A DNA stretch of 63,127 bases, filler included, from Chrysochromulina tobinii (lineage: Eukaryota), in the NCBI GenBank assembly GCA_001275005.1. It is 8 parts of 8 records of this genome, joined end to end, with 100 filler letters (N's around TTAATTAATTAA, not from the genome) between each part and the next. Parts side by side here need not be neighbours in the genome. Positions count along the whole stretch, not along the records: positions 2,833 to 19,804 come from JWZX01000918.1; 7 more parts are not named here. One strand, written 5' to 3'. The translations under genes and the position numbers were made by a program. Shown one piece after another: positions 1 through 63,127 of the stretch (positions are counted from its first letter, which is position 1; the number at the start of each line of letters is the position of its first letter). The notes under the pieces are model-generated. The model was not told the DNA's origin. It did not search any database and was given only the letters and a program-made list of their open reading frames with translations.

Positions 1-1
1 C

Positions 2-1947
2 CGCTTGCCGCGCCCGCTGCTTTTCGCGCTCGACGAGCTGCTCGGCGCTCAGCCCGCCGCCGTGGCGTGCGCACATTGTCGGAGCGGCGCCGCGGCAAAA
101 CTGGGCGAACGCGCAGCTGTAGCCCGGGTGCTCGCAGCGAGGCCCGTGCGCTGTGCACCGATGGCTCCCATCCGCGCGCGTGCCACCTTGCGCGCCCTTG
201 ACGCAGTCGGGAAAGTCGCAGCGAAGCCCACCGCCGTGCGCGATGCACCAGCTCCCATCCGCGCCCGCGCCACCTTGCGCGCTGTTGCCGCAGCCGGGAA
301 AGTCGCAGCGAAGCCCACCGCCGTGCGCTTTGCACCAGCTCCCATCCGCGCCCGTGCCACCAACCGCGCCCTTGACGCAGCCGGGAAAGTCGCAGCGAAG
401 CCCGCCGCCGTGCGCGGAGCACAGCCGGCTCCCATCCGCGCGCGTGCCACCAACCACGCCCTTGCCGCAGTCGGGAAAGTCGCAGCGAAGCCCGCCGCCG
501 TGCTTGCTGCACGTCGAGCCCACGCTCTGACGCTGTGCAGGGGTCGCGCAGCCTGGCTGGGCACACACATTCCGCCTTCTGGTAGGCTTCTGTTTGGTGT
601 CGGTGGGGGCGGAGCTCGACGCGCCGCCCAACGAGACGCTGGTCTCCGCCTTTGCCGCTGCCTTACCCCCAGCCTTGTCCCCAGCAGCCTGCCAACCAGC
701 GAATAGGGGCCGATTCGTGGTCGGAATCGGAGACCCATCGGCAACCACCGACCCGCACTCGGCACCGGCGTCATGCGACGGCGCGCGGCCGCCCGGAGCG
801 GCATGTGGCCGGACGGAGGCGGAGTGGCGGGAGCGGTGACGGAAGGGGCACGCGCTCTCGTGGTCGTCGAGCCGGCCGAGCTCGTACGGGATCTCGCAGT
901 GGGCGCAGGCTGCCATGGTGACGCGCGCCTTACCGAGCGCCGCTGCACCTCCCGACCACGCCGGCGCTAAACCGAGCGCCACTTCACCTCTCGACCACGT
1001 CGGCGTTAAACCGAGCGCCGTCATGGGCGACGGTGGGCGCGACAACAACGCGGCCCGTGAGGCGGCCGACGAGGTGTTGGCCGAGGTGGAGGGAGCGGCG
1101 CCGTCAAACGCTCCACCTGAGCACATGAGACGAGAGGAGCGCGAGCAAGGTGGGCGGGGCGCGGCGCAGCAAGTGTGTGCTGCGAGTATGCGGTGCGAGT
1201 ATGCGAGTATGCTATGCGGTGCGCATTCTATGAGCACATGAGTTCGAGCTTGGTTTGCGCCAGGTGCGTACCATTCGAGTCCGCTGCACATTCGAAGCAC
1301 GACGCGCCACCGCCGCTGCCGCCGCTCGCAGGCAGGCGTGCAAGCAGCTCGCTGAGCTCAGGCGGGCCGCCCAGCGCGCGGCAGAGCAAGCGCACGCAGT
1401 TGTCGAGCGAGGCGCGGTCGCTCAATTGCTCGGCGATCGATTCGACGGCTTGCGAGAGCTCGTCGCAGCCCTCTACAACGTAAGCGTAGCCGCCAGTGCG
1501 CGGGTAGGATGAGATCTCGAAGAGCGAAACGCTCACGGTGCCGCGCACCGCGCTGGTGCACACCTTGAAGGTCACCATGTCCTCCTCGTCGAGGCTGAAG
1601 TGGCTGAGCGCAGCCGAACCAAGCCCGTTCAGGGCCGACAGGTGCGCGCGGACCACAGGATTCTTGGCGGCGGAAGGCGCGGCGAGGGCGACGGGCGCGG
1701 CGAGGGCGGTGGTGGACGGCGTGGCGGGTGCGGCGAGGGCGATGGCTGGCGTGGAAGCCGCCTCGATGAGGCGCTGGCGCTTGCAGTCTAGTGCGGAGCC
1801 GGTGGACGCGGCGGAGGAGGATGCGGCGGCGGTGGCGGCTGCAAGAGACAAGGCTCTGGCATAGCACGGTCGATCGGCGGCGACGTCATTGTCGTCGTCG
1901 TCGGCGGCAGGACCTGCGGGCACATGCACAATCGCGCACGCCGTCAA
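2..1947 (-). CDS. Spliced gene (3'-partial) encoding a WRKY19-like C-x4-C...C-x2-HGGG zinc-finger repeat protein with an upstream CxxC-x9-H-x3-C finger
   Basis: A minus-strand frame absent from the ORF track is open from 1357 to the window start and reads CSKHGGGLRCDFPDCGKGVVGGTRADGSRLCSAHGGGLRCDFPGC... (about 4-5 repeats), preceded by CAHCEIPYELGRLDDHESACPF. A GTACGC...CAG intron at 1271..1117 joins it in frame to ORF 1228..1947. Confidence 0.75.
164..505. repeat. Coding tandem repeat, 87-90 bp unit, about 4 copies
   Basis: GCTCCCATCCGCGC recurs at 164, 251, 338 and 428; the unit encodes the HGGG zinc fingers on the minus strand. Confidence 0.9.
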
Positions 1948-2732
1948 GCAGCTGCAAAAGTGACACCGTCAAAACAGTCCAAAGTCACGCGGCGCGTGCG
2001 GGACGACTTTCGAGTGCGCAGGGTCGGTGGACTGACCCAATGTCAATTGGTGGTCCCCGAACAAGACAGGGCCACTCTCAGCCATCAAGGTCACCTTTCT
2101 GATGACTGGCCATAAGACGAGCGTCGGCGGCGTCTATGGCCGGCGGTCGGCGGCGGCAAAATCAGGCCGAGCACAGAGGGCTTGTGTGGGATTTCCTTTT
2201 TCACATCGCCTTCTTTTTAAGGTGAAAAACCACCACCCTGTCTGACGTAGAGCGGGTCGTGTTGGACCATCAACCCAAGCTCAAACTAGCGAAATTGAGT
2301 AGCCCGAGCGAGCGAGTACTGTCTCGAATCAGTACTTGTGTTGAACGAGGGGAGCGGAGCCGTCCTTTGAATATTGAAAGACGGTGATGGAGTGAGCGTG
2401 CAGCGTGGGGGGACCGCGACGAAACTGACTGACTGACTGGGGAAACTAGCTCACGGCATTAACAACTTTTCCCCTAACAAATCGAGTGACAAATGAGCAC
2501 CTTATATTATTATACTCCTCGGCAAGTTACCAAGTTTCATGTACGGGCGATTCCTTCGAACAGCGGTCCACCGGCTCAGCTAGACTCGCCGAGCTTATCC
2601 ATTGATGGCCGCCGCCCGACCACCGCCGCCTCGTCCGCGTCCGCCGCGCCCTCCAGCGCCGCGTCCTCCCGCGGCGGCACGTCCACCCGCGGCGCGTCCT
2701 CCCGCGCCACGAGTTCCGCCGCTTCGTGGCGC

Positions 2733-2832
2733 NNNNNNNNNNNNNNNNNNNNNNNNNNNNNNNNNNNNNNNNNNNNTTAATTAATTAANNNNNNNNNNNN
2801 NNNNNNNNNNNNNNNNNNNNNNNNNNNNNNNN
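2733..2832. other. Artificial contig linker (N44-TTAATTAATTAA-N44); identical linkers at 19805-19904, 35836-35935, 40506-40605, 53950-54049, 57003-57102 and 60097-60196
   Basis: Seven identical 100-nt spacers, each carrying stop codons in all six frames. Confidence 0.97.
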
Positions 2833-2894
2833 ATACGGCGCCTCGCGAGCACGCAGCCGAGCGTGAGCGCTACCTTGGCCAGCAGAGCCTGCCG

Positions 2895-4373
2895 GTGGAG
2901 CGCTACCACCAGCTGCTGCCGCCGCCGCCGCCGCCGCTGTCGCCCCGGACATCCCCGCTCCGACGCGAGGTGGCCCCGGCGCCGGCGCTGCCCCAAGCGA
3001 GCGTCGTCACGAGCGCACCGACGCCAACCGCCGCGCCGCAGCAGCTCCAGCAGCAGTTGACGGCGGCGCAGCAGCATCTTCTGCTCCAGCAGCTCCAGCA
3101 GCTGCAGCACCTCCAGCAGCTCCAGCAGCAGCAGCACCAGCAAATGCAGCAAATGCAGCAGATGCAGCACATGCAGCAGCACATGCACACGCACACGCCG
3201 CCGCCGCCGCCGCCGCCGGCCCAGGCACCTTCTTCGCAGCCGGCCCAGTCGCCTCCGCAGCCTGCCCAGTCGCAGCAGCAATGGCTGCAGCAGTTTCGTC
3301 AGCGCTCGGACCTCCAGGCGCAGCAACAGCGCCAGCAGCGTTCCGAGCGCCTCGCGCGCCAGCAGAGCCGCCGGCAGCCCTCAGCGGCCCCCGGCCGGCA
3401 GGCACCCCCTCCCCCCTACGCCCCCGCCGGGCAGCCCTCCACAGCGCCCCCCGGCCGGACGCAATCACAGCCGCAGCCACAGACGCAGCAGCCGCAGCCG
3501 CAGCCGCAGCCGCAGCCGCAGCAGCCACCGCAGCCGCCGCCGCTGCACGCCACGGCTCACATGCTGCCACTGCCACCGCGTCCGAAGCTCGCACAGCCGA
3601 GCACCCAGCGCAGCAAATCCGCACCTGACGAAACTGCACCTGACGAAACCTTCGTCAGCAAATCCGCACCCAAGCTGCCTTGCATGCAAGCGCTCACCAC
3701 AGCGCGACGCAGCAAATCCGCACCCAAGCGCACTGGCGCGCCTGCTGCGGCGGCTGCAACGGCTGCGGCTGGCACGCGTATGCCTCTCTCCTCTCTCTCC
3801 GTTTCGTTTGCCAACGACGCCGCCGCTGCGGCTCCGGGCGCTAGGGGGACTCCGCGCAAGGGTGTCGTGGCGACATCTCAAGGCTCGACATCTCAAGGCA
3901 CCAGCGCGCTCTGTGCGGCGGAGAAGGAGGCGGAGGCGAGGGCGGTGGGGAGGGCGGGAGCGACGAGGGCGATGGCGACGGCGGTGGCAGCCCCGGCGAT
4001 GGTGGCGACGGCGGCGACGGCGGTGGCAGTGGCGGCGACGGCGGTGGCGGCGACGGCGGCGGACGATGCGACTATGCGCGAGCGCCCGCCGCCTGCCTCA
4101 CCCTCCAGGCTGACCTATACCAACGCGCCCCTCTCCGACAGCACCCTCGGCACCATCCCCGAGGTGTCCACCGACATAGGCTCCATACTGGGTGCGAGTA
4201 CGCGGCGGGCTCCGGCGGCACCAGCGCCAACGACGGGCAGCGCGGGCGGTGCGGGCGGTTCGGGCGGTACGAGCGGGCAGGGAAATGACGCGAAGATCCA
4301 GCAGCTGATCTCGACGTGCTCGTATTGGGCCTCGGTGCTTCAGGCGGCGCAGGCGGGGCAGGTGGCCTCGTGA
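2895..4373 (+). CDS. Low-complexity Gln/Pro/Ala-rich hypothetical protein (probably 5'-partial)
   Basis: 492-aa ORF next to the gap, with polyQ/polyP tracts and repeated RSKSAP motifs; no recognisable domain. Confidence 0.5.
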   Translation: MERYHQLLPPPPPPLSPRTSPLRREVAPAPALPQASVVTSAPTPTAAPQQLQQQLTAAQQHLLLQQLQQLQHLQQLQQQQHQQMQQMQQMQHMQQHMHTHTPPPPPPPAQAPSSQPAQSPPQPAQSQQQWLQQFRQRSDLQAQQQRQQRSERLARQQSRRQPSAAPGRQAPPPPYAPAGQPSTAPPGRTQSQPQPQTQQPQPQPQPQPQQPPQPPPLHATAHMLPLPPRPKLAQPSTQRSKSAPDETAPDETFVSKSAPKLPCMQALTTARRSKSAPKRTGAPAAAAATAAAGTRMPLSSLSVSFANDAAAAAPGARGTPRKGVVATSQGSTSQGTSALCAAEKEAEARAVGRAGATRAMATAVAAPAMVATAATAVAVAATAVAATAADDATMRERPPPASPSRLTYTNAPLSDSTLGTIPEVSTDIGSILGASTRRAPAAPAPTTGSAGGAGGSGGTSGQGNDAKIQQLISTCSYWASVLQAAQAGQVAS

Positions 4374-5749
4374 TGACAGGTGGCCTCGTGACGGCGCTCG
4401 TGACGGCGCTCGAGGAGCGCTCGGCGGGGGGATCGGGGGCGGCGGAGTTGGCGCCTGAGCGCCGTCACGAGCGCCTGAGCGCCGTCACGAGCGCTTGAGC
4501 GCCGTCCTGGTGGACAGATTGGGAGCTCACGGGCGGGGGCTCGTCAAGCTTCGTCAAGCTGCGGTCGCTCGCAGCCCGAGGGACGCGAGATGTGTGGCGA
4601 GATGTGTGGTGCATTAGGGTGACTGGATGGCCAATGGGGGTGGACCTCATCTGGCGTCCTCCGCGATTCGATGCGGTGGGAGCTGTGTCGGTTGACCAAG
4701 GGTCCGGCGCGTGGGATAGCCGGGGCATGCTGCGGGGCACGTGGAGCGGCGTCACACGCCTCACGTCCCTAAACTGACGCTTCCGGATGTGCCTGGCCCT
4801 GGGGTGTGCATGACGCATGTCGGTGACGGTCCCCAGACCCCACATCGGTGACCAACACATGTGGATTTGCGGGATGGGGGCGCGGATGCAGTAGCTGCGA
4901 CCGTCGGGACTGTGCGGTTATGCGTGTACAGCTGGTCTCCTGCCGTGAAGCGTGACCGTGTCCGTGAGGGTGAGCGCGCGCGAGGACCGCGAAGGGAAAG
5001 CTAACTAGGCGAGGCGCGAGGAGGTCGACCCTGGCGGCCTAGCCGCGGCGCAACGCGACGTGGAGGGGCTTGTCGAGGTAGAGGGCGAAGGCGCCATGGG
5101 CGCGGACTTTGTTGCGCACGTGGTCGTGCCCGACCAGACTTCGACCAGACGGCCACATCGAGCAGCAGGCCGTCCTCGCGCGGCGCAAGCAGGCACAGCT
5201 CGATCTCGGATCTGCTCAGACACTGCACACTGGCGGTGGCGGTGCATCGAGCGAGCCGCCGGCCGAGGTGCAACAGGTTCACCTGAGTGAGGTGCGCCGG
5301 CTGCCGCCAAGCTGGTGACGAGGACAGACCGCTGTGTCATCTTTTATAACCATAATTTTGGTTCCTTTACGGCCCAAATACGCGAGGTCGAAGCAGGTCC
5401 CGGGACCGGAGCCGGTTCGGGAGATTGGAGCTAAGTATGGAGAGACACCGCGCATTCTCAATTCTGCAAACCATACTTAGTGCCGTTCGACGCGGCGGCT
5501 TTCGACTCGCGGCGGACCCCTCGGGACGTTTTACCTACGAACCGCCCACACGGTACACAGTCACTGAGCGTGAGCGAGCCGAGCAGCCGAGGCACGACGC
5601 CGAGCCCCCGAGCGCACGTGGCGCTGTGTCGCGGCTCGCGCACCGGGGCCCACTGAGCACGCGCTGGGGCCCGAAGGGGGACACACACACGGCAGGAGAC
5701 GCAGGACGGCGAGGGTCGTCCTAAGCAGTGCACGCCAAGGGCGTGCCGC

Positions 5750-7234
5750 TCACCCGGACGGCCACGACAGCGGTTCAGGTCCGAAGGGGTAGCCTAACAA
5801 CTTTTTTTTCCCACTCGCACGAGCCCCATCGGCTTCTTTAGCAGCCGTGCCGGTGATGATGGCAACAGCCGTGCCCGTGACGACTAATGGGGGCCGTGCC
5901 ATTTCCACGCTCTCGCTAATGGCCAGATTGGTTCCAACCGGAGTCCAACCGGTCTGAGCTGAACGTCCCTTGCGCGAACAATACACGAGGAGGATGAGAA
6001 TTGCGCAAAGATTGGAGATCATCAACAGAAGTACCACAGCTCCGAATGCGGGTGATTGGGCTGAATACCAGACGGGCGGTGGTGGCGGTGGTGACGGTGG
6101 CGACGGCGGTGAGGGTGAGGGCGGAGGTGGCGGACGTGGCGGAGGCGAGGGCGCCCACCACAGCCCGTACTTACCGAGCAATGCATTCGTCCGATCTTGG
6201 TATCCACCTAGACAGTAAAAATTCCCATGGCCAGACAACCTGCAAAAGTTTATACATCTGTTGGCGCCTTCGATGTTATCCTTCGGCACTACATAGTAAC
6301 AGCTCCTTCCCCAACTTGGTCCGCGACATTCTTGAAAAACTGGGTCCTTGAGGAAGCAAGCGATGACTGAGAACCGACTTGCGTAGTACGCAATGTCGTG
6401 CTGCAATTGCACGGCAAAGGCACGTCGCTTTTCCAGATCGGTTTCCTTGCTGTGACTAGCCAGATACGAGGGCACGTACTTTGAGATCGGGGCGTGCGCT
6501 TCCTGCAGGGCGCGCGCTCGAGCCAGCAGAAGCATTCGAGCCAGCGAATTCGAGCCTCCCGCGAATCCTGAGGCGTACAGCAGATGCAAACCTTGTTCGA
6601 TGTCAGGGTCGATTCTTTCGTCGCAATTCGGACCGCCCCAATCTGCTGCGCACGTGTTGCACTTGTCGGTCGGATCCCAGTTGCCCTCGCAGGCGCACCT
6701 GTCCCGATACCAGCCGTAGGGCCCACTGCACTGCCCATTTTGGCCGGACCAACTGTTTCCCGCGACGACGCCCAATGCATCTCCAGGGAGCGCCGTGCAT
6801 GAGGGAACGCAGAATGCCGTGTGATTGCCACATTCACAATGATGCTCATCTAGGCGAGTCGAAATTCGACCTGTCCCCACACAGAGCGTGTCTGATTGCT
6901 GACAGTAAGGCGGCGCAGTCGTGCCGCCGCAGGGCCTCCCATGACATTGCTCAATTACATGAGAACAGTTCGACTGAGGCGTCACAAAATAAGTCGTAAT
7001 TTGCGTATCGTATCTTGTAGTAGCACTGAACGGCGTCGCTCTGGTCAAGTTGGCCCAGGTGGTCCACATGTCGGTACCGGTAGGTCGAATCGTCCTCATA
7101 GCTGCGTCCATACCTTGCCCGGTCAATTGACTTTGCCAAGTCCATTCTGACCAGCCAAAGGATGGATATATACCAGAGCCTCCGGACAATGTCCACGAGG
7201 AGGGCGAGACGCAGACGCGTGCCACGTATGCCAT
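5750..7234 (-). CDS. Cys-rich EGF-like single-pass membrane protein with Pro-rich stalk
   Basis: Contains CACEGNWDPTDKCNTCAADWGGPNCD (laminin/EGF-like), a PPPSP stalk and the TM segment AFGAVVLLLMISNLCAILILLVYC. ATG at 7234 is the likely start. Confidence 0.6.
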   Translation of the reverse strand: MAYVARVCVSPSSWTLSGGSGIYPSFGWSEWTWQSQLTGQGMDAAMRTIRPTGTDMWTTWANLTRATPFSATTRYDTQITTYFVTPQSNCSHVIEQCHGRPCGGTTAPPYCQQSDTLCVGTGRISTRLDEHHCECGNHTAFCVPSCTALPGDALGVVAGNSWSGQNGQCSGPYGWYRDRCACEGNWDPTDKCNTCAADWGGPNCDERIDPDIEQGLHLLYASGFAGGSNSLARMLLLARARALQEAHAPISKYVPSYLASHSKETDLEKRRAFAVQLQHDIAYYASRFSVIACFLKDPVFQECRGPSWGRSCYYVVPKDNIEGANRCINFCRLSGHGNFYCLGGYQDRTNALLGKYGLWWAPSPPPRPPPPPSPSPPSPPSPPPPPPVWYSAQSPAFGAVVLLLMISNLCAILILLVYCSRKGRSAQTGWTPVGTNLAISESVEMARPPLVVTGTAVAIITGTAAKEADGARASGKKKLLGYPFGPEPLSWPSG

Positions 7235-7607
7235 CCGCGGAGGGGCAACCCGGCTGGCTCGCTCCCGGGGACTTTTTACTATTGTAGGGGCCTGCCTCCT
7301 ATTCTGTGATCGGTACGGATACACATGTAAAAAGACACCGTGATCGGTAAAAAGACACCGGGGGGAGCCGGGACACACACGGGACACGCGGACGCACAAA
7401 GGCACACGGACCGCACAGACGAACCTCACACACGGTACTGTGAATGGCCCCACGAAGGGGACCCCTGGAAAATGGGAAGGAGCACACCTTTATAGGGGTG
7501 GCTGTAAAGGTGTGGCTGTAAAGGTGTCGAAAAGTCAAAGTACATTTAGCGTGGTTTGAAGTCATGAAATTCCCCACAGCTTTTCGCGCCCTTTTCCAAT
7601 TCCTTTC

Positions 7608-9219
7608 ATGTCTAGCATCCTGAAGACATTTTCGGACGATGATGAGGATGCCGAGGTTTCTTCTCTGGCGCATCAAGCGGAGCAGCCAGTGCCAGCGCTA
7701 CCTCCGATGCTACCGGCACCGCAGCCGTGTCTAGCAACCCGTGAACCGAAAGATGGAGCCGAGGTGACAGACTTCATTGATCCGGAAATAGACACTGCGA
7801 GCTCCATCTACCACGGCGAATTAGCTTGGTGCGGACTTCCTCGGAAGGGGAGCAAGGCACGGCCACTGGCACACGGCAAGGGTATTCTCACGCTCAGCAA
7901 CGGCAGCAAGTACGAGGGCTCGTTTCAGCGGGGCCAGAGGCACGGCTACGGAAGGTGGGCCACGGACGATGGCGATGTCTACGAAGGCGATTGGCGCGAG
8001 GATGAGGTGACTGGGGCCGGCACGCTCAACTTCGGTGCTGGTGGGTCCTACAAAGGCGAGTGGGTGCACGGCTATCCGAACGGGCAAGGCACCAAGGAGG
8101 AATGCGACGGCACCAAGTACGTCGGCCAATTCCTCAACGATCGCCGCCACGGATGGGGCAAGCTTTACGACCCGCACGGTGCGCTCGTCCGCGAGGGTGA
8201 CTGGAAGGACGGCAGAGAGTACAACCCGCCGCCGAAGCCTGCCTCAAAGAAGAGGGAGTACAAATTTGTCGGCAGGGTACGCCCCAAAAGCCCGAACACC
8301 CTCCCGTGCACACATGTCCTTTCTCGGAGCTCATACGCCCGCTGAATGAACTCATGCGGCGCAGCTCGACGATATGGGCGATTACTATGTGCTGGTCGCC
8401 AAGGAGAATGAGACAATCGGTCAAATGGCCAAGGAGCTCGACCGCGGGTGCTCGCCCGAGGAGCTCATCGAATTCAACGCGAAGAACCTCCCATGTCTGA
8501 CGAGCAAGTCCAAGTTCAGGACCGGGTGCGAGGTCCGGTTGCCAACACTGAGCTGCGCCTACTACCTGGCCGACGCCAGGGTAGCCAAGGCAGAGACCGA
8601 GGCTGAGGCAAGGGTGGGCGACGCCCATCGTGAGATGGAGGTGGCCAAAGCAGAGGCAGCAAACGCCAAGGCCGAGGCGGCGAACGCCAAAGCAGAGGCG
8701 GCGAATGCCAAGGCCGAGGCGGCAGCAGCAAAGGCCGAGGCCAAGGCCCTCAAGGGGGCATCGGAGCAGGCGACCACCTCTTCGGAGGCGACCACCGCGG
8801 CCGTCGGCTCCAAGCACCAGCCACGACGGCCAGCGGAGGCCGAGGTGGAGGCTGACGTGGAGGATGAGGCGCCGAATGCGTCCGCCATGGTGGCCAGGCT
8901 GACGCAGCTGGACGACGCAGTGAGCAAGGAGCAGGCTAAGTTCAGCCAAGGCCGTGCGCAGATCGATGCTGTGCGCGATGGCCCGCTCGCCTCGGCGGTG
9001 GCACTGATGATCCCAGAGATGGAGAGCGCGCTCCAAAAGGTCCGAGAGGAGCTCGAGCGGCGCGACGGCATCAAACGCGCGCTGCTGCAAGCGCAGCAGG
9101 AGCACCACGCGGCCACTGAGGCAGAGCAGGTAGTGAAACGGCGGCGGCTGTCTGCCCAGACAGCGCTCATGGCGGCATGGCATGCGTCGAGTGCATGTAA
9201 AATATACAAAGACGACTAA
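7608..9219 (+). CDS. MORN-repeat / LysM-like / coiled-coil protein (2 exons: 7608-8276, 8365-9219)
   Basis: MORN repeats (YEGSFQRGQRHGYG, YKGEWVHGYPNGQG). A phase-0 GTACGC...GCAG intron at 8277-8364 joins ORF 8374..9219 in frame; that ORF begins with LysM-like VAKENETIGQMAKEL...EELIEFN...FRTGCEVRLP. Confidence 0.75.
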
Positions 9220-9508
9220 GTGTGTCTGCGGACCCGGTGAGTCTGTTATGACTTATGTTCTGTTATGTGAATGACATTATGAATGGTGAATGACATAATA
9301 GATAATATGCCGCGTATCGCGTATAAACTTACTGAAAAGACCGCGTTGAACGTGAGAAGACAAGTCCGAGAGTCCCAAGATGTCAGATCGTCGAGGATAC
9401 TTAGACTTAAGCTCTTAAGGCGCGCACGCACCCACCATGTTGACACCCACATCGCGCACACGAACCCACCACAGCTATGAGCTAAGAGCTTTCCAATGAC
9501 GATGTCCT

Positions 9509-11014
9509 TCATTCTCTCTGCGCGACGGCGAGGCATACGTCGAGATGCGAATTGATCGCACTCAGAGGGATGCTTGCGCCACACACGGGGCAGGTCGCCA
9601 GGGAGCAGGAGCGTTCCGCGGCGCGCTGCTGCGCTTCCACCCGTGGTGGCGACGGCGCGGCTGCAGCTCGATCTGATCCCGCCGTGGGAGTGACGAAACC
9701 CAAAGGGGGCGTGGGAGTGACGAAACCCAAAGGGGGCGTGGGAGTGACGAAACCCAAAGGGGGCGTGGGAGTGACGAAACCCAAAGGGGCCGCCTTGCGC
9801 ACGAACTGTAGAAGTGAGGGCTGGCCTGGCTCAGCGCGCTTGCGCTTTGCGGCCGCACCCGTCGCCGAACCCGATGCCCCGCTGTCGGCATACACGAGCA
9901 CGAGCACCAGACGGCTCACCCGAAAGGGCTGGGTGCCGACTGCAGCCTCGAAAGTGCGCGTGGCGAGCGCCGCGATGGCGTGCGCATCCTCATTCTTCGC
10001 GGGCGGCCAAGCCACCTGAGCCTGACGGACTTCCTTCGCGCTCGGGAAGAGTTTCCATTTGACCACGAGCTGCGCGGGCCGGCGCGGGCCGTACGTGGCC
10101 ACGTCATCCTCCGCGCGGGAGAGGAGCATGGGCGCAAGATGCACGAATCCATGATGCACGTGCTCCAGCCTGGTGGCGGGCTCGTGATCAGTCGGCCGTA
10201 CGGAGCACTCCACAGAGAGGCTACGCGGCAGCTGGAATCGACTTACGGTGCTGCCGTCGCACGCCGTGCTGAGCAACGAGCCGAGCGCCTCCGCCTCGGG
10301 CGCGCCGAGAGCGGCGGCAGCGCCGTGCGCCTCCTCCTCAAGCCATGCGCGCGCCTGAGCGAGCGTCGCCGCCTCGCCGAGGACGTGCTGCAAGCCGAGG
10401 CGCGTCGAAGGACGGAGCCCGTGCAGCCCGGCACCGCAGATCTTGTCGACTCTTGCCGCGTCGAGCAGTGCCCTCTCCGGTGCGGCGCCCACGCAGCAGT
10501 ACATGCCGTTGGGCTTGGCGTGCTTCGTCGCGAGCATAGAGAGCAGCTTTGTCCGAGCGAGGCCGACAGAGCAGCGCAGCCCAGTCGCTTGCAGCACCGC
10601 TGCTCGAAGCTCGTGAGCCCACGCCGTGGCAGCCTCCACTGAGGCCAACCGCTCCGGTAGCTGGACGAAAAAATCATCAAAGGAAGAACGCTCGACTTGA
10701 CGGCCCAGCCAGCTGGTGGCTGGCAGGCCGGGCGGGTCGAGTGAATGCATGACGCACGTGAGCACCGCCTGCCCAGCGCTTCGGTACCGCTGCATGGCAT
10801 TGACGCCATTGTCCCCGCGAACTAGGACCAGGTCAGGGCAAAGGCGCTTTCCCTCCGCCACCGAGATCCTGTTGTACAACCCAAATGCGCGCGCCTCGTA
10901 GTTGACTGCTGCGATCTCCATATTCTGTTGGACGCCAAGCGGACGGCCACGCACTGAAAGCCGCACCTCTTCGACTTGCGCGAAGAAGCAATCGACGTCC
11001 AGGTGGGCGATCAT
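9509..11014 (-). CDS. Y-family translesion DNA polymerase, Pol iota-like, with C-terminal UBZ4-type zinc finger
   Basis: Motifs MIAHLDVDCFFAQVE, PLGVQQ, VNYEAR, CPDLVLVRG, VERSSFDDFFV and CSVGLARTKLLSMLATKHAKPNG; C-terminal CPVCGASIPLSAINSHLDVCL. Confidence 0.9.
   Translation of the reverse strand: MIAHLDVDCFFAQVEEVRLSVRGRPLGVQQNMEIAAVNYEARAFGLYNRISVAEGKRLCPDLVLVRGDNGVNAMQRYRSAGQAVLTCVMHSLDPPGLPATSWLGRQVERSSFDDFFVQLPERLASVEAATAWAHELRAAVLQATGLRCSVGLARTKLLSMLATKHAKPNGMYCCVGAAPERALLDAARVDKICGAGLHGLRPSTRLGLQHVLGEAATLAQARAWLEEEAHGAAAALGAPEAEALGSLLSTACDGSTVSRFQLPRSLSVECSVRPTDHEPATRLEHVHHGFVHLAPMLLSRAEDDVATYGPRRPAQLVVKWKLFPSAKEVRQAQVAWPPAKNEDAHAIAALATRTFEAAVGTQPFRVSRLVLVLVYADSGASGSATGAAAKRKRAEPGQPSLLQFVRKAAPLGFVTPTPPLGFVTPTPPLGFVTPTPPLGFVTPTAGSDRAAAAPSPPRVEAQQRAAERSCSLATCPVCGASIPLSAINSHLDVCLAVAQRE
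9683..9790. repeat. 27-bp tandem repeat x4 encoding PPLGFVTPT within the polymerase linker
   Basis: GTGGGAGTGACGAAACCCAAAGGGGGC repeated. Confidence 0.9.
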
Positions 11015-11205
11015 ATTCGCGAGACTCAGGACGCCATTTTTCGGCGATCGTGCGACGAAACACCAAGCAGTGCATTTCACACCAACCTGTAGGCGTTCAC
11101 ACAACAGGCGGCAACGGTCCTACCACAAGGTCCTCTCTTAGGTTACCGTTTGCAGACATAATTTAAATTCACAGTTCAGTGCTGTAACTTTTCTCCCCCA
11201 ACAAA

Positions 11206-13425
11206 ATGACTGATGGCCAGGAGCGCGTGCGCTTGCGGGCGCGCGAGGGCGAGGCTGTCGAGTGGACGCGCCGGGTGGCCCAGCGAGCTGGCACGCTCAA
11301 AGACATGATGGACGACGCTCCAACGGAAGATGGCGTCTACCCGGTGCCGATGATTGCGGCGGCAGAGCTGGCAGTGCTCCGGGAGATGTGCGAGGCCGAC
11401 TCCATGCCGGTGAGACTCGAGCAGTGCTCGATCTCGGAGCTCTTCAGGCTCGTCGAGGGCGCCAGCTTCCTCGATGCCCCCGGGGCGCTCAATCACGCGC
11501 AGCGCGCCCTCGCCACACGCCTCAACGGCAAACGCGCCGATGAGCTGAGAGAGCTGCTCGGCGCAACGGATGACTTTGGCAGTGCGGAGAATCGCGTGGC
11601 GGCACTCGCCGAGCCGGCGTTCTCGCCGGGGGGGCAGCTATCAGTAGCCACGGTGGGCTCTGCGGCGGGGCCACCCGCGCTGCAGCCGCAGCCCTCGCTG
11701 TCGGGGATGGCAGTCACAGACGATGCCATGGAGGAGGCGCTGGGCATGGTCGACGTGGGCACGCTGGCCGAGCTCAAGGGCGTGAGCCGATTGTGGTTGG
11801 TGCTCGCGCGGCGCGTGCTCTGCTCCCGCCTCAGCCGCTGCGAGGGTCAGTCCGCGCCCACTCAGCTGGCTGAGATCACCGATCTCAACATCAAGGTCCT
11901 CGTCGACGCGGGCCGGCCATGGGAGGCGGCGGCGGCGGGGAGGATGCTGCCCAGCCTGGCCCGATTGCGCTGGGAGGGCTTCACAGTGAATGTGGCCGCG
12001 GTCCGCGAGGTAGATCTTGACGAGGACGAGGACGAGGATGAGGACGAGGACGAGGATGAGGACGAGGACGAGGACGAGAGGCCGTTCCTTAGAGGCCCTG
12101 CCAAAACCGCTCTCCTCAGCTGCATTGAGGGAGAGGGCGAGGCGACGCTCAAGCTACTGCTTGCAGCTGTTGCCTGCGCCGGCTCTGGCGAGGTGCGCGG
12201 CATACCGGTGCAGATGATGCGCGACGACTCCGTCTCTGAGCTCATCCTGAGTGAGCAAAACATCGGCGTTCAGGGCGGCATGCTTCTTGCGCATCTCGTG
12301 CCTATCATGGGCAGGTTGACGAGCCTCAACCTCTCCGGAAACCAGCTGTGCGGCCTCGATGATGATGATCTTGGAAGAGGAACTTTCACTGCAGAGGGCA
12401 TCACAGCAATTGCCGACGCTCTGCGCGTCAACGGCGGTCTGACGAGCCTGGACCTCTCCAACAACGCACTCTGCGGAGTGGCCCAAACCTGGGAAGGCCA
12501 ATATGGCACCTATACCACAGAGGGCATCACTGCAATCGCCGACGCCCTGCGCGTTAATGGCGCGCTGATGGCCCTGGATTTGTCGTCCAATGACCTCAAG
12601 GATGAGGGCGTATGCGCAGTCTGCGAGGCCATCCAGAGAAACAAGGAGACCAAGCTCGCGTCGCTCAACTTCAGGAACAACGGCATCGGTCCAGTTGGAG
12701 CAAACGCTGTGGCGGCTATGGTAGCTGTCACAGGCGCGCTGACAATGCTGTCGCTCGCCCAAAACATGTTGGAGGAGGATGGCACCAAAGCCATCTGCGA
12801 GGCACTAGAACAGAACACGACGCTTAAGGAGCTCGATTTGCGTGGCAGCAACATTGGTGGTTCAGCAGGAGCCAAGCACGTGGCCAAGATGGTAGGCGTC
12901 AACAGCGGGCTGACAGCCCTGGATTTGTCCAACAACTACCTCAAGGATGAGGGCGTAAGCGCAGTCTGTGAGGCCATCCAGAGCAACAAGGAGACGAAGC
13001 TTGCGTCGCTCAACGTCAGTGAAAACGGCATCCATCCAGTGGGAGCAAAGTCTCTGGCGGCCATGGTGGCCGTCACAGGCGGGCTGACGAGCATCAACCT
13101 GTCCAAAAATGATCTCACCAACGACGGCGAGGACATGACGGGCCTCAAGGAGCTCGTCGCCGCTCTTGGCGTCAACGGCGCCATGGCCAAAATACAGTAC
13201 GTTTTGCCTTGAGCGAATTTTCGGCCAGTATCACCCGTTTGATGTGCTGCAAAGGGGTGCTCCTTCCTCGCATATCCTGGCATATGACGCTCCCCACCGC
13301 TCTCTTGCAACCCGACGATGCACCCTCTGTGTGCGCGCAGCCTTGAGTACAATCACCTCGATGAGCAAGCCAAGCAAGCCCTCCGAGACGCATGGCGGGG
13401 CGCCCCCTCACACTTGAAGCTCTGA
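11206..13425 (+). CDS. SKP1-like + F-box-like + acidic tract + RNI-type (NLRC3-like) LRR protein (exons 11206-13196, 13341-13425)
   Basis: SKP1-like N-terminus (VAQRAGTLKDMMDD...LFRLVEGASFLDAPG...LNGKRADELRELLGATDDF), (DE)n tract and many LTSLDLSxNxL repeats. A GTACGT...GCAG intron at 13197-13340 gives the in-frame terminal exon HLEYNHLDEQAKQALRDAWRG...LKL*. Confidence 0.8.
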
Positions 13426-14390
13426 GAGGTGGTACACGAGTTTGTACACGCGCAATCCAAGCTGCCCGACTACCAGACGACGACGAGCACGGGAGCTCTT
13501 CAAACCGGTAGGCAAGCAGGTCAAGCGCGACTTCACCGCGCGTGCCGCCCTGTAGAATTGGGGCACCAATTGGCTACAATCGGCGGTCAAACTCACTCAA
13601 CACGTTCGGACAAGGTGCGGCAGCTCCTCCGCCACCATGATTGACATAGTCCAGCCGTCGCCGGCCGCGGGCCGTGGCTGGCAAGTGCTGCAGACCATCA
13701 CTACCCTGGTAGTCACTTTGTCCATCAAAAGTGACTACCGCCCGCCGCCTACGCCTCACCCCGTGGCTCCCAGACAGGTTTTGTCGCAATGGTAGGCATG
13801 CCCAGCAGCAAGCGCGGGCACGGCGACGCGTGCGCGAGCGCTGGCGGCGTGCGGACGGCGACGCTCGCTCGAGCCCCTCGGCCGGGCAGCCCTTGCACGA
13901 GAGGCCGCGCGCCAGCCGTGAGGGTCCGCCGTGCGGGCGTTTGGGACCGGTCAAACGAGTACTGTACCGAGGTTACTACCGCGACCTCGTACATGCTTGG
14001 GCCGAGGTACACGCCTTTTACAATTACACGCCTCAGTAACGGTGTGTAGGTAATTGGGCATTAGAGCCATTACTTACAAGAGAACCCGCATTCACTCATT
14101 TGTCGTAAAAAGCGTTAAGCGACGCGCTTAAACCTTAATACGAAATACCACCGCCCCGGCGTCATGCCCGGCGTGGGCGCCATGGTGGGCGCCAACGCTG
14201 CGGGCCCACCGCGCACCGGCTCGGCTATCCTCATGGCTATCCTCTTTAGATCTTCCATCATGTACTTCCATCATGTACTTCCATTGCTGGCGGGGGGGCT
14301 TCCCATGGGGCTTCGATTGCTTTTAGATGGCTGGGGCGAGAGGGGGCTGGTGACACGGCCCTTCGCAACACATGAGAACCTTTGGCAATT

Positions 14391-16505
14391 CTACTTGCGA
14401 CGGAAGAGCGAGCCGAGGACGAAGGCAGTGCCCGCAACGGCGCCCCCAACGATTGCGGCGGCGAGCGTGGTCTTGGGCACGCCTGTCTGCGCTGACGCGT
14501 CCTCGAGCAGCTCCAGTGCACGGCCCACCCAGGGGCTTGGAGCGCCCAGGGGCTGGGCGGCGGTTGGAGCGCCCAGGGGCTGGGCGGCGGCTCGCGGAAG
14601 GATCAAGCGTCCTTCGTCTCTCTTGTCTCTTGTCTCTTCTCGTCTTGTCTCTTCTCGTCTCTTCTCTTCATTCACGGATGCAACAGCCATCTTGGCGGCA
14701 GGTAGATCTGGTACCGCCTCCGCTACCGCCTCCGCCTCCGCCACCGCCTCCGCCACCGCCTCCGCCTCCGCCTTGACATCAGCCTCAGTGTCGGCCTTCG
14801 CCTTCTCCGCGGCTGACTCGGCTCCAGTCACCGCCACCGCTTTATCCTTGGGCTCGGCCTCCGCTTTAGCCTTGGCCTCGGCCTCCGCTTTCGCCTTGGC
14901 CTCGGCCTCCGCCTTAGCCCGCGCCGGCATTGGAGGAGGCACGCTAGGCCTGCGTGGGGGCGGCAGGGCTGTCCCTGGGCTAGAGGCTCGGGCCGTTTGG
15001 GGCATTGGAGGAGGCACGCTTGGCCTGCGCTTTGGCGTCGCAGGCTCCTCTGGCCCCGATGTACCTGTGGCGCCGTGGTGAGCACTTGCATGCGTTGGCG
15101 TCGCAGCAGGCTCCTCTGGCCCCGTGGCTCCGGCGATCCTGCCCGTAGCGATGCTCTCCTTGGGTGGCTCGCCAGCGGCAGCTGCCGCCACGTTGACGGG
15201 GACGGCCGCCGCGCTCACGGCCGCCCCGCTGCCCACGACGGCGCTCACGGGCGCCCCACTGCCCACGACGGCGCTCACGGGTGCCCCGCTGCCCACGACG
15301 GCGCTCACGGGAGCCCCACTGCCCACGACGGCGCCACTGGGAGCCCCACTGCCCACGACGGCGCTCACGGGAGCCCCACTGCCCACGACGGCGCCACTGG
15401 GAGCCCCACCGCCTACGTGAGCTCCGCGCTGGGAGATCTGGACTCTGGGCGCAGTCCCTGGCATCTGCTCGACCAGGGCTGGGGCCGCGGTGGCGCCCTT
15501 AGCCGCCATGTCCGCTGCCTGCTCCCGCAGGCACAAGTCGCAGCCGCACACGAAGCCGTAGTTCTCACGCAGGGCCGCCCGCCGCTGCAGATAGGTCCAC
15601 TCGCGCGGCATCGCGAGGTACGCGTGCGTGAGCTTCTCGCCCGGCAGGAGGTCGCGCTTGGCAAAGGCGCGCACGAGGCCCTGCCCGGTACTCGGATCGT
15701 GGCCGCGCTTGGCGAGGATCTTCGCCTCGCTCACAAAGACGATCGTCGGGTCACACGCGTGGTTGGCCCGCGCCGCGAACGCGTACAAGGCGTTCGCGTG
15801 GAAGGGACTCGTCTTCTCAGCGCCATTGTCAAATAGGAACTGGTTGCAATGGAAGCGCAGCAGCACGGCGCGCACCTCCTCCACACGAGCGGCGCGCGCC
15901 ACGGCGGTGGCAAACGGCAAGCACGCTGGGAACGGTGCATTCGACCCCCCGACGAGGCGCTCAGCGCCCTCACGCACGTGGCCGATCTCTTCTGAGACGA
16001 TGCCCAGGTCGTTGAGCTGCTTGAGCGCCGTCGCCCACGGCCCATTGGCCACGTCTCCCAAGGCCCGCGCGCTCAGCTCCTCGTAGGCGCGCCAGCGCGT
16101 CCCATGGTGCTGTTCGACGGATTGCTCGTCCCGGCGCACCACGACGAAGGGCGGCTCCTCAAAGAGAGGGCAGCCGCGTGGCACATGCTCGCTCACGATG
16201 AGGCCGCGCCCGCACGTGCCCTGCGCGTCCTCGGCGGTCACTGCGGGGTGGCAGACCGCGCCCTCGAGGCCTCGCGGCAGGAGCACAAACTCCAGTGCGA
16301 GCGCTGACTCATGCACCAGCTCCGAAGTCTCGCCAAAGTCTCGCAAAGCAGCAGTCTCGCCAATGTCGACACGCCACAAGCCCGTTGTGGGATCGAAGGT
16401 GCGCAGCACGCAGAGCGCGCCGTCAAACTTCGCGCCCTTGGCGCGGATCCTGCAAACCGAGCCCTCGTGAATGCGGGTCGCGCTCGTGCGGCTCTTCAGC
16501 AGCAT
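14391..16505 (-). CDS. SMYD-like SET-domain methyltransferase with repetitive C-terminal region and terminal hydrophobic segment
   Basis: Motifs GRGLIVSEHVPRG, ANHACDPT, AKRDLLPGEKLTHAY and RRAALRENYGFVCGCDLC; 30-bp SAVVGSGAPV repeats at about 15200-15410. ATG at 16505 is the likely start. Confidence 0.8.
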   Translation of the reverse strand: MLLKSRTSATRIHEGSVCRIRAKGAKFDGALCVLRTFDPTTGLWRVDIGETAALRDFGETSELVHESALALEFVLLPRGLEGAVCHPAVTAEDAQGTCGRGLIVSEHVPRGCPLFEEPPFVVVRRDEQSVEQHHGTRWRAYEELSARALGDVANGPWATALKQLNDLGIVSEEIGHVREGAERLVGGSNAPFPACLPFATAVARAARVEEVRAVLLRFHCNQFLFDNGAEKTSPFHANALYAFAARANHACDPTIVFVSEAKILAKRGHDPSTGQGLVRAFAKRDLLPGEKLTHAYLAMPREWTYLQRRAALRENYGFVCGCDLCLREQAADMAAKGATAAPALVEQMPGTAPRVQISQRGAHVGGGAPSGAVVGSGAPVSAVVGSGAPSGAVVGSGAPVSAVVGSGAPVSAVVGSGAPVSAVVGSGAAVSAAAVPVNVAAAAAGEPPKESIATGRIAGATGPEEPAATPTHASAHHGATGTSGPEEPATPKRRPSVPPPMPQTARASSPGTALPPPRRPSVPPPMPARAKAEAEAKAKAEAEAKAKAEAEPKDKAVAVTGAESAAEKAKADTEADVKAEAEAVAEAVAEAEAVAEAVPDLPAAKMAVASVNEEKRREETRREETRDKRDEGRLILPRAAAQPLGAPTAAQPLGAPSPWVGRALELLEDASAQTGVPKTTLAAAIVGGAVAGTAFVLGSLFRRK

Positions 16506-16891
16506 CGTGGTCGCGAACCGTAGTGAGTGGCGGCAGCAGCTAAACGTGAATGCGTTCACGTTCACGTTAAATTGCCATCTCGGCAAGACGCACGCCCTTC
16601 TAAACCGCCCCCGCGCGGTACCCGCCATGGTGTGAATGTATGTGTGTGAATGTGAATGTGTGTCTGTGTGATTTCTAACACAGCCACAGGTCCCGTGGAG
16701 ACACAGACGTGAATGCGCAAGCGCAGTTCGTCCTAACCCCACTCCCCCCTCCCCCCATCCCCCACCTGATTGCCTTCACAATCCCGCCCGGTAGTATAGG
16801 GAAGTTTGAAGTTTTCGCGACGGCGTTTACCGGTACCGACAACAAAATGGGCTAACCCGCTTGCGTTGCCGTCCTGCTCTCCCCATCGCTC

Positions 16892-19804
16892 ATGGCATGG
16901 CACCGTCGTTTCGCCAAGTCTCCTTGCTCTCGGCCACATCGGCCTCGAGAGAAGCAGGGCGTGCGCGGTGCCCACACTCTCCTTGCATGGTGCACCATCC
17001 TGCCCTGCACCGAGACCAGCGACGTTCCCGGGTTGAACCGAGGTCTGCAGCTCGCGGTGCCCAGCCACCGCCGTGAGCTGCAGACCGCGGTGAGCGCCAG
17101 CGCTGACCTGACCAGCGCACTCGCCAACACCGCCGTCAGCCGCATCGTCCTTGCCTCCGGCACCTACAACCTCATCGCCGAGCTCAGCATCACCAGGAGC
17201 GTCATCCTTGAGGCGGCGGCGGGAGCCACGGTCACCCTGAACGCACAAGCGAGCTCCTCGAGTCAGCGCCGAGTGCTGAACATCAACCCGGGTTCGTCGG
17301 GCGTCGTGCAACTGAACGGACTTCGCATCACGGGAGGCCACATCAACAACTCAGTGCGCGCTCAAGTTCCCATCGCTCCGATGGGAGACTCACGTTTTGC
17401 GTTTTGTTCGCAGGGAGGAGGTGTCTACGTCTCTTCCGGCACGGTCACGATAACGTCTTCCTCGATCTACGGGAATATAGCTTCCAATGTGCGCGCTCAT
17501 CTTCATAAGTTCCCAATGCCCCCACGGGAGACTCATGTTTGGCTCGTTGTTTGCAGGGCGGTGGTGTCTTTGTCACATCCAGCACAGTCTCAATCGTCAA
17601 CTCCCAAGTTTATTACAATCAAGCTACTAGTTTTGTCGTGCGTGCTCATGCTCAAAAGTTCCCATCGCCCCGATGGGAACAATTCTGACGCGCTTGATTT
17701 GAGTCTCGCTCGCTCTACTGCGGCCAACTCTTCGATCAACTACAGTCTGTACGCGCCGCAGAGACTTGAATGTTTCCCATCGCCCCGATGGGAAAACTGC
17801 TGACATGCTTGCCCCAACTCACGCTTGCACAACTGCAAACGATGCTTTGGTCGACAACAGGGGGTGCGTGCCACAGAGACCTTGAAAACTTCCCATCGCC
17901 CCAATGGGAATCCCTTGCTGACATGTTCAACTTGACACTCGCCTTTCAACTGGGTGGGATCCATCTTTTGTTCTACCAGGGATATGTACGTACCTGCAAA
18001 ACCCCATCGTGCTCGTGTTCAAAAGTTCCCATGGAAACTAACGTTTTGCTCGTTGTTTGTATAGGGCGGCGGTGTCTACGTCTCTTCCGGCACAGTCTCG
18101 ATAACGTCTTCCTCGATCACCGGCAACACAGCTTCTGGTTCATTTTTTGTGCGTGCTTAAGTGCAAAACTTCCCATTGCCCCAATGGGAAAGTTGCTGAC
18201 GTGCTTGCCCCGACTCACGCTTGCTCAACTGCGGCCGACGCTTCCGTCAACTACAGGGGGTGCGTACTGCAGAGACCTTGAAAGGTTCCCATTGGGCCGA
18301 TGGGAAAATGCTCACGCGCTTGCTTTGATTCTCGCTTGCACAACTGTGGCCGACGCTTCGGTCAACTTCAGGGGGTGCGTGCTGCATTGACGTTCAAACG
18401 TTCCCATGGCCCCGAAGGGAATATGGCTGACGTGCCCAAATCGACTCTCATCTTTCAATTCGGATCGATATTTGGTCCTATCAGGGAGATGTATGTGCCA
18501 GCCACGCCTGCAAACTTCCCATCGCCTCGATGGGAGACTTACGTTTGGATCCTTGTTTGCAGGGAGGCGGTATTCGTGTCGATTCTGGCACGGTCACGAT
18601 CACCGCGTCCTCTATCACCGGGAACACAGCAGTGGGCAGAGTGCGTGCTCATCTTCGAAAGTTTCCCATCGCCCCCACGGGAGACTCATGTTTGGTTCGT
18701 TGTTTGCAGGGCGCTGGTGTCTTTGTCACGTCCGGCACAGTCTCAATCGTCAACTCCCAAGTTTATTCCAATCAAGTTGATAATATCTTCGTGCGTGCTC
18801 ATGCTCAAAAGTTCCCATCGCCCTGATAGGAAAGTTGCTGACACGCTTTGCCTCGACTCTCGCTTGCACTACTGCGGCCGACTCTTCGATCAACTACAGT
18901 CTGTACGTGCCGCAGAGACCTGAAGTTTTCCCATCGCCTCGATAGGAAAATGGCTGACGCGCTTGCTTCGATTCGCTCGCACAACTGCGGCGGACGCTCC
19001 GGTCAACTATAGTGTGCCTCAAACCCATGTGTACGTGCCGCAGAGACCTGAAATTTTCCCATCGCCCTCAAGGGGTGCTAATGTTTTTGCTCGTGGTTTG
19101 CAGGGACCCAATGTCTATGTCTCCTCGGCGGGCACCGTCTGCACCTGGGCAATGGCCCTCACCAACGAGGTCGCAGGCTCAGTCTCGACTTGCACCGCAC
19201 CACCGCCCCCGGCGCTGCCACCGCCACCGCCATCGCCACCCCCTTTGCCACCGCCACCCTCGCCGCCGCCCTCACCTCCATCACCCTCGCCACCGCCGCC
19301 TTCGCCACCGCCTCCCTCACCGCCACCACCTTTGCCACCACCCTCGCCATCACCCTCGCCACCGCCGCCCCCTACACCATCACCATTACCATCACCATCA
19401 CCTCCTCCTTTGCCGCCTTCGCCGTCGTGTCCTCCGCGATCTCCGCCTCCGCCGTCGCCGCGGCCACCGTTGTACTGGTGTGACGACACGTGCACGATCA
19501 CAGTGCAAGGCGAGATCGCGCCGGAGACAATCGTCCTGCACAACAACGATGTGTGCAACGATGGAGGTGAGGGTTCCGAGTTTTCAGGTTGCCGCATCGG
19601 CACCGACTGTACTGACTGCGGTCAACGATTAGTCATGCCACCTTTGCCGCCGCCACCGTTCCCTCCGCCACCGCCTCCGTCACGCCCTTCCTGCCCTTCT
19701 TTACCGCTACCGCCCAGCCCGCCGCCGCCCTCGCCCTCCCCTCCACCGTCCTCGCCCTCGCCGCCGCCGCCCTCGCCATCACCACCACCGCCATCGCCCT
19801 CGCC
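16892..19804 (+). CDS. Multi-exon Pmp-like right-handed beta-helix surface protein with microexons, Pro-rich stalk and Cys-rich module (3'-partial)
   Basis: Exons: 16892-17353, 17414-17488, 17557-17637, 17746-17748, 17861-17863, 17980-17985, 18065-18148, 18257-18259, 18372-18374, 18485-18490, 18563-18640, 18710-18790, 18900-18902, 19013-19030, 19104-gap. All 14 introns are GT...AG and phase 0. The product is GGGVYVSSGTVTITSSSIYGN-type repeats followed by PPPSP tracts and CNDGGEGSEFSGCRIGTDCTDCG. Confidence 0.8.
17354..19103 (+). repeat. Family of 14 homologous introns sharing a TTCCCATCGCCCCGATGGGAA-type hairpin
   Basis: The hairpin or a degenerate version recurs in each intron (e.g. 17368-17386, about 17659, 17774, 17890, 18170, 18516); donors are GTGCGC/GTGCGT/GTACGC/GTACGT/GTATGT. 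Confidence 0.85.
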
Positions 19805-20561
19805 NNNNNNNNNNNNNNNNNNNNNNNNNNNNNNNNNNNNNNNNNNNNTTAATTAATTAANNNNNNNNNNNNNNNNNNNNNNNNNNNNNNNNNNNNNNNN
19901 NNNNTATTTACACTGTCTTCGGGTGTACTGCCATCGGGTGTACACTGTCATCGGGAGATCGGGTGTACGACGAACTTCGAATACAAGTAAACTAAAGTGG
20001 TAACGTAACGCTCCGGTGCACATAGTGTGTTTGTCAGCTTTTGGCTCTCCACAACTTAGAATTCTTTGGCAACCGCGCCCACAGGCGGCCGGGCCCTCAC
20101 ACTCGAAGTTTTCGACTCAAGGTCAAGCGGCTTCGACGTGGAATGTGTTAATGATAGCGCCAGACGTGCACCATCCTCATGCACGCTCGGGCGCTGCCTT
20201 CAGCCGCGCGCCGCTACCGTTCATCGCAGGGGCTACCGGTAGGTGTGAAACCGCAACGCAGCAAACTACCGGGACTTCGCGTCGCGCGCGCGCCGCGCGA
20301 GGCGGCGGCGGCGAGCGGCGGCGACGGGGTGGGGCTGGGGGGCGGGAGCGTGAGTTTGTGTGTTTGCCTGCCTGCGTTTACGTGTTGACCGGTTTGTCCC
20401 AAGCGCTGTGGTGGGAAGGGAGAGGGCGGGTATGACTTGACTTGACTTGACGTTTCATGCTCGAACCGGTACAAGCTCGCATTCTCCCATCCTCGGCGGC
20501 TAAACCCGGCGAGCAACTCGGTGTCCTTCCGGCCGCCGCCAGAAGCGCATTCAGGAGCAAG

Positions 20562-20774
20562 ATGTGCTTCAAGACGACCTGTGTCGTGTGCAAGCTTCCG
20601 ACCTGGACTGGGTGTGGTCAACACGTTGCGTCGGCACTCAGAGGCATTCCCGAGGAGAAACGGTGCCCCGTGTGGAAGACTGGCGCGGGCTCGCACAAGC
20701 TGGCCGAGGGTGAGACCACCGAAGCGCAGGCTGGAGCCGCTTCAAAGCAGGCTCAGCAGTGCGACATTTCATAG
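20562..20774 (+). CDS. Small Cys-rich conserved-type protein, copy 1 (ends in CaaX-like CDIS)
   Basis: MCFKTTCVVCKLPTWTGCGQHVASALRGIPEEKRCP matches the small C-x4-CxxC-x3-TWxGCGxH protein pattern seen in fungi and protists. Confidence 0.7.
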   Translation: MCFKTTCVVCKLPTWTGCGQHVASALRGIPEEKRCPVWKTGAGSHKLAEGETTEAQAGAASKQAQQCDIS

Positions 20775-21647
20775 AGTGGCGCAACCGTCCTGCACGACCG
20801 TGCAGACATTCCTGCAGACCGTCCCGCACGGCCGTTCTGCACGACCGTCCTCGCCGTGGTTCCGTCGAAATTATCGAGCACGCACATCACACACGAGGAA
20901 ACGAGCAGTAGCACAGCGCCGAAAGGTGGTGACTGCTGGCTGAGGGATTATGTGCCAAGCTGCCACGGCTTTCCATGTACAAGCGTCGGTTATTTACACT
21001 GTCTTCGGGTGTACTGCCATCGGGTGTACACTGTCATCGGGAGATCGGGTGTACGACGAACTTCGAATACAAGTAAACTAAAGTGGTAACGTAACGCTCC
21101 GGTGCACATAGTGTGTTTGTCAGCTTTTGGCTCTCCACAACTTAGAATTCTTTGGCAACCGCGCCCACAGGCGGCCGGGCCCTCACACTCGAAGTTTTCG
21201 ACTCAAGGTCAAGCGGCTTCGACGTGGAATGTGTTAATGATAGCGCCAGACGTGCACCATCCTCATGCACGCTCGGGCGCTGCCTTCAGCCGCGCGCCGC
21301 TACCGTTCATCGCAGGGGCTACCGGTAGGTGTGAAACCGCAACGCAGCAAACTACCGGGACTTCGCGTCGCGCGCGCGCCGCGCGAGGCGGCGGCGGCGA
21401 GCGGCGGCGACGGGGTGGGGCTGGGGGGCGGGAGCGTGAGTTTGTGTGTTTGCCTGCCTGCGTTTACGTGTTGACCGGTTTGTCCCAAGCGCTGTGGTGG
21501 GAAGGGAGAGGGCGGGTATGACTTGACTTGACTTGACGTTTCATGCTCGAACCGGTACAAGCTCGCATTCTCCCATCCTCGGCGGCTAAACCCGGCGAGC
21601 AACTCGGTGTCCTTCCGGCCGCCGCCAGAAGCGCATTCAGGAGCAAG

Positions 21648-21881
21648 ATGTGCTTCAAGACGACCTGTGTCGTGTGCAAGCTTCCGACCTGGACTGGGTG
21701 TGGTGTACACGTTGCGTCGGCACTCAGAGGCATCCCCGAGGAGAATCGGTGCCCCGTGTGGAAGACTGGCGCGGGCTCGCACAAGCTGGCCGAGGGTGAG
21801 ACCACCGAAGCGCAGGCTGGAGCCGCTGCAAAGCAGGCTCAGGAGTGCGACGTATCATCACAGAGGTTACGAAGGCTTTGA
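21648..21881 (+). CDS. Small Cys-rich conserved-type protein, copy 2 (C-terminally extended)
   Basis: Paralog of 20562-20774 with substitutions and the tail ECDVSSQRLRRL*. Confidence 0.65.
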   Translation: MCFKTTCVVCKLPTWTGCGVHVASALRGIPEENRCPVWKTGAGSHKLAEGETTEAQAGAAAKQAQECDVSSQRLRRL

Positions 21882-22291
21882 ACCTCTGTGGTTCCATAGA
21901 GTGGCGCAACCCTGCTCGACCGCGCAGACTGTCCTACACGGCCGTTCTGCACGACTGTCCTCACGATGAGCACGACGCCCGATGAGCACCACGTTCCGAC
22001 GACAGTCTCAAGCACGCTCGGCACGCACGATGACGCGAGCAGTAGCACAGCGCCGAGAGGCGGTGACTGCTGGCTGATGGATATGCGGTGCCCAGCTGTG
22101 CGACACGGCTGTCTGACACTCTGACTTCATCTTCAAAATACTGTGTTCACAGTTCAGTCAAGTCGCTAGTACGTAGTACGCACTGTGCGCTGTCGAAGGT
22201 ACTGTTTATCCCTAATACTTTACGCTCGTGCACAGCTTTTGTCTGTCCACAGCTTAAAACCGGCAACCGCGCCCACAGTGGCGGCGGGCCC

Positions 22292-25200
22292 TCACTCCAG
22301 TTTGACAGCGCCCATGAAAGCGCCGTTCGTGCCGTCTGCCGCCGCGCCGAGACGGCGCGTGGACTGTTCGCGCAGCTCCAGCGGCTGCTCGGCGGCGTCC
22401 TCTCGCTCAAAGCGCGCGAGCAGCCGCCAGTCGTACGGCCGGTGCACGTTGAAGTCGCTCTCCCATCCGAGGAATCCGTGGGTGTGCAGCTGGCCGTCCT
22501 CCATGTACGCTGCCGCGAACTGGGGCCCGAGGAACTGCTCAAGTGCCTGCGCGACCGGATCGCGCGCGGGCGCGGGCGCGGGCGCGGGCGCCATCTTGGG
22601 CGCGCGGCTGGTCACGGCGGCCGTGGTGGAGGAAGACGTGTCGCCCAGGCGCGGTGCCTTTGAAGGTCGGCGTCCGCCTTTCGACGATTGGGCGGGAGCT
22701 GCGCTGCCGCCATCGGCGGCCTCGTTCACAGCGGCCGCGTCCTCCTCTTCCCAGTGCGCGACCAGGAGAGCGTGCTCGGCGCGCCGACGCTCCAGGTCCG
22801 AGACGGCGTTGAGCAGCGCGTTCATCCGTGCCTTGAAGACGGCCTCCGACAAGAAAGTTGGCCCAACGCTCCCTGCGGGTGCGGGCGGCAGTTTCTTGCC
22901 CGAGGGCGCTGGCACGGGCAGCACATCGAGTACGTCGTACCCGCGAAACCAATCGGGTGGCGGCTCGGGCGCGTCGTAGCCGGCCCCGAGCGCGGCCGCG
23001 CTCGCCGGCGAAGCTTCGCGGAAACCTCCCGCACCGGGAGGCACCGCGGGGGCCTCTGCGGGCGGCAGCAGCGGCGGCAGCGGACGACGGCCGCCGAGGC
23101 GACACCCAAAATGGAGCTCGGGATCGTCGGCGATCTCAAAGTAAGCTCGGTAGCCGTGCTTGTACACGCCGAGAAGCAGCATCGCATCGTCGCGCGTCGA
23201 CCACGGGACGGTGTCTTCGCGTCCCACGCCTCCCGGCACTGTCGGGGCTCGGAAGGTGAGCAGTGGCGTGCGCTCGCGCTCGACGGCATCGGCGAGACGC
23301 TTGAGGATGATGAGCCGCGCCATGAAGGTGGCGCCGAGCTTGTGCACACGCTCCGCGTACTCGTGCCCGCCCGCGCTGGCGGAGACGTACGGCTCGAGCT
23401 CGTGCGTCTGCTCCTTGGTCAGGAGCGGCGCATCGCAGCCGAGCTGGGAGAGGAGCTCACGCGCTTTGGCAATCCCCTCGATCTCCTGCTCCCCGAGGGG
23501 AGGGCCACCCGCCGGGATGCCGAGACGGGCATCGCCCTTGTCACCGCCGCCCACTCCGGCGATGGGCACGCCCACGCAGAGGCAGACGAAGGCGACGCCG
23601 AAGCGAGCCACCTCGACGTCGTCGCGGAGCTTGGTCGCGCCGCCCGCGTACTCCTTGATGCGCGCCCACCGGCCGAAACCATAGGAGAGCATCGCGCGCT
23701 CCACGTTCATGCGCTCCGTCTTGCTCCACACGTGCGCGAGTGATCGGCGTGCCTGGCGGCGTGCCTCCTCCTCGTCCTTGGAGCCCTTGTCCTTGATGCC
23801 GCGCCGCTTGACGCCGCCCTCCTCGAGGTGCTCCTCGATCTCAAACTCGCTCGCCATGCCGAGCCGTGCCACCTGCTTCGACTTGCGCTTGACGTAGTAC
23901 TCGGCGAGCGCCTCGTCCTTCGCTTGCAGCTCGGGCAAGATCTTGGTCCAGAACTCAGGGTCGTCCATGTCGACGTCGTGCTCGTCGGATACAAAGGCCG
24001 CCTTCGAGAAGACCGAGCCGGAGCCCGTGTTCTGATCGTACGACACCTTGGTCGACTGCGCGAGGATCTCGTCAATGTCGGCCTCGTTGAACTTACGTGA
24101 CTGCGAGTCGTCCTCTTCGGACATGAAGATGTTGTGCGCGCCGCGCTTGAGCATCGCGTCCACCTCGGCGCGATCCTGCGGCGGCCCGCGCTGCTGCGAC
24201 GCCGTCACCGACAGTCCATCGGAGGCGCGGTCGGCATTCATGGCGCGCTCGAGGCCAAGCTTGCGGTTGGCGCGCTCGACCATCTCGGACTCGTACGTGT
24301 TCTTGGTGACGAACCGGAAGACCTTGACGCGCTTCGACTGGCCGATGCGATGCGAGCGCGCCATGGCCTGCACGTCGTTCTGCGGGTTCCAGTCGGAGTC
24401 GAAGATGATGCACGTGTCGGCCGCGATCAGGTTGATACCGAGCCCCCCCGCGCGCGTCGAGAGGAGGAAGGCGAACGTGTCTGAGCCCGGCTTGCAGAAG
24501 CGATCGATGGCGGCCTGTCGTAGGTCGCCGCGCACAGTGCCGTCGAGCCGCTCATGCGAGTAGCGGCGCTCGCGAAGGTAGTCCGAGAGTAGGTCGAGTA
24601 CGCGCACCATCTGCGAGAAGATGAGCACACGGTGCCCTTCGGCCTTGAGCTTGGGCAGCAGCTTGTCGAGCAGCACGCACTTGCCACTCGCCTTGAGCAA
24701 CGAGTCGAGGTAGCTCGGCCTCGGGCCGGCGCTCGGAACGGCGAGCGTCGTCGACGAGCCCGCCGCCACCGACGGCGGCACGCCCTCGACCTCGTCGGTG
24801 CCGTTGAGCTCCCTCTCTCGCTGCTCTATTCCCTGGATCAGGTACGGGTGGTTGCACACCTTGCGCAGCTCCATCTGCAGGTTGATGAGGGAGGGCATCG
24901 CCGCGCTCTGCGCGCCGCCGAGGAGGATCTCGCGGTTGCCCTCGAGCACCGCGCGGTAGCAGCGCTTCTGGAATAAGGTCATCTCGACCCAGATGATCGT
25001 CTCCTCGAGAGGGACGAGGCTCTTCTCGACGTCACCCTTTTGGCGGCGCAGCAGGTACGGCCGGATCTTCTCGTTGAGCGCGTCCACCTGCGCGCTGTCC
25101 GTGAGCGTGCCGAACTCGGCGAGGAACTCGTCCAGCGAGGGGAAGAGCTGCCTGTCGAGAAAGTAAAGGAGAGCCCACAGCTCGGTCGTGTTGTTCTGGA

Positions 25201-26812
25201 GCGGCGTGCCCGAGAGCAGGTGCATGTGCTCCATCGAGATCGTGCGCAGATCGGCCGCGAGTGCCGAGTCCTTGTTCTTCAGACGGTGCGCCTCGTCGAT
25301 GACCACGTACCGCCACGGGATCTTTTTGAACACGTGCAGGTCCTGCTTGATCACCTCGTACGAGGTGATGAGGACGTGGAACTTGTACAAGAGCGGCGCC
25401 TCGCTGCCCGGTTTGGGCGGGGGCACGACGTTGGGGGCGAAGTGCCACTCAACCTCGCGGATGAGCTCACGGGACTCATTCGAGCCGTGGTACAAGATCG
25501 TGTTCATCTCGGTCCACTCCTCAAACTCGCGAAGCCAGTGGGCGAGCGTGGAGAGGGGCGCGAGCACTAGAAAGGGGCCGCGGATGCCCTCCTCCTTCCA
25601 AATATGGTGCAGCGTCGAGACGGACTGGACAGTCTTGCCGAGACCCATCTCATCCGCGAGCATGACCGAGCGCCGATTGTACCACGAGAAGAGCAGCCAG
25701 TTGAGCCCCTCGAGTTGATACGGGCGGAGCGTGTGCCCGGCTTTGAAGGAGGGCGACGCGGTCAGCTTCTTGAAGGCAGTCTTGAGGGGCCGGAAGCCGC
25801 CAGACGCAGCCATCTTCTTCTCGTGTTCGGGCGGCGCCTGCTCGCGCTGGTGGTACAGCCGGATCGCCTGCTGCTCCGCGAGGAGCGTGCGGCAGCTCTC
25901 CCAAGTGCACGCCGCGTACGGCAGCGATCTCCACTTGACGAGATAGCGAGGCGGCAGGTCCTCGCTGTGGGGTGGCACCGCCTCACTCGCCGCCTGGCAC
26001 ACGATGCGCTCGACGACCTCAAAGTCTGGATTGTACGGCTCCTCATCGGTACGCGCGCCACGCCCGCCCTCGTCGCCCTCGTCGCCCAGGTCCCAGGTGT
26101 TGTCGGCGCCGTTGCCCGTCTCTCGCTCCGCCTGCGCCTTGAGGAATCGCAACACGCGCTGCTTGTTACTGAGCTCAGCCTCGAGCTCGCGCCGCGGCAC
26201 CCACTGGCAGTGGATGTGGGCGAGGCCCTTCCACTTGACGAGCAGCTCGGGCTCGCCCGTCTCCTCCGGCAGGCGGATCAGGTAGATTTTCTCCAACGGC
26301 CCCGGGAGCAGCCCCGGCCGCCACGCGCCCGCGACGGGCAGCGCGGGAGGCACGCCGCCTGCGGGCTTGGGCACCCACGACCAGTCGTCCTCGTCGTCGA
26401 TCCAAGCGCCCTCAGACTCGTCGAGGCCCTCGAAGTTGGCGTGCATGCTGCGAACGCGGGTTGGGACGCAGCAGCAAAGGGCTCAATAGGGGGGAATCGC
26501 GGAGCGCTCATGGCCAAGTGTGCAGCCGGGCAGAGGCAGCTGCTGGTGGAACAGGTACGAGTGCGCTGCTCGCACGCGGCGTGCCAACACGCACCGGTGC
26601 CGCTCCACGTACACCACGACGCCCAAGTAGGGCACCAGCCCGGAGCGGCCCTCGTCGTACAGGACCTGAATGCATTGACCGACTGCCTCTAGGGCGGTCT
26701 TGCCCTTGAGATTCATGGGGCGCGTCGGTCTCGCACGCGACGGACCGCCACCAGTCACCTCGGGCGCCGGCGCTGAGGACGGTGCCGGCTGCTTGCCGGC
26801 TCCTCGAGGCAT
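22292..26812 (-). CDS. CHD-family chromatin remodeler (Tudor-like, tandem chromodomains, SNF2 ATPase, SANT/SLIDE-like); exons 26812-26595, 26447-22292
   Basis: Chromodomains LLVKWKGLAHIHCQW and YLVKWRSLPYAACTWE; helicase motifs LADEMGLGKT, IDEAHRLKN, LSGTPLQNN, LLSTRAGGLGINL and QAMARSHRIGQ; WSTRDDAMLLLGVYKHGY. An in-frame GTGCGT...CAG intron lies at 26594..26448. Confidence 0.93.
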
Positions 26813-27136
26813 TCCTTAGGCGCTGGGTGAGTGACACGCGACCGACCTCAGTGCAGAGCCTGCATCGCAAACGCCAAGGCGAGCGCTCACCATGGCGTTT
26901 TTCGATCGTGCTGCCTCGCTCAGCAGGAAGGCGTCGAAGAACCTCGAGAAATTCCGTGCTCTTACTCACAAAGTTAGACAAACGGTCAGCTTTCTTCGAC
27001 CTGGGCGGCCCAGTGGCGGCCCTGGCGGCCCCCGCCGTCGATGGCGTCAGCGGCGTGGGGCTCGCTCCGGCCGCCATCTGCGCGCGACGTCAAGGGCCGT
27101 GGGTCTGTCAAGGGCTTGCAGGCCGCGCCGCTGCCG

Positions 27137-28075
27137 ATGAGTCATCTCGTCGTGCTCGACTTTGAGTGGACCGCGGACAATCGGAAGCGCATGCTGCCCG
27201 TGAGTGAGATAACACAGTTCCCATCTGTTCTTGTGCGCCTTGATGGGCAGCGCTCTTCCATCATTGACCAGTTTGACACGTTTGTGAGGCCCACGCTCAA
27301 CCCGACGCTGACGCCCTTCTCCATCCAGCTCACTGCCATCAGCCAGTCCGACGTGGACGCGGCTCCCACTCTTGTCGCTGTTGTGCCTCAGTATCTGGCA
27401 TGGCTGCGCGGGCACGGACTCGTGGATGACGAGGGCGCACGGCGAGGCAGCTGGTCATTCTGCACGTGGTCCGATGCGGATATTGGCGGCCAGCTCGCCA
27501 CAGAGTTGCGCGTCAAGGGCTTGGCGATGCCCAGCTGCTTTGATCAGTGGGTCGATCTGAAACTGGTCTACCATCGCCGCTACAAGCGGGAGCCCCGCGG
27601 AGGGCTGCGGGCGTGCGTGGAGCGCCTCGGGCTGGTCTTCGACGGGCGCGCGCACAATGGTCTCGTCGACAGCATCAACACGGCCAAGATTGCGCTCCAC
27701 ATGGCCAGAGGCGAAGGCATGCACGGGCCCGCCCACGTCTTCACGCGGCCGACGCGCGGACTCGACCTCAACGGGTACCCGTACGGCTCGAAGGCCAGCC
27801 GCGAGGCAAGGACGCAGACGGCCTCCAGCGTGCCTGCCGTGGGCGAGGCACCATCAAGTGCGCATGCATCTCGAGACGCTCTTGGCGTCGCGAACAGCCG
27901 GGCAACGACCGGCATCTGCAGCAGCAGTGGGCCCTGCAGCAGCAGCAGTATCTTTGACGACGCGTGCCTCCCAGACGAGGTGCTTGGTAACATGGCATTG
28001 CCCGACGGCGCGGACGCCGAATATGCTGCCAAATCGAGCCCTGTTGGCGTCAGGAAGCGAGCTCGGGTCGGGTAA
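27137..28075 (+). CDS. ERI1/ERI3-like DEDDh 3'-5' exonuclease
   Basis: Motifs LVVLDFEWT, EITQFPSV, FDTFVRP, TWSDADIG, WVDLK and FDGRAHNGLVDSINTAKI. Confidence 0.9.
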   Translation: MSHLVVLDFEWTADNRKRMLPVSEITQFPSVLVRLDGQRSSIIDQFDTFVRPTLNPTLTPFSIQLTAISQSDVDAAPTLVAVVPQYLAWLRGHGLVDDEGARRGSWSFCTWSDADIGGQLATELRVKGLAMPSCFDQWVDLKLVYHRRYKREPRGGLRACVERLGLVFDGRAHNGLVDSINTAKIALHMARGEGMHGPAHVFTRPTRGLDLNGYPYGSKASREARTQTASSVPAVGEAPSSAHASRDALGVANSRATTGICSSSGPCSSSSIFDDACLPDEVLGNMALPDGADAEYAAKSSPVGVRKRARVG

Positions 28076-28309
28076 CCATAAGTACAACCAAGACGCGACC
28101 GTGACCCCATGACTGCGCCGAAGACATCGGGGTCGGTACCGTACCCACAGAACCTCAGAATTCGTCCGGGATCGCCTCCAAAGTCAACACTTGAAAGTTT
28201 GATGAACTCATACCGCCTGAGTCAACACCAAAATCTGCTCTGTGGGTTGATTGTGACATTTCACATTACAGGGGGGGAAATGTAATTTCAAGCTTCGGGC
28301 TAGGATTAC

Positions 28310-28570
28310 AATTCCGAAATTCCGGGATTTCAATTCCAAGTCCGCCCCTGCACTGTCGCCTCACCGGGAATTTCGGAATCCTGGGTTTGCAGAGAGGGCT
28401 GGGGGCCGGAAGTGGAATCGGGAATTTCGGAATCCTGGGTTTGCAAGGAGCGCTGAGGGCCGGCGAAGTGGAATCGGGAATTTCGGAATCCTGGGTTTGC
28501 AAGGAGCCCTGGGGGCCGGAAGTGGAATCGGGAATTTCGGAATCCTGGGTTTGCAAAGAGGGCTGGGGGC
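28310..28570. repeat. Minisatellite, about 57-60-bp unit
   Basis: CGGGAATTTCGGAATCCTGGGTTTGCA occurs four times, with degenerate copies to the left. Confidence 0.9.
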
Positions 28571-29081
28571 CGCGTCGTACCCGCCGCGTTGCGTTTACTA
28601 ACCATAAATCGAAATTAACCCCTAAACCCGCCGCGTGCGCGACTTGGTTCGGTTCCGTTCTAAGCGCTGCGCGCCGCGCTCCGCGCTCCCAGCAACCCGC
28701 CGCGTCGTACCCGCAGATGTGCGCGTCGCTTCGTCGATTCGGGACGACGAACGAGGTGTCGCTGATCTTCATTGCGTGCGTGTCGTCGAGCGACTCGCCG
28801 TAGACTTGTACACCTTTGACCATGCAGAGAAAGTCGCCGCGCGTCACATCGTCGCGTCCTTGGCCGAGGAAGAGCCCGACTTCATTGAGCACGCGACCCT
28901 TCTTATCTTTGAGGCCCGTGCGCGCGATGCATAGCCCGGAGATCATTCCCTTGCCCAACGGGCCCGGAATTGTAGTCGTTGGGTGCTCGTCGAGGCTCCG
29001 AGGAGGAGGCTTCCAGTCTGGCGGTTGCCAGCGGTCGACGACGCCAGCACCCGCAGCCGCACGCTTGATGGGTCGCATCAT
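28571..29081 (-). pseudogene. Degenerate SET-like ORF truncated by the minisatellite
   Basis: GLCIARTG...VGLFLG...TRGDFLCMVKG...HAMKI...LWLVNATRRVRRG follows SET motif order but lacks the NH motif and the GEEL..DY end. Confidence 0.35.
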
Positions 29082-29203
29082 GGAAAGCGGGTTGCGGGAG
29101 GCGATGCACCCGTTTTGGGCTTTCTTGTTAACAGTGAAACAGGACACAGTGAAGACGGATCGAATTTGGGGAGCGGAGCCGTCCTTTGAGACGGACGGTG
29201 GAG

Positions 29204-29500
29204 TGTCCCCAGGACGCTCATCTTCGCCCACTTCGCCGACGCCGAAGGCCACACACCGGCCCAAGGCAACGCACGCGTGAACGCGTGCACGCACTCCCCC
29301 ACCCCTTGTATCATGTTAGGGGCGGGAGAAAAAGGGATGTGGTGAATGAAATGCATGCAACTTTGGCAGGCGCGCTCCGTGCACCAGCGTGTCCCCAGAC
29401 GCTCATCTTCGGCCGACCGAAGGCCACACACCGGCCCAAGGCAACGCTCGCGTGAGCGCGTGCACGTACCTCCCCCACCCCTCATATCACATCAGGGCGC
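29204..29500. repeat. Imperfect direct repeat, 2 copies about 185 bp apart
   Basis: ACGCTCATCTTCG...CCGAAGGCCACACACCGGCCCAAGGCAACGC...CGCGTGCACG occurs twice. Confidence 0.8.
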
Positions 29501-30799
29501 GGAGGTGGAATGAGCGTGGGGGGACCGCGAAGAAACTGACTGACTGACTGAATTTGTCACACATCATGAGCTGCCGGAAAGACGCAACGGCGCGGGTGGA
29601 GCGTCCGAAAACAGCGCTTTTCTCACTTCGAGAACGGGGGCCCTCCTTCCTGAGCGTTTGGTAAGCTTGTAGTTTTAGATGAAGCCATATTGTGAAACGA
29701 CCCATGGCCCGGCGAGGTCCTCTGACCTGCCGGAGCCTCCCCTGCCTTCCCGGGTACACCTCGGTAGATACCGGACTTACCATACTTACTGATGCTGACA
29801 CTCCTGGGGTAGCGTGCGATGAGAACTGAATCCTCTGTGGTGAATGTTCTGGTGATCTGCCCGTTGCAGATCCAAACTGAAGTGATACCCATCATGTATC
29901 CCTGCTATATTCGCGTGGGCTGGGCGGGTGGTTGCGAATATCCAAAGCTCGAGGAAGAGAGGTTGGAAGCCGACCGCGTCCGAGCGGGCCGAGCGTCGAT
30001 CAATCGAGAGAGAAAGACCGGCATACTCAAGAGTGAACGGATCCTGGGAATCTATAAGTGAGCACTTGGACGGGTTGCCTTGCATGCTGTAGGGAATTAG
30101 GTATTCCATTTCCACAGCGGGATCTCCCAAGTGTTCCTGATACCCTTAACGTTGACTCTGAGAGACGAACATCTCTGATTGATTGATTGACTCTGGCACA
30201 CTCACGCGCTACTCACGCGCCGCATCCCCATCACTCGAAACGAACAGACAGGAGTGTCCGCCAATTGGTGTCCGCCCCCCCCCCTCCCTCTCTGGAGCTG
30301 CTGCTGTTCAACACAACGCGCGCGCACACGCTCCGGACCCCCAAGCACGAGGGCCTCTATCGCTATGGACGGAGGTGTGGCCGACACAGCCCGTGCTAAC
30401 ACAACCGTATTAACACAGGCCGTTCTTCCCCACCCCGTTGGAACACCGGGAGGGAAGCCTCTGAGATTAACCGCCAGCGTGAAAATAGCGCGCGCGCGAC
30501 CCGATAGGTTTTGGCCGGAGGACCCTTTTTTGGACAGTGCAGCTACCGCGTAGCTAAACAACTTCAGCCGGGCCTCCCTCCAAAACTCATTCACACCGTG
30601 CTCTCCACTCTGGTTCTTCAAGGCGGGCTGAAAAGCCCGCCGATGTCGAGCTCATCGGCTACCTCTCCCGCGGAGCTCTCGCTCCGCCCGACACTATGGC
30701 GAACCCGTGGCAATGGCCGCCGAACCCGGCCGACGACCACATCCTGCGCACGTCGAACACTGAAGCAGCCTGCTTGGCTCGCGCTGGGGCGCTTGCTTC

Positions 30800-31320
30800 C
30801 GGTCTGGCCAACCATTGCGGTTGTCCCGTTGGTCAAGATGCATCGCACTGGCCAACCCCTTCGGTTGGGCCCCTTGATCGAAAACGCACAGCGCTGGCCA
30901 ACCACTTCGGTTGTGCCCTTGATCGAAAACGCACCGCGTCTGGCCAACCGCTTCGGTTGTCCCTGATCAGTCTAAGCCAACCCCCCTCGGTTGTGCCTCT
31001 GGTCAAGATGCATCGCGTTGGCCAGCCCCCCTTCGGTTGTGCCCTCGATCGAAAGTGCACAGCGTTGGCCAACCCCCTTCGGTTGTGCCCTCGATCAAAA
31101 GTGCACCGCGTCCGGCCGACTCAGCGACCATACTCGCACCTTGCCAACCATCTCGGTTGTGCTTGCCAACCATTTCGGTTGTGCTGCCAGCTATTGCAGC
31201 TGTGCTTGCCAGCTATTACAGCTGTGCCCCCATCTTTTGGGGACCGTTGCGATCGGCCTGGCCGATCGGCCTGGCCCGTCTTCGGATTCACCTGCCAACC
31301 ATCTCGGTTGTGCTTCGTTC
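30800..31320. repeat. Degenerate minisatellite (GCCAACCnnTTCGGTTGT core, about 20-50-bp spacing)
   Basis: About ten CCAACC...CGGTTGT motifs with related linkers. Confidence 0.8.
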
Positions 31321-31339
31321 CCTTCGGGGGGCGCGCCAG

Positions 31340-31540
31340 CGGGTGCCTCTCTACACCTCCGACTCCCTCTGCGACGACGGCGGCCCCGGCGCCGAGTACG
31401 CAGACTGCATCTACGGCACCGACTGCGCCGACTGCGGCCCGCGATTCCCGCCTCCTCCGCCAATACATGTATGCGCGCCGAGACGTGCAACTGGGCTTCC
31501 GACGCCAATTGCAACGACTGCGGCCCCGGCTCGGAGTTCC
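31340..31540 (+). pseudogene. Fragment of the Cys-rich 'CDDGGPGAE..C..GTDC.DCG.R' module
   Basis: TSDSLCDDGGPGAEYADCIYGTDCADCGPR followed by a frameshifted second copy (TCNWASDANCNDCGPGSEF); same module as at 19480-19630; no coding context upstream. Confidence 0.55.
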
Positions 31541-31815
31541 GCCCGGCCCCGGGCCGACGGCATGTGGACCCGACCATCGTCACATGTGTAACACATGTGG
31601 TATTAAGGTGAACTACTCATGACTGAGTCTAGAGAACTAAAGTGTCTAAAGTAAGGGGGTGGGGAAGCCGGCGGTAGCACTCTAAACATTTGCAGCGGGC
31701 GAAAGATCCAGGATCGGGACGATTGAAACGGCGACCTCCTTTAAGGGCCGATGTTGACAAATCTGGCGGTGATTGCGTCTTCCACGCGGCGGTCGTCAGG
31801 GCCTTCGCTTTCGCA

Positions 31816-33830
31816 ATGACGCTCTCGTTGCTGCGGCGAGGCGCGAGCTCGTCCTCACGACGATTGGCACCATCGCTGCGCCGCTGCAAGTCGACGGCCA
31901 CGTGCGTTGCTCTCGCCGCGCCGCCGCGAACGCGCGCTCGCCCACGTGTGCCCGGGCTGCTCCACGCGGAGCCATAGCCTCCGCCGACAGTCCGTGCGTT
32001 GCGCCTTGCCCTCACAGTGCCGACTATGACGACGGCTTCGAGGAGGACTTGCGCTATTCGGGCATGTCGGGCGGCAAGCTCATCCACGAAGCGCTCGTCG
32101 AGTGCGGCGTCGACACCGTTTTTGGCTACTCGGGCGGTGCCAATTTGCCCATCCTCGACCAGTTCAGTCGCCAGAACAAGTCGCCGATCCGGTTCGTGAT
32201 GAACCGGTCGGAGCAGTGCTGCGGCCACGCGGCCGAGGGCTACGCGCGCGCGTCCGGCCGGCCCGGCGTCGTGCTCACCACCTCGGGTCCCGGCCTCACC
32301 AACATCATCACGCCGCTGCAGGATGCGCGTGGCGACTCAACGCCGCTCATCGCGCTGAGCGGGCAGGTGCCGACGGCAGCGGTGGGCACGGATGCGTTCC
32401 AGGAGTGCCTGGCCGTCGACCTGACGCGCCCGTGTACCAAGTGGTCCTATCAGGTCCGCTCCGTTGAGGAGGTACGGTCGGTCGTGCATGAGGCCTTTCG
32501 CGTGGCCACCTCGGGCAAGCCCGGACCGGTACACCTCGACTTGCCCAAGGACGTGATGACAGCGGTGCTGCGCGGCGCGGGCCTGCCGCTGCCGCTGCAG
32601 CCGCCACCCGCGCCCATCGACCACGCCGCTCTCCACCGGGTCGCCGAGCTACTCGCGATCGCGAAGAAGCCGATCTTTTACGTCGGGCAGGGCGCGAATG
32701 GTGCCCATCTCGAGCTTCGAGCGCTCGCAGAGGCGTGCAACGTGCCGGTGACGACGACGGTGCATGCAATGGGCACGTTTGACGAGCACCACCCGAACTC
32801 GCTCCATATGCTCGGCATGCACGGCGCCGCGTACGCCAACTTTGCCATCCAGGAGTCCGACTTGATCGTCGCTATCGGCTCCCGCTTCGACGACCGAACC
32901 ACGGGCGTCCTGAGCAAGTACGCGCCCGAGGCGAAAAAGGCGCACACTGAGGGGCGCGGCGGGCTGATCCACTTCGACATCGAGCCGTCGCAGTTCGGTC
33001 GTGTCATCAACCCGACCGTCGCCGTGTCGGGTGACTGCAAGATGTCCCTCGCGGCCCTGCTGCCGATCGTCGCGCAGTACCCTCCCAAGCACCCTCGCGA
33101 GGCGTGGCTCAAGCGCGCCCACGAACTCAAAGCCGAGTTCCCGTTCCAGTACTCGCCGCCGTCCGACAAGCGCCTCAAGACGCAGAGCGCCATCGAAGCC
33201 ATCTACAATGGGCTCAAGCATCGTGAGAAGGACGTTGTCGTCGCCACAGGCGTGGGCAACCACCAGATGATGAGCTGCCAATTCTTTCGCTGGACGGTGC
33301 CGCGCCAGTTCATCACGAGCGGCTCGCTCGGGACGATGGGCTTCGGGCTGCCCGCTGCCATCGGCGCGCAGGTCGCATGCCCCGACAAGATTGTGGTCCT
33401 CATCGACGGCGACGGCTCGTTCAACATGACGCTCAACGACCTCGGTACCATCAAGGAGCACCAGCTGCCGATTAAGATCGCCATCATGAACGACCACCGG
33501 CAGCAGATGGTACACGTGTGGCAGAAGCTCTTCTTCGACTCGCGCCTGATGGCGACCGACAACGTCAACCCGGACTACGTCGCGCTCGCGCAGGCGTATG
33601 GCATCGAGTCCTACTGTGCCAAAACCACCGACGATCTGCCGTTCGTGATCGACAAGTTCGTCAACGCCAAGGGCCCCGTGCTCATCGACTTCCGATGCGT
33701 GCCCGACATCTGCCTGCCCATGGTCGCACCCGGTAAGGGCCTGGACGAGATGTTCATGCCCGGCTCGATTGACATCAACGCCGGCGCCGAGAAGCAACAG
33801 CCTAAGATGGAAGGCCTCGCGCCGAGCTGA
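31816..33830 (+). CDS. ALS: Acetolactate synthase (AHAS) catalytic subunit; exons 31816-31901, 32018-33830
   Basis: Motifs VFGYSGGA, TTSGPGLTN, GQVP...GTDAFQE, MLGMHG, GSRFDDR, SGSLGTMGFGLPAAIGA and IDGDGSFNM. An Arg/Ser-rich leader is joined in frame through a GTGCGT...CACAG intron at 31902-32017. Confidence 0.95.
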
Positions 33831-33873
33831 GCGACTGCCTAAGATGGAAGGCCTCGCGCCGAGCTGAGCGACT
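33800..33873. repeat. 37-bp direct tandem duplication spanning the ALS stop codon
   Basis: GCCTAAGATGGAAGGCCTCGCGCCGAGCTGAGCGACT occurs twice. Confidence 0.9.
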
Positions 33874-34370
33874 GGTGGGCGACGACGGTGGGGGATGATG
33901 AAGAGGCGGTGCAGTGGTTTACGTCCACTGGCATGAGGTGGCGAGCCCGACGGCAAGGGCGGTGTGAAGCTGGAAGGCGACGGTATGAATACTGGCGAGC
34001 GGCGGATGCCGTTACGGTATCGGCTGGCGGCTGTCTGCTGCATCTGCGAGGCACTTATGTTCTGTGGTGTGGCGCGAAGCCGGCAGCGCTGAGACTAGAC
34101 GGTTCGGGGGCAGAGCGTGAACGACCAGAGATCAAACGAGGGTCGACACATGTTGGCTGTTGGGGTGCGGCTGTCGGGAGGCAACCATGTTTTAGATTGA
34201 TGAAATCTGTTTACTGTGCCTCGATTTTTAGCGGGTGCGCTGCATTGGGGTTTTCAGGCGAGACAGGGCGCGAACGCACACCGAATGCGTCCTCCTTTTT
34301 TCGATTCTTGTCAAGTCGAAGTCAAGAGAAAATGAGAAATCCTATTTGCGGAATTGCATTTCGGAAAAAC

Positions 34371-35003
34371 ATGGCTAGTCGACAGGGCGTTGCAGGGGCT
34401 CCGACCCTCACGGAGGCGCCCACGGGATGCTCCCATGCTGTTTGCGGCCTGGTCGAGAAGAACGAAGAAGTGGGCACGGGTAAGAAGATGACGTACACGC
34501 TCACTGTCAATGTGGGCGAGGAGCTGCCGCTGATTCTAGCCAGCACTGTGGCTGTTGATGTCGGTGCCCGCATTGTAGTGGCACTGGCTGGATCATGCAT
34601 CGGCGATGTCGAGGTGTCGGCACCCACAATTTGCGACGCGCAGATGCTCGGCTGGACCGGTCCATCGAGCGCGGGTCCAGCGCTGCTGCCAAAGACCTTC
34701 AACCCAGGCGATGATGCCCCCAAAGATCGGCCAAAGGCAGGCAAAGCGACCGCCGCCCTGGACAAGTTGGGCAACGTGGAGGTCGCCGAAGGCGTGGACG
34801 CACTCTTTGTCTCCAAGAAGAAGCTCACCAAGGAGGAAAAGGAGATCGAGAAGCTTGAGAAGGCGGCAGCGAAAGGCGATGAAAAGGCAGCGACCAAGCT
34901 GCAACATCTCAAAGTGAGGCAGGCGATTGCCGCCAAGCGCGCTGCAGGCGAGGAGGTCTTCACGGACGACGAGCTCGAGGCCGCTGGGTTGAGTGCCCCG
35001 TAG
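34371..35003 (+). CDS. Putative OB-fold tRNA-binding-domain-like protein with charged C-terminus
   Basis: LTVNVGEELPL...VGARIVVALAGSCIG...ICDAQMLGW resembles the PheRS-beta/Trbp OB fold; ATG at 34371. Confidence 0.55.
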   Translation: MASRQGVAGAPTLTEAPTGCSHAVCGLVEKNEEVGTGKKMTYTLTVNVGEELPLILASTVAVDVGARIVVALAGSCIGDVEVSAPTICDAQMLGWTGPSSAGPALLPKTFNPGDDAPKDRPKAGKATAALDKLGNVEVAEGVDALFVSKKKLTKEEKEIEKLEKAAAKGDEKAATKLQHLKVRQAIAAKRAAGEEVFTDDELEAAGLSAP

Positions 35004-36472
35004 CTGGATGGCACTTTCGGAAGCCGCAGGGGGGCGCAATGCGCCCAAGCGCCTGAGAGGAGGCGGTGGCACTCTGGATCGATTTCTAAATCGAATGCAC
35101 GATTGTACACGCCGCCCGTACGCCGCGTGGCCCGAACTGCCGCTCCGTAAGCCGCTCCGGCAACGGAAAGAGCTACATGAGCGATGTGCAATTTTCACGT
35201 GTCAACGAGAGCGGTTCTGAGGTCAGGTCGGACCGCTGAGGAAATGACGCTTTTTTTTGCCCAGGAGGTGTCCAGAGGGTGTTTCGAGACTCCCTGGAGT
35301 TAGTACGGGGCCCTCGGAGGCGCGGGGGGTTTAGGGGGGCTTAAAGGAAGAATCCGATTTCCGAAACGAACGGGACGTCGTTCCTGCAGCGATTCGGGCC
35401 GGCCCGAATCGCAGAAATTCTTTTTTTGATTTTTTGGGAAGGTGTTTCCCTGCAACGAGACGCCGAGGTCGAGAGTTTTTGGAGTTTTGGAGTTTTTTTT
35501 GTTTTTTCGTGTGTTTTCCATGGGAGTTGGTTTCGGGTAGGGGAGTGTTCCTTTAAAAACAAAAATCGTGAAACGAAGGCCTTCGGAAATAGGGAATTTG
35601 AAGGGAAATCGTGTTTCGAAGGCGCTCGCGCCGGCGCCTGGTCCATGGCGCACCTGAGCATCATCGACGCGGTTGCGTGAGCGGAGCGACTTGTTAAGCT
35701 CGCGACCGCCCGGCTCGTACTCGGAGACGAAGGAGTACTACGAGGTTATCCTGAAGGAGTCAATCGTCTTCCTCAAGACCAACGACAAGCGTGGCACCTC
35801 CGTCTTTCTGGTGAAGCCGAGCTTGAAGCCGTGCCNNNNNNNNNNNNNNNNNNNNNNNNNNNNNNNNNNNNNNNNNNNNTTAATTAATTAANNNNNNNNN
35901 NNNNNNNNNNNNNNNNNNNNNNNNNNNNNNNNNNNTTTATCGAGATCTGGGCGTGCGCTGACTCACGCAAGGAGCCCATTGACATTCAAACGGCACGCCG
36001 TGAAGACAAGGGAACTCTTTTTTGTTCGGTAATAATTCAAGTATTCAAAGCGTGTATTCAACTTCCCCGCATTGTGTCTAAAGTACCCGGTAAGAGCTCC
36101 TCACCACCGAAACGAGAAACGACAAACGGGGGTGGGGAAGCCGGCGGTAGCACTCTAAACATGTCGTGTCGTGTCGCGACATTTGCCTACAGCCAGTGTG
36201 CCCCGTGAAGACATCTGAGGTAAACGTCACCCTGGCGCGTGCCCTTACAGTCCGTGCTAGTTACCTATAATGTTGTGCGATTCGCCGGCCGGTGCGAATC
36301 CCGTCGCGCGAGCCCCGTCGCGCCGTGTGTTCGTTTTTCAACGATCTTGACGAAACGGATTGACGAAAGAGTTCGCAGGAAAAGCACCGAAACAATAACA
36401 CTACTGTAGGAAACTAGGTTTCTGATTGTCCGATTCTCCCCGTGCTCGCCGCGCAGGTCCGTCGCGCGTGAC

Positions 36473-39202
36473 ATGCTTGCCGCTCGACTTGCACGCTGCG
36501 CCCACGTGTTTCGCATCGGCGCCAGCATTCATGCGCCAAAGCTACAGTTTGCCGGCACGATCGTCAAGATGGGTCTGGTCACGAGCTTTGTGGCAGTGTG
36601 CAACGCCACATCAAAGTGCATGGATACAACGCAAGTGGACGAGGTGGACATCGTGATGCGTGAGCTGCTTGGCGCTGCTTCTGCAGCACGAGCTGATGCT
36701 GAGGTACAGCAAGGTGCTGTCTCTGGTGGCCCGCCTTCTGACTCTGAGAGTTCATCCGAAGACGAATACGAGGGCGACTTTGATGACAGCCCTGGAGGTG
36801 ATGAGCCGTTCACGACGCCAGTGTGGGGCCTGCGCCCCGGCCCTGCAAAGCACGACCTGCTTGGTGCGGGCACGATCATTGCCATCCATGACAGCGAGCA
36901 GACACTCAGCGGAATCACAGTCGCATTCAGTGCTCAGAATGCAGGAAAGGTGCTTTTCAAGTGGAGCGCCAAGGAGGGTCGCCAGTGGAAGGAGAAGCAG
37001 CGCTGGGTTTTCGCTGATGCATGCGAGCAGGAGCAGTCGGCCCAGGCTGCAAGCGGCTCAGCCAATGCCTCAGCAGACGAGGATGATCACCATCCCACAG
37101 CCTTCGATGAAATGCTGCAGGGAGCGGCTCAGCCCCACGCCTTCACCCAGGGACTCACCGAGCCTGAGCTGGCTGCGCATGAACGGAAGCGAAAGGTGGC
37201 TCGCCTCAAAGAGGCACCCGTGCGTGGGCGCAACAAGCTTGGACGCAAGACAAAAGAGCCCGTCATTGCCCCGCTCATCCGTGTGGAGGCATTTCCAAAT
37301 CAGAGCCTTGCTGTTGAGAACGGCAAGCTGCGCTGCAAGGCCTGCAAGTACGATTGCTCTCTTCGCCTGAGCTCTCTGAAGGCACATCTCAGCTCTGTTG
37401 CGCACAAGGAGAAGCTCGAGAAGTACTTCGACTCTTTGGTCAATGATGATGACCTCGCTGGGCTAATCACTCGCTTCTATGAAAAAAACCCGGGCACCGA
37501 AGGCGCTACGGTAGCTACGGACACTCACGTTTACCGCTGGCATGTGATGGAGAGTTTGATGTATGCAGGAATACCTTATGCCAAAGCAGACATGATTCGC
37601 CCTCTTCTTGAGCGTGCGAGCCATCCGTTGGCGGATTCGGCACACCTGGGACGAATATACATACCACTAATCCAAGAGCGTGAGCTCAAGCGGCTTCGCA
37701 AGGAACTGCTCAAGCAGTGGTTTGCGCTGATTTTTGATGGCACGACTCGACTTGGGGAGGCGATCAACATGGTCACCCGCAGCATCACCGACGAGTTTCA
37801 TATTTGCATGCGCTTGGTCGCCTTTAAAACACTCAAGGTGCATGCGGATGGGCCAGGACTCTATCGCCTCATTCTGAAGACGCTGCAGATGGACCTCGGC
37901 TTCAACCTCGATGATTGCGTTGCCTGGGGACGCGACAGTTGTGCCACCAACGGTGTCGCCGTTGAGAACCTGATGCCACATTCAACCAACGCGGTCAGCA
38001 TGCTATGCTTTGCGCACACGCTGCACAATAGTGGGAAGCATCTCAACCTGTCTGTCCTGGACGAGTTCATGACACCATGGCTACAATTGGTGGCCCAGCC
38101 TGGCGCAGCAAAGCTGCGATGGCAAGCTATTCTCGGCGGCTCCATGGCGAGCTACAGCAAGGTGCGCTGGTGGAGCCGTTGGGACATCATGAATGAGATC
38201 GCCACTAACTTTGGCGCCATTCCGCAGTTCATTGCCAGCCTTGATGCCGATGGCATTGGTGATGCGACTACACAAAAGATGCTCGACGTTGTTACCAATC
38301 GGCGCTCGACGCTTGAGCTTGAACTCGCTGCTGTGATGAGCTGCGAACGTCTATGCAAAGCGACGTACCGCCTCGAAGGTGACCGGCTTGAGCTTCTCCT
38401 GGTGCATCAGACCATCGAGGGACTGCGAGCATTTGGAGCTACTTTGGGCCACAATGCCAGCGATCTGCCAAGTGTGGCCGCACTGCTGCGACAGCGCCAT
38501 ATAATTGCCAAAGGAACTGAGGTCTATGAATGGTTCGAGGCGCCTCATAACCAATGGTTTCACGGCAAAGTCACCCGCATGCCAACTATGCAAAAGCCCA
38601 CCTATGAGGTCTCGTACTCCGATGGAACCAAAATTGAGAACTCCGAGTTGGAGCTGCGAAATTGGATTGAAGTTCGCAACCTTCCAGGGTGGCAGACAGC
38701 TGTGGATTCCATCAAGGAGGCGTACACATATATCGAAAATCGAATAACGGACAACTGCCAAGCCCCATATCACTGCTCAGGTCCATACGAGGTGTGCCGC
38801 GTCAGCCAGCTGTTTGACCCCTCATTTGCCACTGTCCAACTGTCGCCTCAGTTCGTCGATGAGCTTTGCGGCACAGTCCCTGCTCTCAAAGACAAGGCTG
38901 CCATGCTGAAGGCAGAGTTGGAGACGTATCGCACAGCTGCGCGAGCTGCGGCGCCGATGGATTACATGGATGTGAAAACATTCACCGAGGGTGTGCTCAG
39001 CTTTTGGCGCATGCAGGGCACTAAGATGCCAGAGTGGCGCAAGGCAGCTAAGATTGTATTTACAATCCCACCTACCTCGGCAGCCAGCGAGCGAGTCTTC
39101 TCGCTTCTTGAGGCTATGTTCGGCGCGGAACACGATGCGGCACTCTCGGATCTCATCCAGGGTTCACTCATGCTGCGCTACAATGACCGCAAGGTGGGCT
39201 GA
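36473..39202 (+). mobile_element. hAT-superfamily DDE transposase (intact ORF) with N-terminal Zn finger
   Basis: Motifs CKACK...LKAHLSSVAH, LIFDGTT, RDSCATN, CFAHTLH, VRWWSRW and FW...W.KAAKIVFTIPPTSAASERVFS; TGTYGCRACA-like motifs near 36168 and 39385-39438 could be subterminal repeats. Confidence 0.88.
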
Positions 39203-39283
39203 GCCTCATGAGCCCGCCCTCCCAATTGAGCCCTGTGTGTGAGAAGCGAGACTGTAGACGAGTGGCTTGGCGCGGCCTAGTGG

Positions 39284-39322
<39 letters not shown>

Positions 39323-39509
39323 CATGGCAGGAAATGGCAGGCAGGCCGGTGCAGGAATAGTGCGGGAACACAAATGTCATGTCATGTTGCGACACTTGCC
39401 TATGAATGTGTGTGTAAATGTCTATGTTGTGTCGCAACATATGCCTAAGATATTATGATTTAAGACATAGACATTTGCCTAAAAAATTTCGACATCTACG
39501 CAAAGGGCA

Positions 39510-40240
39510 AAGCGGGATGAACTTGTCTTCATACGCGCTCGAGCCATCGCAATTCTGTCTGGCGAGAAGTGTGCCAGCATGTTGTGGACCATGTCGTTCG
39601 CCGCTGCGGTCGTCGAGGCAGCGAGGTAGGCATCGGCACGCGTCTGGTGGTACTTGATGAGGCTTTTGCGTCGGTGTCCACCCTCGACAAAAGTAACCTT
39701 GCCTCCGTCGGGTAGGACGAGGTGACGCTCATCGTTAAAGTACGACCGGATGCCATCGCGCTCGAATGCAGCGTTGCAAGAGAACAGGTCTGTGTTGAGC
39801 CCGGGCACCACGAGCACATCGGTGAGGGTCATCACAGTCGCACAGTTCTCGTGCTTGTTCGTCTTGCGTCTGTAGCGGGCGTTCACGGTGACGTCCATCT
39901 CACCCACGTGCGTAGCACGGATGACGTGACCGTTAGCAACACGGACATCGCGCCCGCGTGGGTTGGTGGCCGTGATGCGAGAGAGCTTAAGAGCATTGTC
40001 CACCATATGGCTAGTGGCGCCGCTGTCGATGAGCATCTCTGCGACTCCATCGTGGTGGCCGTGCATCGGGGTCATCAAGCCAGATGCGATCCTATCACCG
40101 AGGAAGGCAAATTCCGCCGGCATGATGGAAGTGTCGACACACGAGAAGGTAAAGCACGGCTCCGCTTCGATGTGCTGGTTGAGCAGGGAACCTGCCACGG
40201 CGCCGATGGCGGCAGCGGTGGCTAGCGACGTCGGGCCCAA
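39510..40240 (-). mobile_element. Ty1/copia LTR-retrotransposon fragment (protease and pre-integrase region)
   Basis: MLIDSGATSHM, VRVANG, LTDVLVVPGLNTDLFS and VHNMLAHFS; the ORF breaks off at the hAT flank. Confidence 0.8.
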
Positions 40241-40977
40241 GTGACGGGCATTATTCGGCGGCGCAGCCTGGGTCGGAGGGGCGAGGGCATATCCCGTCTG
40301 AGCCCCCGCGACGACCAGGATGGTGGCGAGGCGGCGAGGCGTGGGCAGGTAGCGCCGAGATGCGGCGACAGCCAGAAGAACACCGACGAGGGCGAATCCA
40401 GCGCAGGCGACTACGGGGGGTGTGGTGTAGTTTATTACTCAAATCGGTGTAGTTTATTACTCAACGCATTTCAATGCATGTTTGCGCATTCTAATGCATT
40501 TGAATNNNNNNNNNNNNNNNNNNNNNNNNNNNNNNNNNNNNNNNNNNNNTTAATTAATTAANNNNNNNNNNNNNNNNNNNNNNNNNNNNNNNNNNNNNNN
40601 NNNNNTGTGCACAGGCAGCAGCACGGGCGGTTGTAAACATAGGAGCCGGGGCTGCGCCGCGGCGTGGACCTTCGAAATGCTCATGGCTAGCAGGGCGCAT
40701 GCGCAGGAGCGGCAGGGAAGCACCAACATACCCTTCATTTGATTTTCGACCATCTGCTGAAATGAGCTTGGTGCCCTCAATGAAGCTCGCTTCAGCGCGC
40801 ACGCTTCGAGCTCGGGGAAGCGGTACCGGACCCGGACGGTGGGTCGATTTAGCATCCCTGAAAGCCTCGCGCCCCCGTATGTACGCGCTCGGCCGCGCGG
40901 GACGGCCGCGAAGTCGCCATTTTACAGCGAAAAGGTGGTCGAAAACCAAATTAGCCCTTCATAGTGAATGCAGCGAA

Positions 40978-42336
40978 ATGTTAGGACTAATGGCATCCCT
41001 GAAGGCATCCCCTCGGCTGGTGCTTCACTTTGATATCAACGAGACCATCATGCTCGGCGACCCGGCGGGCGGTGACTCGTACGAGGATACTCTGCACAAG
41101 GTGATTGCCAAAGTTGCTTTCGTGCGCCCCAACCCAGCGGCCGGTACCGCTGAGGGCCGCTGGACCGAGTACGTGTGGCACGATGGCTCTCCGCTAGACC
41201 CGTTGTGCCGCGAGGTGGGCGCGCCGCCTCCGCCACTGTTCTTTGACTGGCATCTGCCCGAAGGCGTGACCGCATTCTACAAGGTCCACGCGCTCAAGCA
41301 GTTCGCCAAGTGCTTCGCGACGCCTGGATCGCCTGGCGAGATCTACGCGGCCGAGCTGGAGCGTTTGCGGGACGCGCTCCGCTGGCCCGAGGGCACGCCT
41401 CCCGACCCACGCCTGAGCGCCGACGGTTACTACACCTTCCTTCCCGCCTTCTTCCACACGCTGAGCGAGCTCGCGGCGGGAGATCGCGACTTTTCGATCG
41501 TGTTGAGAACCTTCGGGACGGACCTGCCCCACGTGGCCGCCGCCGTCAGCGCCTTTGCCGACGGCGAGCACCCGCTGTGGAAGGGCCAAAAGTTCCCCTC
41601 GCTCCGGCTGCGGGCTCGCGACCTGTGGAGTGGCCGATACGGCGCCGAGACGGGCGCTTTCACGCTGCGTCGGCCGCACACAGACGAGCGCCATGACGAG
41701 CGCGTGAGCTCCGCGAGGGCGGCCGCGCTCGCCGCGCTCGCCGCGGCAGACGAGGACGGCACACCCGTCGAGCCGCGCACGCTCGCCACGGATCTCGAGG
41801 TCGCCGCTGAGCTGAGTGGCGCCCGACACGACGCTGAGCTGCGTGGCGCCCGACACGACGCTGAGCTGCGTGGCGCTCCTGCCCCGTCCGATCGGAGCGC
41901 CGTGTCGGGCGTTCCTCGCGCGCCGCGAGGCTCCATCTGTGGCGTGACCGACCACTACGAGTGGTGGCGGGAACGAGAGTACGCACCCTCTGCGGGCAAG
42001 CCGTTCTTCTGGACGCTCGATGACGTGACGACGCACACTCTCTTCTTCGATGACAACATCCACAACGACCCCGACGATTCGATCGTGGCGGTGCGCGCTC
42101 GCCGCGACGCGTCCTCGCCCTACCACCCGCTCTCAGGCGACGCGACGCGCAAACTGCACGGGCTGATGCTGCGCAAGGTGCCCACTATCAAGCCCATCCT
42201 CGAGCGCGGCTGGTTCCTCGAGCAGCTCGCCGCCTCCGAGGCGAAGCTGGCGGCGATGCGCAGTGCCGAGGTGGACGGCGGCGAGCGAGATGATGGCCTC
42301 CTCGCTGAGATTCGCGCGATGCTGCCTTGCGCTTAA
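40978..42336 (+). CDS. Conserved hypothetical protein, HAD-like motifs
   Basis: Motifs LVLHFDINETIM, FSIVLRTFGTDL, GKP and LFFDDNI. Confidence 0.7.
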   Translation: MLGLMASLKASPRLVLHFDINETIMLGDPAGGDSYEDTLHKVIAKVAFVRPNPAAGTAEGRWTEYVWHDGSPLDPLCREVGAPPPPLFFDWHLPEGVTAFYKVHALKQFAKCFATPGSPGEIYAAELERLRDALRWPEGTPPDPRLSADGYYTFLPAFFHTLSELAAGDRDFSIVLRTFGTDLPHVAAAVSAFADGEHPLWKGQKFPSLRLRARDLWSGRYGAETGAFTLRRPHTDERHDERVSSARAAALAALAAADEDGTPVEPRTLATDLEVAAELSGARHDAELRGARHDAELRGAPAPSDRSAVSGVPRAPRGSICGVTDHYEWWREREYAPSAGKPFFWTLDDVTTHTLFFDDNIHNDPDDSIVAVRARRDASSPYHPLSGDATRKLHGLMLRKVPTIKPILERGWFLEQLAASEAKLAAMRSAEVDGGERDDGLLAEIRAMLPCA

Positions 42337-42475
42337 AGGTGCGACCGTTGCATGCGGGAACAGTTATAAAAATACTTAAGTTTGCGGCGTCGCCGTTACA
42401 AGCCGCCGCCCGAGGCAGCCACACCCAGCCCCTGTGCCCGAGGCCTCTCTTTTGAACTCGTCTCCACCGAACGGC

Positions 42476-43147
42476 ATGTTCGCGCAGGATGGGCAAATCG
42501 ATCGCATCGTCGCGAAGCTCAAGCAGTTTCTTGGCGACAGTTCGGACAACTTGAAGAAAGCGTTCGACTTCATCGACAAAGACCGGAGCAACGCGCTGTC
42601 GCAAGATGAGTTCGTGGTCGTCCTCAAAGAGGCTGGGATCACTTTGCCGCCGCATATGCTCACGGCTGTGGTGTCGCGCTTCGACCCAACCGGCGATGGT
42701 TCCATCTCGATTCCAGAATTCATGGCCTTCATGAATGGCAACACCGACCAGATGGAGGCGCTGCGCAGCTCTGCATCCCCATCCAAAAAGGGACACCCCC
42801 TTAACCCTTCCCCACCCAACAATTCGCAACGCCAGCAGATGAGCTTGTTCGCTACTCAGCCGCGCTCGCGCGCCGCTGCCCGCCCCGCGACGAGCGGAAA
42901 CGGCTCCACCTTTGAGGTCTTCCTGTCACGCATGGATGGCGACATTGAGTCCCGTCGTAGGACGTCCTTTGTCCGCGAGCTACAAAAGGACCCGCGCTTC
43001 GAGTCGCGCATGCTGGAGCCAGCGAAGCCAAAGTTCCAACTCGTCGAGCTCGGCAACGGCCCCATCATCAAGACGGTGAATGCGAGGCGCACGGGTCTTG
43101 AGACGGGGAGGTCCTTCAAGTGGGGGCCACTGGGCGGCTACTACTGA
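42476..43147 (+). CDS. EF-hand calcium-binding protein
   Basis: Two EF-hand loops, DKDRSNALSQDE and DPTGDGSISIPE. Confidence 0.8.
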   Translation: MFAQDGQIDRIVAKLKQFLGDSSDNLKKAFDFIDKDRSNALSQDEFVVVLKEAGITLPPHMLTAVVSRFDPTGDGSISIPEFMAFMNGNTDQMEALRSSASPSKKGHPLNPSPPNNSQRQQMSLFATQPRSRAAARPATSGNGSTFEVFLSRMDGDIESRRRTSFVRELQKDPRFESRMLEPAKPKFQLVELGNGPIIKTVNARRTGLETGRSFKWGPLGGYY

Positions 43148-43346
43148 AAGTCGGCTCCGAGAAATCCGACCGACAGGGCATGCGTTCTTCGCCGTGTTTG
43201 CAGCGTCCTGAGTGCCATACGTAGAGCGAGTACGTGCAATAAACGGTGTGCTGTGAATTCTCCCATTGCGGGTTCAGCGGGTTGCATGCAGCGTGTGAGA
43301 CTCGGGTGGCAAGAACTTCGAAGCAGTTCGAAGACCCTTTTGTGCA

Positions 43347-45857
43347 ATGATTGGGCAGCCAATGCTTCCCGACCAACGTAACACGATAGCGGCGCAATGT
43401 TTGCAGGCAGTCCATCGTGGCAACCTCTCGCGTAGCGGCCGCTTCAAGCTTGGCGGTAAGCCCTATTCGGCTGCTCAGCGGCGGCGGCTCGAGGATGCCC
43501 TTTCAGTGGCTGTCAACGCCTCGCTCGGCCTTGAGCCGCATCAGCGGCTCGCCTTCGTCGCGCGGCACGTCGCATGCCAGAATCACAACCGGCCGCCGCC
43601 CGAGGCGCCCGCGCGCACTGGCAAGCTCAGCGAGCAGCAGCGTGTGGAACTGGAGGCGCTCATGGCGGCGGTGCGGCTTGCCGTGAACGAGTGCAACACG
43701 ATGCGTGGGCTGCCGCTGCGCAACGTGGCGGAGCACCTGTTCGCGCAGCACATAGTGCTGCGCAATCATCTGCGGTACGCCTCCGCCTCCGCCGCCGCAG
43801 CCAGCAAGAGCGAGATCCGCTGCGCCGGGCGGCGACTCGGAATGCGCGGCGGCGCGGCGCGGCATCCGACGATGCAGTTCATCAATCTGCCAGAGCCGCC
43901 GACGCTGCCTGAGATCAAGGAGGCGGAGGTGCGGCGCGAGGCGGCGGAGCGCACCGACCCGGTCACCATCCGGGCGCGCGAGGCAGCCAAGCAGGCCTTC
44001 GCCAAGTACGACAAGGACCTGTCAGGCGCCATCGACTCAGCCGAGCTCTTCGCTTGCCTGATGGCGATGGGCGAGGTGCCCGGCGTCTCGCTCATCGAGC
44101 AGCAGCGGTACCTGAGCGTCGAGTTCGCGAAGGCGGATGCGGACGGCAGTGGCTCCGTCGACTACGACGAGTTCGTCACGTTCTACGTCAAGGTCGTGCG
44201 CGCGCAAGAGGCCGAGAGAGCGGCGCGCGCCGCCTTTGCGCGCTTCGACACGATCGGGGACCACAAGATTGAGAAGAGCGAGCTGTTCCAGGTGCTCGTC
44301 GACCTGGGGATGGCGACGGGCGACACAAAGGAGGAGAAGGAGCGCAGCCTCGAGGAAGAGTTTGCAAAGGCCGACGCTGATAAGAGCGGGTACGTGGACT
44401 TCGATGAGTTCATCGCCTTCTACACGATGATGCGCAAGCGCCTGTGGGGCGCGGAGCTGCAGCACAAGAAGCGGGTGCTCAAGGCGAAAGGCGAGCAGCG
44501 GCGCGCGCGCTCGCAGACGTACGTGCACGACGAGCCCATCTTTGAGATGCTTCGCCTCGGCGACGTCAAGCTCCTCTCCGCGCGTTGGTGGCTGCAGCAC
44601 TCGGGCTACGAGCGCTATGAGAAGGCAGATCGGACCGGGCGCAAGCTCTCGGTGTGGACACCGAAGCGCGACGCGCTGTTGCTGCCCTGCCGCCAGCTGC
44701 TCGAGGCTGAGTCGCCCGAGGCTTACGTGAGCGTCGAGGCGTTGGAGCTGCTCCAGAGCGGATTCCTGACGACGCTCCGCCTCACCCGAGGCGCCGAGAA
44801 GAATGGGGTGGGCGCGCTGCCCATCGTAGTGGCGAGCCACTGCTGGGCCAGCGTGGGCGTGGCCGACCCGCACGGCGTCACGCAGCAGGCGCTGGCCGGG
44901 GAGCTGGCGCGCCACATGGGCGCGTATGAGGCGTGGGGGTACGATGACATGGGCATCTTCTTCGATTGGAGTTCTATCTACCAAGACACGGTGGACGTGC
45001 CGGAGCGCTCGCCCACGCAGGCAGAGTCGGCAGAAAGGGCGCTCAGCCAGATGGCTTTGCTCTATGCGCACAAGCAGACGACGGTCTACGTGGTGAGCCC
45101 GGCACACTGTGAGCCGCCGCGCCTCTCGCGCGGCTGGCCCTGTTACGAGGAAGCTCTTTGTCGCCTCTTCAAAGAGAGTCCGCAGCCCACGCGTTACCGG
45201 CTCCCACACGCAGCACCCACAAACATTTGGGCAAAGGTAGTCCATGTGGGCGTGGAAGACGAGGTGGCGGCGCTCGGAACGCAGCGACCGCCGATGGCGC
45301 CCTCACGCTTCATCCAGGAGCTGTCGACGAAGGTGTTCACGCGCGAGGCCGACCGCGACAAGGTGCTTGCCGACTATCGACGCACCCTTGAGATAGGGTT
45401 CGGGGGCGTCGAGCGGCTCGCGTTCGCACGGCGCGGCTGGGCCGACGAGGAGCTCGAGGAGCTCGCGCTTGTGCTCAAGGAGGTCGACTGCCCGCACGTG
45501 CGTGAGCTCGACCTCTCTGCCAACGACATAACCGCCGAGGGGCTCAAGGTCATCGGCGCGCTGCACGCCCTCGAGATTCTTCGGTTGAGTGACTGCTCAT
45601 GGTTGCAATCGCTGCCCGAATCGCTCATCGAGCTGCACATGCTGCACACGATCAAGCTCGACGGGTGCATTGGCCTCTCGGCGCTGCCAGCGACCTTTGC
45701 CAACATGGCCTCCCTTCGTACGCTCGATGTGACGCACTGCCTCAGGCTCCTCAATCTGAATGGCGACGCGCTCAAGATGCTGCCATCGGCGGTGAATGTC
45801 ATCACCGAGAGGAAGGAGAAGACGGACAAATTGAGCAAGTCGACTCCCGATTCTTGA
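43347..45857 (+). CDS. IQ-like / EF-hand x4 / HET-like / LRR multidomain protein
   Basis: EF-hand loops DKDLSGAIDSAE, DADGSGSVDYDE and DADKSGYVDFDE; HET-like SHCW...DP.G...FFDWSSIYQ...MALLYAH...RGWPCYE; C-terminal LRRs (ELDLSANDI, LRLSDCSWLQSLPESL). Confidence 0.8.
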   Translation: MIGQPMLPDQRNTIAAQCLQAVHRGNLSRSGRFKLGGKPYSAAQRRRLEDALSVAVNASLGLEPHQRLAFVARHVACQNHNRPPPEAPARTGKLSEQQRVELEALMAAVRLAVNECNTMRGLPLRNVAEHLFAQHIVLRNHLRYASASAAAASKSEIRCAGRRLGMRGGAARHPTMQFINLPEPPTLPEIKEAEVRREAAERTDPVTIRAREAAKQAFAKYDKDLSGAIDSAELFACLMAMGEVPGVSLIEQQRYLSVEFAKADADGSGSVDYDEFVTFYVKVVRAQEAERAARAAFARFDTIGDHKIEKSELFQVLVDLGMATGDTKEEKERSLEEEFAKADADKSGYVDFDEFIAFYTMMRKRLWGAELQHKKRVLKAKGEQRRARSQTYVHDEPIFEMLRLGDVKLLSARWWLQHSGYERYEKADRTGRKLSVWTPKRDALLLPCRQLLEAESPEAYVSVEALELLQSGFLTTLRLTRGAEKNGVGALPIVVASHCWASVGVADPHGVTQQALAGELARHMGAYEAWGYDDMGIFFDWSSIYQDTVDVPERSPTQAESAERALSQMALLYAHKQTTVYVVSPAHCEPPRLSRGWPCYEEALCRLFKESPQPTRYRLPHAAPTNIWAKVVHVGVEDEVAALGTQRPPMAPSRFIQELSTKVFTREADRDKVLADYRRTLEIGFGGVERLAFARRGWADEELEELALVLKEVDCPHVRELDLSANDITAEGLKVIGALHALEILRLSDCSWLQSLPESLIELHMLHTIKLDGCIGLSALPATFANMASLRTLDVTHCLRLLNLNGDALKMLPSAVNVITERKEKTDKLSKSTPDS

Positions 45858-46746
45858 GGGTTCATGTGCATTATGGGGGGGAACGACGTACAACCCTACA
45901 ACGATTCCAAACGATTTAACGTCGTAGTCCGTACTTTATATCACAGTGAATGCGAGAAAGACAGTAATAACCTCTTTGATCTCACTGACAAAGCGCCCGG
46001 CCCAAGTCCCTCAATCGCGCAGCACACCGCGGTCAATACACGACCAGTGGCGACACAACCCCACAAAAAAAAACACAATGGACAAAGTCCCCCTTCCCCC
46101 CCTGCGAGTCGGTAAACCGGGTCCGGGACGTTCCGGTCGCATGCACGTAGAGTTACGTCAAGCGCCGTCCCGGTGAAAGGGCGCGCGGAGTCCCCGCGCG
46201 CGAGTCGAAGAGTGTTTGTCCAGTGGTGACATCTAAGAACCTCTATCGGACTTCGACCCGCTCCAGAGAGGTCAGGTCTACACGCCGGACCCTCTAAGCG
46301 GCATGCAAGGGGTCCTGGAGCCAGGGGCTCCCGTTCCCATGGTAGCGAGTGGTAAGTCAACGATCTTCAACGATCCCTGGGCGAACCCCAGAACAGGTGC
46401 CGGAACCAAGGCACCACCAGAGGCCCCGCCGTACGACGAGAACTCGTACGAACCGGAGGATACGGAGGACGGCTCGTCCTTCCAATGGCGCGGCTCGCCC
46501 AGCGAGTTCCGCCGCGAACCGCAGGTTCGGGATCCCAGTGCGGGTCAACATGCTGACAATTTATGGGCAAAAACAATGCACAAGGATGGTTCGGGCATAC
46601 GGTCGCGCCGCTAGACGCCCGTGTCGTCGCGCATGCCTCTATTCACACCAAGCGCGGAAAAAGAGATTCGTCATTATTTCGTTCGCCATAAAAAAGATGC
46701 TTCGTGCAAGGGGAACACTGCCTGCGCGTGCCACCCGGCGCTCTAG

Positions 46747-48459
46747 ATGGCTGAAACTGCTCCGGTCGACTGTCAAGGCGTCGGGTTGAATGCCTCACTG
46801 CTGCAGCCGCGCCGCGCTCGCATCCAGTTCACCTCAGTCGCCGCTGTCGCTGCACCTCTGATGCTGGCAATCGCGGGCTCAGCACTCACGCCACTTCCTT
46901 GCGCATTCTCACTGGCGGGCGTCCCTCTCGGCACAGTCGTGCTGCTGTGCATCGGTGTCGCCAATAATTACACGTGCGTGCTCATGGTGCGCGCCGCCTC
47001 GCGGCTCGGAGTGAGCGGCTACGAGGAAGTCGTGCTCGCTGCGGGCGGCAGGCCCGCCTTGCGATGGTGCCGAGTGGCGCTGATACTGCTGCTGTTTGGA
47101 ACCATTGTCGGCTGCCTTGCCACCATCCAGGAGACGGGCACACGGGCCATGAGAGAGCTGTCCAGGCAGGTCTTGCTAGAAGGCTATGTGAAAACAGGCA
47201 AGGCAGTCCAGTGGCTTGCCTTGGACCCGGTCGGTCGAATCGCCCTGATCGTGAGCCTGACGATCGTCGTGCTGCTCCCGCTCTCGATGGGGTCGCTCGG
47301 CGAGATGCAGTGCGTCTCCGTGCTTGGCGTGGCGCTGATGGCCGTCATTTCCGTGTACATGGTGGCCTCGGCCGCGTTGCTGGGGGACGATGACATGTCG
47401 CTGATCGTCAGCATGCCCAAGGGCAAACTGGCGCTGTCGGAGGCGGCGTCCACCTTTAGCTACGCGTTCTATGTGCAGCCGTGGGTCGTGCCGCAGCTGC
47501 GCATGCTGCCGCCGGGCGAGCAGGGCGCGTCGACCGTCGTGGCCGCAATCCACGTCATCTTCGTCATCACTGGGATCGCGTACCTGTGCGTAGGCCTGGG
47601 AGGCCTGTTCTTTTTTGGCGATGGGTTCGTGCCGCAGGACCTGGTGCAGGGCTTGCGCGGGAGCGTGAGCGGGCCGCTTGCGGGCGTCTTCTGCACGTAC
47701 TCCATCCTCTGCTTCCCTCCGAACGTCGTTCCGCTGCGCGAGACGCTCGTGAGATTGTATCTCGAAACACCTCCTCGACTCGAGATTGCGCCTTGTCTCG
47801 AGCACATTGCGTCGATGTTCACGCCGCGTCTGGTGATCACCGAGAGCGCGAGCGAAGCTCTGGCGCCGCAGCCGCCAATGAACTCTCCAGACTCTTCAGA
47901 GGAGGCCGCGCTCCCGCCGCCGATACAGCCCTCGCCCAGCTGGGCCAGCGCTGTAGTACATACTGCCGGCGGAAGTACGGCGGTACTACCACCGCTGCAG
48001 AACATGGTGCTCACGACGGCCCTTGTCGGCGGAGCGCTCGGGGTCACCGCCGTCCTTCCGAATGCGAGCGCGCAGATCTTTGCTCTGACAGGCGCGACGG
48101 GCGTCTGCGCGATCGGCTACATCTTCCCAATCTACGCCTTCTGGTGCTTGCCCGAGCCCCTCGGTGGCGCTCGAAGCCCCAGCATGCAAGTGCTCACTAC
48201 GGCGCCCTCTCCTCCCCACAGGTGCTTGCCTGAGGTCCTCGGTGGTGCTCGAAGATCCACGCCGGCTGACCGCTGGACACGACGCCTCTGCTTGTGGCTC
48301 ACTCAGCGTGTGTGGCCAGCCTGCGTTCTCTGCCTCGGGTGCGCTGTCTCCATCCTCACATTAATCGCCGTGGCCGATCAGTGGAAGCATCCTTCCGATA
48401 TCGCGGGCACGTGCGCGGCACCGGACTATCATCTTAGTAACGGCACACATGAGGCGTGA
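46747..48459 (+). CDS. Amino-acid transporter (AAAP/Aa_trans family)
   Basis: IAGSALTPLPCAFSLAGVPLG, YEEVVLAAG, IFALTGAT...YIFP; about 11 hydrophobic segments. Confidence 0.85.
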   Translation: MAETAPVDCQGVGLNASLLQPRRARIQFTSVAAVAAPLMLAIAGSALTPLPCAFSLAGVPLGTVVLLCIGVANNYTCVLMVRAASRLGVSGYEEVVLAAGGRPALRWCRVALILLLFGTIVGCLATIQETGTRAMRELSRQVLLEGYVKTGKAVQWLALDPVGRIALIVSLTIVVLLPLSMGSLGEMQCVSVLGVALMAVISVYMVASAALLGDDDMSLIVSMPKGKLALSEAASTFSYAFYVQPWVVPQLRMLPPGEQGASTVVAAIHVIFVITGIAYLCVGLGGLFFFGDGFVPQDLVQGLRGSVSGPLAGVFCTYSILCFPPNVVPLRETLVRLYLETPPRLEIAPCLEHIASMFTPRLVITESASEALAPQPPMNSPDSSEEAALPPPIQPSPSWASAVVHTAGGSTAVLPPLQNMVLTTALVGGALGVTAVLPNASAQIFALTGATGVCAIGYIFPIYAFWCLPEPLGGARSPSMQVLTTAPSPPHRCLPEVLGGARRSTPADRWTRRLCLWLTQRVWPACVLCLGCAVSILTLIAVADQWKHPSDIAGTCAAPDYHLSNGTHEA

Positions 48460-48897
48460 GAAGGCGTCGATTGAGTGTGCAGATCTCACGGAGATCAGAT
48501 CGAGTGTAGAGCAGGTGACAAGTGGCCTGTTCCCTTGTGGCCTGTTCCCAGGCCCACTTCTGCTCCGGGCTGCATGCAATGCACATGTCTGTCTAAAACA
48601 GTGTAATATTTGTCGAACGGACCTCGACCAGATGGAGATGCGAACAGTTTCTCATATTATACACACGATCGCATGAAGTGAACCATGAACGTGACTGTTG
48701 ACTTCCCCGTGGGCATACTCAGGGCAGTCGGTGCCTCGGGCCAAGCCAACTACATCTGTGGCAGCGCCTCAGCACCCCACACGCGCAATTTTCATAGACT
48801 GCAACCTTGTTTCGTTCATTTCCGATTTCTGAGGAATTCCGCGCCGAGGAAAATTCCGCGAAGAAGCGCTCGAAAAGCCGAGTGAGAGAGGTCGCTG

Positions 48898-49896
48898 ATG
48901 CAAGCTCTGCCGAGCGACTGCTTGCTCCACGAGAAGCACGTCGTGCTGACGCCCAACCGTGGCGTCACCCAACTGACACTCCTCGGGGACCAGAGCTGCT
49001 CATACATGCTCATCTTGTGTGCGCACCAGCTCACCAGCCGAATTACCCTAAACATAACAGCAAAACTTGACGGCATAGATGCGCTCAGTCTCACGCTCGG
49101 CAACCGGTCTGACTGGACGATCTTCGACCGACAGATCTTTGACCGCACGCAGAGCATTCCTCAGTCCATCACCTACGATGAGTCACTGGGGAAGTCGCTC
49201 GTCGCACGGCTGCAGCTTGAGGGCAAGGCATCCTCATCCACTTCGCACATGAGTGTTCGATACGAGTGCACGCCGGTTCCGGACGAGACCTTCACAGCGG
49301 CGAACTTCTGGCTCGCCATGCTGTTCCGCTTCGGAACTCCCGTCGCTATCTTTTGTGTTGTGGCTCGACTGGTGCTGCGGCGCAGACGAAATCGTTTTCG
49401 ACGTCATCGTGTGACCATCCAGCCTCCGTACGAGACACTGCAGGAGGATGCAGAGGTGGTAGTGGCGACGCTCGCGATGCTGCCTTTGATATCTTACCGC
49501 GAGCTGCGGGAGGAGTGCGACGCAGGCCAGAGGAGCGGCGCGGCGGCCAGCAGAGAGGGAGCCGAACACGCCGATGCGACGGCGGCAGAGAGTGCCGATG
49601 GTTCGAGCTGGGGCGGAAGCGCTCACCTCGATGCTTGGTTCTTTCCTGATGCGGACTCGCTGGCGCAAGAGTGCGGCATATGCCTCGACCGCTTCAAGGA
49701 CGACCAGCTCCTCCGCGTGCTTCCTTGTCGCCACTTCTTCTGCGCCGAGTGCATCGAGCGCTGGTTTGAGACACGTGGCCTCAACGGGCAGCTCGCCACG
49801 CGTGGCCTGCCCTGCCCGATGTGCAAGGCGGACGCCACGGAGGACTTGTTTTCGAACAGGCCAGGTCTAGAGAATCAGTGTGTGGAGTCGAGGTGA
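48898..49896 (+). CDS. Membrane-anchored RING-H2 E3 ubiquitin ligase (ATL/RNF-like)
   Basis: A TM segment followed by CGICLDRF...LRVLPCRHFFCAECIERW...CPMC (the usual second His is Cys). Confidence 0.8.
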   Translation: MQALPSDCLLHEKHVVLTPNRGVTQLTLLGDQSCSYMLILCAHQLTSRITLNITAKLDGIDALSLTLGNRSDWTIFDRQIFDRTQSIPQSITYDESLGKSLVARLQLEGKASSSTSHMSVRYECTPVPDETFTAANFWLAMLFRFGTPVAIFCVVARLVLRRRRNRFRRHRVTIQPPYETLQEDAEVVVATLAMLPLISYRELREECDAGQRSGAAASREGAEHADATAAESADGSSWGGSAHLDAWFFPDADSLAQECGICLDRFKDDQLLRVLPCRHFFCAECIERWFETRGLNGQLATRGLPCPMCKADATEDLFSNRPGLENQCVESR

Positions 49897-50175
49897 TCAC
49901 AACCAAATAGCAAATTGAGTGGGGCAGGCGGGGAGTCGCCTGCATCGCCCGCGTCGTCCGCCTCCGGCATGCAGCGGCGCCGCCTCGGCGGGCATCGATC
50001 GGGCGCCACGCGACCTCAAAAGAAATGAGAGATTTCTCCCTTTAACCATGCGAAATCTCTCAGAATTTGACTTGACTTGTCATGAGGACTTGACTTGACT
50101 TGGCTTGACTTGACTTGTGATGAGGGTGTCGAGGGCGTCCTCGGTCGGCTCCTCCGGCGAGCGAGCGAGCGCAAC

Positions 50176-52275
50176 ATGCGAACCGTCTTGATCGCCGCGA
50201 CCGTGACTTTCGCGGCTGCGGACGTTTTCGTATCTCCGACCGGCAATGACGCCAATGAGGGCACTTCGCCCAGCAGCGCGGTCGCCACTCTGCAACGCGC
50301 AGCGGCGGCCGCTCGGGCCACTCGCTCCACGGTGGTCCACGTTGCGAGCGGCACGTACAAAGGCCCACTGACGCTGAGCAAGGAAGACTCTGGCGTGCAG
50401 TGGCTGGCCGCAGGTCCCGACGTGCGTGTGAGCGGCGGCGTCGAGCTCAACGCATGGACTCCATCCGCCATGGGCCCCAACATTGTCATGGCTGACGTGA
50501 CTGGCCTCGAGGGCAGGCAGGATCGTCATCTCTACGTGGGCGGTGTGCGTGCGCGCCGGACGCGCTACCCGGAGACGGCAGCCCGTTCGCTCTTTGCGGG
50601 CGCTCGGATGACTGATGACGGCTTTGTGTTGTCGCATGCCTCGATGGTCGCCGCCCCTCGTGGGCCGTGTGAAGGGCCATGTGAACTGCCATGTGCCGCC
50701 GACCACGGCTCATCAATGCCGTGCTGTGGCCAGGGTGGAGACCCCGTCGACCCACAGTACCAGTGCCCGGCATCGGCTCCATTCTGCACTGACTACGTTG
50801 AGAACGTGCAGTGGGGCACGTGCCAGCAGACGCCGCCGCCAGCGCCCACGCCACCGACGCCGTGGCCGCGCGGTGGCCTAGGGGTCGAGTTCGTCTACCC
50901 GCAGTCCACGTCGCCTTGGACGGAGCCGAGGTGCGCGGTGCTTCGGCGCAACGCGACGCACATTGAGATGATGCAACCGTGCTGGCGCAACCTGGTGCAC
51001 AAGGCGTGCGACCAAGGGGCCAAGGGCCCACCAGACCTCGCGGGCGCCGTGACGGGTGCGAGGCCGGTGGGCTACAAGGGGTATGTGGTCGCCGGCTTGG
51101 GAGCCCCTCTGGAAGGCAGCGGCTACATTGAGAACGTGGGGCCCTCGAGCACCATGGAGCCCGGCGACTGGGCCCTCGACGAGATCGTCGAGCCTGGCAA
51201 GCGCAGGTGGAGGGCTTATTACGCGCTGCGGGCTGGAGAGACGGTGACGAGCGTGCGGGCGATGATGCCAACGCTCTCCGTGCTGCTGAATGTGAGCGGC
51301 GGCGCGCGCGACCTCGGCTTCGTCGGGTTCGCCTTCGAGTACGCCACGTGGCTGCGCCCAGGCCAGGCCGACGGTTACGTCGAGCAGCAAACGGGCTGCG
51401 GCACCGTGGGCACCAATTACAGCTCGAATTCGGATTGCAACAAGGACTACTTCTGGTCCGTCAAGTCGCCGGGGAATGTGCTCGTGCAAGACGCGACCAA
51501 CGTGTCCTTCGTTGGGTGCGAGTTCTCCAAGCTGGGTGGCTTCGGGCTCGACCTCTCGCGCACCGTCGGCTGCGTCATCGACGGCTGCTACTTCCACGAC
51601 ATCTCGGGCTCCGCAATCCAGATCGGCCAGTTTCAGGATGCGCTGGCTGCGCCGCTCGATCGCGACAACGTGGTGCGGAACACGATCATCGTGCGCGCCG
51701 CGGCGGAGTACTCCGGTGCCGCGGGCCTCAACGTGGGCTACACGGTCGGCACGCTGCTCGAGCACAACGACGTGGGGAACTTGACCTATGGCGCCATCTC
51801 GGTCGGTTGGGGTTGGTGGCGCCACGTGTGCGCGACGTGCACCAACGCGGCGAACAACACCATCCGGTTCAACCGCGCGCATGGGTACAAACAAGCGCTC
51901 AACGACGGCGGCGGCATTTACATGCTGGGGCCCCAGAATGGCAGCCTGATCCACGGGAACTGGGTCTACGATCAGGGCACCGCAAGCTCAGGCGCGCTCT
52001 ATCCCGACGAAGGCTCCGCCTACTCGACGTGGTCCGGCAACGTCGTCACGAACATCCATGGCTCCAAGTGGCTGCATCTGTGGACGAGCTCGATCCACGA
52101 CGTCGTGGTCCGCGACAACTTTGCGGATACGGACTATTACCAGAACTCGGGCACCAACTGCCCGATGATCAACAATACTGTGTTTCAGCCAGGCTCGCCT
52201 CCAAGGGATGCGCAAGAGATCATGGACTTTGCGGGGGTGCCAAAGGGGCACAGATGGGCCTCGGTGCTGAGATGA
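50176..52275 (+). CDS. Secreted right-handed beta-helix protein, GH141-like, with Cys-rich insert
   Basis: Signal-like MRTVLIAATVTFAAA, VFVSPTGNDANEGT, LYVGGVRARRTRYP, YGAISVGWGW, LNDGGGIYMLG and LYPDEGS. Confidence 0.8.
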   Translation: MRTVLIAATVTFAAADVFVSPTGNDANEGTSPSSAVATLQRAAAAARATRSTVVHVASGTYKGPLTLSKEDSGVQWLAAGPDVRVSGGVELNAWTPSAMGPNIVMADVTGLEGRQDRHLYVGGVRARRTRYPETAARSLFAGARMTDDGFVLSHASMVAAPRGPCEGPCELPCAADHGSSMPCCGQGGDPVDPQYQCPASAPFCTDYVENVQWGTCQQTPPPAPTPPTPWPRGGLGVEFVYPQSTSPWTEPRCAVLRRNATHIEMMQPCWRNLVHKACDQGAKGPPDLAGAVTGARPVGYKGYVVAGLGAPLEGSGYIENVGPSSTMEPGDWALDEIVEPGKRRWRAYYALRAGETVTSVRAMMPTLSVLLNVSGGARDLGFVGFAFEYATWLRPGQADGYVEQQTGCGTVGTNYSSNSDCNKDYFWSVKSPGNVLVQDATNVSFVGCEFSKLGGFGLDLSRTVGCVIDGCYFHDISGSAIQIGQFQDALAAPLDRDNVVRNTIIVRAAAEYSGAAGLNVGYTVGTLLEHNDVGNLTYGAISVGWGWWRHVCATCTNAANNTIRFNRAHGYKQALNDGGGIYMLGPQNGSLIHGNWVYDQGTASSGALYPDEGSAYSTWSGNVVTNIHGSKWLHLWTSSIHDVVVRDNFADTDYYQNSGTNCPMINNTVFQPGSPPRDAQEIMDFAGVPKGHRWASVLR

Positions 52276-52591
52276 GTAAGTAAGCAAAACATGCCAACGG
52301 GCAGCGTAGTCCTTACTACCGGTACACGTGGCGAGGGGGGCTGGGCCTTGAATGGTACCGGTACACTGGTACCGGTACACTGGGTTCTTGGTCGCGCCCT
52401 CTCGTGAAACGTTCTGTGCAAAGTCTGTGAAGTTCCCGAGGTGTGAGGGGGCCCTCACTTCGCGTGCGCGATCTTGAGCGCTCGCGCATCGTGATTTCGT
52501 GATCTCAGCCGTGAACGAAGGTCCGCCATCTTGAGCGCTCATCGGTGAGCGCCCTCTGCGGGTTGTTGCACTCCCTGCTCTCCCTGCGATC

Positions 52592-53223
52592 ATGGGCCTC
52601 GGCGACCCCTCGTATGCGCTACGCTGGAAGGTGCGTGAGGCCGTGCATCTCACATGCGGGACGCCTGGAGCGCTGACCGCTTGGAGCGCTCTCCGCACGG
52701 TTGCTCGCAGATTCGTATGGGTGACACTGGTGCGGTGCGGAATCTGATCAAGGCCGGCGAGGCCGACTTGATGCAGCCGAGCAAGACCCTGAAGGAATGG
52801 ACGCCGCTGCACATTGCGTGCTGGGGCTCGATCAAACCCACGAGCGACAAGGACCTTGTCGAGGCGCTGCTGTTGTGGGCCCAGAAGTCCGGCAAGACCA
52901 ACGCCATGACATCGGCCACCGAGTGCGTGCGGCTGGCGGCCCCGCAAACCCACCTGCACACGCGCGCCGCCGCCCGCCCGGTTGATGCTGGCTCGGACGA
53001 AGCATTCGATGATGCGTGCCACTGATGCTGCCACCGCCCTCGCCCTCTCCTGCTTCGCAGCAAAGACGGGTTCACCCCGCTCGACCTCGCCAAGCAGCGC
53101 CGGGATGCGCTGGCAGCTGCGACGTCCGCGAACGCCAACGCTGAGGAGGGCGGCGCCGCGGTCGAGGCCAAGCGCAAATACGACAAGATCATCGAATGGC
53201 TCGAGAAGGGTCTGCCTGCATAG
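52592..53223 (+). CDS. Small ankyrin-repeat protein; exons 52592-52630, 52711-52922, 53061-53223
   Basis: WTPLHIAC and DKDGFTPLDLAK are joined in frame by two GTGCGT...GCAG introns. Confidence 0.8.
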
Positions 53224-53607
53224 AGAGAGAGAGAGAGGCCGCAGAATGGAGCAGGAGGGCACGCGCCGGGCGATGTCGGCGCGCGGCCCGGCGCCGCTCT
53301 GGGGGTAGATGCGCTTTAGAGCGCGCGCATGTGAGTTCTTACAAAAATCGTGATCTGCGCCATTTCATACGTGCTGAGAGTTAGGAAATCTCTAATCTGC
53401 ATCGCGCCACAAGTTTCTCTAGTTGACATCGGAGATTAGAGAGTCCGTTAGCGGCGCTGCTTCATCGTTTCCCGCTGCCGCCGGGTTCGCGTTCGGCTTC
53501 GGGTACACGACCACAGAACGGTGCCGTCCTGCCGTGTACGCGAGCACGCAGACCCGGCCCGACGGGCATGTGGGACGATAGCCACACGGCCATGACGGGA
53601 TGGGCCA

Positions 53608-53922
53608 TCACTCCTGGAACTGCCCATCAAACGACGTGTTGCCCGTGAGCTGGAAGGCGATGTAAAAGGGCTTGTGGGGAAGCGAAGAGCACCAATTCCA
53701 AGCTGAGGTGAGCCGGCCGTCGATGCACGAGCCAGCGTCGAAAAAGTTGTCCGCGCCGCTCCCATCGAAGCCAAAGCGGAAAAAGTCCTGCAGAATGGCC
53801 ACCTGGAGCTCGGTCAGTCCGCCATAGGTTGCTTGCATCCAGGCGTTGAGTGCCTCGTCGTCCTGTATCAGCTGTTCGAGGCTCGAGAGGGTCGAGAGGA
53901 TCGGATGGAGGATATGCTCGAC
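53608..53922 (-). CDS. Terminal exon of a UPF0652/DUF2009-family protein (5'-partial)
   Basis: Conserved ILQDFFRFGFDGSGADNFFDAGSCIDGRLTSAWNWCS..KPFY..F.LTG..SFDG; CAG acceptor at 53925-53923. Confidence 0.75.
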   Translation of the reverse strand, partial: VEHILHPILSTLSSLEQLIQDDEALNAWMQATYGGLTELQVAILQDFFRFGFDGSGADNFFDAGSCIDGRLTSAWNWCSSLPHKPFYIAFQLTGNTSFDGQFQE

Positions 53923-54049
53923 CTGCGGGGGGGGGGGGGGCGGGGGGGGNNNNNNNNNNNNNNNNNNNNNNNNNNNNNNNNNNNNNNNNNNNNTTAATTA
54001 ATTAANNNNNNNNNNNNNNNNNNNNNNNNNNNNNNNNNNNNNNNNNNNN

Positions 54050-56262
54050 CGTCACCCGCGGCCATGCGGCCAATGAGCTCGTCCAGGTCGTCTCTAGAGC
54101 CGGTGGAGGCGTCGCCGTCGTGAGCGCCAGGCAGCAGTGCGCCTGTGCCTCGCCAGATCTGCTGCGCATCGATGACGGCCTCGCGCCCCACCGGCTCGAT
54201 GTCGAGCTCGCGTAGGTCGACGATGAGCTGGTCCCACGCCTTCCTCGAGGCGAGCAATGCGGGGCCTGTGCGTCGTGCAAACGCCGGGACAACAGTGGAC
54301 GCCTCGTCAAAGGTCATAAAGTCGGAGCCATCGTTGCGGCAGACCTGCGACCGTACGACGACGCCCGCCGAGAGCAGCAGCCAAACGCCGCGCCGCTGCC
54401 GTCCGAGCTGGTGATTCGTAGCATCGGAAACGAGTGGACCCTCAAAGAGGCGAAGGTCATCGCGCGTAAGGGAGCTGTAGATCACCGAGGCGCGGTCAAA
54501 CGGATCACCCTTGGGCGGGTCGTGCTCGAGAATGAAGTTGTACGTCGGGGCTCGATCCTCATCCGCGGCTGCGGCAAGGCGGCGGAGAAGGGCGACGTGC
54601 TTCATGTACATCTCGGTGGGGAAGACGCGGCCCACCGGGGATGAGCCGAGGGCGGCATCGCCGCTGGCAAGAAGCTCCTCCAGATGTACCCATGACCACT
54701 CGGCAGGGTGGGCGCCGAGGCTGCCCCATAGAAAGCACGTGAGCGAAAGCAGCGAGCGCGCACAAAAGCGCAGCTGACTGTCGATGCCGTCAGAGAGGGC
54801 GGCGGTGATGGCGGCGTGGACGCTGGCGGCAGTGAGGGAGGCGCAGTGGAACCATCCATCTCCGACTCGACGGGCCTCCGTGAGTCCCTCGGTGAGGAGC
54901 CCGAATTTCGGGGCGGCGTGCCAGACGCCAGGAAGATAGCGGTCGACGCAGTGTCTCGACACAAGGCCGCGAAAGCGCCTGCCGTAGATAGCGCGTCGCG
55001 TCTTCTCGACCGTCTCCGACTGTGCGTCGGACATCGGCCCAAACGGCGCATACGCCTCGATGACCGCGGACAGCCCGGCATGGGTGGCACGCTCGTACTC
55101 CCGCGGGCTGCATCGCACCATCTGCTCCACGTGCTTGAGCCACGCCATGCACAGCCCTACCTGTTTGCCCTGCGTCGGGCGCTGATCTCCACTGAGCTTG
55201 CGCCGATCGCCAACATGCGTGTATACGGCGTCGTAGGCGAGCCGAGGGATGGGGCGCCCACCGATGAACGCCGCCGCGAGAAACCACGGCGGGGCAGGAG
55301 CTTCGGAGGGCATGCCCGAGCCATCGAAGGTGACCGCGGCGTACGTCGTCTTCGACGCGTCATCGGTGATGCCGAATTGACTGGCTGAGACGGCGGCCCA
55401 CTCGTCCAGGATCGAGATGACTACGGCAGCGGCAGCCCAGCTCGTCACGCACCCGAGAAAGTCGTCTGCGCACAGGATGCTCTGGTGTCGACGGCCGCCG
55501 CCGTGCGTGCCATTCCACATGCGCACGCCCCCATTGCTGACCATCGTATCGATGGCCTCGACGAGGCTGGCCATAAAGATCTTGGCCTTCTCGGTCGAGA
55601 GCATGCACCCTTGGAAGTACCCGCACTTTGAGCGCAGCCGTGTAAAGTCGAAGCCGCCCCCATGTCGGGGAGCGCCGTCGGCGAGACCGTGCTCCGTCTC
55701 GTAGAGAAAGCACGCGTCGTCGTAGAGCGCGAGGGTCGCCTCGCGTACATCTCGAGGGAGTCCGCGCCACTGCTCGGATATGAGGACAAACCCTCGGTCC
55801 ATCGACGGGAAAAAGCGCTGAATGTCCCCGTAGACGACGACAAGAAGGTGCGAGAGGAGGTGCGCATGGTCGAGCACCAGCCCGCCGCAAATGGCTGCCC
55901 CGCGCGCCGATACGCCCGGCGTCCAGCCAAAGTTGCCTGGCAGCCGGTCCATAACCGCCGCGTACGCGGGCATGTACAGACCCGCTTGCAGCTTAAGCAG
56001 CTGCGAAGTGAGGCCTATGTCGCGCTTCTTCGAGACCACCGGCGAGGGTACCTTCTTGTTGAGGAGCTTGACAGGAACGCGCGCCCAGTAGTCGGGCTTG
56101 TGGCGCGCCCCTTGGGCATCCGGTGTGGCGACGCCCATGGCGGCGACGTAGAATGGGCGACGTAGAGCATCGGGAAGGAGCTCCAGCATCTCTTTAGAAA
56201 CACGGTCCAGCGACGTGGCCTTGTCGGGATGCATCTTGGCGAGGATCTTGACGAAATCTGCG
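54050..56262 (-). mobile_element. Non-LTR-type retroelement reverse transcriptase (partial)
   Basis: KAT.LD, LLNKK, RDIGL, FGWTPG, GDIQRFFPSMD, GYFQGCMLS, LCADD and YTHVG occur in the non-LTR RT motif order. Confidence 0.8.
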
Positions 56263-57002
56263 TGGCGGCGGCCTACAGGGCATCAAGGCGCAGCTGCGAC
56301 GACAGCAGGGCATTGTGCAGACTGTGCGCAGGGCACGCCTCGGCGTGGTCCAAGCTGCATCCGCGCTCGCATCTCTCCGCCCCGATGCGCTCGCCCACCG
56401 CCGCCTTCGTGCAGAGGGCATCCTGCAGAGCGCGGTCGCCGCGGAGAAGGCCCTCTACACGCCCAACTCGGCGACCTTTTTCGCTCGGCATGATCGGAGC
56501 CTGCAGAGGATCGTCGTCCGACCCATACTCGGGGACCCGGCGCTGGCGGATGCCGCGCGAGCGGCCGCCGTGGTGTCTCGCCTTCTCCGCGACGTCTCCT
56601 ACTACAGCCAGCAGCTGGGCAAGCTCGAGCGCCGCGCCGACCGCCCGATATGGCAAGGTGTCGCCGATGCGGCTGCGGGGGGCGGCAGAGACGCCATCAT
56701 TGCCGCGATGCGGCGGCCCACGCAGCACGACGACACTCATGGCGGCATCCAAGGGCTGTACCGCGCCGATAAGCAGTTTGTCGAGCGTGCGGGCGTGAGA
56801 GCTCCAGGCGAATGGATCACAGAGCCGGCGGCCGTCCGCGCGGAGGCGGGCGAGATCTATCGGAGCATCGATGACTCCAACTACGGAGCCGGCTCCAATG
56901 ACGCGCGGATCTTTGGCTTCCACGCTGCCATGTGCCCGCCTCCGTACGCCGAGCTGCCCGGCAAGGACGGCAGGGAGTGGCGTCTTCCTGACGAGTGCGA
57001 CT
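56263..57002 (+). mobile_element. Probable pre-RT linker region of the same retroelement, in inverted orientation
   Basis: EWITEPAAVRAEAGEIYR...WRLPDECD resembles the region preceding RT in LINE ORF2; it lies on the opposite strand to the RT. Confidence 0.55.
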
Positions 57003-57199
57003 NNNNNNNNNNNNNNNNNNNNNNNNNNNNNNNNNNNNNNNNNNNNTTAATTAATTAANNNNNNNNNNNNNNNNNNNNNNNNNNNNNNNNNNNNNNNNNN
57101 NNAGACTGCCTTGCTAGGGTCGTCGAGCTCGAGAATGTGACCAAGACGGCGTACCGTGAGGATTGCTACTTCCCAGTGGAGCCAGGCGCGGTGCTGCTG

Positions 57200-58768
57200 G
57201 GTACTGTTGACGGCGTCGACAGCCCTAACGTTGAGGACGCGCCAGTGATGCTTGTGACCTTCGTTCGCATTAGCCATCTTGGCCGCAGCGCCTCAATCAT
57301 GTCGCTTTCGGGACTTCCTATCCTGTTCTGGAAATTCGATCTGTCAAAAGCGTACAAGCGCTCAGGCCAGCAGAGCGCTGGGTTCTGGCGTCGCACCACC
57401 TGGTCAGAGTTCGGGTCTCAGACTATGGAGCGCGTCCCCTTCGGCGGAGCCGACGGCCCCTCTTTCTTTACCCGTCAAACCAACTTCATGATCTTCATCA
57501 TTCGACGCGAGCTCGAATATGCCGATCAGAGCTATCCGCCGCGCGACCCTCGAGTGGTCGCGTACCAGCTCGCCCGCCTCGAAGCTGCGCGGAGCGTTGC
57601 CGCCGGTCAATCCACAAGCGACGAACGCGAGTGGTTAATCCTCTCGTTCATCATGTGCTTTATCGACGACTTCGGCGCTTGCAGCATCGCAGATCTTCTC
57701 TTCCGCATTGACGGAAGTCCCGTACGCGACGCCGCTGGTATTCAGCAGCACCGCGCCTGGCTCCACTGGGAAGTAGCAATCCTCACGGTACGCCGTCTTG
57801 GTCACATTCTCGAGCTCGACGACCCTAGCAAGGCAGTTTCTCCCTCGCGTCAGATGGTCCTTATTGGCGTGCGGCTCGATGCCGATCGCCTCGAGTTCGA
57901 GCTAGACCCTTTGAAGCGCTCCTCGTACGCCGACAGCCTGACACTCTGGCTGCAGAAAGGTACGTTACCCGTCGCTCGCCTTACGTCTCTCGCATTTAAG
58001 ATGCTCGTCGTCTGCGAGTGCTATCCGCTCGCGCGTCAGTGGCTGCACCCCATCTTTCGTTCATTGCGAGGCCAACGTCAACGGCCCGTCATTCTCAATG
58101 ACGAGCCGGAGGTCGATCATGTCCTACGGCGCTTTCTAGACCTCTTGCAGAGCGACGCTCGCATCGCGGTTCCAATGGCCGCACGCGAATCATTTCCTTT
58201 TGCGGACGTCGACGCTCTGCTGGTCTATTTTAGCGACGCATCTGGCGACGATACCTACCTTTTATCTCTTTCGCCCGAACTTTCGCCCGGCCATCTACCC
58301 AGAAAATCACCCGGATTTGGCTTCTGGGCAGTTCGTGGCACAAGGCTCCTCTATGTGTGGGGCCTCTTTACGCCAGAGGAAGTGCGTGCTCTCAGCATCA
58401 ATGCCCTTGAGCTCGTTACCATGCTCTGGGCCGAGATCACGCTTTCTCCTGCGCTACCTCAAGTCAGTCATGTTCTCGCATTTACCGATAACACGGCTGG
58501 CGAGTGGACAGCTCGGCGAGAGACTCCGCAGGCGATCGCCATGCAGCTTCTCGCCGAGCGTCGTGCTGAGTTTCTCGCACGGTCCTCTTTATTCGTACGC
58601 GTCGGGCGTGTTGCCTCAGCGGACAATCGCTGGGCGGACATGCTTAGTCGCCAGCAAGCTGATGAAGTGATAGCCGAGGCTATCGCCCTTGGCTTAACCT
58701 GCGAACCACTGCAGATTCCCGAGCATGCCCGCAATCTGTCATGGCTTATCGCTCGTGTTCTTGCCTGA
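57200..58768 (+). mobile_element. DIRS/Ngaro-type retrotransposon RT-RNase H ORF (5'-partial)
   Basis: RT motifs DLSKAYKR, VPFG and FIDDF; RNase H motifs FSDASG, INALEL, FTDN and DNRWADMLSR. Confidence 0.88.
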
Positions 58769-60005
58769 TGCAGATACGTCAGCCACTGTCATCAGCGTGT
58801 TCCCTCCCTCGTCCGCCGCCGCGGAGCTTTCTTCGCCGAACTCTCGGCAGCAACGCGACGTTCTTATGGCTTCGCAGCCCCAGTTCCAAGCTGCATGTTC
58901 CGCTGGAATCGAGGCGGCGCGCCGAGCTCAGTGTGCCGACGGCACAGGAAACACTAACAGCACAGCAGTTCGCTCGTGGGGCCGCTTCACCACCTACGGC
59001 CTTCACACGCACATGCAGCGCACGGAGGTTCGACCAGACTCGCCGTGGATTCAGCGCATGGCCGAAGTTGACATTGTCGAGTCTTGGGCCTGGTGGTTGG
59101 TTACCCAGGTCGGTGTCGCTCCGTCGACGGCCAAAGACTACATGCACACCGCCAACGCGTGGCACGAACGCTGGGTAGGCTACGGCCTCGGAGCCGGTCT
59201 GCCCTTAACTCGCGTTAGTAGGATGCTCGACGGCCTCGCTCGTCTACAGGGAGCTCCGCCTCCCCGACGCCTCCGCATCGGCGTGCGGCCCAAACACCTT
59301 CGGCAGGCTATCGACGCGGGCCTCGACACTCGCGACCCTCTCAACGCGAACTACGCCACTGCTTTCGAAGTTTGTCTGGTTTCTATCGCTCGAGCCGGTG
59401 AGATCGCGTCGGGGCTACCACGAGGCGCCTTTGACACTTTGCGTCATCCTTCACGCGCCGATCTCACCTTCGAGTACGACAGCGTCGGAAACCCGATCTC
59501 CGCAAAAATTATGATCGTTAACTCTAAAGCTCGCGGAAGCGAGGCTCGGCGCAAGGTGCCAGTGGTTCTGCCCATGCGCGGCAGCTACCTGAGTCCTGGC
59601 TACCGGCTCTGGTTGCTCGATCGCTCTATTGATCCGGTTCCCTACGAGTTACGCGCAACTACGCCGCTCTTCCGCGATCCAGCTACCAACTCGATACTTA
59701 CTGTCGACGGTCTTCGCGCATCCCTTCGTGCTATCCTGTCCAACATCGGCCGGGACGGCAGCACTTATGGGGCGCACTCGCTTCGTATCGGGGGCGCTAC
59801 AGCTATGGCCTTTTGCCACGCTAGCGCCGAGGTCATCAAGGACGTCGGTCGTTGGAACAGCGACGCGTATCTTCGCTATATCCGCGAGTGTCGCGGCGAT
59901 TACATGTCATACATGACGCGTATCTGCAGCGCCGACGTCGACGACATGGAAGCCGATCATCTTGATCTCGACGCCCATGACCTCGATGACTCAGACTATG
60001 AATAA
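58725..60005 (+). mobile_element. Tyrosine recombinase of the DIRS/Ngaro-type retrotransposon
   Basis: ARAGE, SK, HSLRIGGAT and GRWNSDAYLRYIR; the ORF overlaps the 3' end of RT-RH. Confidence 0.92.
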
Positions 60006-60196
60006 CTTTACCTTTTGGGGGGTTCAGGCGCCTACTCAGCTTCGGCGTACGCGAGCTCCACCTCTCGCTGAGCGCTCTTGGCTGTTTGGGGGGGGCNNNN
60101 NNNNNNNNNNNNNNNNNNNNNNNNNNNNNNNNNNNNNNNNTTAATTAATTAANNNNNNNNNNNNNNNNNNNNNNNNNNNNNNNNNNNNNNNNNNNN

Positions 60197-62695
60197 TGGC
60201 CGACATCTCGACCTCGGTCGCCGCCGAGTCGGGCGTGGACCCCAGCCAGGTCACCACGGTTGCCTATGCCGCGTCCACACCGGATCAGCTCGTGAGCAGG
60301 GCGCTCTCTGAAGCGCTCGCCAGCGACGCCGACTCCTCTGAGGGCGCTGTCGGGGCCGCTCGGGTCGAGATCACCATCGTCACCACGGATTCGTCCGCGA
60401 GTGCCGCCGTCGAGGAGTCCTTGAGCGCCTCTGTCTTCGCGGACGCGAACGCGACGAGCGCGTTCCTCAACCTCCAGGTGACGAGCGAGCCCGACGTCGC
60501 CGCGGAGACGGTCACTTATGAGGATGAAGAAGGGGAAGTACAAGAGAACGTCAGCCTGATGCTCGGAGCCGCATTGGTTGATACTGTCACCTCTCTGGGA
60601 TCCATCTTTTGTCTCATCACGGCCATCCACTACGCGATCCTCTTCTGGTGGTTCATGTATGCCAACCGCAAGTACTATGCCTACCACGCAGCTCTGCGGG
60701 CGCAGAAGGCGGCGGAGGAGGCGGCGGCAACGCCGCAGGAGAGGAAGGCGAAGGCGCTGCTCATGGCCAAGTCGCGCAGAATCTTCGACAAGTTTGATCA
60801 GGATGGAAGCGGGTTCGTTTCGACGAAGGAAGTCACCCGAATGGTCAAGATGCTCAAGCTGGGCCTGACAAGATCACAGGTCAAGGAGATGGTGGCCGCC
60901 GCAGACTTGGACATGAGCGGTCAGATCAGCTTCGAGGAGTTTGTAGCCCTCCTCAAAGAGTACAAGGTCAGCGGCGGCGGCGGCCTCCTCCTTGGACGCC
61001 TGCGCCGTGCCGGACGCGCCATCACCTTCACCAGCACCGCACGCGTCGCCCCTAGCGCCGAGCCGGAGTACGATCCCGTGAACACCGTTGATCGCATCGA
61101 CGCCGCGAAGCCCGTCTCGACTCCGTCACCAACGGCCATCTTACAAGGTGACACGCCGTTGGGTGTTTTCGTCTACAGCACCACGCGTCGATGACGAGGC
61201 TGAGGATGCGTGCATTCCGACGACTGCTGTCCAAACCATCGAGACCAAGGAGACGACGCGATCGAATTTTCTTCAGTCGCGTATGCCGAAGCTGCAGACG
61301 TTGTCTATGGATACAGTTGTGGAGGATCTTCCCTCGCCCACGCCGTCACCGCCGGCGACAGCGTCGCAACCCGATCTGCCCGATCTGCCGCAACCCGATC
61401 TGCCGCAACCCAAGCCCCCTCACTTTCGGAGGCTGCCGGCGATGCTCCGAGTGCCCAACGTGTAAAACATTCTTGGCGTCACCTTTGCGGCGTCGCTCAT
61501 CAACGTCTCGACCGCTGTCATTGGCGCACAGGTTGGTGTCGAGTATTCCTTCAGTCCTGAGGACTATGGGTACTACGTCCTCGCTTGGGTTGTCTTCATC
61601 TTCACCATGCTCTGGTACGTACATCAGGTCTGGCGGCTCGAGAAGTTGCGGCGGCTGCACATGTCCATGATCTGGTCTGACGCGGATCCGCCCGAGACGC
61701 CCAAGGATTGCGACGATCCCCTGTTTGGATTGATGATGAAGGTCGGTTTCAAGCCGCGCAATCGCGTCAAGGGCGAGTTCGGCGTGCCCGATGAGGACAA
61801 GCAGGAGCCCGCGCGCACCGAGCGTGCCCTCGAGTTCGCCTTCTTTTGGCCGACACGCATCATGTACCTGCTCGGCTACGGTTCGGGTGACAGAGAACAC
61901 ATCTCAGACGCCGAGTACTCGAAGAAGAAGATCTCGATCATGGGACTCAATTGCTGTGAGACTCACGAACGGCCGGGCGATGCCTTGGAGCGCGGGCCCA
62001 TGTGGCTGGACGAAGCCAAGGGCGGCCGAGGCGTCCACTACCTGTCGGTGCAGTTGGGGCTGCAGATCGTAGCGGGCGGACTCTCGGGCTTCCTCGAGGC
62101 CCATCCGTGGAAGATGACCTTGGCTGGTGGCATGGGGCTCATGATTGCCCTCCTCTGCACGCAGTTTTTGAGCCTCCTATGGTGCGCTGCGAACACGGCC
62201 TCGGATTATCTGAAATCCGGGCAAGCCATCACCGTCTACGGGTGCGAGTTCCTGGCGAGTCTCCTCGTCTTCGTAGCTGGCTGGGTGGCCGATTCTGACC
62301 TCGAGGGTTCGCTGATGCTCGCCGTGCGCGCGGCGGACATCATGGTCTATTGCGCGTTCATTCCCATGATCTTGATGGGGTGGGACAATCTAGTACGTCC
62401 CCCGCTGAAAACGTTCCTCAAGGGCGAAGGGGGAACGTTGGAGACACTCTACCTCATGTTCATCGCGCTCCTTTTGATCCCGGTATCGATCGCGCAGACG
62501 ATGTTCGGCTTTGGTGGGGACAACACGGACTTGGCCATGTCGGTTGTGGGCGCCATGGATATGGTGGCGGGCGACGTTGCGGCCACCGCCGACGAGACTG
62601 CAGAAGAAGAGCAAGGGGGGGGAGAAGGCGCAGGAGCGGTTGGCCCTTTCGAAGAGGTTCAGCCTCTTGAGGGTGATGCCGCGCTGCTAGCGTGA
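60197..62695 (+). pseudogene. Multi-TM membrane protein with EF-hand pair, 5'-partial, with one in-frame premature TAA
   Basis: EF-hand loops DQDGSGFVSTKE and DLDMSGQISFEE; a 31-nt GT-AG segment at 61148-61178 restores the frame; TAA at 61463-61465 lies within an otherwise continuous frame to 62695. Confidence 0.6.
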
Positions 62696-63049
62696 GGGCG
62701 CATTCGGGAGTCGAACTGAACTGGAAGGCGCGCACAACTCGGTGAGGGATACCCGTTCGAGAACGGGAAGTGTACGGACTCGGAGCAGGTACACATTTTC
62801 TGTGCAGGTGGAGACAACAGTGCGCGCCACTGTCCACTGTCATTGAGCGACCCGACATAGGTCTGAGCCGGGTGTGTGTGTTACAGGTGTACAACAGTGT
62901 GTTTATACAGGTGTACAACAGCGGCGCGGTGATTCGCAAATTGAGCGACCCGACTGTGGGTCTGAGCGAGTGCGGTGTGTCTATCTCTGTATTCATGCGT
63001 TTGTTTTGTTTGTCATGGCTCGGTTTGTCATGGTTTGTCTTGAGCCCTG

Positions 63050-63127
63050 GCTGTCGAGCTGTCGAGCTGTCGAGGCTCCGTCGAGCCGCTGTCGAGGCCG
63101 TTGTCGAGGCCTTGCCTGTCGAGCCTG
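63050..63127. repeat. Short tandem TGTCGAG repeats
   Basis: About 7 copies of (C)TGTCGAG at the window end. Confidence 0.7.

Follow-up and report, generated by a model that had tools for sequence, protein, structure and literature searches.

The window, i.e. the whole 63,127-nucleotide stretch of DNA that was analysed from the freshwater alga Chrysochromulina tobinii, carries on the plus strand at 16892-19805 a gene with 14 introns, all of them GT-AG, in phase 0 and 60-116 nt in length. The spliced frame over 16892-19805 is 536 codons long and stop-free, and all 13 internal exons are multiples of 3. Eight of these 13 are symmetric microexons of 3-18 nt, each bounded by AG and GT, which together carry just 45 of the 1608 coding bases. 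The features are as follows.

16892..17353, +, exon 1: common N-terminus and beta-helix N-cap, with an RRELQ motif and possibly a weak signal peptide
17354..17413, +, intron 1: 60 nt, short class, core at 17367
17414..17488, +, repeat exon of 75 nt (spliced-frame parse)
17557..17637, +, repeat exon of 81 nt (spliced-frame parse)
17746..17748, +, single-codon exon TCT (Ser); sequence, outside RNA contig cover
17861..17863, +, single-codon exon GGG (Gly); sequence, outside RNA contig cover
17980..17985, +, two-codon exon GGATAT (Gly-Tyr); sequence, outside RNA contig cover
18065..18148, +, repeat exon of 84 nt (parse; spliced in contigs of RNA runs X3 and X9)
18257..18259, +, single-codon exon GGG (Gly); in RNA, runs X3 and X9
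18372..18374, +, single-codon exon GGG (Gly); in RNA, runs X3 and X9
18485..18490, +, two-codon exon GGAGAT (Gly-Asp); in RNA, runs X3 and X9
18563..18640, +, repeat exon of 78 nt (parse and RNA contigs)
18710..18790, +, repeat exon of 81 nt (parse and RNA; the joint 18640-18710 is GT..AG)
18900..18902, +, single-codon exon TCT (Ser); in RNA, run X3
19013..19030, +, 18-nt exon; in RNA, run X3
19104..19805, +, terminal exon as far as visible: C-cap, Pro/Ser-rich stalk and Cys-rich module, ending at the N gap at 19806
17354..19103, +, array of 14 homologous modular introns (parse and core motif)
17367, 17510, 17659, 17774, 17890, 18170, 18286, 18401, 18516, 18663, 18812, 18928 and 19056, +, starts of the intron cores (motif)
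17510..17812, +, block with a duplicate at 18663-18966 (86-89% identity; families D6 and D7)

This layout agrees with a preliminary description of the DNA in the position of all eight microexons between AG and GT, in the GT...AG phase-0 introns (14 of 14), in the symmetry of the internal exons (13 of 13) and in the five repeat exons of 75-84 nt (75, 81, 84, 78 and 81 nt). The description also had every repeat begin with GGG, which is the case for the first four; the fifth begins G-A-G. The duplicated block consists of a repeat exon, the Ser microexon and the flanking introns. The in-frame Met of exon 1 and the ensuing N-terminus are found also at loci L002, L003, L004 and L027, with differing upstream DNA. 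As the gene is truncated by the assembly gap at 19806, its membrane anchor and tail are not visible in the window copy.

The pattern YAG-(1-20 nt)-GT has 14 matches in the 1.75 kb region, eight of them multiples of 3, and 132 matches in the other 61 kb of the window, where they are evenly distributed across frames; this loose pattern is thus by itself no proof of microexons. An Rfam search of 17300-19200 gave no match. A second ORF with a beta-helix, at 50086-52272 in the window, was considered as a relative and found to be unrelated (probability 0.2%).

Transcripts

In RNA contigs from runs X3 and X9, 11 letters separate 18149 from 18563. Together with the first G, which is aligned, they make up exactly the microexons at 18257, 18372 and 18485 (12 nt in total: 3, 3 and 6 nt). 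In the X3 contig, 18640 is moreover joined to 18710 and, via TCT, 18790 to 19013. The RNA shows that consecutive exons of 3, 3 and 6 nt are strung together by the spliceosome. Five of the eight microexons were seen spliced into RNA contigs and are real exons; contig cover is absent over 17500-18060, which holds the first cluster (17746, 17861 and 17980). Unspliced contigs exist too, and one in run X2 spans intron 1. Of 20 runs, 15 with a small share were set aside. Transcripts that never include microexons (18148 joined directly to 18563, 18790 to 19104) had been named as the result that would speak against the preliminary description; the contigs include every microexon there.

The preliminary description had further proposed that any subset of exons may be skipped, so that one gene would give a pool of isoforms as in the micro-exon genes (MEGs) of schistosomes. 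Symmetry of every exon, which keeps the frame, is in favour of such skipping, as is its occurrence in MEGs and in brown-algal ROCO genes according to the available text of two reports (PMC4350168, PMC11378527). The cassette with a lost acceptor at locus L002 could also be skipped without harm. All microexons were, however, retained in the two contigs across 18148-18563 and in the one across 18790-19013, i.e. no skipping was seen in three of three cluster crossings, in two contigs of depth 2.3 and 3.5. Minor isoforms could escape at this depth, since contigs drop rare variants, and the RNA runs possibly belong to a single campaign. Against skipping is also locus L027, which has a 2-nt exon compensated by one additional base in the following exon, so that the frame holds only when the 2-nt exon is included. 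Very different loops are, in addition, already present in the DNA of the family. Skipping in many combinations has therefore no support so far, and we regard it as unlikely to be the source of diversity.

Gene family

The window gene is a member of a large Chrysochromulina family. All 95 internal exons curated in 12 intron-bearing loci have lengths divisible by 3, and the 43 single-codon exons among them use 18 codons; when 13 related loci were parsed without regard to frame, the same held for 73 of 73 exons. The public Chrysochromulina gene models P0009 and P0035 read straight through the introns. Microexon positions have entropies of 1.7, 2.0 and 1.3 bits, and none of 32 intron positions flanking them exceeds 1.2. 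Repeat positions 5, 7, 24 and 25 are hypervariable, and their changes are almost exclusively amino-acid-altering. Allele pairs contain too few differences for dN/dS, and one pair has a frameshift.

No relative and no core motif was found in viral contigs, and the arm and core pattern described below had no match in prokaryotic genomes. A profile search of 1.84 billion representatives gave very long unnamed repeat proteins. The closest named relatives outside Chrysochromulina are bacterial, which implies that the introns were gained at some time.

Introns

The introns share one plan, in which a palindromic core of 21 nt stands between two arms: the 5' arm goes with the upstream exon and the 3' arm with the downstream one. 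The core is a perfect 9-bp inverted repeat around the asymmetric 3-nt spacer CCC. It is often degenerate, being exact over its 21 nt in 13 of 109 cases, and in intron 6 (17986-18064) its centre is lost. The core hairpin formed in each of the seven introns folded; z-scores of whole introns were weak (below -2 in one of seven).

Linkage of arms to exons was assessed with 80 introns for which both neighbours were available, taking the nearest neighbour from another locus; the largest class holds 35 of the 80. The 5' arm predicted the class of the upstream exon in 67 cases and of the downstream exon in 32, whereas the 3' arm predicted the downstream class in 77 and the upstream class in 23. All nine junction types were observed. 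Within the repeat class, arm similarity was correlated across the 75-nt exon (rho 0.29); across the 21-nt core it was uncorrelated in the two larger classes (rho -0.06 to 0.05). Linkage across the exon was absent within the 3-nt class (rho -0.05), and the class-level linkage could alternatively reflect the splicing needs of tiny exons. The core halves showed no covariation (44 paired versus 43.3 after shuffling), as is expected if halves are freely exchanged.

One may ask whether the introns are an Introner-type transposon repeatedly inserted in loop codons, the microexons being a tolerated by-product with no role in diversification. The introns are all homologous and carry an inverted repeat, and Introners have been reported in a Chrysochromulina MAG (PMC9860276, available text). 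Intronless paralogs exist and could be ancestral, and the bacterial relatives mentioned above imply intron gain. The core motif (up to 4 mismatches) is nevertheless confined to family genes in the DNA searched, which comprised some 270 kb of loci and, in addition, the window of 63 kb, and the introns are in phase 0 and confined to the loop, with one compensated exception (L027). No target-site duplication was seen at the splice sites, and the inverted repeat sits centrally in the intron and not at its ends. The arms are unlinked within the intron and linked across the exon, the reverse of what an inserted element would give, and the codons of the microexons are more variable than the introns around them. 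An Introner origin without a diversifying role thus appears very unlikely.

Recombination of cassettes

Near-identical cassettes occur in new orders, re-joined at the core. Among shared segments of at least 96% identity, 10 of 20 ends fall in the core, which makes up 17% of the array length (binomial p 0.0007, or p 0.024 when the target is widened to 27%); these ends are not independent, and alignments tend to extend through the conserved core. At locus L018 the same cassettes are found in differing orders with a switch at the core centre, and one junction there joins the core centre to a short microhomology within a 3' arm. P0128 matches window exon 1 and the first 5' arm (120 of 126 aa) and has another arm class directly after the core. 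A deletion scan, which was noisy, gave 20 deletions, nine with an end in the core. As half of the segment ends lie outside the core and one junction uses microhomology, the core is a hotspot and no strict site.

The arrays of L008 and L009 do not differ, and in the P0003 cluster seven of ten members share the reading of the first four introns. Shuffling is consequently slow, as arrays are stable between samples.

It is conceivable that a recombinase or transposase recognises the core and moves cassettes in an integron-like manner, perhaps inside one cell lineage or when induced. The perfect 9-bp inverted repeat with its asymmetric spacer, the switches at its centre and the inverted half-sites that bound each cassette would fit such a directed system, and a hAT-like and a retrotransposon-like ORF lie within the window. 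The frequent degeneracy of the cores, the other breakpoints and microhomology joins and the identity of arrays between samples speak against it. Close to the loci, the 79 flanking ORFs include neither a recombinase nor a reverse transcriptase. We consider a directed system distinctly unlikely.

Given the modular introns and the near-identical cassettes re-joined at the core, the diversity most likely arises by shuffling of cassettes in DNA together with fast codon change, and not chiefly by exon skipping.

Paralogs without introns

Twenty of 43 loci are intronless, and genomic contigs of 10-55 kb show that many genes with contiguous repeats lack introns. The proteins with contiguous repeats (alignment A1) had been considered as products of transcripts; since many of their genes are intronless in genomic DNA, the alignment is no mRNA set. 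In the loops of intronless genes Gly is encoded by GGR at a ratio of 42:15, versus 19:27 at other variable positions (p 0.001), and all six Tyr-Gly dipeptides are identical to known 6-nt exons. These loops use codons of the microexon type. An apparent preference for T-ending codons was discarded: with the framework as control it reached p 1e-9, with the other variable positions p 0.19 only. Where a spliced array and an intronless gene match exactly, the match is short (at best 14 nt over three junctions, L002 versus L025) and gives no more than a hint.

A tree was built from 31 cap sequences, without L041, L043 and near-duplicate loci; copies that are intron-rich, mixed or intronless are interspersed in it. 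The intron-rich state needs four changes, one of them forced by strong branches; the tree gives no direction of intron loss or gain. Modular palindrome-centred introns, re-joining of cassettes in DNA and intronless paralogs were all absent from the preliminary description.

Encoded protein

The model of paralog P0069 is a right-handed beta-helix with high pLDDT at about residues 35-310, and its best structural matches are beta-helices (9cdu/9cdv, 6kfn and 1ru4). Paralogs match PF13229 and some PF02415 in Pfam, with coils of about 25 residues; exon 1 and the last exon of the window, unspliced, matched no Pfam family. The spliced window product of 536 aa has five G[GA]G(V/I) motifs and [IV]xxN. 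The P0069 model, the type of prediction that the preliminary description had called for, supports the view that microexons form the variable loop of a right-handed beta-helix. The description had called the protein Pmp-like, which is apt for the predicted fold and not for the motifs: with no GGA(I/L/V) and no FxxN in the window product, chlamydial Pmp identity was rejected.

A clear signal peptide was not found in the window copy (maximum hydropathy 1.26). Complete paralogs have a membrane helix followed by a kinase, ADP-ribosyltransferase (ART), TIR-like or short tail, and none matched an autotransporter barrel family. The tail is a kinase in L004 (PF00069, E 4e-38) and an ART in L027 (PF01129, E 9e-11). 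The L002 tail was modelled with a pLDDT of 93 as a TIR/deoxyribosyltransferase-like fold. Its best VIA match is the SpbK TIR, with Z 6.5 (below Z 8), rmsd 3.8 and 109 aligned, and many TIR and deoxyribosyltransferase rows follow at Z 4-6. Foldseek gave nothing under E 0.001 for this tail, the Atlas and a sequence search of the PDB gave no name, and Pfam HET matched weakly in 2 of 52 homologs (E 0.04). By its membrane helices and tails the family thus looks like surface receptors, in line with the surface receptor or adhesin first suggested.

Discussion

The microexons are real exons, spliced in series, and supply loop residues of a predicted beta-helix; we consider it probable that the gene is part of a receptor repertoire diversified mainly in the DNA, by recombination between intron cores. 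The unit of exchange would be a cassette running from core centre to core centre, i.e. right half-core, 3' arm, exon, 5' arm and left half-core. As all introns are in phase 0 and have a common core, any cassette may follow any other. Crossing-over or conversion at the core, probably assisted by breaks at the hairpin, would then add, remove or swap one residue, two residues or one coil without a frameshift, and point mutation thereafter would rapidly alter the exposed codons. The gene probably encodes a single-pass surface receptor made up of beta-helix, stalk, membrane helix and, as seen in paralogs, a kinase, ART or TIR-like tail, for which recognition of viruses, bacteria or non-self cells is proposed. 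The intronless paralogs are likely copies stripped of their introns via cDNA, in which one loop combination would be frozen.

A bolder version of this proposal, which we find rather unlikely, is an integron-like diversifier in which a dedicated enzyme cuts and re-joins codon and coil cassettes at their palindromic half-sites, loops change by single residues, cDNA fixes successful combinations as intronless copies and beta-helix sensors signal via TIR-like, kinase or ADP-ribosyltransferase tails, giving an innate (possibly adaptive-like) immune repertoire against giant viruses and bacteria.

DNA-level assembly from repeat or gene cassettes is known from the VLRs of jawless fish and from bacterial integrons, whose cassettes are bounded by palindromic sites. 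The present family would resemble both in its probable re-joining of cassettes in DNA, and integrons also in the palindromic bounds. It differs in that its cassettes, as small as one codon, stay parted by spliceosomal introns.

The closest known system is that of the exon-shuffled ROCO receptors of brown algae, here at single-residue resolution. According to the available text, brown-algal ROCO (LRR) and NB-ARC-TPR proteins are exon-shuffled candidate immune receptors (PMC3341825, which also mentions VLRs; PMC11378527). As in the present family, every repeat there has a symmetric exon of its own, exons are shuffled within and between genes, introns contain exons that were inactivated, residues at exposed positions are hypervariable and a role in algal immunity is proposed; one symmetric exon per repeat with traceable intra- and intergenic shuffling is what was found here. 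Unlike them, this haptophyte family has beta-helix coils instead of LRR or TPR, loop-building cassettes of one or two codons, short homologous introns with switches at a palindromic core, a single-pass membrane architecture with swapped tails, and intronless paralogs. Pfam searches of 18 family proteins, and of those of the 79 locus ORFs that belong to the family, found neither LRR with ROC-COR nor NB-ARC with TPR.

Schistosoma MEGs, in the available text of PMC4350168, have tiny symmetric exons in series, long introns and probably secreted or surface products, with diversity ascribed to alternative splicing. The present genes share the exons and the probable location, but have homologous introns of 60-118 nt, only full inclusion (at low depth) and microexons that form just the loops of a folded domain. 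MEG identity was rejected, the protein being unrelated: its named close homologs are Chrysochromulina proteins and its fold is a beta-helix. Chlamydial Pmp (PF02415) and PF13229 proteins also have beta-helix coils whose side loops, in turn T3, are variable (PMC11166332); the paralogs are set apart by their eukaryotic single-pass tails, and no autotransporter barrel was seen in any of them. Introners, too, are homologous spliceosomal introns, short and carrying an inverted repeat (PMC9860276), but here the introns belong to one gene family and one phase in the loci and window searched, with arms linked across exons.

Microexons can, on this evidence, act as units of family-wide shuffling with single-residue resolution. 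No report of microexons in Chrysochromulina or haptophytes was found in the open-access literature. Gene finders overlook or garble such genes, as in P0009 and P0035, and a candidate immune receptor class of bloom-forming haptophytes is thereby hidden. The palindromic core offers a testable handle on the targeting of exon shuffling, a matter left open for the ROCO genes of brown algae. With paralogs in intron-rich, mixed and intronless form side by side, the family provides a natural system for following intron loss.

Structure of the window gene

The gene at 16892-19805 (+) consists of 15 exons and 14 introns, and its repeat exons are:

17414-17488, +, repeat exon
17557-17637, +, repeat exon
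18065-18148, +, repeat exon
18563-18640, +, repeat exon
18710-18790, +, repeat exon

Every intron has GT-AG ends, lies in phase 0 and measures 60-116 nt, and the spliced frame of 536 codons contains no stop before it is cut at 19806 by an assembly gap (19806-19905, runs of N around the linker TTAATTAATTAA). The eight microexons of the preliminary description were all recovered at the same positions, each between AG and GT. The 14 introns are mutually homologous, with a central inverted repeat common to them, and further copies of this intron family were not found elsewhere in the 63-kb window.

Beyond the gap, 19905-20204 exactly repeats 20991-21290, likely an assembly overlap. The divergent neighbour is a SET-domain gene (PF00856, 14391-16775, -) with a 30-nt tandem repeat at 15181-15450. 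A hAT transposase-like ORF (PF05699, 36410-39199, +) and a retrotransposon Pol fragment (PF22936, 39482-40438, -) share one low-GC stretch, and a second, unrelated beta-helix protein (PF13229, 50086-52272, +) is without the intron family.

Splicing of the microexons

A search of RNA runs found a small share of the gene's words in 20 of them, and five of these were compared. Contigs were compared at 88 % for runs X1-X4 and at 97 % for X3, X2, X1 and X9, with five contigs in total at 97 %. In contigs of 214 nt (X3) and 153 nt (X9), only 11 letters separate 18149 from 18563; together with the aligned first G they correspond exactly, and in sequence, to the microexons at 18257, 18372 and 18485. 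The contig of X3 continues across 18640-18710 (GT..AG) and then from 18790 via TCT into 19013-19031; the aligned parts of both contigs hold no other letters. Splicing of microexons into transcripts was thus borne out at the 18149-18563 and 18790-19013 joints, with five of the eight seen in spliced RNA and the first cluster lying outside the RNA contig cover. On exon 18065-18148 the X3 contig has only 20 nt and that of X9 85 nt, and the two runs, of the same year and sample type, may be from one campaign. Unspliced contigs also occurred (X1, 18268-18445 and 19061-19190; X2, 17235-17413); DNA or pre-mRNA could account for them.

It had further been proposed that skipping of exon subsets diversifies the protein. 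Cluster crossings in the RNA contigs include all microexons in three of three cases, at spanning-contig depths of only 2.3 and 3.5 and with rare forms dropped from contigs, and this speaks against such a role. Diversity made by splicing is improbable, and it and DNA shuffling are not mutually exclusive.

The gene family

Of 2962 candidates compared with the exon-1 domain, 203 were longer proteins that matched it at an E value of 0.001 or lower. Among the 120 matches listed, those that bear a name are from Chrysochromulina parva and C. tobinii, and the next named relatives in a profile search are bacterial repeat proteins. A metagenome scan gave at least 43 loci (L001-L043), L001 being 99.9 % identical to the window. 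Of the 43 listed, 11 have an intron array, 3 have one diverged intron of this family and 4 are mixed; another 20 lack introns in the portion covered, and 5 are uninformative. These counts are biased because short-read assemblies break in the arrays. Several intronless loci sit next to unrelated neighbours on contigs 10-55 kb long, which marks them as genomic.

The beta-helix module is also fused in frame behind housekeeping fragments (acetyl-CoA carboxylase, tubulin, peptidase M16) in L018 (2239-6507), L022 (120-1598), L030 (760-2073) and the homologous proteins P0110-P0112, and in L011, L015 and L016 it stands beside Laminin-G and ALK/LTK glycine-rich domains. These are possibly decoy or capture fusions, and they are one source of misleading public names.

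In a tree of the cap the intron states are interspersed, and L016 and L023 combine spliced and intron-free junctions within single genes. A few introns with degenerate cores stand beside intron-free junctions in L016 (6200-8095), L023 (265-751) and L021; in L016 the whole unit is also duplicated in tandem, almost exactly. In loops of intronless genes GGR glycine codons are favoured (42:15 versus 19:27), and all six Tyr-Gly pairs are hexamers of known 6-nt exons. Both features favour the view that intronless copies lost their introns through cDNA. A bias towards T-ending codons was dropped as a signal of intron loss, being not specific.

Modular introns and in-frame cassettes

All introns but one are built of a 5' arm, a 21-nt core (a 9-bp inverted repeat around CCC) and a 3' arm. 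Both neighbouring exons are known for 80 introns. In this set the 5' arm follows the class of the upstream exon in 67 and of the downstream exon in 32, and the 3' arm that of the downstream exon in 77 and of the upstream exon in 23; all nine junction types occur. Within classes, with pairs that are not independent, arm similarity extends across the 75-nt exon (rho 0.29), is absent across the core (rho -0.06, 0.05, -0.14, -0.37) and is absent across the exon in the 3-nt class (rho -0.05). No covariation was found between the two core halves. That microexons are a by-product of Introners, a transposon-like intron family, is highly improbable; two Introner features described in PMC9860276 were not found in this family.

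Parsing blind to frame, with strong acceptors, yielded 73 internal exons, every one a multiple of 3 in length. The hand-curated set (12 loci; 110 introns, 109 with GT and one with GC donors) leaves out one junction in L027 and three whose splice sites are weak or dead, of which L002 has two and L004 one; its 95 internal exons are all multiples of 3 and contain no stop, 43 being single-codon (18 codon kinds) and 10 two-codon. One L002 cassette (an exon with its adjoining arms and half-cores) no longer has an acceptor AG, and its skipping would leave the frame intact. In L027 a 2-nt exon is compensated by the exon that follows, which starts with one additional base. This is the sole departure from phase 0 seen, and it hints that microexon inclusion is required there. 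Microexons of 15 nt (L018, 6475-6489 and 8129-8143) and 51 nt (L027, 2451-2501) were also seen. Those of L018 appear to have arisen by an acceptor shift upstream into the long 3' arm, a route for recruiting new loop sequence from the intron.

Cassettes have been re-joined. Identical repeat and microexon cassettes recur within L018 in new orders, switching at the core centre. Protein P0128 agrees with the window gene in exon 1 and the first 5' arm and continues, just past the core, with a long-class arm. Ten of the 20 ends of ten shared segments (at least 70 nt, at least 96 % identity) fall in the core, which makes up 17 % of the length. The core is not a strict site: the remaining ends are in arms and exons, a short microhomology serves at one junction, and of 109 cores only 13 are exact. 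Fast or somatic shuffling is disfavoured by the identical arrays of L008 and L009 and by the P0003 protein cluster, where 7 of 10 members have the first four introns in common.

Loop variation and protein architecture

The three microexon positions have entropies of 1.7, 2.0 and 1.3 bits, and flanking intron positions at most 1.2. Across 26 distinct 75-nt exons, positions 5, 7, 24 and 25 are hypervariable, and nearly all changes there alter the amino acid; changes at framework positions are mostly silent. The near-identical loci L023 and L024 differ in 17 codons, and at 15 of these the amino acid changes; every difference lies within the repeats, and the cap has none.

Paralog P0069 was modelled with confidence as a right-handed beta-helix, with Rhombotarget A, lyases and epimerases as its best matches. 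Of the proposed likeness to chlamydial Pmp proteins the fold thus holds, for this paralog model, and the motifs do not, as the window product has no Pmp motifs. The variable side loops of Pmp proteins belong to turn T3 (PMC11166332); residues from microexons, together with positions 5 and 7, probably make up a single exposed face.

In intron-rich paralogs the last exon leads into a membrane helix and then a cytoplasmic tail. Three loci with the same ectodomain and nearly the same membrane helix carry different tails (positions are those of each locus):

2406-5063, L004, protein kinase
2993-4276, L027, ADP-ribosyltransferase domain
8858-9829, L002, TIR/HET-like domain

A TIR/deoxyribosyltransferase-like fold predicted for the L002 tail (Z 6.5) is a lead only. 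The window copy, whose end is missing at the gap, shares its start with these three loci, and no clear signal peptide was found in it.

Origin and significance of the array

Exchange of DNA at the palindromic core, together with selection, probably builds a repertoire of single-pass receptors. The exchange of cassettes at the shared palindrome would proceed over evolutionary time by ordinary recombination or break repair, and selection on exposed codons would add to this. A directed recombinase system is distinctly improbable, as the 79 flanking ORFs include no recombinase; nor was a reverse transcriptase found among them.

Schistosome micro-exon genes are alike in exon size, but unlike in protein, intron and shown mechanism, as described in PMC4350168. 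In the open-access literature we found no account of haptophyte microexons. The array of the window gene is real, RNA-supported and unusual; it is a variant of exon-shuffled receptor repertoires, marked by single-codon cassettes and a probable palindromic recombination hotspot.

Follow-up and report, generated by a model that had tools for sequence, protein, structure and literature searches.

It has long been an open question how a spliceosome recognises an exon smaller than the footprint of the particles bound at either end, and most work on it has dealt with individual exons of animals or plants. A gene on the plus strand of the window (the whole stretch of 63,127 nucleotides, filler included, joined from eight parts of the Chrysochromulina tobinii assembly GCA_001275005.1) raises this question with rows of 3- and 6-nt exons lying between ordinary ones. 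The explanation that we favour, as a whole and with modest confidence, is that this is a beta-helix-repeat surface-protein gene of a Chrysochromulina-like haptophyte, in which a repeated cassette of about 113 nt around each microexon would allow strings of 3- and 6-nt exons to be spliced into RNA.

The first coding exon (16892..17353) starts in frame with the ATG at 16892, has an open frame and encodes the N-terminal part of the protein. It has 131 database relatives, of which the best named are Chrysochromulina gene models. Further downstream, each exon of 75–84 nt corresponds to one rung of 25–28 residues, and in some cases the linker joining two rungs comes from tiny exons, of which there are one to at least five in succession; they contribute 1–6 residues. 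The last exon seen (19104..19805) encodes the end of the beta-helix and then a proline-rich stalk, and enters an N gap; the paralogues extend past the stalk into a membrane helix and some of them further into a kinase. The relatives P0009 and P0014 pass the cut-off of Pfam PF13229 (right-handed beta-helix) and PF02415 is present in other relatives (precomputed hits), while the first and last exons of the window gene, each searched alone, gave no Pfam match. Translated intron sequence was found inside the protein in all three Chrysochromulina gene models inspected. Thus, wherever cassettes occur, the members of this large family of surface proteins and receptor kinases are likely to be wrongly annotated.

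The original prediction had divided 14 introns of the gene into six short and eight long ones, and these were recovered with exactly the same coordinates and lengths, all on the plus strand. Short intron 1 (17354..17413, 60 nt) carries a hairpin and has CTCAC 21 nt from its acceptor. It is followed by a 75-nt exon encoding one rung (17414..17488), short intron 2 (17489..17556, 68 nt, placed by the intron parse and a branch-like motif) and an 81-nt exon (17557..17637). The first microexon cluster consists of long intron 3 (17638..17745, 108 nt, with CTGAC 57 nt from the acceptor and an internal AG), microexon TCT (17746..17748), long intron 4 (17749..17860, 112 nt, with a type-B head and a GTACGC donor), microexon GGG (17861..17863), long intron 5 (17864..17979, 116 nt, with an L2-type tail ending in CTACCAG) and the 6-nt microexon GGATAT (17980..17985); the three microexons come from the sequence parse and lie outside the spliced-contig cover. 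Short intron 6 (17986..18064, 79 nt, with CTAAC 23 nt from the acceptor) leads to an 84-nt exon (18065..18148). Then come long intron 7 (18149..18256, 108 nt), microexon GGG (18257..18259), long intron 8 (18260..18371, 112 nt), another GGG (18372..18374), long intron 9 (18375..18484, 110 nt, with an L2-type tail) and the 6-nt microexon GGAGAT (18485..18490). Short intron 10 (18491..18562, 72 nt), a 78-nt exon (18563..18640), short intron 11 (18641..18709, 69 nt) and an 81-nt exon (18710..18790) precede long intron 12 (18791..18899, 109 nt), microexon TCT (18900..18902), long intron 13 (18903..19012, 110 nt), an 18-nt exon (19013..19030) and short intron 14 (19031..19103, 73 nt, with a type-B head and CTAAT 22 nt from the acceptor), which lies before the terminal exon.

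A microexon is understood here as an internal exon of no more than 30 nt that occurs in mature RNA. All eight candidates in the window lie between an AG acceptor and a GT donor. They had been described as single-codon exons, and TCT and GGG are indeed 3 nt long, but two others have 6 nt and one so-called microexon is the 18-nt exon. The claim that a branch-like motif lies near the acceptor in short introns and far from it in long ones held in every case, YTNAY being 21–23 nt away in 6/6 short and 54–58 nt away in 8/8 long introns. The proposed AG-free zone was supported as well. The AG-free stretch before the acceptor measures 40–99 nt in long introns and 24–37 nt in short ones, but intron 3 breaks the rule with an AG 14 nt downstream of the branch-like A. 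Because of this internal AG, the segment could instead be a 66-nt intron and an in-frame 45-nt exon, in a stretch outside the RNA cover.

The RNA evidence is a single contig of 214 nt (run X4, one run, depth 2.3), which has 0 mismatches to the window gene. It joins 18130-18148, GGG, GGG, GGAGAT, 18563-18640, 18710-18790, TCT and 19013-19030 and continues into the next exon, crossing the 5' junction of intron 14 by merely 1–3 letters. Introns 7 to 10, 12 and 13 are spliced out of it as parsed, and intron 11 corresponds to its GT..AG joint from 18640 to 18710. Five of the eight tiny exons are thus spliced into RNA, without error and in the predicted order. Spliced cover is absent over 17552-18120, where the first cluster with its three microexons lies. 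Joints from reads placed at 90% likeness were discarded except for 18640/18710, as paralogue contigs dominated and the joints could not be attributed to this gene. A transcript-derived protein spanning the last microexons was sought as well; this search returned only P0009 and two ORF calls starting inside an intron, and no independent support. It could be argued that the tiny exons are mostly skipped, so that everything between two ordinary exons amounts to a single long, repetitive intron, with inclusion as occasional noise. The missing spliced cover of the first cluster is consistent with this, but the only spliced contig over the other two clusters includes all five of their tiny exons. 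A recursive splicing ratchet site has an acceptor directly beside a donor and leaves no exon. The present sites resemble it, as the acceptor adjoins the donor almost directly within repetitive intron sequence, but a recursive zero-length-exon site was rejected since GGG, GGG, GGAGAT and TCT remain in the RNA contig.

Another possibility concerns the order of splicing. The introns flanking a microexon may never be recognised together; one of them, the downstream one as reported for plants, would be removed first, the microexon would become the end of a normal exon, and the long tail would slow or time the removal of the upstream intron and not relieve crowding. Error-free unspliced contigs of the region, which cross microexon junctions at 18268-18445 and 17746-17895, are in line with this. 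In the available parts of the sources, plant microexons are likewise described with consecutive removal and a detained upstream intron (PMC8831610), and recursive removal is proposed for a 1-nt exon (PMC4674806). However, no partly spliced intermediate was seen among the RNA contigs, which by their nature cannot show the order of removal, and ordered splicing alone leaves both the AG-free zone and the fixed distance of about 57 nt unexplained. As the main explanation it appears improbable. Ordered splicing is compatible with the cassette model and does not exclude it.

The two intron classes were followed in a census of 23 distinct loci, the window included, the other 22 being paralogous loci from metagenomes; all were recruited via a perfect hairpin, so the sample is biased. 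The parse was anchored on the hairpin and, from 14 nt past the branch-like motif onwards, took the first AG that it met as acceptor. It gave 117 intron-exon pairs, with 63 microexons, 46 normal exons and 8 ambiguous cases. Apparent microexons of 2, 7, 8, 9, 11 and 16 nt from an earlier parsing were traced to false donors inside exons or to a missed CTCAA branch motif. Of the 63 microexons, 49 have 3 nt, 13 have 6 nt and 1 has 18 nt; each of them begins after an AG acceptor and ends at a GT donor, and each has a length divisible by three. About 20 different triplets occur among the 3-nt microexons, and stop triplets in 0/49. Lengths in multiples of three mean that skipping would keep the frame, which suits the view that these exons are mostly skipped, but 63/63 such lengths together with the absence of stop triplets argue for coding constraint. 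That view is the least credible of those considered here, and we give it hardly any weight.

The association of long introns with microexons was kept across the 22 paralogous loci; of 57 introns, a single one departs from it. Outside the window, 56 of the 57 introns before a microexon have a length of 93 nt or more and keep the motif 38 nt or farther from the acceptor (mostly 51–61 nt, and 38–45 nt in five of them), while it is 19–27 nt away in 42/42 introns before normal exons. The exception, L117:1056, is a 79-nt intron with the motif 28 nt away, yet it precedes a 6-nt exon. This intron and intron 3 of the window make the phrase "without exception" in the original prediction too strong. The lengths of the two classes differ (Mann-Whitney p = 5e-17), the copies being related and not independent. 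The long tails are all homologues of one another. Part of the correlation is therefore inheritance, and the 57 introns do not count as independent trials.

We infer that in long introns the distal CTGAC-type motif acts as the branch point and that splicing uses the first AG after it as the acceptor. Between the two, the 57 long introns contain AG 0 times against 111 expected, a result partly built in by the definition of the acceptor as the first AG at least 14 nt past the motif, and GA 116 times against 111 expected. An internal AG cost only 1 of about 60 cassette-spaced introns. AG is present within 13 nt just upstream of the motif in 26/57 long introns, and the AG-free zone, which is strongly non-random, begins sharply at the motif. 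An AG-free zone that starts at a distal motif is an accepted signature of a distant branch point. The distance from the motif to the next donor is 56–64 nt in 53/57 long introns, as against 93–123 nt across normal exons. The tail that leads to a normal exon has about 21 nt and is T/G-rich. Introns leading to a microexon carry the branch module in duplicate and behind it an AG-free tail of about 55 nt, which exists in two homologous subtypes, L1 before 3-nt exons and L2 before 6-nt exons. Two motifs closer to the acceptor could be the branch site used instead: another CTCAC, kept in 25/57 long introns at a distance of about 39 nt, and CCGAC, present in many of them at about 19 nt.

The intron downstream of a microexon has features of its own. 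The head, the palindrome and the branch-like motif are common to all family introns, but the donor after a microexon is mostly GTACGT and comes with a separate (type-B) intron head, whereas elsewhere it is GTGCGY. The type-B head was found after 61 of the 63 microexons by rule and after the other two by eye, and after 0/46 normal exons. Position +3 of the donor is A in 51/63 introns after microexons and G in 43/46 after normal exons. This downstream half of the cassette was absent from the original prediction.

These modules could also reflect duplication history only. Tail, microexon and type-B head would then be an amplified tandem unit with usable splice sites, the long distance would have no role and a proximal branch may be used. 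A tandem period of 115 nt, reported independently by Tandem Repeats Finder at 18166-18425, points in this direction, as do the constant company of head and tail modules with a microexon, the alignment of all long tails as homologues in two subtypes, the retention of CTCAC at about -39 and the functional-looking exception with a distance of 28 nt. On the other hand, duplication would not account for the loss of AG from the tails when GA is as frequent as expected and AG is often found immediately upstream, nor for microexon lengths that are always multiples of three. Conservation also argues against it, because the codons of the microexons are diverse while the flanking intron is conserved, and introns (mean identity 0.76–0.78) are more conserved than exons (0.68) and third codon positions (0.58). 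The identity of short introns is about 0.8 throughout, alike where third positions of the adjacent exons stand at 0.44 and at 0.93. Duplication history alone is a possible account of the family, and we regard it as unlikely.

According to the original prediction, a palindromic RNA hairpin actively helps to define microexons. With at most three mismatches allowed, its pattern was found at 11 sites (22 strand matches) in the window against 0.13 expected, all between 17367 and 18948, and thus window-wide in this gene only. The hairpin is conserved, lies 2–9 nt upstream of the branch-like motif and is predicted in the minimum-energy fold whenever its palindrome is intact. As had been stated, it is present in both intron classes and degenerate in some copies, that of intron 6 being merely vestigial. 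Its equal occurrence in introns before normal exons, however, speaks against a part in a microexon code. The covariation that had been proposed as a check was not found, with 82.4% paired against 82.6% after shuffling and 10 compensatory cells against 9.6, so that column conservation accounts for all of the pairing. Only 46 of 90 distinct copies have a standard pair at the inner position. RNAalifold gave no consensus structure for the 57 long introns, and whole-intron folds were no better than those of shuffles (z from -1.8 to +0.7). The second small stem likewise turned out not to be conserved, its motif being present in 16/57 long introns, while 5-bp stems are slightly commoner than in shuffles. 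A code centred on the hairpin is therefore very improbable in our view. Among the matches listed, the exact hairpin was also found in 97 non-family loci, with a donor and a branch motif around it in 0/97. Introner-like mobile introns would be almost identical across unrelated genes and bear footprints of insertion. Within the scope of these matches they were rejected as a candidate, since none of the 97 loci has such a donor and branch motif and the hairpins of the window are confined to one gene.

Of the dedicated cis architecture that had been proposed, the five microexons present in RNA, the distance rule and the AG exclusion remain, whereas the hairpin and the second stem do not; that the architecture is required for splicing we infer. 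In the cassette model, the branch site would be held far from the next donor so that both flanking introns can be recognised. The 56–64 nt between branch and next donor may relieve a steric clash between the U2 and U1 particles, and a stronger donor may make up for the missing exon bases that would pair with U1. Among plant microexons, a branch point about 50 nt from the next donor was reportedly described by Simpson et al. in 2000. The cassette could spread by tandem duplication or by unequal exchange at the shared palindrome, and intron class and exon class would be inherited together because it spreads as a unit.

Schistosoma micro-exon genes have rows of symmetric in-frame microexons of 6–36 nt, which form most of the coding sequence of secreted or surface proteins. 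The present family is like them in having in-frame microexon rows in surface-protein genes, but its microexons are mostly of 3 nt and confined to linkers between ordinary exons. A schistosome-type micro-exon gene was rejected, since here the microexons are far from forming most of the coding sequence. In animals, the parts of the literature available describe extended branch-to-acceptor distances, long AG exclusion zones and strong donors at microexons, together with the steric argument (10.64898/2026.01.16.699960; PMC8797185; 10.1101/2024.09.17.613571). The present introns resemble those of SRRM3/4 (eMIC) neural microexons in these three respects, with branch usage here being predicted. SRRM3/4 microexons are single, tissue-regulated, placed in long introns and dependent on a UGC enhancer and a dedicated protein, whereas the exons of the present protist gene family have 3–6 nt, stand in tandem arrays between introns of about 110 nt and come with a duplicated branch module as a discrete element. 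The constitutive microexons of plants, such as the 9-nt exon of potato invertase, the 1-nt exon of Arabidopsis APC11 and conserved microexon clusters, are also similar: they are very small, depend on signals from the introns on either side and rely on these introns being removed one after the other (PMC4674806; PMC8831610). They are isolated, with U-rich upstream introns, and tandem repeated cassettes are a feature of the present family. In the literature searched, no paper pairing a microexon with a haptophyte was found, nor, among the matches listed, one pairing Chrysochromulina with a microexon term, and tandem one-codon exons in a protist family were not found. The long branch-to-acceptor distance before animal microexons was already known.

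Over 60 natural exons of one or two codons are available in this family, and the short introns of these genes serve as matched internal controls; the family also yields a simple testable rule of branch distance, AG exclusion and donor type. A broader reading is offered tentatively, and with clearly less confidence than the explanation of this gene. Rows of single-codon exons may be routine for haptophyte spliceosomes, which would define them by a cassette that is self-contained and can be duplicated, made up of distal branch site, AG-free spacer and strengthened donor; linkers would then evolve codon by codon. If this is true, the family would be a natural test bed for minimum exon size, and the length of the linkers in the surface beta-helix may also vary codon-wise by alternative splicing.

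The putative beta-helix surface-protein gene of the window is GC-rich and eukaryotic and lies on the + strand. Its first exon (16892-17353) is an open frame and is followed by 14 GT..AG introns between 17354 and 19103, whose coordinates and lengths agree exactly with the original prediction. Six introns are short (60-79 nt) and stand before ordinary exons of 75-84 nt, the sixth preceding the terminal exon. The other eight are long (108-116 nt) and stand before TCT, GGG, GGATAT, GGG, GGG, GGAGAT, TCT and an 18-nt exon, in that order. The hairpin pattern has 11 sites, each of them inside this gene, against 0.13 matches expected, and a repeat with a 115-nt period was called by Tandem Repeats Finder at 18166-18425. 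Downstream of the hairpin is a YTNAY motif, found 21-23 nt from the acceptor in all six short introns and 54-58 nt from it in all eight long ones; a branch-like motif near the acceptor in one class and distal in the other is what had been claimed, and the observation is confirmed.

Every tiny exon of the gene has a length divisible by three and thus inclusion and skipping are indistinguishable by reading frame alone. RNA contigs were assigned to the gene at 98% likeness, and parts of it were present in four RNA runs. One run, X4, gave one spliced contig of 214 nt (0 mismatches, depth 2.3). It begins with 18130-18149 followed by 11 extra letters, and the G at 18149 together with these letters makes exactly GGG, GGG, GGAGAT; it continues with 18563-18640, 18710-18790, TCT and 19013-19031. 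This order means that tiny exons of two clusters are joined in RNA as predicted. Five of the eight are thus present in spliced RNA, on one contig of one run, the first cluster of the gene lying outside the spliced cover. Unspliced error-free contigs were also observed (18268-18445, 17746-17895 and 17300-17413).

The gene is cut short by a gap of N (19806-19852), just past which a segment of about 1.09 kb is present twice in tandem (19853-22130), with two identical ORF pairs (19853-20116 and 20990-21202; 20004-20435 and 21090-21521). On the - strand, 22292-26482 is a single open frame of 1396 residues for a CHD-type chromatin remodeller with Chromo, SNF2-related, Helicase_C and CHD1 HTH domains, apparently intron-free across that stretch. 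On the same strand, a 794-residue open frame (14391-16775) has a weak SET-domain match and a long low-complexity tail rich in alanine, glutamate and lysine.

When metagenome contigs were scanned for the hairpin pattern, at least 128 stretches were found, and 126 were taken forward; among the matches listed, 29 of these carried at least three copies of the hairpin profile. Overlapping stretches were removed, as was locus L020, whose sequence matches the window at 100% identity; this left 22 distinct paralogous loci among the matches listed. The parse was anchored on the hairpin: the closest donor upstream was paired with the first AG lying 14 nt or more past the first branch-like motif that follows the hairpin. 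It recovers 12 of the 14 window introns, missing intron 6, which has no detectable hairpin, and intron 3, which is cut at an internal AG. Among the matches listed the census came to 117 intron-exon pairs, with 63 microexons (49 of 3 nt, 13 of 6 nt and one of 18 nt; all 63 multiples of three) and 46 normal exons of 69-102 nt; eight ambiguous pairs were set aside, and introns that the parse could not read were also excluded.

Intron length had been said to predict microexons without exception. Outside the window the correlation is kept: of 57 introns that lead into microexons, 56 measure 93 nt or more and have the motif 38 nt or more from the acceptor (mostly 51-61 nt), and of 42 leading into normal exons, 40 are at most 83 nt. 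The absolute form of the rule did not survive, as one 79-nt intron (L117:1056, motif at 28 nt) precedes a 6-nt exon and two introns before normal exons, each with a second hairpin, measure 94 and 103 nt. Since the motif is 19-27 nt from the acceptor in all 42 introns before normal exons, branch distance, rather than total intron length, is the sharper rule for exon class.

When an AG exclusion zone begins sharply at a strong branch motif, this is the usual indirect evidence for a branch point far from the acceptor. Between motif and acceptor, the 57 long introns hold 2,966 dinucleotides, with no AG against 111 expected from composition, a zero partly built in by the acceptor rule; GA was seen 116 times against 111 expected. 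An internal AG removed just one cassette-spaced intron (intron 3 of the window) from the set, and AG occurs within the 13 nt directly upstream of the motif in 26 of 57. The motif and the next donor are 56-64 nt apart for 53 of the 57 long introns, and 93-123 nt apart where the exon is a normal one. Against a distal branch point speaks the retention, in 25 of 57, of another CTCAC some 39 nt before the acceptor; in alignment the long tail is a doubled branch module, whose second copy retains its A in only about half of the sequences. The proposed distal branch point and AG-free tract thus stand in part. Support extends to the distal motif, as a candidate branch site, to the AG-free spacer and to the class rule, and we infer that the cassette of tail, microexon and head could define the microexon.

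The hairpin had been read as part of the microexon code. Covariation was examined on 90 distinct hairpins from 139 of 150 unique introns, 11 poor matches being dropped. Pairing was found in 82.4% of cells against 82.6% in shuffles, and compensatory cells numbered 10 against 9.6. RNAalifold predicted no consensus structure in the 57 long introns, and single-intron folds were no better than shuffles (z -1.8 to +0.7); every intron with an intact palindrome has the hairpin in its fold. As both classes carry the palindrome, the hairpin does not predict a microexon. It is a conserved palindrome of both intron classes, with no sign that RNA pairing is selected. The second small stem fares no better, its motif being present in 16 of 57 long introns and its 5' arm deleted by a 5-nt indel in many copies. 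The interpretation originally offered is therefore partly supported, and its hairpin and second stem are not.

A feature absent from the original prediction lies downstream. A distinct intron head, GTRCGTGCC.CAGAGACC..., follows 61 of 63 microexons by rule, and the other two by eye, against 0 of 46 normal exons. The donor after microexons is GTACGT in 43 of 63, with A at +3 in 51 of 63, and after normal exons GTGCGY in 41 of 46. Tail subtype L1, ending ...GGTCAACTACAG, precedes 3-nt exons, and subtype L2, ending ...CTACCAG, precedes 6-nt exons. Head, donor and tail being class-bound, the microexon moves together with the tail before it and the head after it, and the palindrome common to all introns marks the limits of this unit. 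Such a cassette could have spread by tandem duplication or unequal exchange, which would fit the unit structure. The palindrome suggests itself as a breakpoint for small duplications. A duplicated hairpin or hairpin-plus-branch segment was observed in the introns L023:861, L027:4511 and L109:509.

At all loci the family introns are more alike than the exons they separate. Mean pairwise identity is 0.76 for long and 0.78 for short introns; among 28 distinct 75-nt exons it is 0.68, falling to 0.58 when third codon positions are taken alone. Identity between short introns keeps within 0.77-0.81 for neighbouring exons whose third positions match at 0.44 as well as for those matching at 0.93. This points either to constraint on most intron positions or to homogenisation of the introns separately from the exons. 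Nothing favoured a mobile-intron origin: splice context was found at 0 of 97 non-family loci with the exact hairpin among the matches listed.

In animals, neural microexons are reported to have a branch point far from the AG, an extended AG exclusion zone and a strong donor (10.64898/2026.01.16.699960; PMC8797185; 10.1101/2024.09.17.613571), features that the microexon cassettes here appear to share; a 2026 preprint proposes that the extended branch distance relieves steric constraints (10.64898/2026.01.16.699960). Plant microexons depend on signals in the flanking introns and on consecutive removal of introns (PMC8831610, PMC4674806). Guo and Liu (2015) give 3 nt as the smallest exon experimentally characterised until then and report a 1-nt exon (PMC4674806). 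The literature searched yielded no protist gene family in which one-codon exons stand in repeated rows.

The protein collection contains 131 relatives of the first exon; among those with a name, the best are gene models from Chrysochromulina parva and C. tobinii. Right-handed beta-helix (PF13229), Chlamydia PMP repeat (PF02415) or kinase domains occur in several relatives, and in paralogues a membrane helix follows a proline-rich stalk. In all three Chrysochromulina gene models inspected, translated intron sequence lies inside the protein, the hairpin being read as SHRPDG, and thus the cassettes are mis-annotated there. Each rung (GGGV..G.V.I..S.I..N.A) is 25-28 residues long and corresponds to a single exon; the residues contributed by tiny exons are placed between rungs. 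A protein kinase domain lies downstream in some paralogues (loci L010, L042 and L072; family proteins P0014 and P0015), and so part of the family looks like receptor kinases with a beta-helix ectodomain.

What the first reader, a model, noticed from the sequence alone, without database searches (positions are those of the whole stretch)
17414..19103. Homologous introns as substrates for DNA-level exon shuffling or introner-like spread
Seen: intron-exon cassettes recur as higher-order units. The block 17489-17790 (short intron, VFVTS.TVSIVNSQVY exon, long intron, TCT) reappears at 18641-18945, and the 'GGG microexon, then GGAxAT microexon' block occurs twice. Exon 3' ends (ASN, ATSFV, ASGSFF, AVGR, VDNIF) diverge more than the flanking intron sequence. 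Known: repeat-exon shuffling is described for Ectocarpus LRR/TPR genes, and introner elements create homologous intron families in algae. Inference: unequal recombination through conserved introns rearranges the cassettes, with diversifying selection on loop residues.
Basis: partly seen in the sequence, partly recalled or inferred. Interest (0 to 1): 0.7.

Follow-up and report, generated by a model that had tools for sequence, protein, structure and literature searches.

The report
Single-codon exon cassettes build receptor loops
In a family of algal genes that likely encode cell-surface receptors, the variable loops are built from chains of tiny exons, most only one codon long, which RNA shows are spliced in and which are likely reshuffled in the DNA, mostly at a short palindrome carried by nearly every intron.

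Summary
The stretch is the repeat region of a beta-helix gene (closest named relatives: Chrysochromulina). It has 14 related phase-0 introns, five repeat exons and eight microexons of 3-18 nt. One RNA contig with no mismatches removes seven introns and includes all five microexons in its span. In 63 related locus clusters, 263 of 266 short exons are multiples of three and 189 are single codons. The recurring unit is 3' half-intron + exon + next 5' half-intron. Linkage is absent across the intronic palindrome (z -0.7, -0.8) but present across microexons (z 7.2, 9.8), so shuffling likely centres there; some breakpoints lie elsewhere. Microexon codons differ at 46% of bases against 11% in the next intron half; exon-end codons give dN/dS about 2-3.5. 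Paralogs end in a membrane helix plus kinase or ADP-ribosyltransferase domain. Introner spread is not supported. Verdict: an Ectocarpus-like exon-shuffled candidate receptor family with a codon-cassette layer not found in my literature searches. Recombinase, somatic shuffling and ligand are untested.

The parts
16892..17353 (+). First coding exon (start ATG provisional; relatives have longer N-termini): N-cap and first coils of the beta-helix
   Evidence: homologs; RNA contigs of family members cover it
17354..17413 (+). Intron 1, short class (60 nt), palindrome at 17367
   Evidence: seen unspliced in one RNA contig; removal not shown
17414..17488 (+). Repeat exon 1 (75 nt, one beta-helix coil, ends ...IASN)
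17489..17556 (+). Intron 2, short class (68 nt), palindrome at 17510
17557..17637 (+). Repeat exon 2 (81 nt, ends ...ATSFV)
17638..17745 (+). Intron 3, long class (108 nt), palindrome at 17659
17746..17748 (+). Single-codon microexon (Ser), predicted
   Evidence: not covered by RNA
17749..17860 (+). Intron 4, long class (112 nt), palindrome at 17774
17861..17863 (+). Single-codon microexon (Gly), predicted
   Evidence: not covered by RNA
17864..17979 (+). Intron 5, second long class (116 nt), palindrome at 17890
17980..17985 (+). Two-codon microexon (Gly-Tyr), predicted
   Evidence: not covered by RNA
17986..18064 (+). Intron 6, short class (79 nt), composite 5' part and collapsed palindrome (possible deletion scar)
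   Evidence: sequence; no palindrome hit
18065..18148 (+). Repeat exon 3 (84 nt, ends ...ASGSFF)
   Evidence: its last 19 nt are in the spliced RNA contig
18149..18256 (+). Intron 7, long class (108 nt), palindrome at 18170
   Evidence: removed in RNA contig
18257..18259 (+). Single-codon microexon (Gly)
   Evidence: included in RNA contig
18260..18371 (+). Intron 8, long class (112 nt), palindrome at 18286
   Evidence: removed in RNA contig
18372..18374 (+). Single-codon microexon (Gly)
   Evidence: included in RNA contig
18375..18484 (+). Intron 9, second long class (110 nt), palindrome at 18401
   Evidence: removed in RNA contig
18485..18490 (+). Two-codon microexon (Gly-Asp)
   Evidence: included in RNA contig
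18491..18562 (+). Intron 10, short class (72 nt), palindrome at 18516
   Evidence: removed in RNA contig
18563..18640 (+). Repeat exon 4 (78 nt, ends ...AVGR)
   Evidence: in RNA contig
18641..18709 (+). Intron 11, short class (69 nt), palindrome at 18663
   Evidence: GT..AG joint in RNA, unspliced in a DNA contig 18583-18762
18710..18790 (+). Repeat exon 5 (81 nt, ends ...VDNIF)
   Evidence: in RNA contig
18791..18899 (+). Intron 12, long class (109 nt), palindrome at 18812
   Evidence: removed in RNA contig
18900..18902 (+). Single-codon microexon (Ser)
   Evidence: included in RNA contig
18903..19012 (+). Intron 13, long class (110 nt), palindrome at 18928
   Evidence: removed in RNA contig
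19013..19030 (+). 18-nt microexon (CASNPC)
   Evidence: included in RNA contig
19031..19103 (+). Intron 14, short class (73 nt), palindrome at 19056
   Evidence: seen unspliced in one RNA contig; removal not anchored
19104..19804 (+). Last exon: C-cap, Pro/Ser-rich stalk, Cys-rich module; runs into an assembly gap

Best explanation
This gene and its relatives encode beta-helix proteins, likely cell-surface receptors, whose loops are spliced together from one-to-few-codon exons that are likely reshuffled as DNA cassettes, mostly at a palindrome shared by nearly all the introns, and likely under diversifying selection. Mechanism: each coil is one phase-0 exon; between coils sit 0-8 microexons, each adding a residue or two to the loop. 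The heritable unit is 3' half-intron + exon + next 5' half-intron, so each cassette carries its own splice signals and stays in frame wherever it lands (anatomy shown). The 20-nt palindrome is the only sequence common to all intron classes, and homology-driven recombination (unequal crossover, conversion, or break repair) most likely resolves there, with a minority of crossovers elsewhere (pattern shown, enzymology inferred). The long intron before each microexon likely provides a distant branch point so that the downstream intron is removed first (inferred). Selection for new binding specificities would fix changes in microexon codons and at coil positions 5, 7, 24 and 25 (excess change shown, cause inferred).
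For: Splicing: one 214-nt RNA contig, 0 mismatches, removes introns 7-13 and contains microexons of 3, 3, 6, 3 and 18 nt; the DNA run laid beside it shows none of these joints among the rows listed. Family: 263 of 266 short exons and 175 of 177 repeat-size exons are 3n with frame-blind splice-site calls; 189 are 3 nt, using 31 codons. Cassette anatomy: 253 of 266 microexons follow a long intron and 256 of 266 are followed by one donor class; 171 and 167 of 177 repeat exons take the other classes. Linkage: similarity of the 3' half correlates with the next 5' half across a microexon (rho 0.45) but not with its own 5' half (rho -0.02 to -0.03); within one subtype, site linkage across the palindrome z -0.7/-0.8, across the microexon z 7.2/9.8, repeated in two separate locus groups. 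The two palindrome arms assort independently at all 9 pairs, and flanking variants switch association between positions 8 and 14. 118 of 258 shared high-identity segments start within 16 nt upstream of a palindrome centre, about 31 expected. Near-identical loci differ in cassette content (L047/L037, L020/L029, L028/L007, L024/L034). Selection: in 27 independent pairs chosen on the upstream half-intron only, microexons differ at 37 of 81 bases against 11% in the unselected next half-intron, 19 amino-acid and 0 synonymous differences; repeat-exon positions 24 and 25 give dN/dS 2.1-3.5, framework 0.09-0.11. Protein: Beta_helix and Chlam_PMP Pfam hits in relatives, beta-helix fold matches, membrane helix followed by kinase (L042) or ADP-ribosyltransferase (L057) in the last exon.
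Against: RNA support for this gene is one contig at depth 2.3 from one run; three microexons and seven introns are not covered, and unspliced pieces were also seen. For repeat-exon cassettes, linkage across the whole exon was not significant (z 0.5-0.7). At least two breakpoints (L047/L037, L139/L025) lie in the 3' half-intron, not the palindrome. Alignments naturally end at a conserved motif, which inflates the breakpoint count. The window gene has the same order in six other assemblies of what appears to be one genome, and L060/L034 keep the same order over six cassettes, so shuffling is not shown within a culture. Cassettes are related, so counts are not independent; positions 5 and 7 were picked from the same data; recombination disturbs dN/dS. 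The window gene's own C-terminus is cut by a gap, so its membrane anchor is not shown.
Confidence: 0.72

Rival explanations
1. The palindrome is the site of a dedicated site-specific recombinase, so cassettes are excised and inserted as in an integron, possibly within cell lineages.
For: Two 7-bp inverted arms around a 7-nt spacer, all in direct orientation; core positions mostly 90-98% conserved in 475 introns; arms conserved in sequence with no compensatory pairs and no G-U excess in pairs 2-9 (136 G-U, 139 A-C); linkage lost across it even within one intron subtype; several shared segments run exactly from one palindrome to the next.
Against: Breakpoints outside the palindrome. No recombinase family among 26 of the 44 long window ORFs scanned or 65 of 115 ORFs listed from 29 long loci; the whole genome was not available. 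No rearranged form among six other assemblies.
Confidence: 0.13
2. The palindrome is kept for splicing (an RNA hairpin or protein site between donor and branch point), and each half-intron co-evolves with the exon it serves; arrays grow by ordinary tandem duplication and diversity comes mainly from alternative splicing, as in schistosome micro-exon genes.
For: The intact palindrome folds as a hairpin in most window introns; half-intron class tracks exon type; all exons are symmetric, so skipping would keep frame; partly spliced RNA exists.
Against: No covariation or wobble bias. Linkage difference persists within one subtype. Near-identical cassettes sit in different genes with unrelated neighbours. 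The one full RNA contig includes every microexon. A splicing role can coexist with shuffling but does not explain the mosaics.
Confidence: 0.12
3. The introns are introner elements that inserted independently into coding sequence.
For: Hundreds of short, similar introns with an internal inverted repeat.
Against: All are phase 0 and at coil or loop boundaries. In the 63-kb window they occur only in this gene. Of 143 loci fetched, 128 have two or more donor-linked palindromes and fall in this family; of the 15 set aside, 3 are family members and 12 have no intron context. The two halves of one intron have independent histories.
Confidence: 0.03

Closest known systems
Brown algal ROCO-LRR and NB-ARC-TPR exon shuffling (PMC3341825, PMC11378527; passages read)
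   Same: One repeat per same-phase exon, intra- and intergenic recombination, positive selection on ligand-facing residues, signalling domain attached, proposed immune receptors.
   Different: Here the repeat is a beta-helix coil in phase 0; loops are built from separate single-codon exons; introns are short, homologous and share a palindrome at the cassette junction ('microexon' and 'palindrom' have 0 hits in PMC11378527). No inverted intronic spare exons were noticed here.
Schistosoma micro-exon genes, MEGs (PMC4350168; passages read)
   Same: Many very small symmetric exons in a fast-evolving family of exposed proteins.
   Different: MEG variation is described as alternative splicing and most of the coding region is microexons; here microexons fill loops of a folded repeat scaffold, are mostly 3 nt, and variation is seen in the DNA. 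Skipping was not observed.
Plant microexons (PMC8831610, PMC4674806; passages read)
   Same: 1-15 nt exons, downstream intron removed first, upstream intron detained, putative branch point far upstream (44 nt for the 1-nt APC11 exon).
   Different: Those are described as conserved exons in conserved genes; here they are chained, hypervariable and carried on related cassettes.
Introner elements (recalled; one search listing only)
   Same: Families of similar short spliceosomal introns in algae.
   Different: Introners insert into unrelated genes in any phase; these are confined to one family and one phase in the sample.
Integron gene cassettes and lamprey VLR assembly (recalled)
   Same: Modular cassettes joined at a shared site or short homology to vary a binding surface.
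   Different: No recombinase, donor reservoir or somatic assembly shown here.
Pmp-like / right-handed beta-helix proteins (Pfam PF13229, PF02415; Rhombotarget A, Pel9A folds)
   Same: Repeat consensus and predicted fold.
   Different: Eukaryotic, with Pro-rich stalk, membrane helix and cytosolic enzyme domains in paralogs instead of an autotransporter barrel.

Membership tests
Ectocarpus-type repeat-exon shuffling receptors | One repeat per exon, all introns in one phase | tested here: met
   14 of 14 introns phase 0; 175 of 177 repeat-size exons 3n
Ectocarpus-type repeat-exon shuffling receptors | Intra- and intergenic recombination of repeat exons | tested here: met
   mosaic loci and shared cassettes
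Ectocarpus-type repeat-exon shuffling receptors | Diversifying selection on a few repeat positions | tested here: met
   dN/dS 2.1-3.8 at positions 5, 7, 24, 25; framework 0.1 (pairwise counting, recombination not modelled)
Ectocarpus-type repeat-exon shuffling receptors | LRR or TPR repeats with ROCO or NB-ARC domain | tested here: not met
   beta-helix repeats with kinase or ADP-ribosyltransferase
Schistosome-type micro-exon genes | Runs of very small symmetric exons | tested here: met
   263 of 266 short exons 3n; up to 8 between coils; spliced
Schistosome-type micro-exon genes | Variation by exon skipping | tested here: inconclusive
   one contig, all five microexons included; contigs drop rare forms
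Schistosome-type micro-exon genes | Most of the coding region made of microexons | tested here: not met
   microexons give 45 nt of this gene's coding sequence
Introner elements | Copies in unrelated genes and in all phases | tested here: not met
Site-specific cassette systems (integron-like) | Dyad site with exchange confined to the spacer | tested here: inconclusive
   switch between positions 8 and 14, independent arms, but off-site breakpoints
Site-specific cassette systems (integron-like) | Cognate recombinase | tested here: inconclusive
   none in nearby ORFs scanned; genome not held
Diversity-generating retroelements | Adenine-specific change copied from a template repeat, with a reverse transcriptase | tested here: not met
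   29 of 63 differences involve A; G/T is the commonest type (26); no reverse transcriptase in ORFs scanned
Right-handed beta-helix | Three-strand parallel coils | tested here: met
   model of relative P0074, pLDDT 74, best matches Rhombotarget A E 3.6e-6 and Pel9A E 3.1e-4; the window's own spliced protein was not folded

The most novel reading that the evidence does not exclude
A unicellular alga runs a dedicated, integron-like recombination system on codon-sized exon cassettes: an enzyme cuts in the spacer of the intronic palindrome and swaps single-codon and coil cassettes, writing new receptor loops residue by residue within cell lineages, an anticipatory immune repertoire against viruses or prey.
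Probability: 0.13. Interest if true: 0.96.

Novelty: new variant of a known kind. Interest (0 to 1): 0.82.

Why it matters
It shows a gene architecture in which loop length and sequence are encoded one codon per exon and varied by moving self-contained cassettes, joining two diversification routes known separately (repeat-exon shuffling, microexon genes). The shared palindrome gives a defined junction, which makes the open question raised for brown algae (targeted or somatic shuffling in non-animal receptors) directly testable in a culturable unicell. Chains of 3-nt exons are also an extreme case for spliceosome mechanism. Public gene models of relatives read through these introns, so the family is misannotated.

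Tried and rejected
Whole-genome search: no genome held. Viral contigs: no match to the palindrome. Earlier findings: nothing. Pfam on single exons of the window gene: nothing significant. Stop-codon test: 0 of 189 single-codon exons are stops against 15.6 expected, but I do not count it as proof of coding, because TAG would also be avoided as a competing acceptor (only 6 of 183 are NAG). RNA-structure signature of the palindrome: none. DGR-like mutation: rejected. 'Long intron + 3 nt + repeat exon' as a genomic form: 0 cases against 125 followed by a donor, so such RNA contigs are read as partly spliced paralog transcripts. Assembly chimerism as source of mosaics: unlikely for the window gene, identical over the array in six other assemblies and ordered the same in RNA; not excluded for single-sample short contigs. 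Nearby recombinase: none found. Literature: searches returned 0 papers (Chrysochromulina + polymorphic outer membrane; microexon + haptophyte; Chrysochromulina + intron + beta-helix); searches listed none describing this family; in the C. tobin genome paper PMC4580454 (term search only) 'polymorphic', 'adhesin' and 'outer membrane' have 0 hits; its supplements were not read. The potato invertase mini-exon paper was not held, so its spacing rule is recalled only. The automatic parser misses some introns (e.g. window intron 6), leaving intervals over 110 nt that were left out of the counts (32 of 475 unique intervals fall outside the two size classes).

Full report
Observation. 17489-17790 and 18641-18945 are 87.6% identical; the exon's last five codons are 53% identical against 94% for its first 22 codons and 87-90% for the two introns. 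The GGG then GGAxAT pattern occurs twice, but its introns are only 56-74% identical, no more than random pairs of the same class (medians 72% and 78%), so it is reuse of cassette classes, not a recent block duplication. A 20-nt palindrome is found in 13 of the 14 introns and nowhere else in the window (0.04 matches expected).

Gene model. Reading from the ATG at 16892, fourteen GT-AG introns are all phase 0 and enclose five repeat exons (75-84 nt) and eight microexons (3, 3, 6, 3, 3, 6, 3, 18 nt); the joined frame is open into a proline-rich stalk that ends at an assembly gap. Named homologs of exon 1 are from Chrysochromulina (131 hits, 120 listed). Relatives score as Beta_helix and Chlam_PMP. 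A model of a relative without translated introns (P0074, 23-sequence alignment, pLDDT 74) has three strands per repeat, with the long variable loops between the last strand of one coil and the first of the next; its best matches are beta-helices. That positions 5 and 7 and these loops line one binding groove is inferred from general knowledge of beta-helices (recalled), not measured.

The microexons are spliced. In run X13 one 214-nt contig with no mismatches runs from the end of the 18065-18148 exon through 12 letters equal to the three predicted microexons, the 18563-18640 and 18710-18790 exons, the 3-nt exon and the 18-nt exon: seven introns removed, five of five microexons in that span included. 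The DNA run X1 shows none of these joints among the rows listed and covers intron 11 unspliced. This is one contig at depth 2.3; runs X11 and X12 gave only unspliced or single-exon pieces. Paralog RNA contigs carry the end of a long intron, three bases and then a repeat exon; that arrangement occurs 0 times in the genomic loci, against 125 cases with a donor after the three bases. I read these as intermediates in which the downstream intron went first, as described for plant microexons (PMC8831610 and PMC4674806, passages). Long introns carry a branch-like CTRAY mostly 55-59 nt from the acceptor (183 hits in that bin; motif in 234 of 281), short ones a CTYAY at 20-24 nt (138 hits; 150 of 194); the role of these motifs is inferred.

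The family. 128 loci plus the window had two or more donor-linked palindromes and formed 63 clusters (two clusters overlap others). Splice sites were called by weight matrices without using frame. Among 475 unique intervals, 266 are 30 nt or less: 263 are multiples of three, 189 are 3 nt (31 codons) and 55 are 6 nt; 175 of 177 repeat-size exons are multiples of three; 0 to 8 microexons lie between coils; Gly, Tyr, Asn and Ser dominate. Of the 15 loci set aside, 3 are family members and 12 lack any intron context. Four short clusters show only microexon chains. So the introns were found only in this family, in one phase: introner spread is not supported.

The unit of shuffling. Intron length follows the downstream exon (253 of 266 microexons after a long intron; 171 of 177 repeat exons after a short one) and donor class follows the upstream exon (256 of 266; 167 of 177). 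For microexon cassettes, 3' half similarity predicts the next 5' half (rho 0.45) but not the intron's own 5' half 20 nt away (rho about -0.03). Within one subtype, site linkage is at null level across the palindrome and raised across the microexon (z -0.7/-0.8 against 7.2/9.8), and this repeats in two separate groups of loci (z 3.1-3.7). For repeat-exon cassettes linkage across the whole exon is not significant, so exchanges inside coils are probably common too. The palindrome arms assort independently at all nine pairs, with no compensatory change and no G-U bias in pairs 2-9; variants upstream go with the donor class and position 14 with the acceptor class. Shared high-identity segments start at palindromes in 118 of 258 cases, about 31 expected, though conserved motifs attract alignment ends. 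Near-identical loci differ in cassettes: L047 lacks two cassettes of L037; L020 and L029 share a run but differ upstream; L028 and L007 share their 5' flank and first cassettes, then diverge. Against a strict site-specific model, the L047/L037 and L139/L025 junctions lie in the 3' half-intron. The window's array is identical in six other assemblies, and L060/L034 keep their order while changing microexon residues: ongoing or somatic shuffling is not shown.

Selection. In 27 independent pairs chosen only for 95% or more identity of the upstream half-intron, the single codon differs at 37 of 81 bases, against 11% in the unselected next half-intron; 19 pairs change the amino acid, none is synonymous. 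All 13 single-base differences in a wider set of 45 pairs are at codon positions 1 or 2, and 20 pairs differ at two or three bases, which suggests en-bloc replacement as well as point change. The third base may be constrained by the splice site. Changes are not adenine-specific.

Likely function. In L042 and L057 the last exon continues from the C-cap through a proline-rich stalk and a membrane helix into a protein kinase or an ADP-ribosyltransferase domain; kinase and PARP hits also lie downstream in L001, L018 and L075, where the link was not checked. A variable ectodomain on a signalling or enzyme tail suggests receptors for viruses, bacteria or prey; this is inference. The window gene's own tail is hidden by the gap.

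Comparison and novelty. It works like the Ectocarpus LRR/TPR system (PMC3341825, PMC11378527, passages) but is not a member: other repeat, other phase, other signalling domains. It shares symmetric microexons with schistosome MEGs (PMC4350168, passages) but skipping was not seen. My searches found no description of this family or of chained single-codon cassettes; the library lacks most subscription papers and I read no supplements. Public models of relatives translate the introns.

Verdict. Shown: gene anatomy, splicing of five microexons, family-wide single-codon exons, cassette structure, loss of linkage at the palindrome, mosaic loci, excess amino-acid change. Inferred: recombination route, branch-point role, receptor function. 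Untested: recombinase, somatic change, alternative splicing, ligand. New variant of a known kind; interest 0.82.

Noticed in passing
window 17986-18064; L037 intron before its Tyr microexon: Two introns carry what look like deletion scars ending in the palindrome spacer: window intron 6 joins a left arm to a second donor-class segment and has a collapsed palindrome; the L037 intron lacks the left arm. Compatible with breaks in the spacer (read by eye).
   Followed up: partly
L002 4240-5600; L062 1500-2531 (oriented coordinates); P0017, P0023, P0066, P0067, P0046: Runs of about five repeats without introns, some ending in one retained family intron: possible cDNA-mediated intron loss. The P0017 group keeps repeat order but varies in its loops.
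   Followed up: partly
L037, L071, L021, L007, L028 upstream ORFs; P0052, P0058, P0083, P0111, P0101: The 5' part of many family genes is in frame with fragments of acetyl-CoA carboxylase, M16 peptidase, beta-tubulin, or with C-type lectin, LamG or RCC1 domains: captured gene pieces or modular N-termini.
   Followed up: no
L058, L034: Two arrays in tandem in L058, each with its own cap exon; L034 has about 25 introns and up to six or more microexons in a row.
   Followed up: no
window 19104-19804 against L063: The proline-rich stalk differs between the window/L004 and L063/L055 after about 75 residues: allele or assembly difference.
   Followed up: no
window 19905-22260: About 1.1-kb tandem duplication beside the gap (19905-20204 equals 20991-21290), each copy with a small Cys-rich ORF near 20563 and 21649.
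   Followed up: no
window 50176-52272: An unrelated beta-helix ORF without the palindromic introns.
   Followed up: yes
window 36473-40123: hAT dimerisation domain ORF and a Pol-type beta-barrel ORF: transposon remnants.
   Followed up: no
window 14391-16628 (-), 9509-11014 (-), 22292-26446 (-): Neighbours: SET-domain protein, Y-family (IMS) polymerase, CHD-type remodeller; no link to the array shown.
   Followed up: no
window 28365-28572 and 30802-31227: Short tandem arrays of 54-nt and 46-nt units.
   Followed up: no
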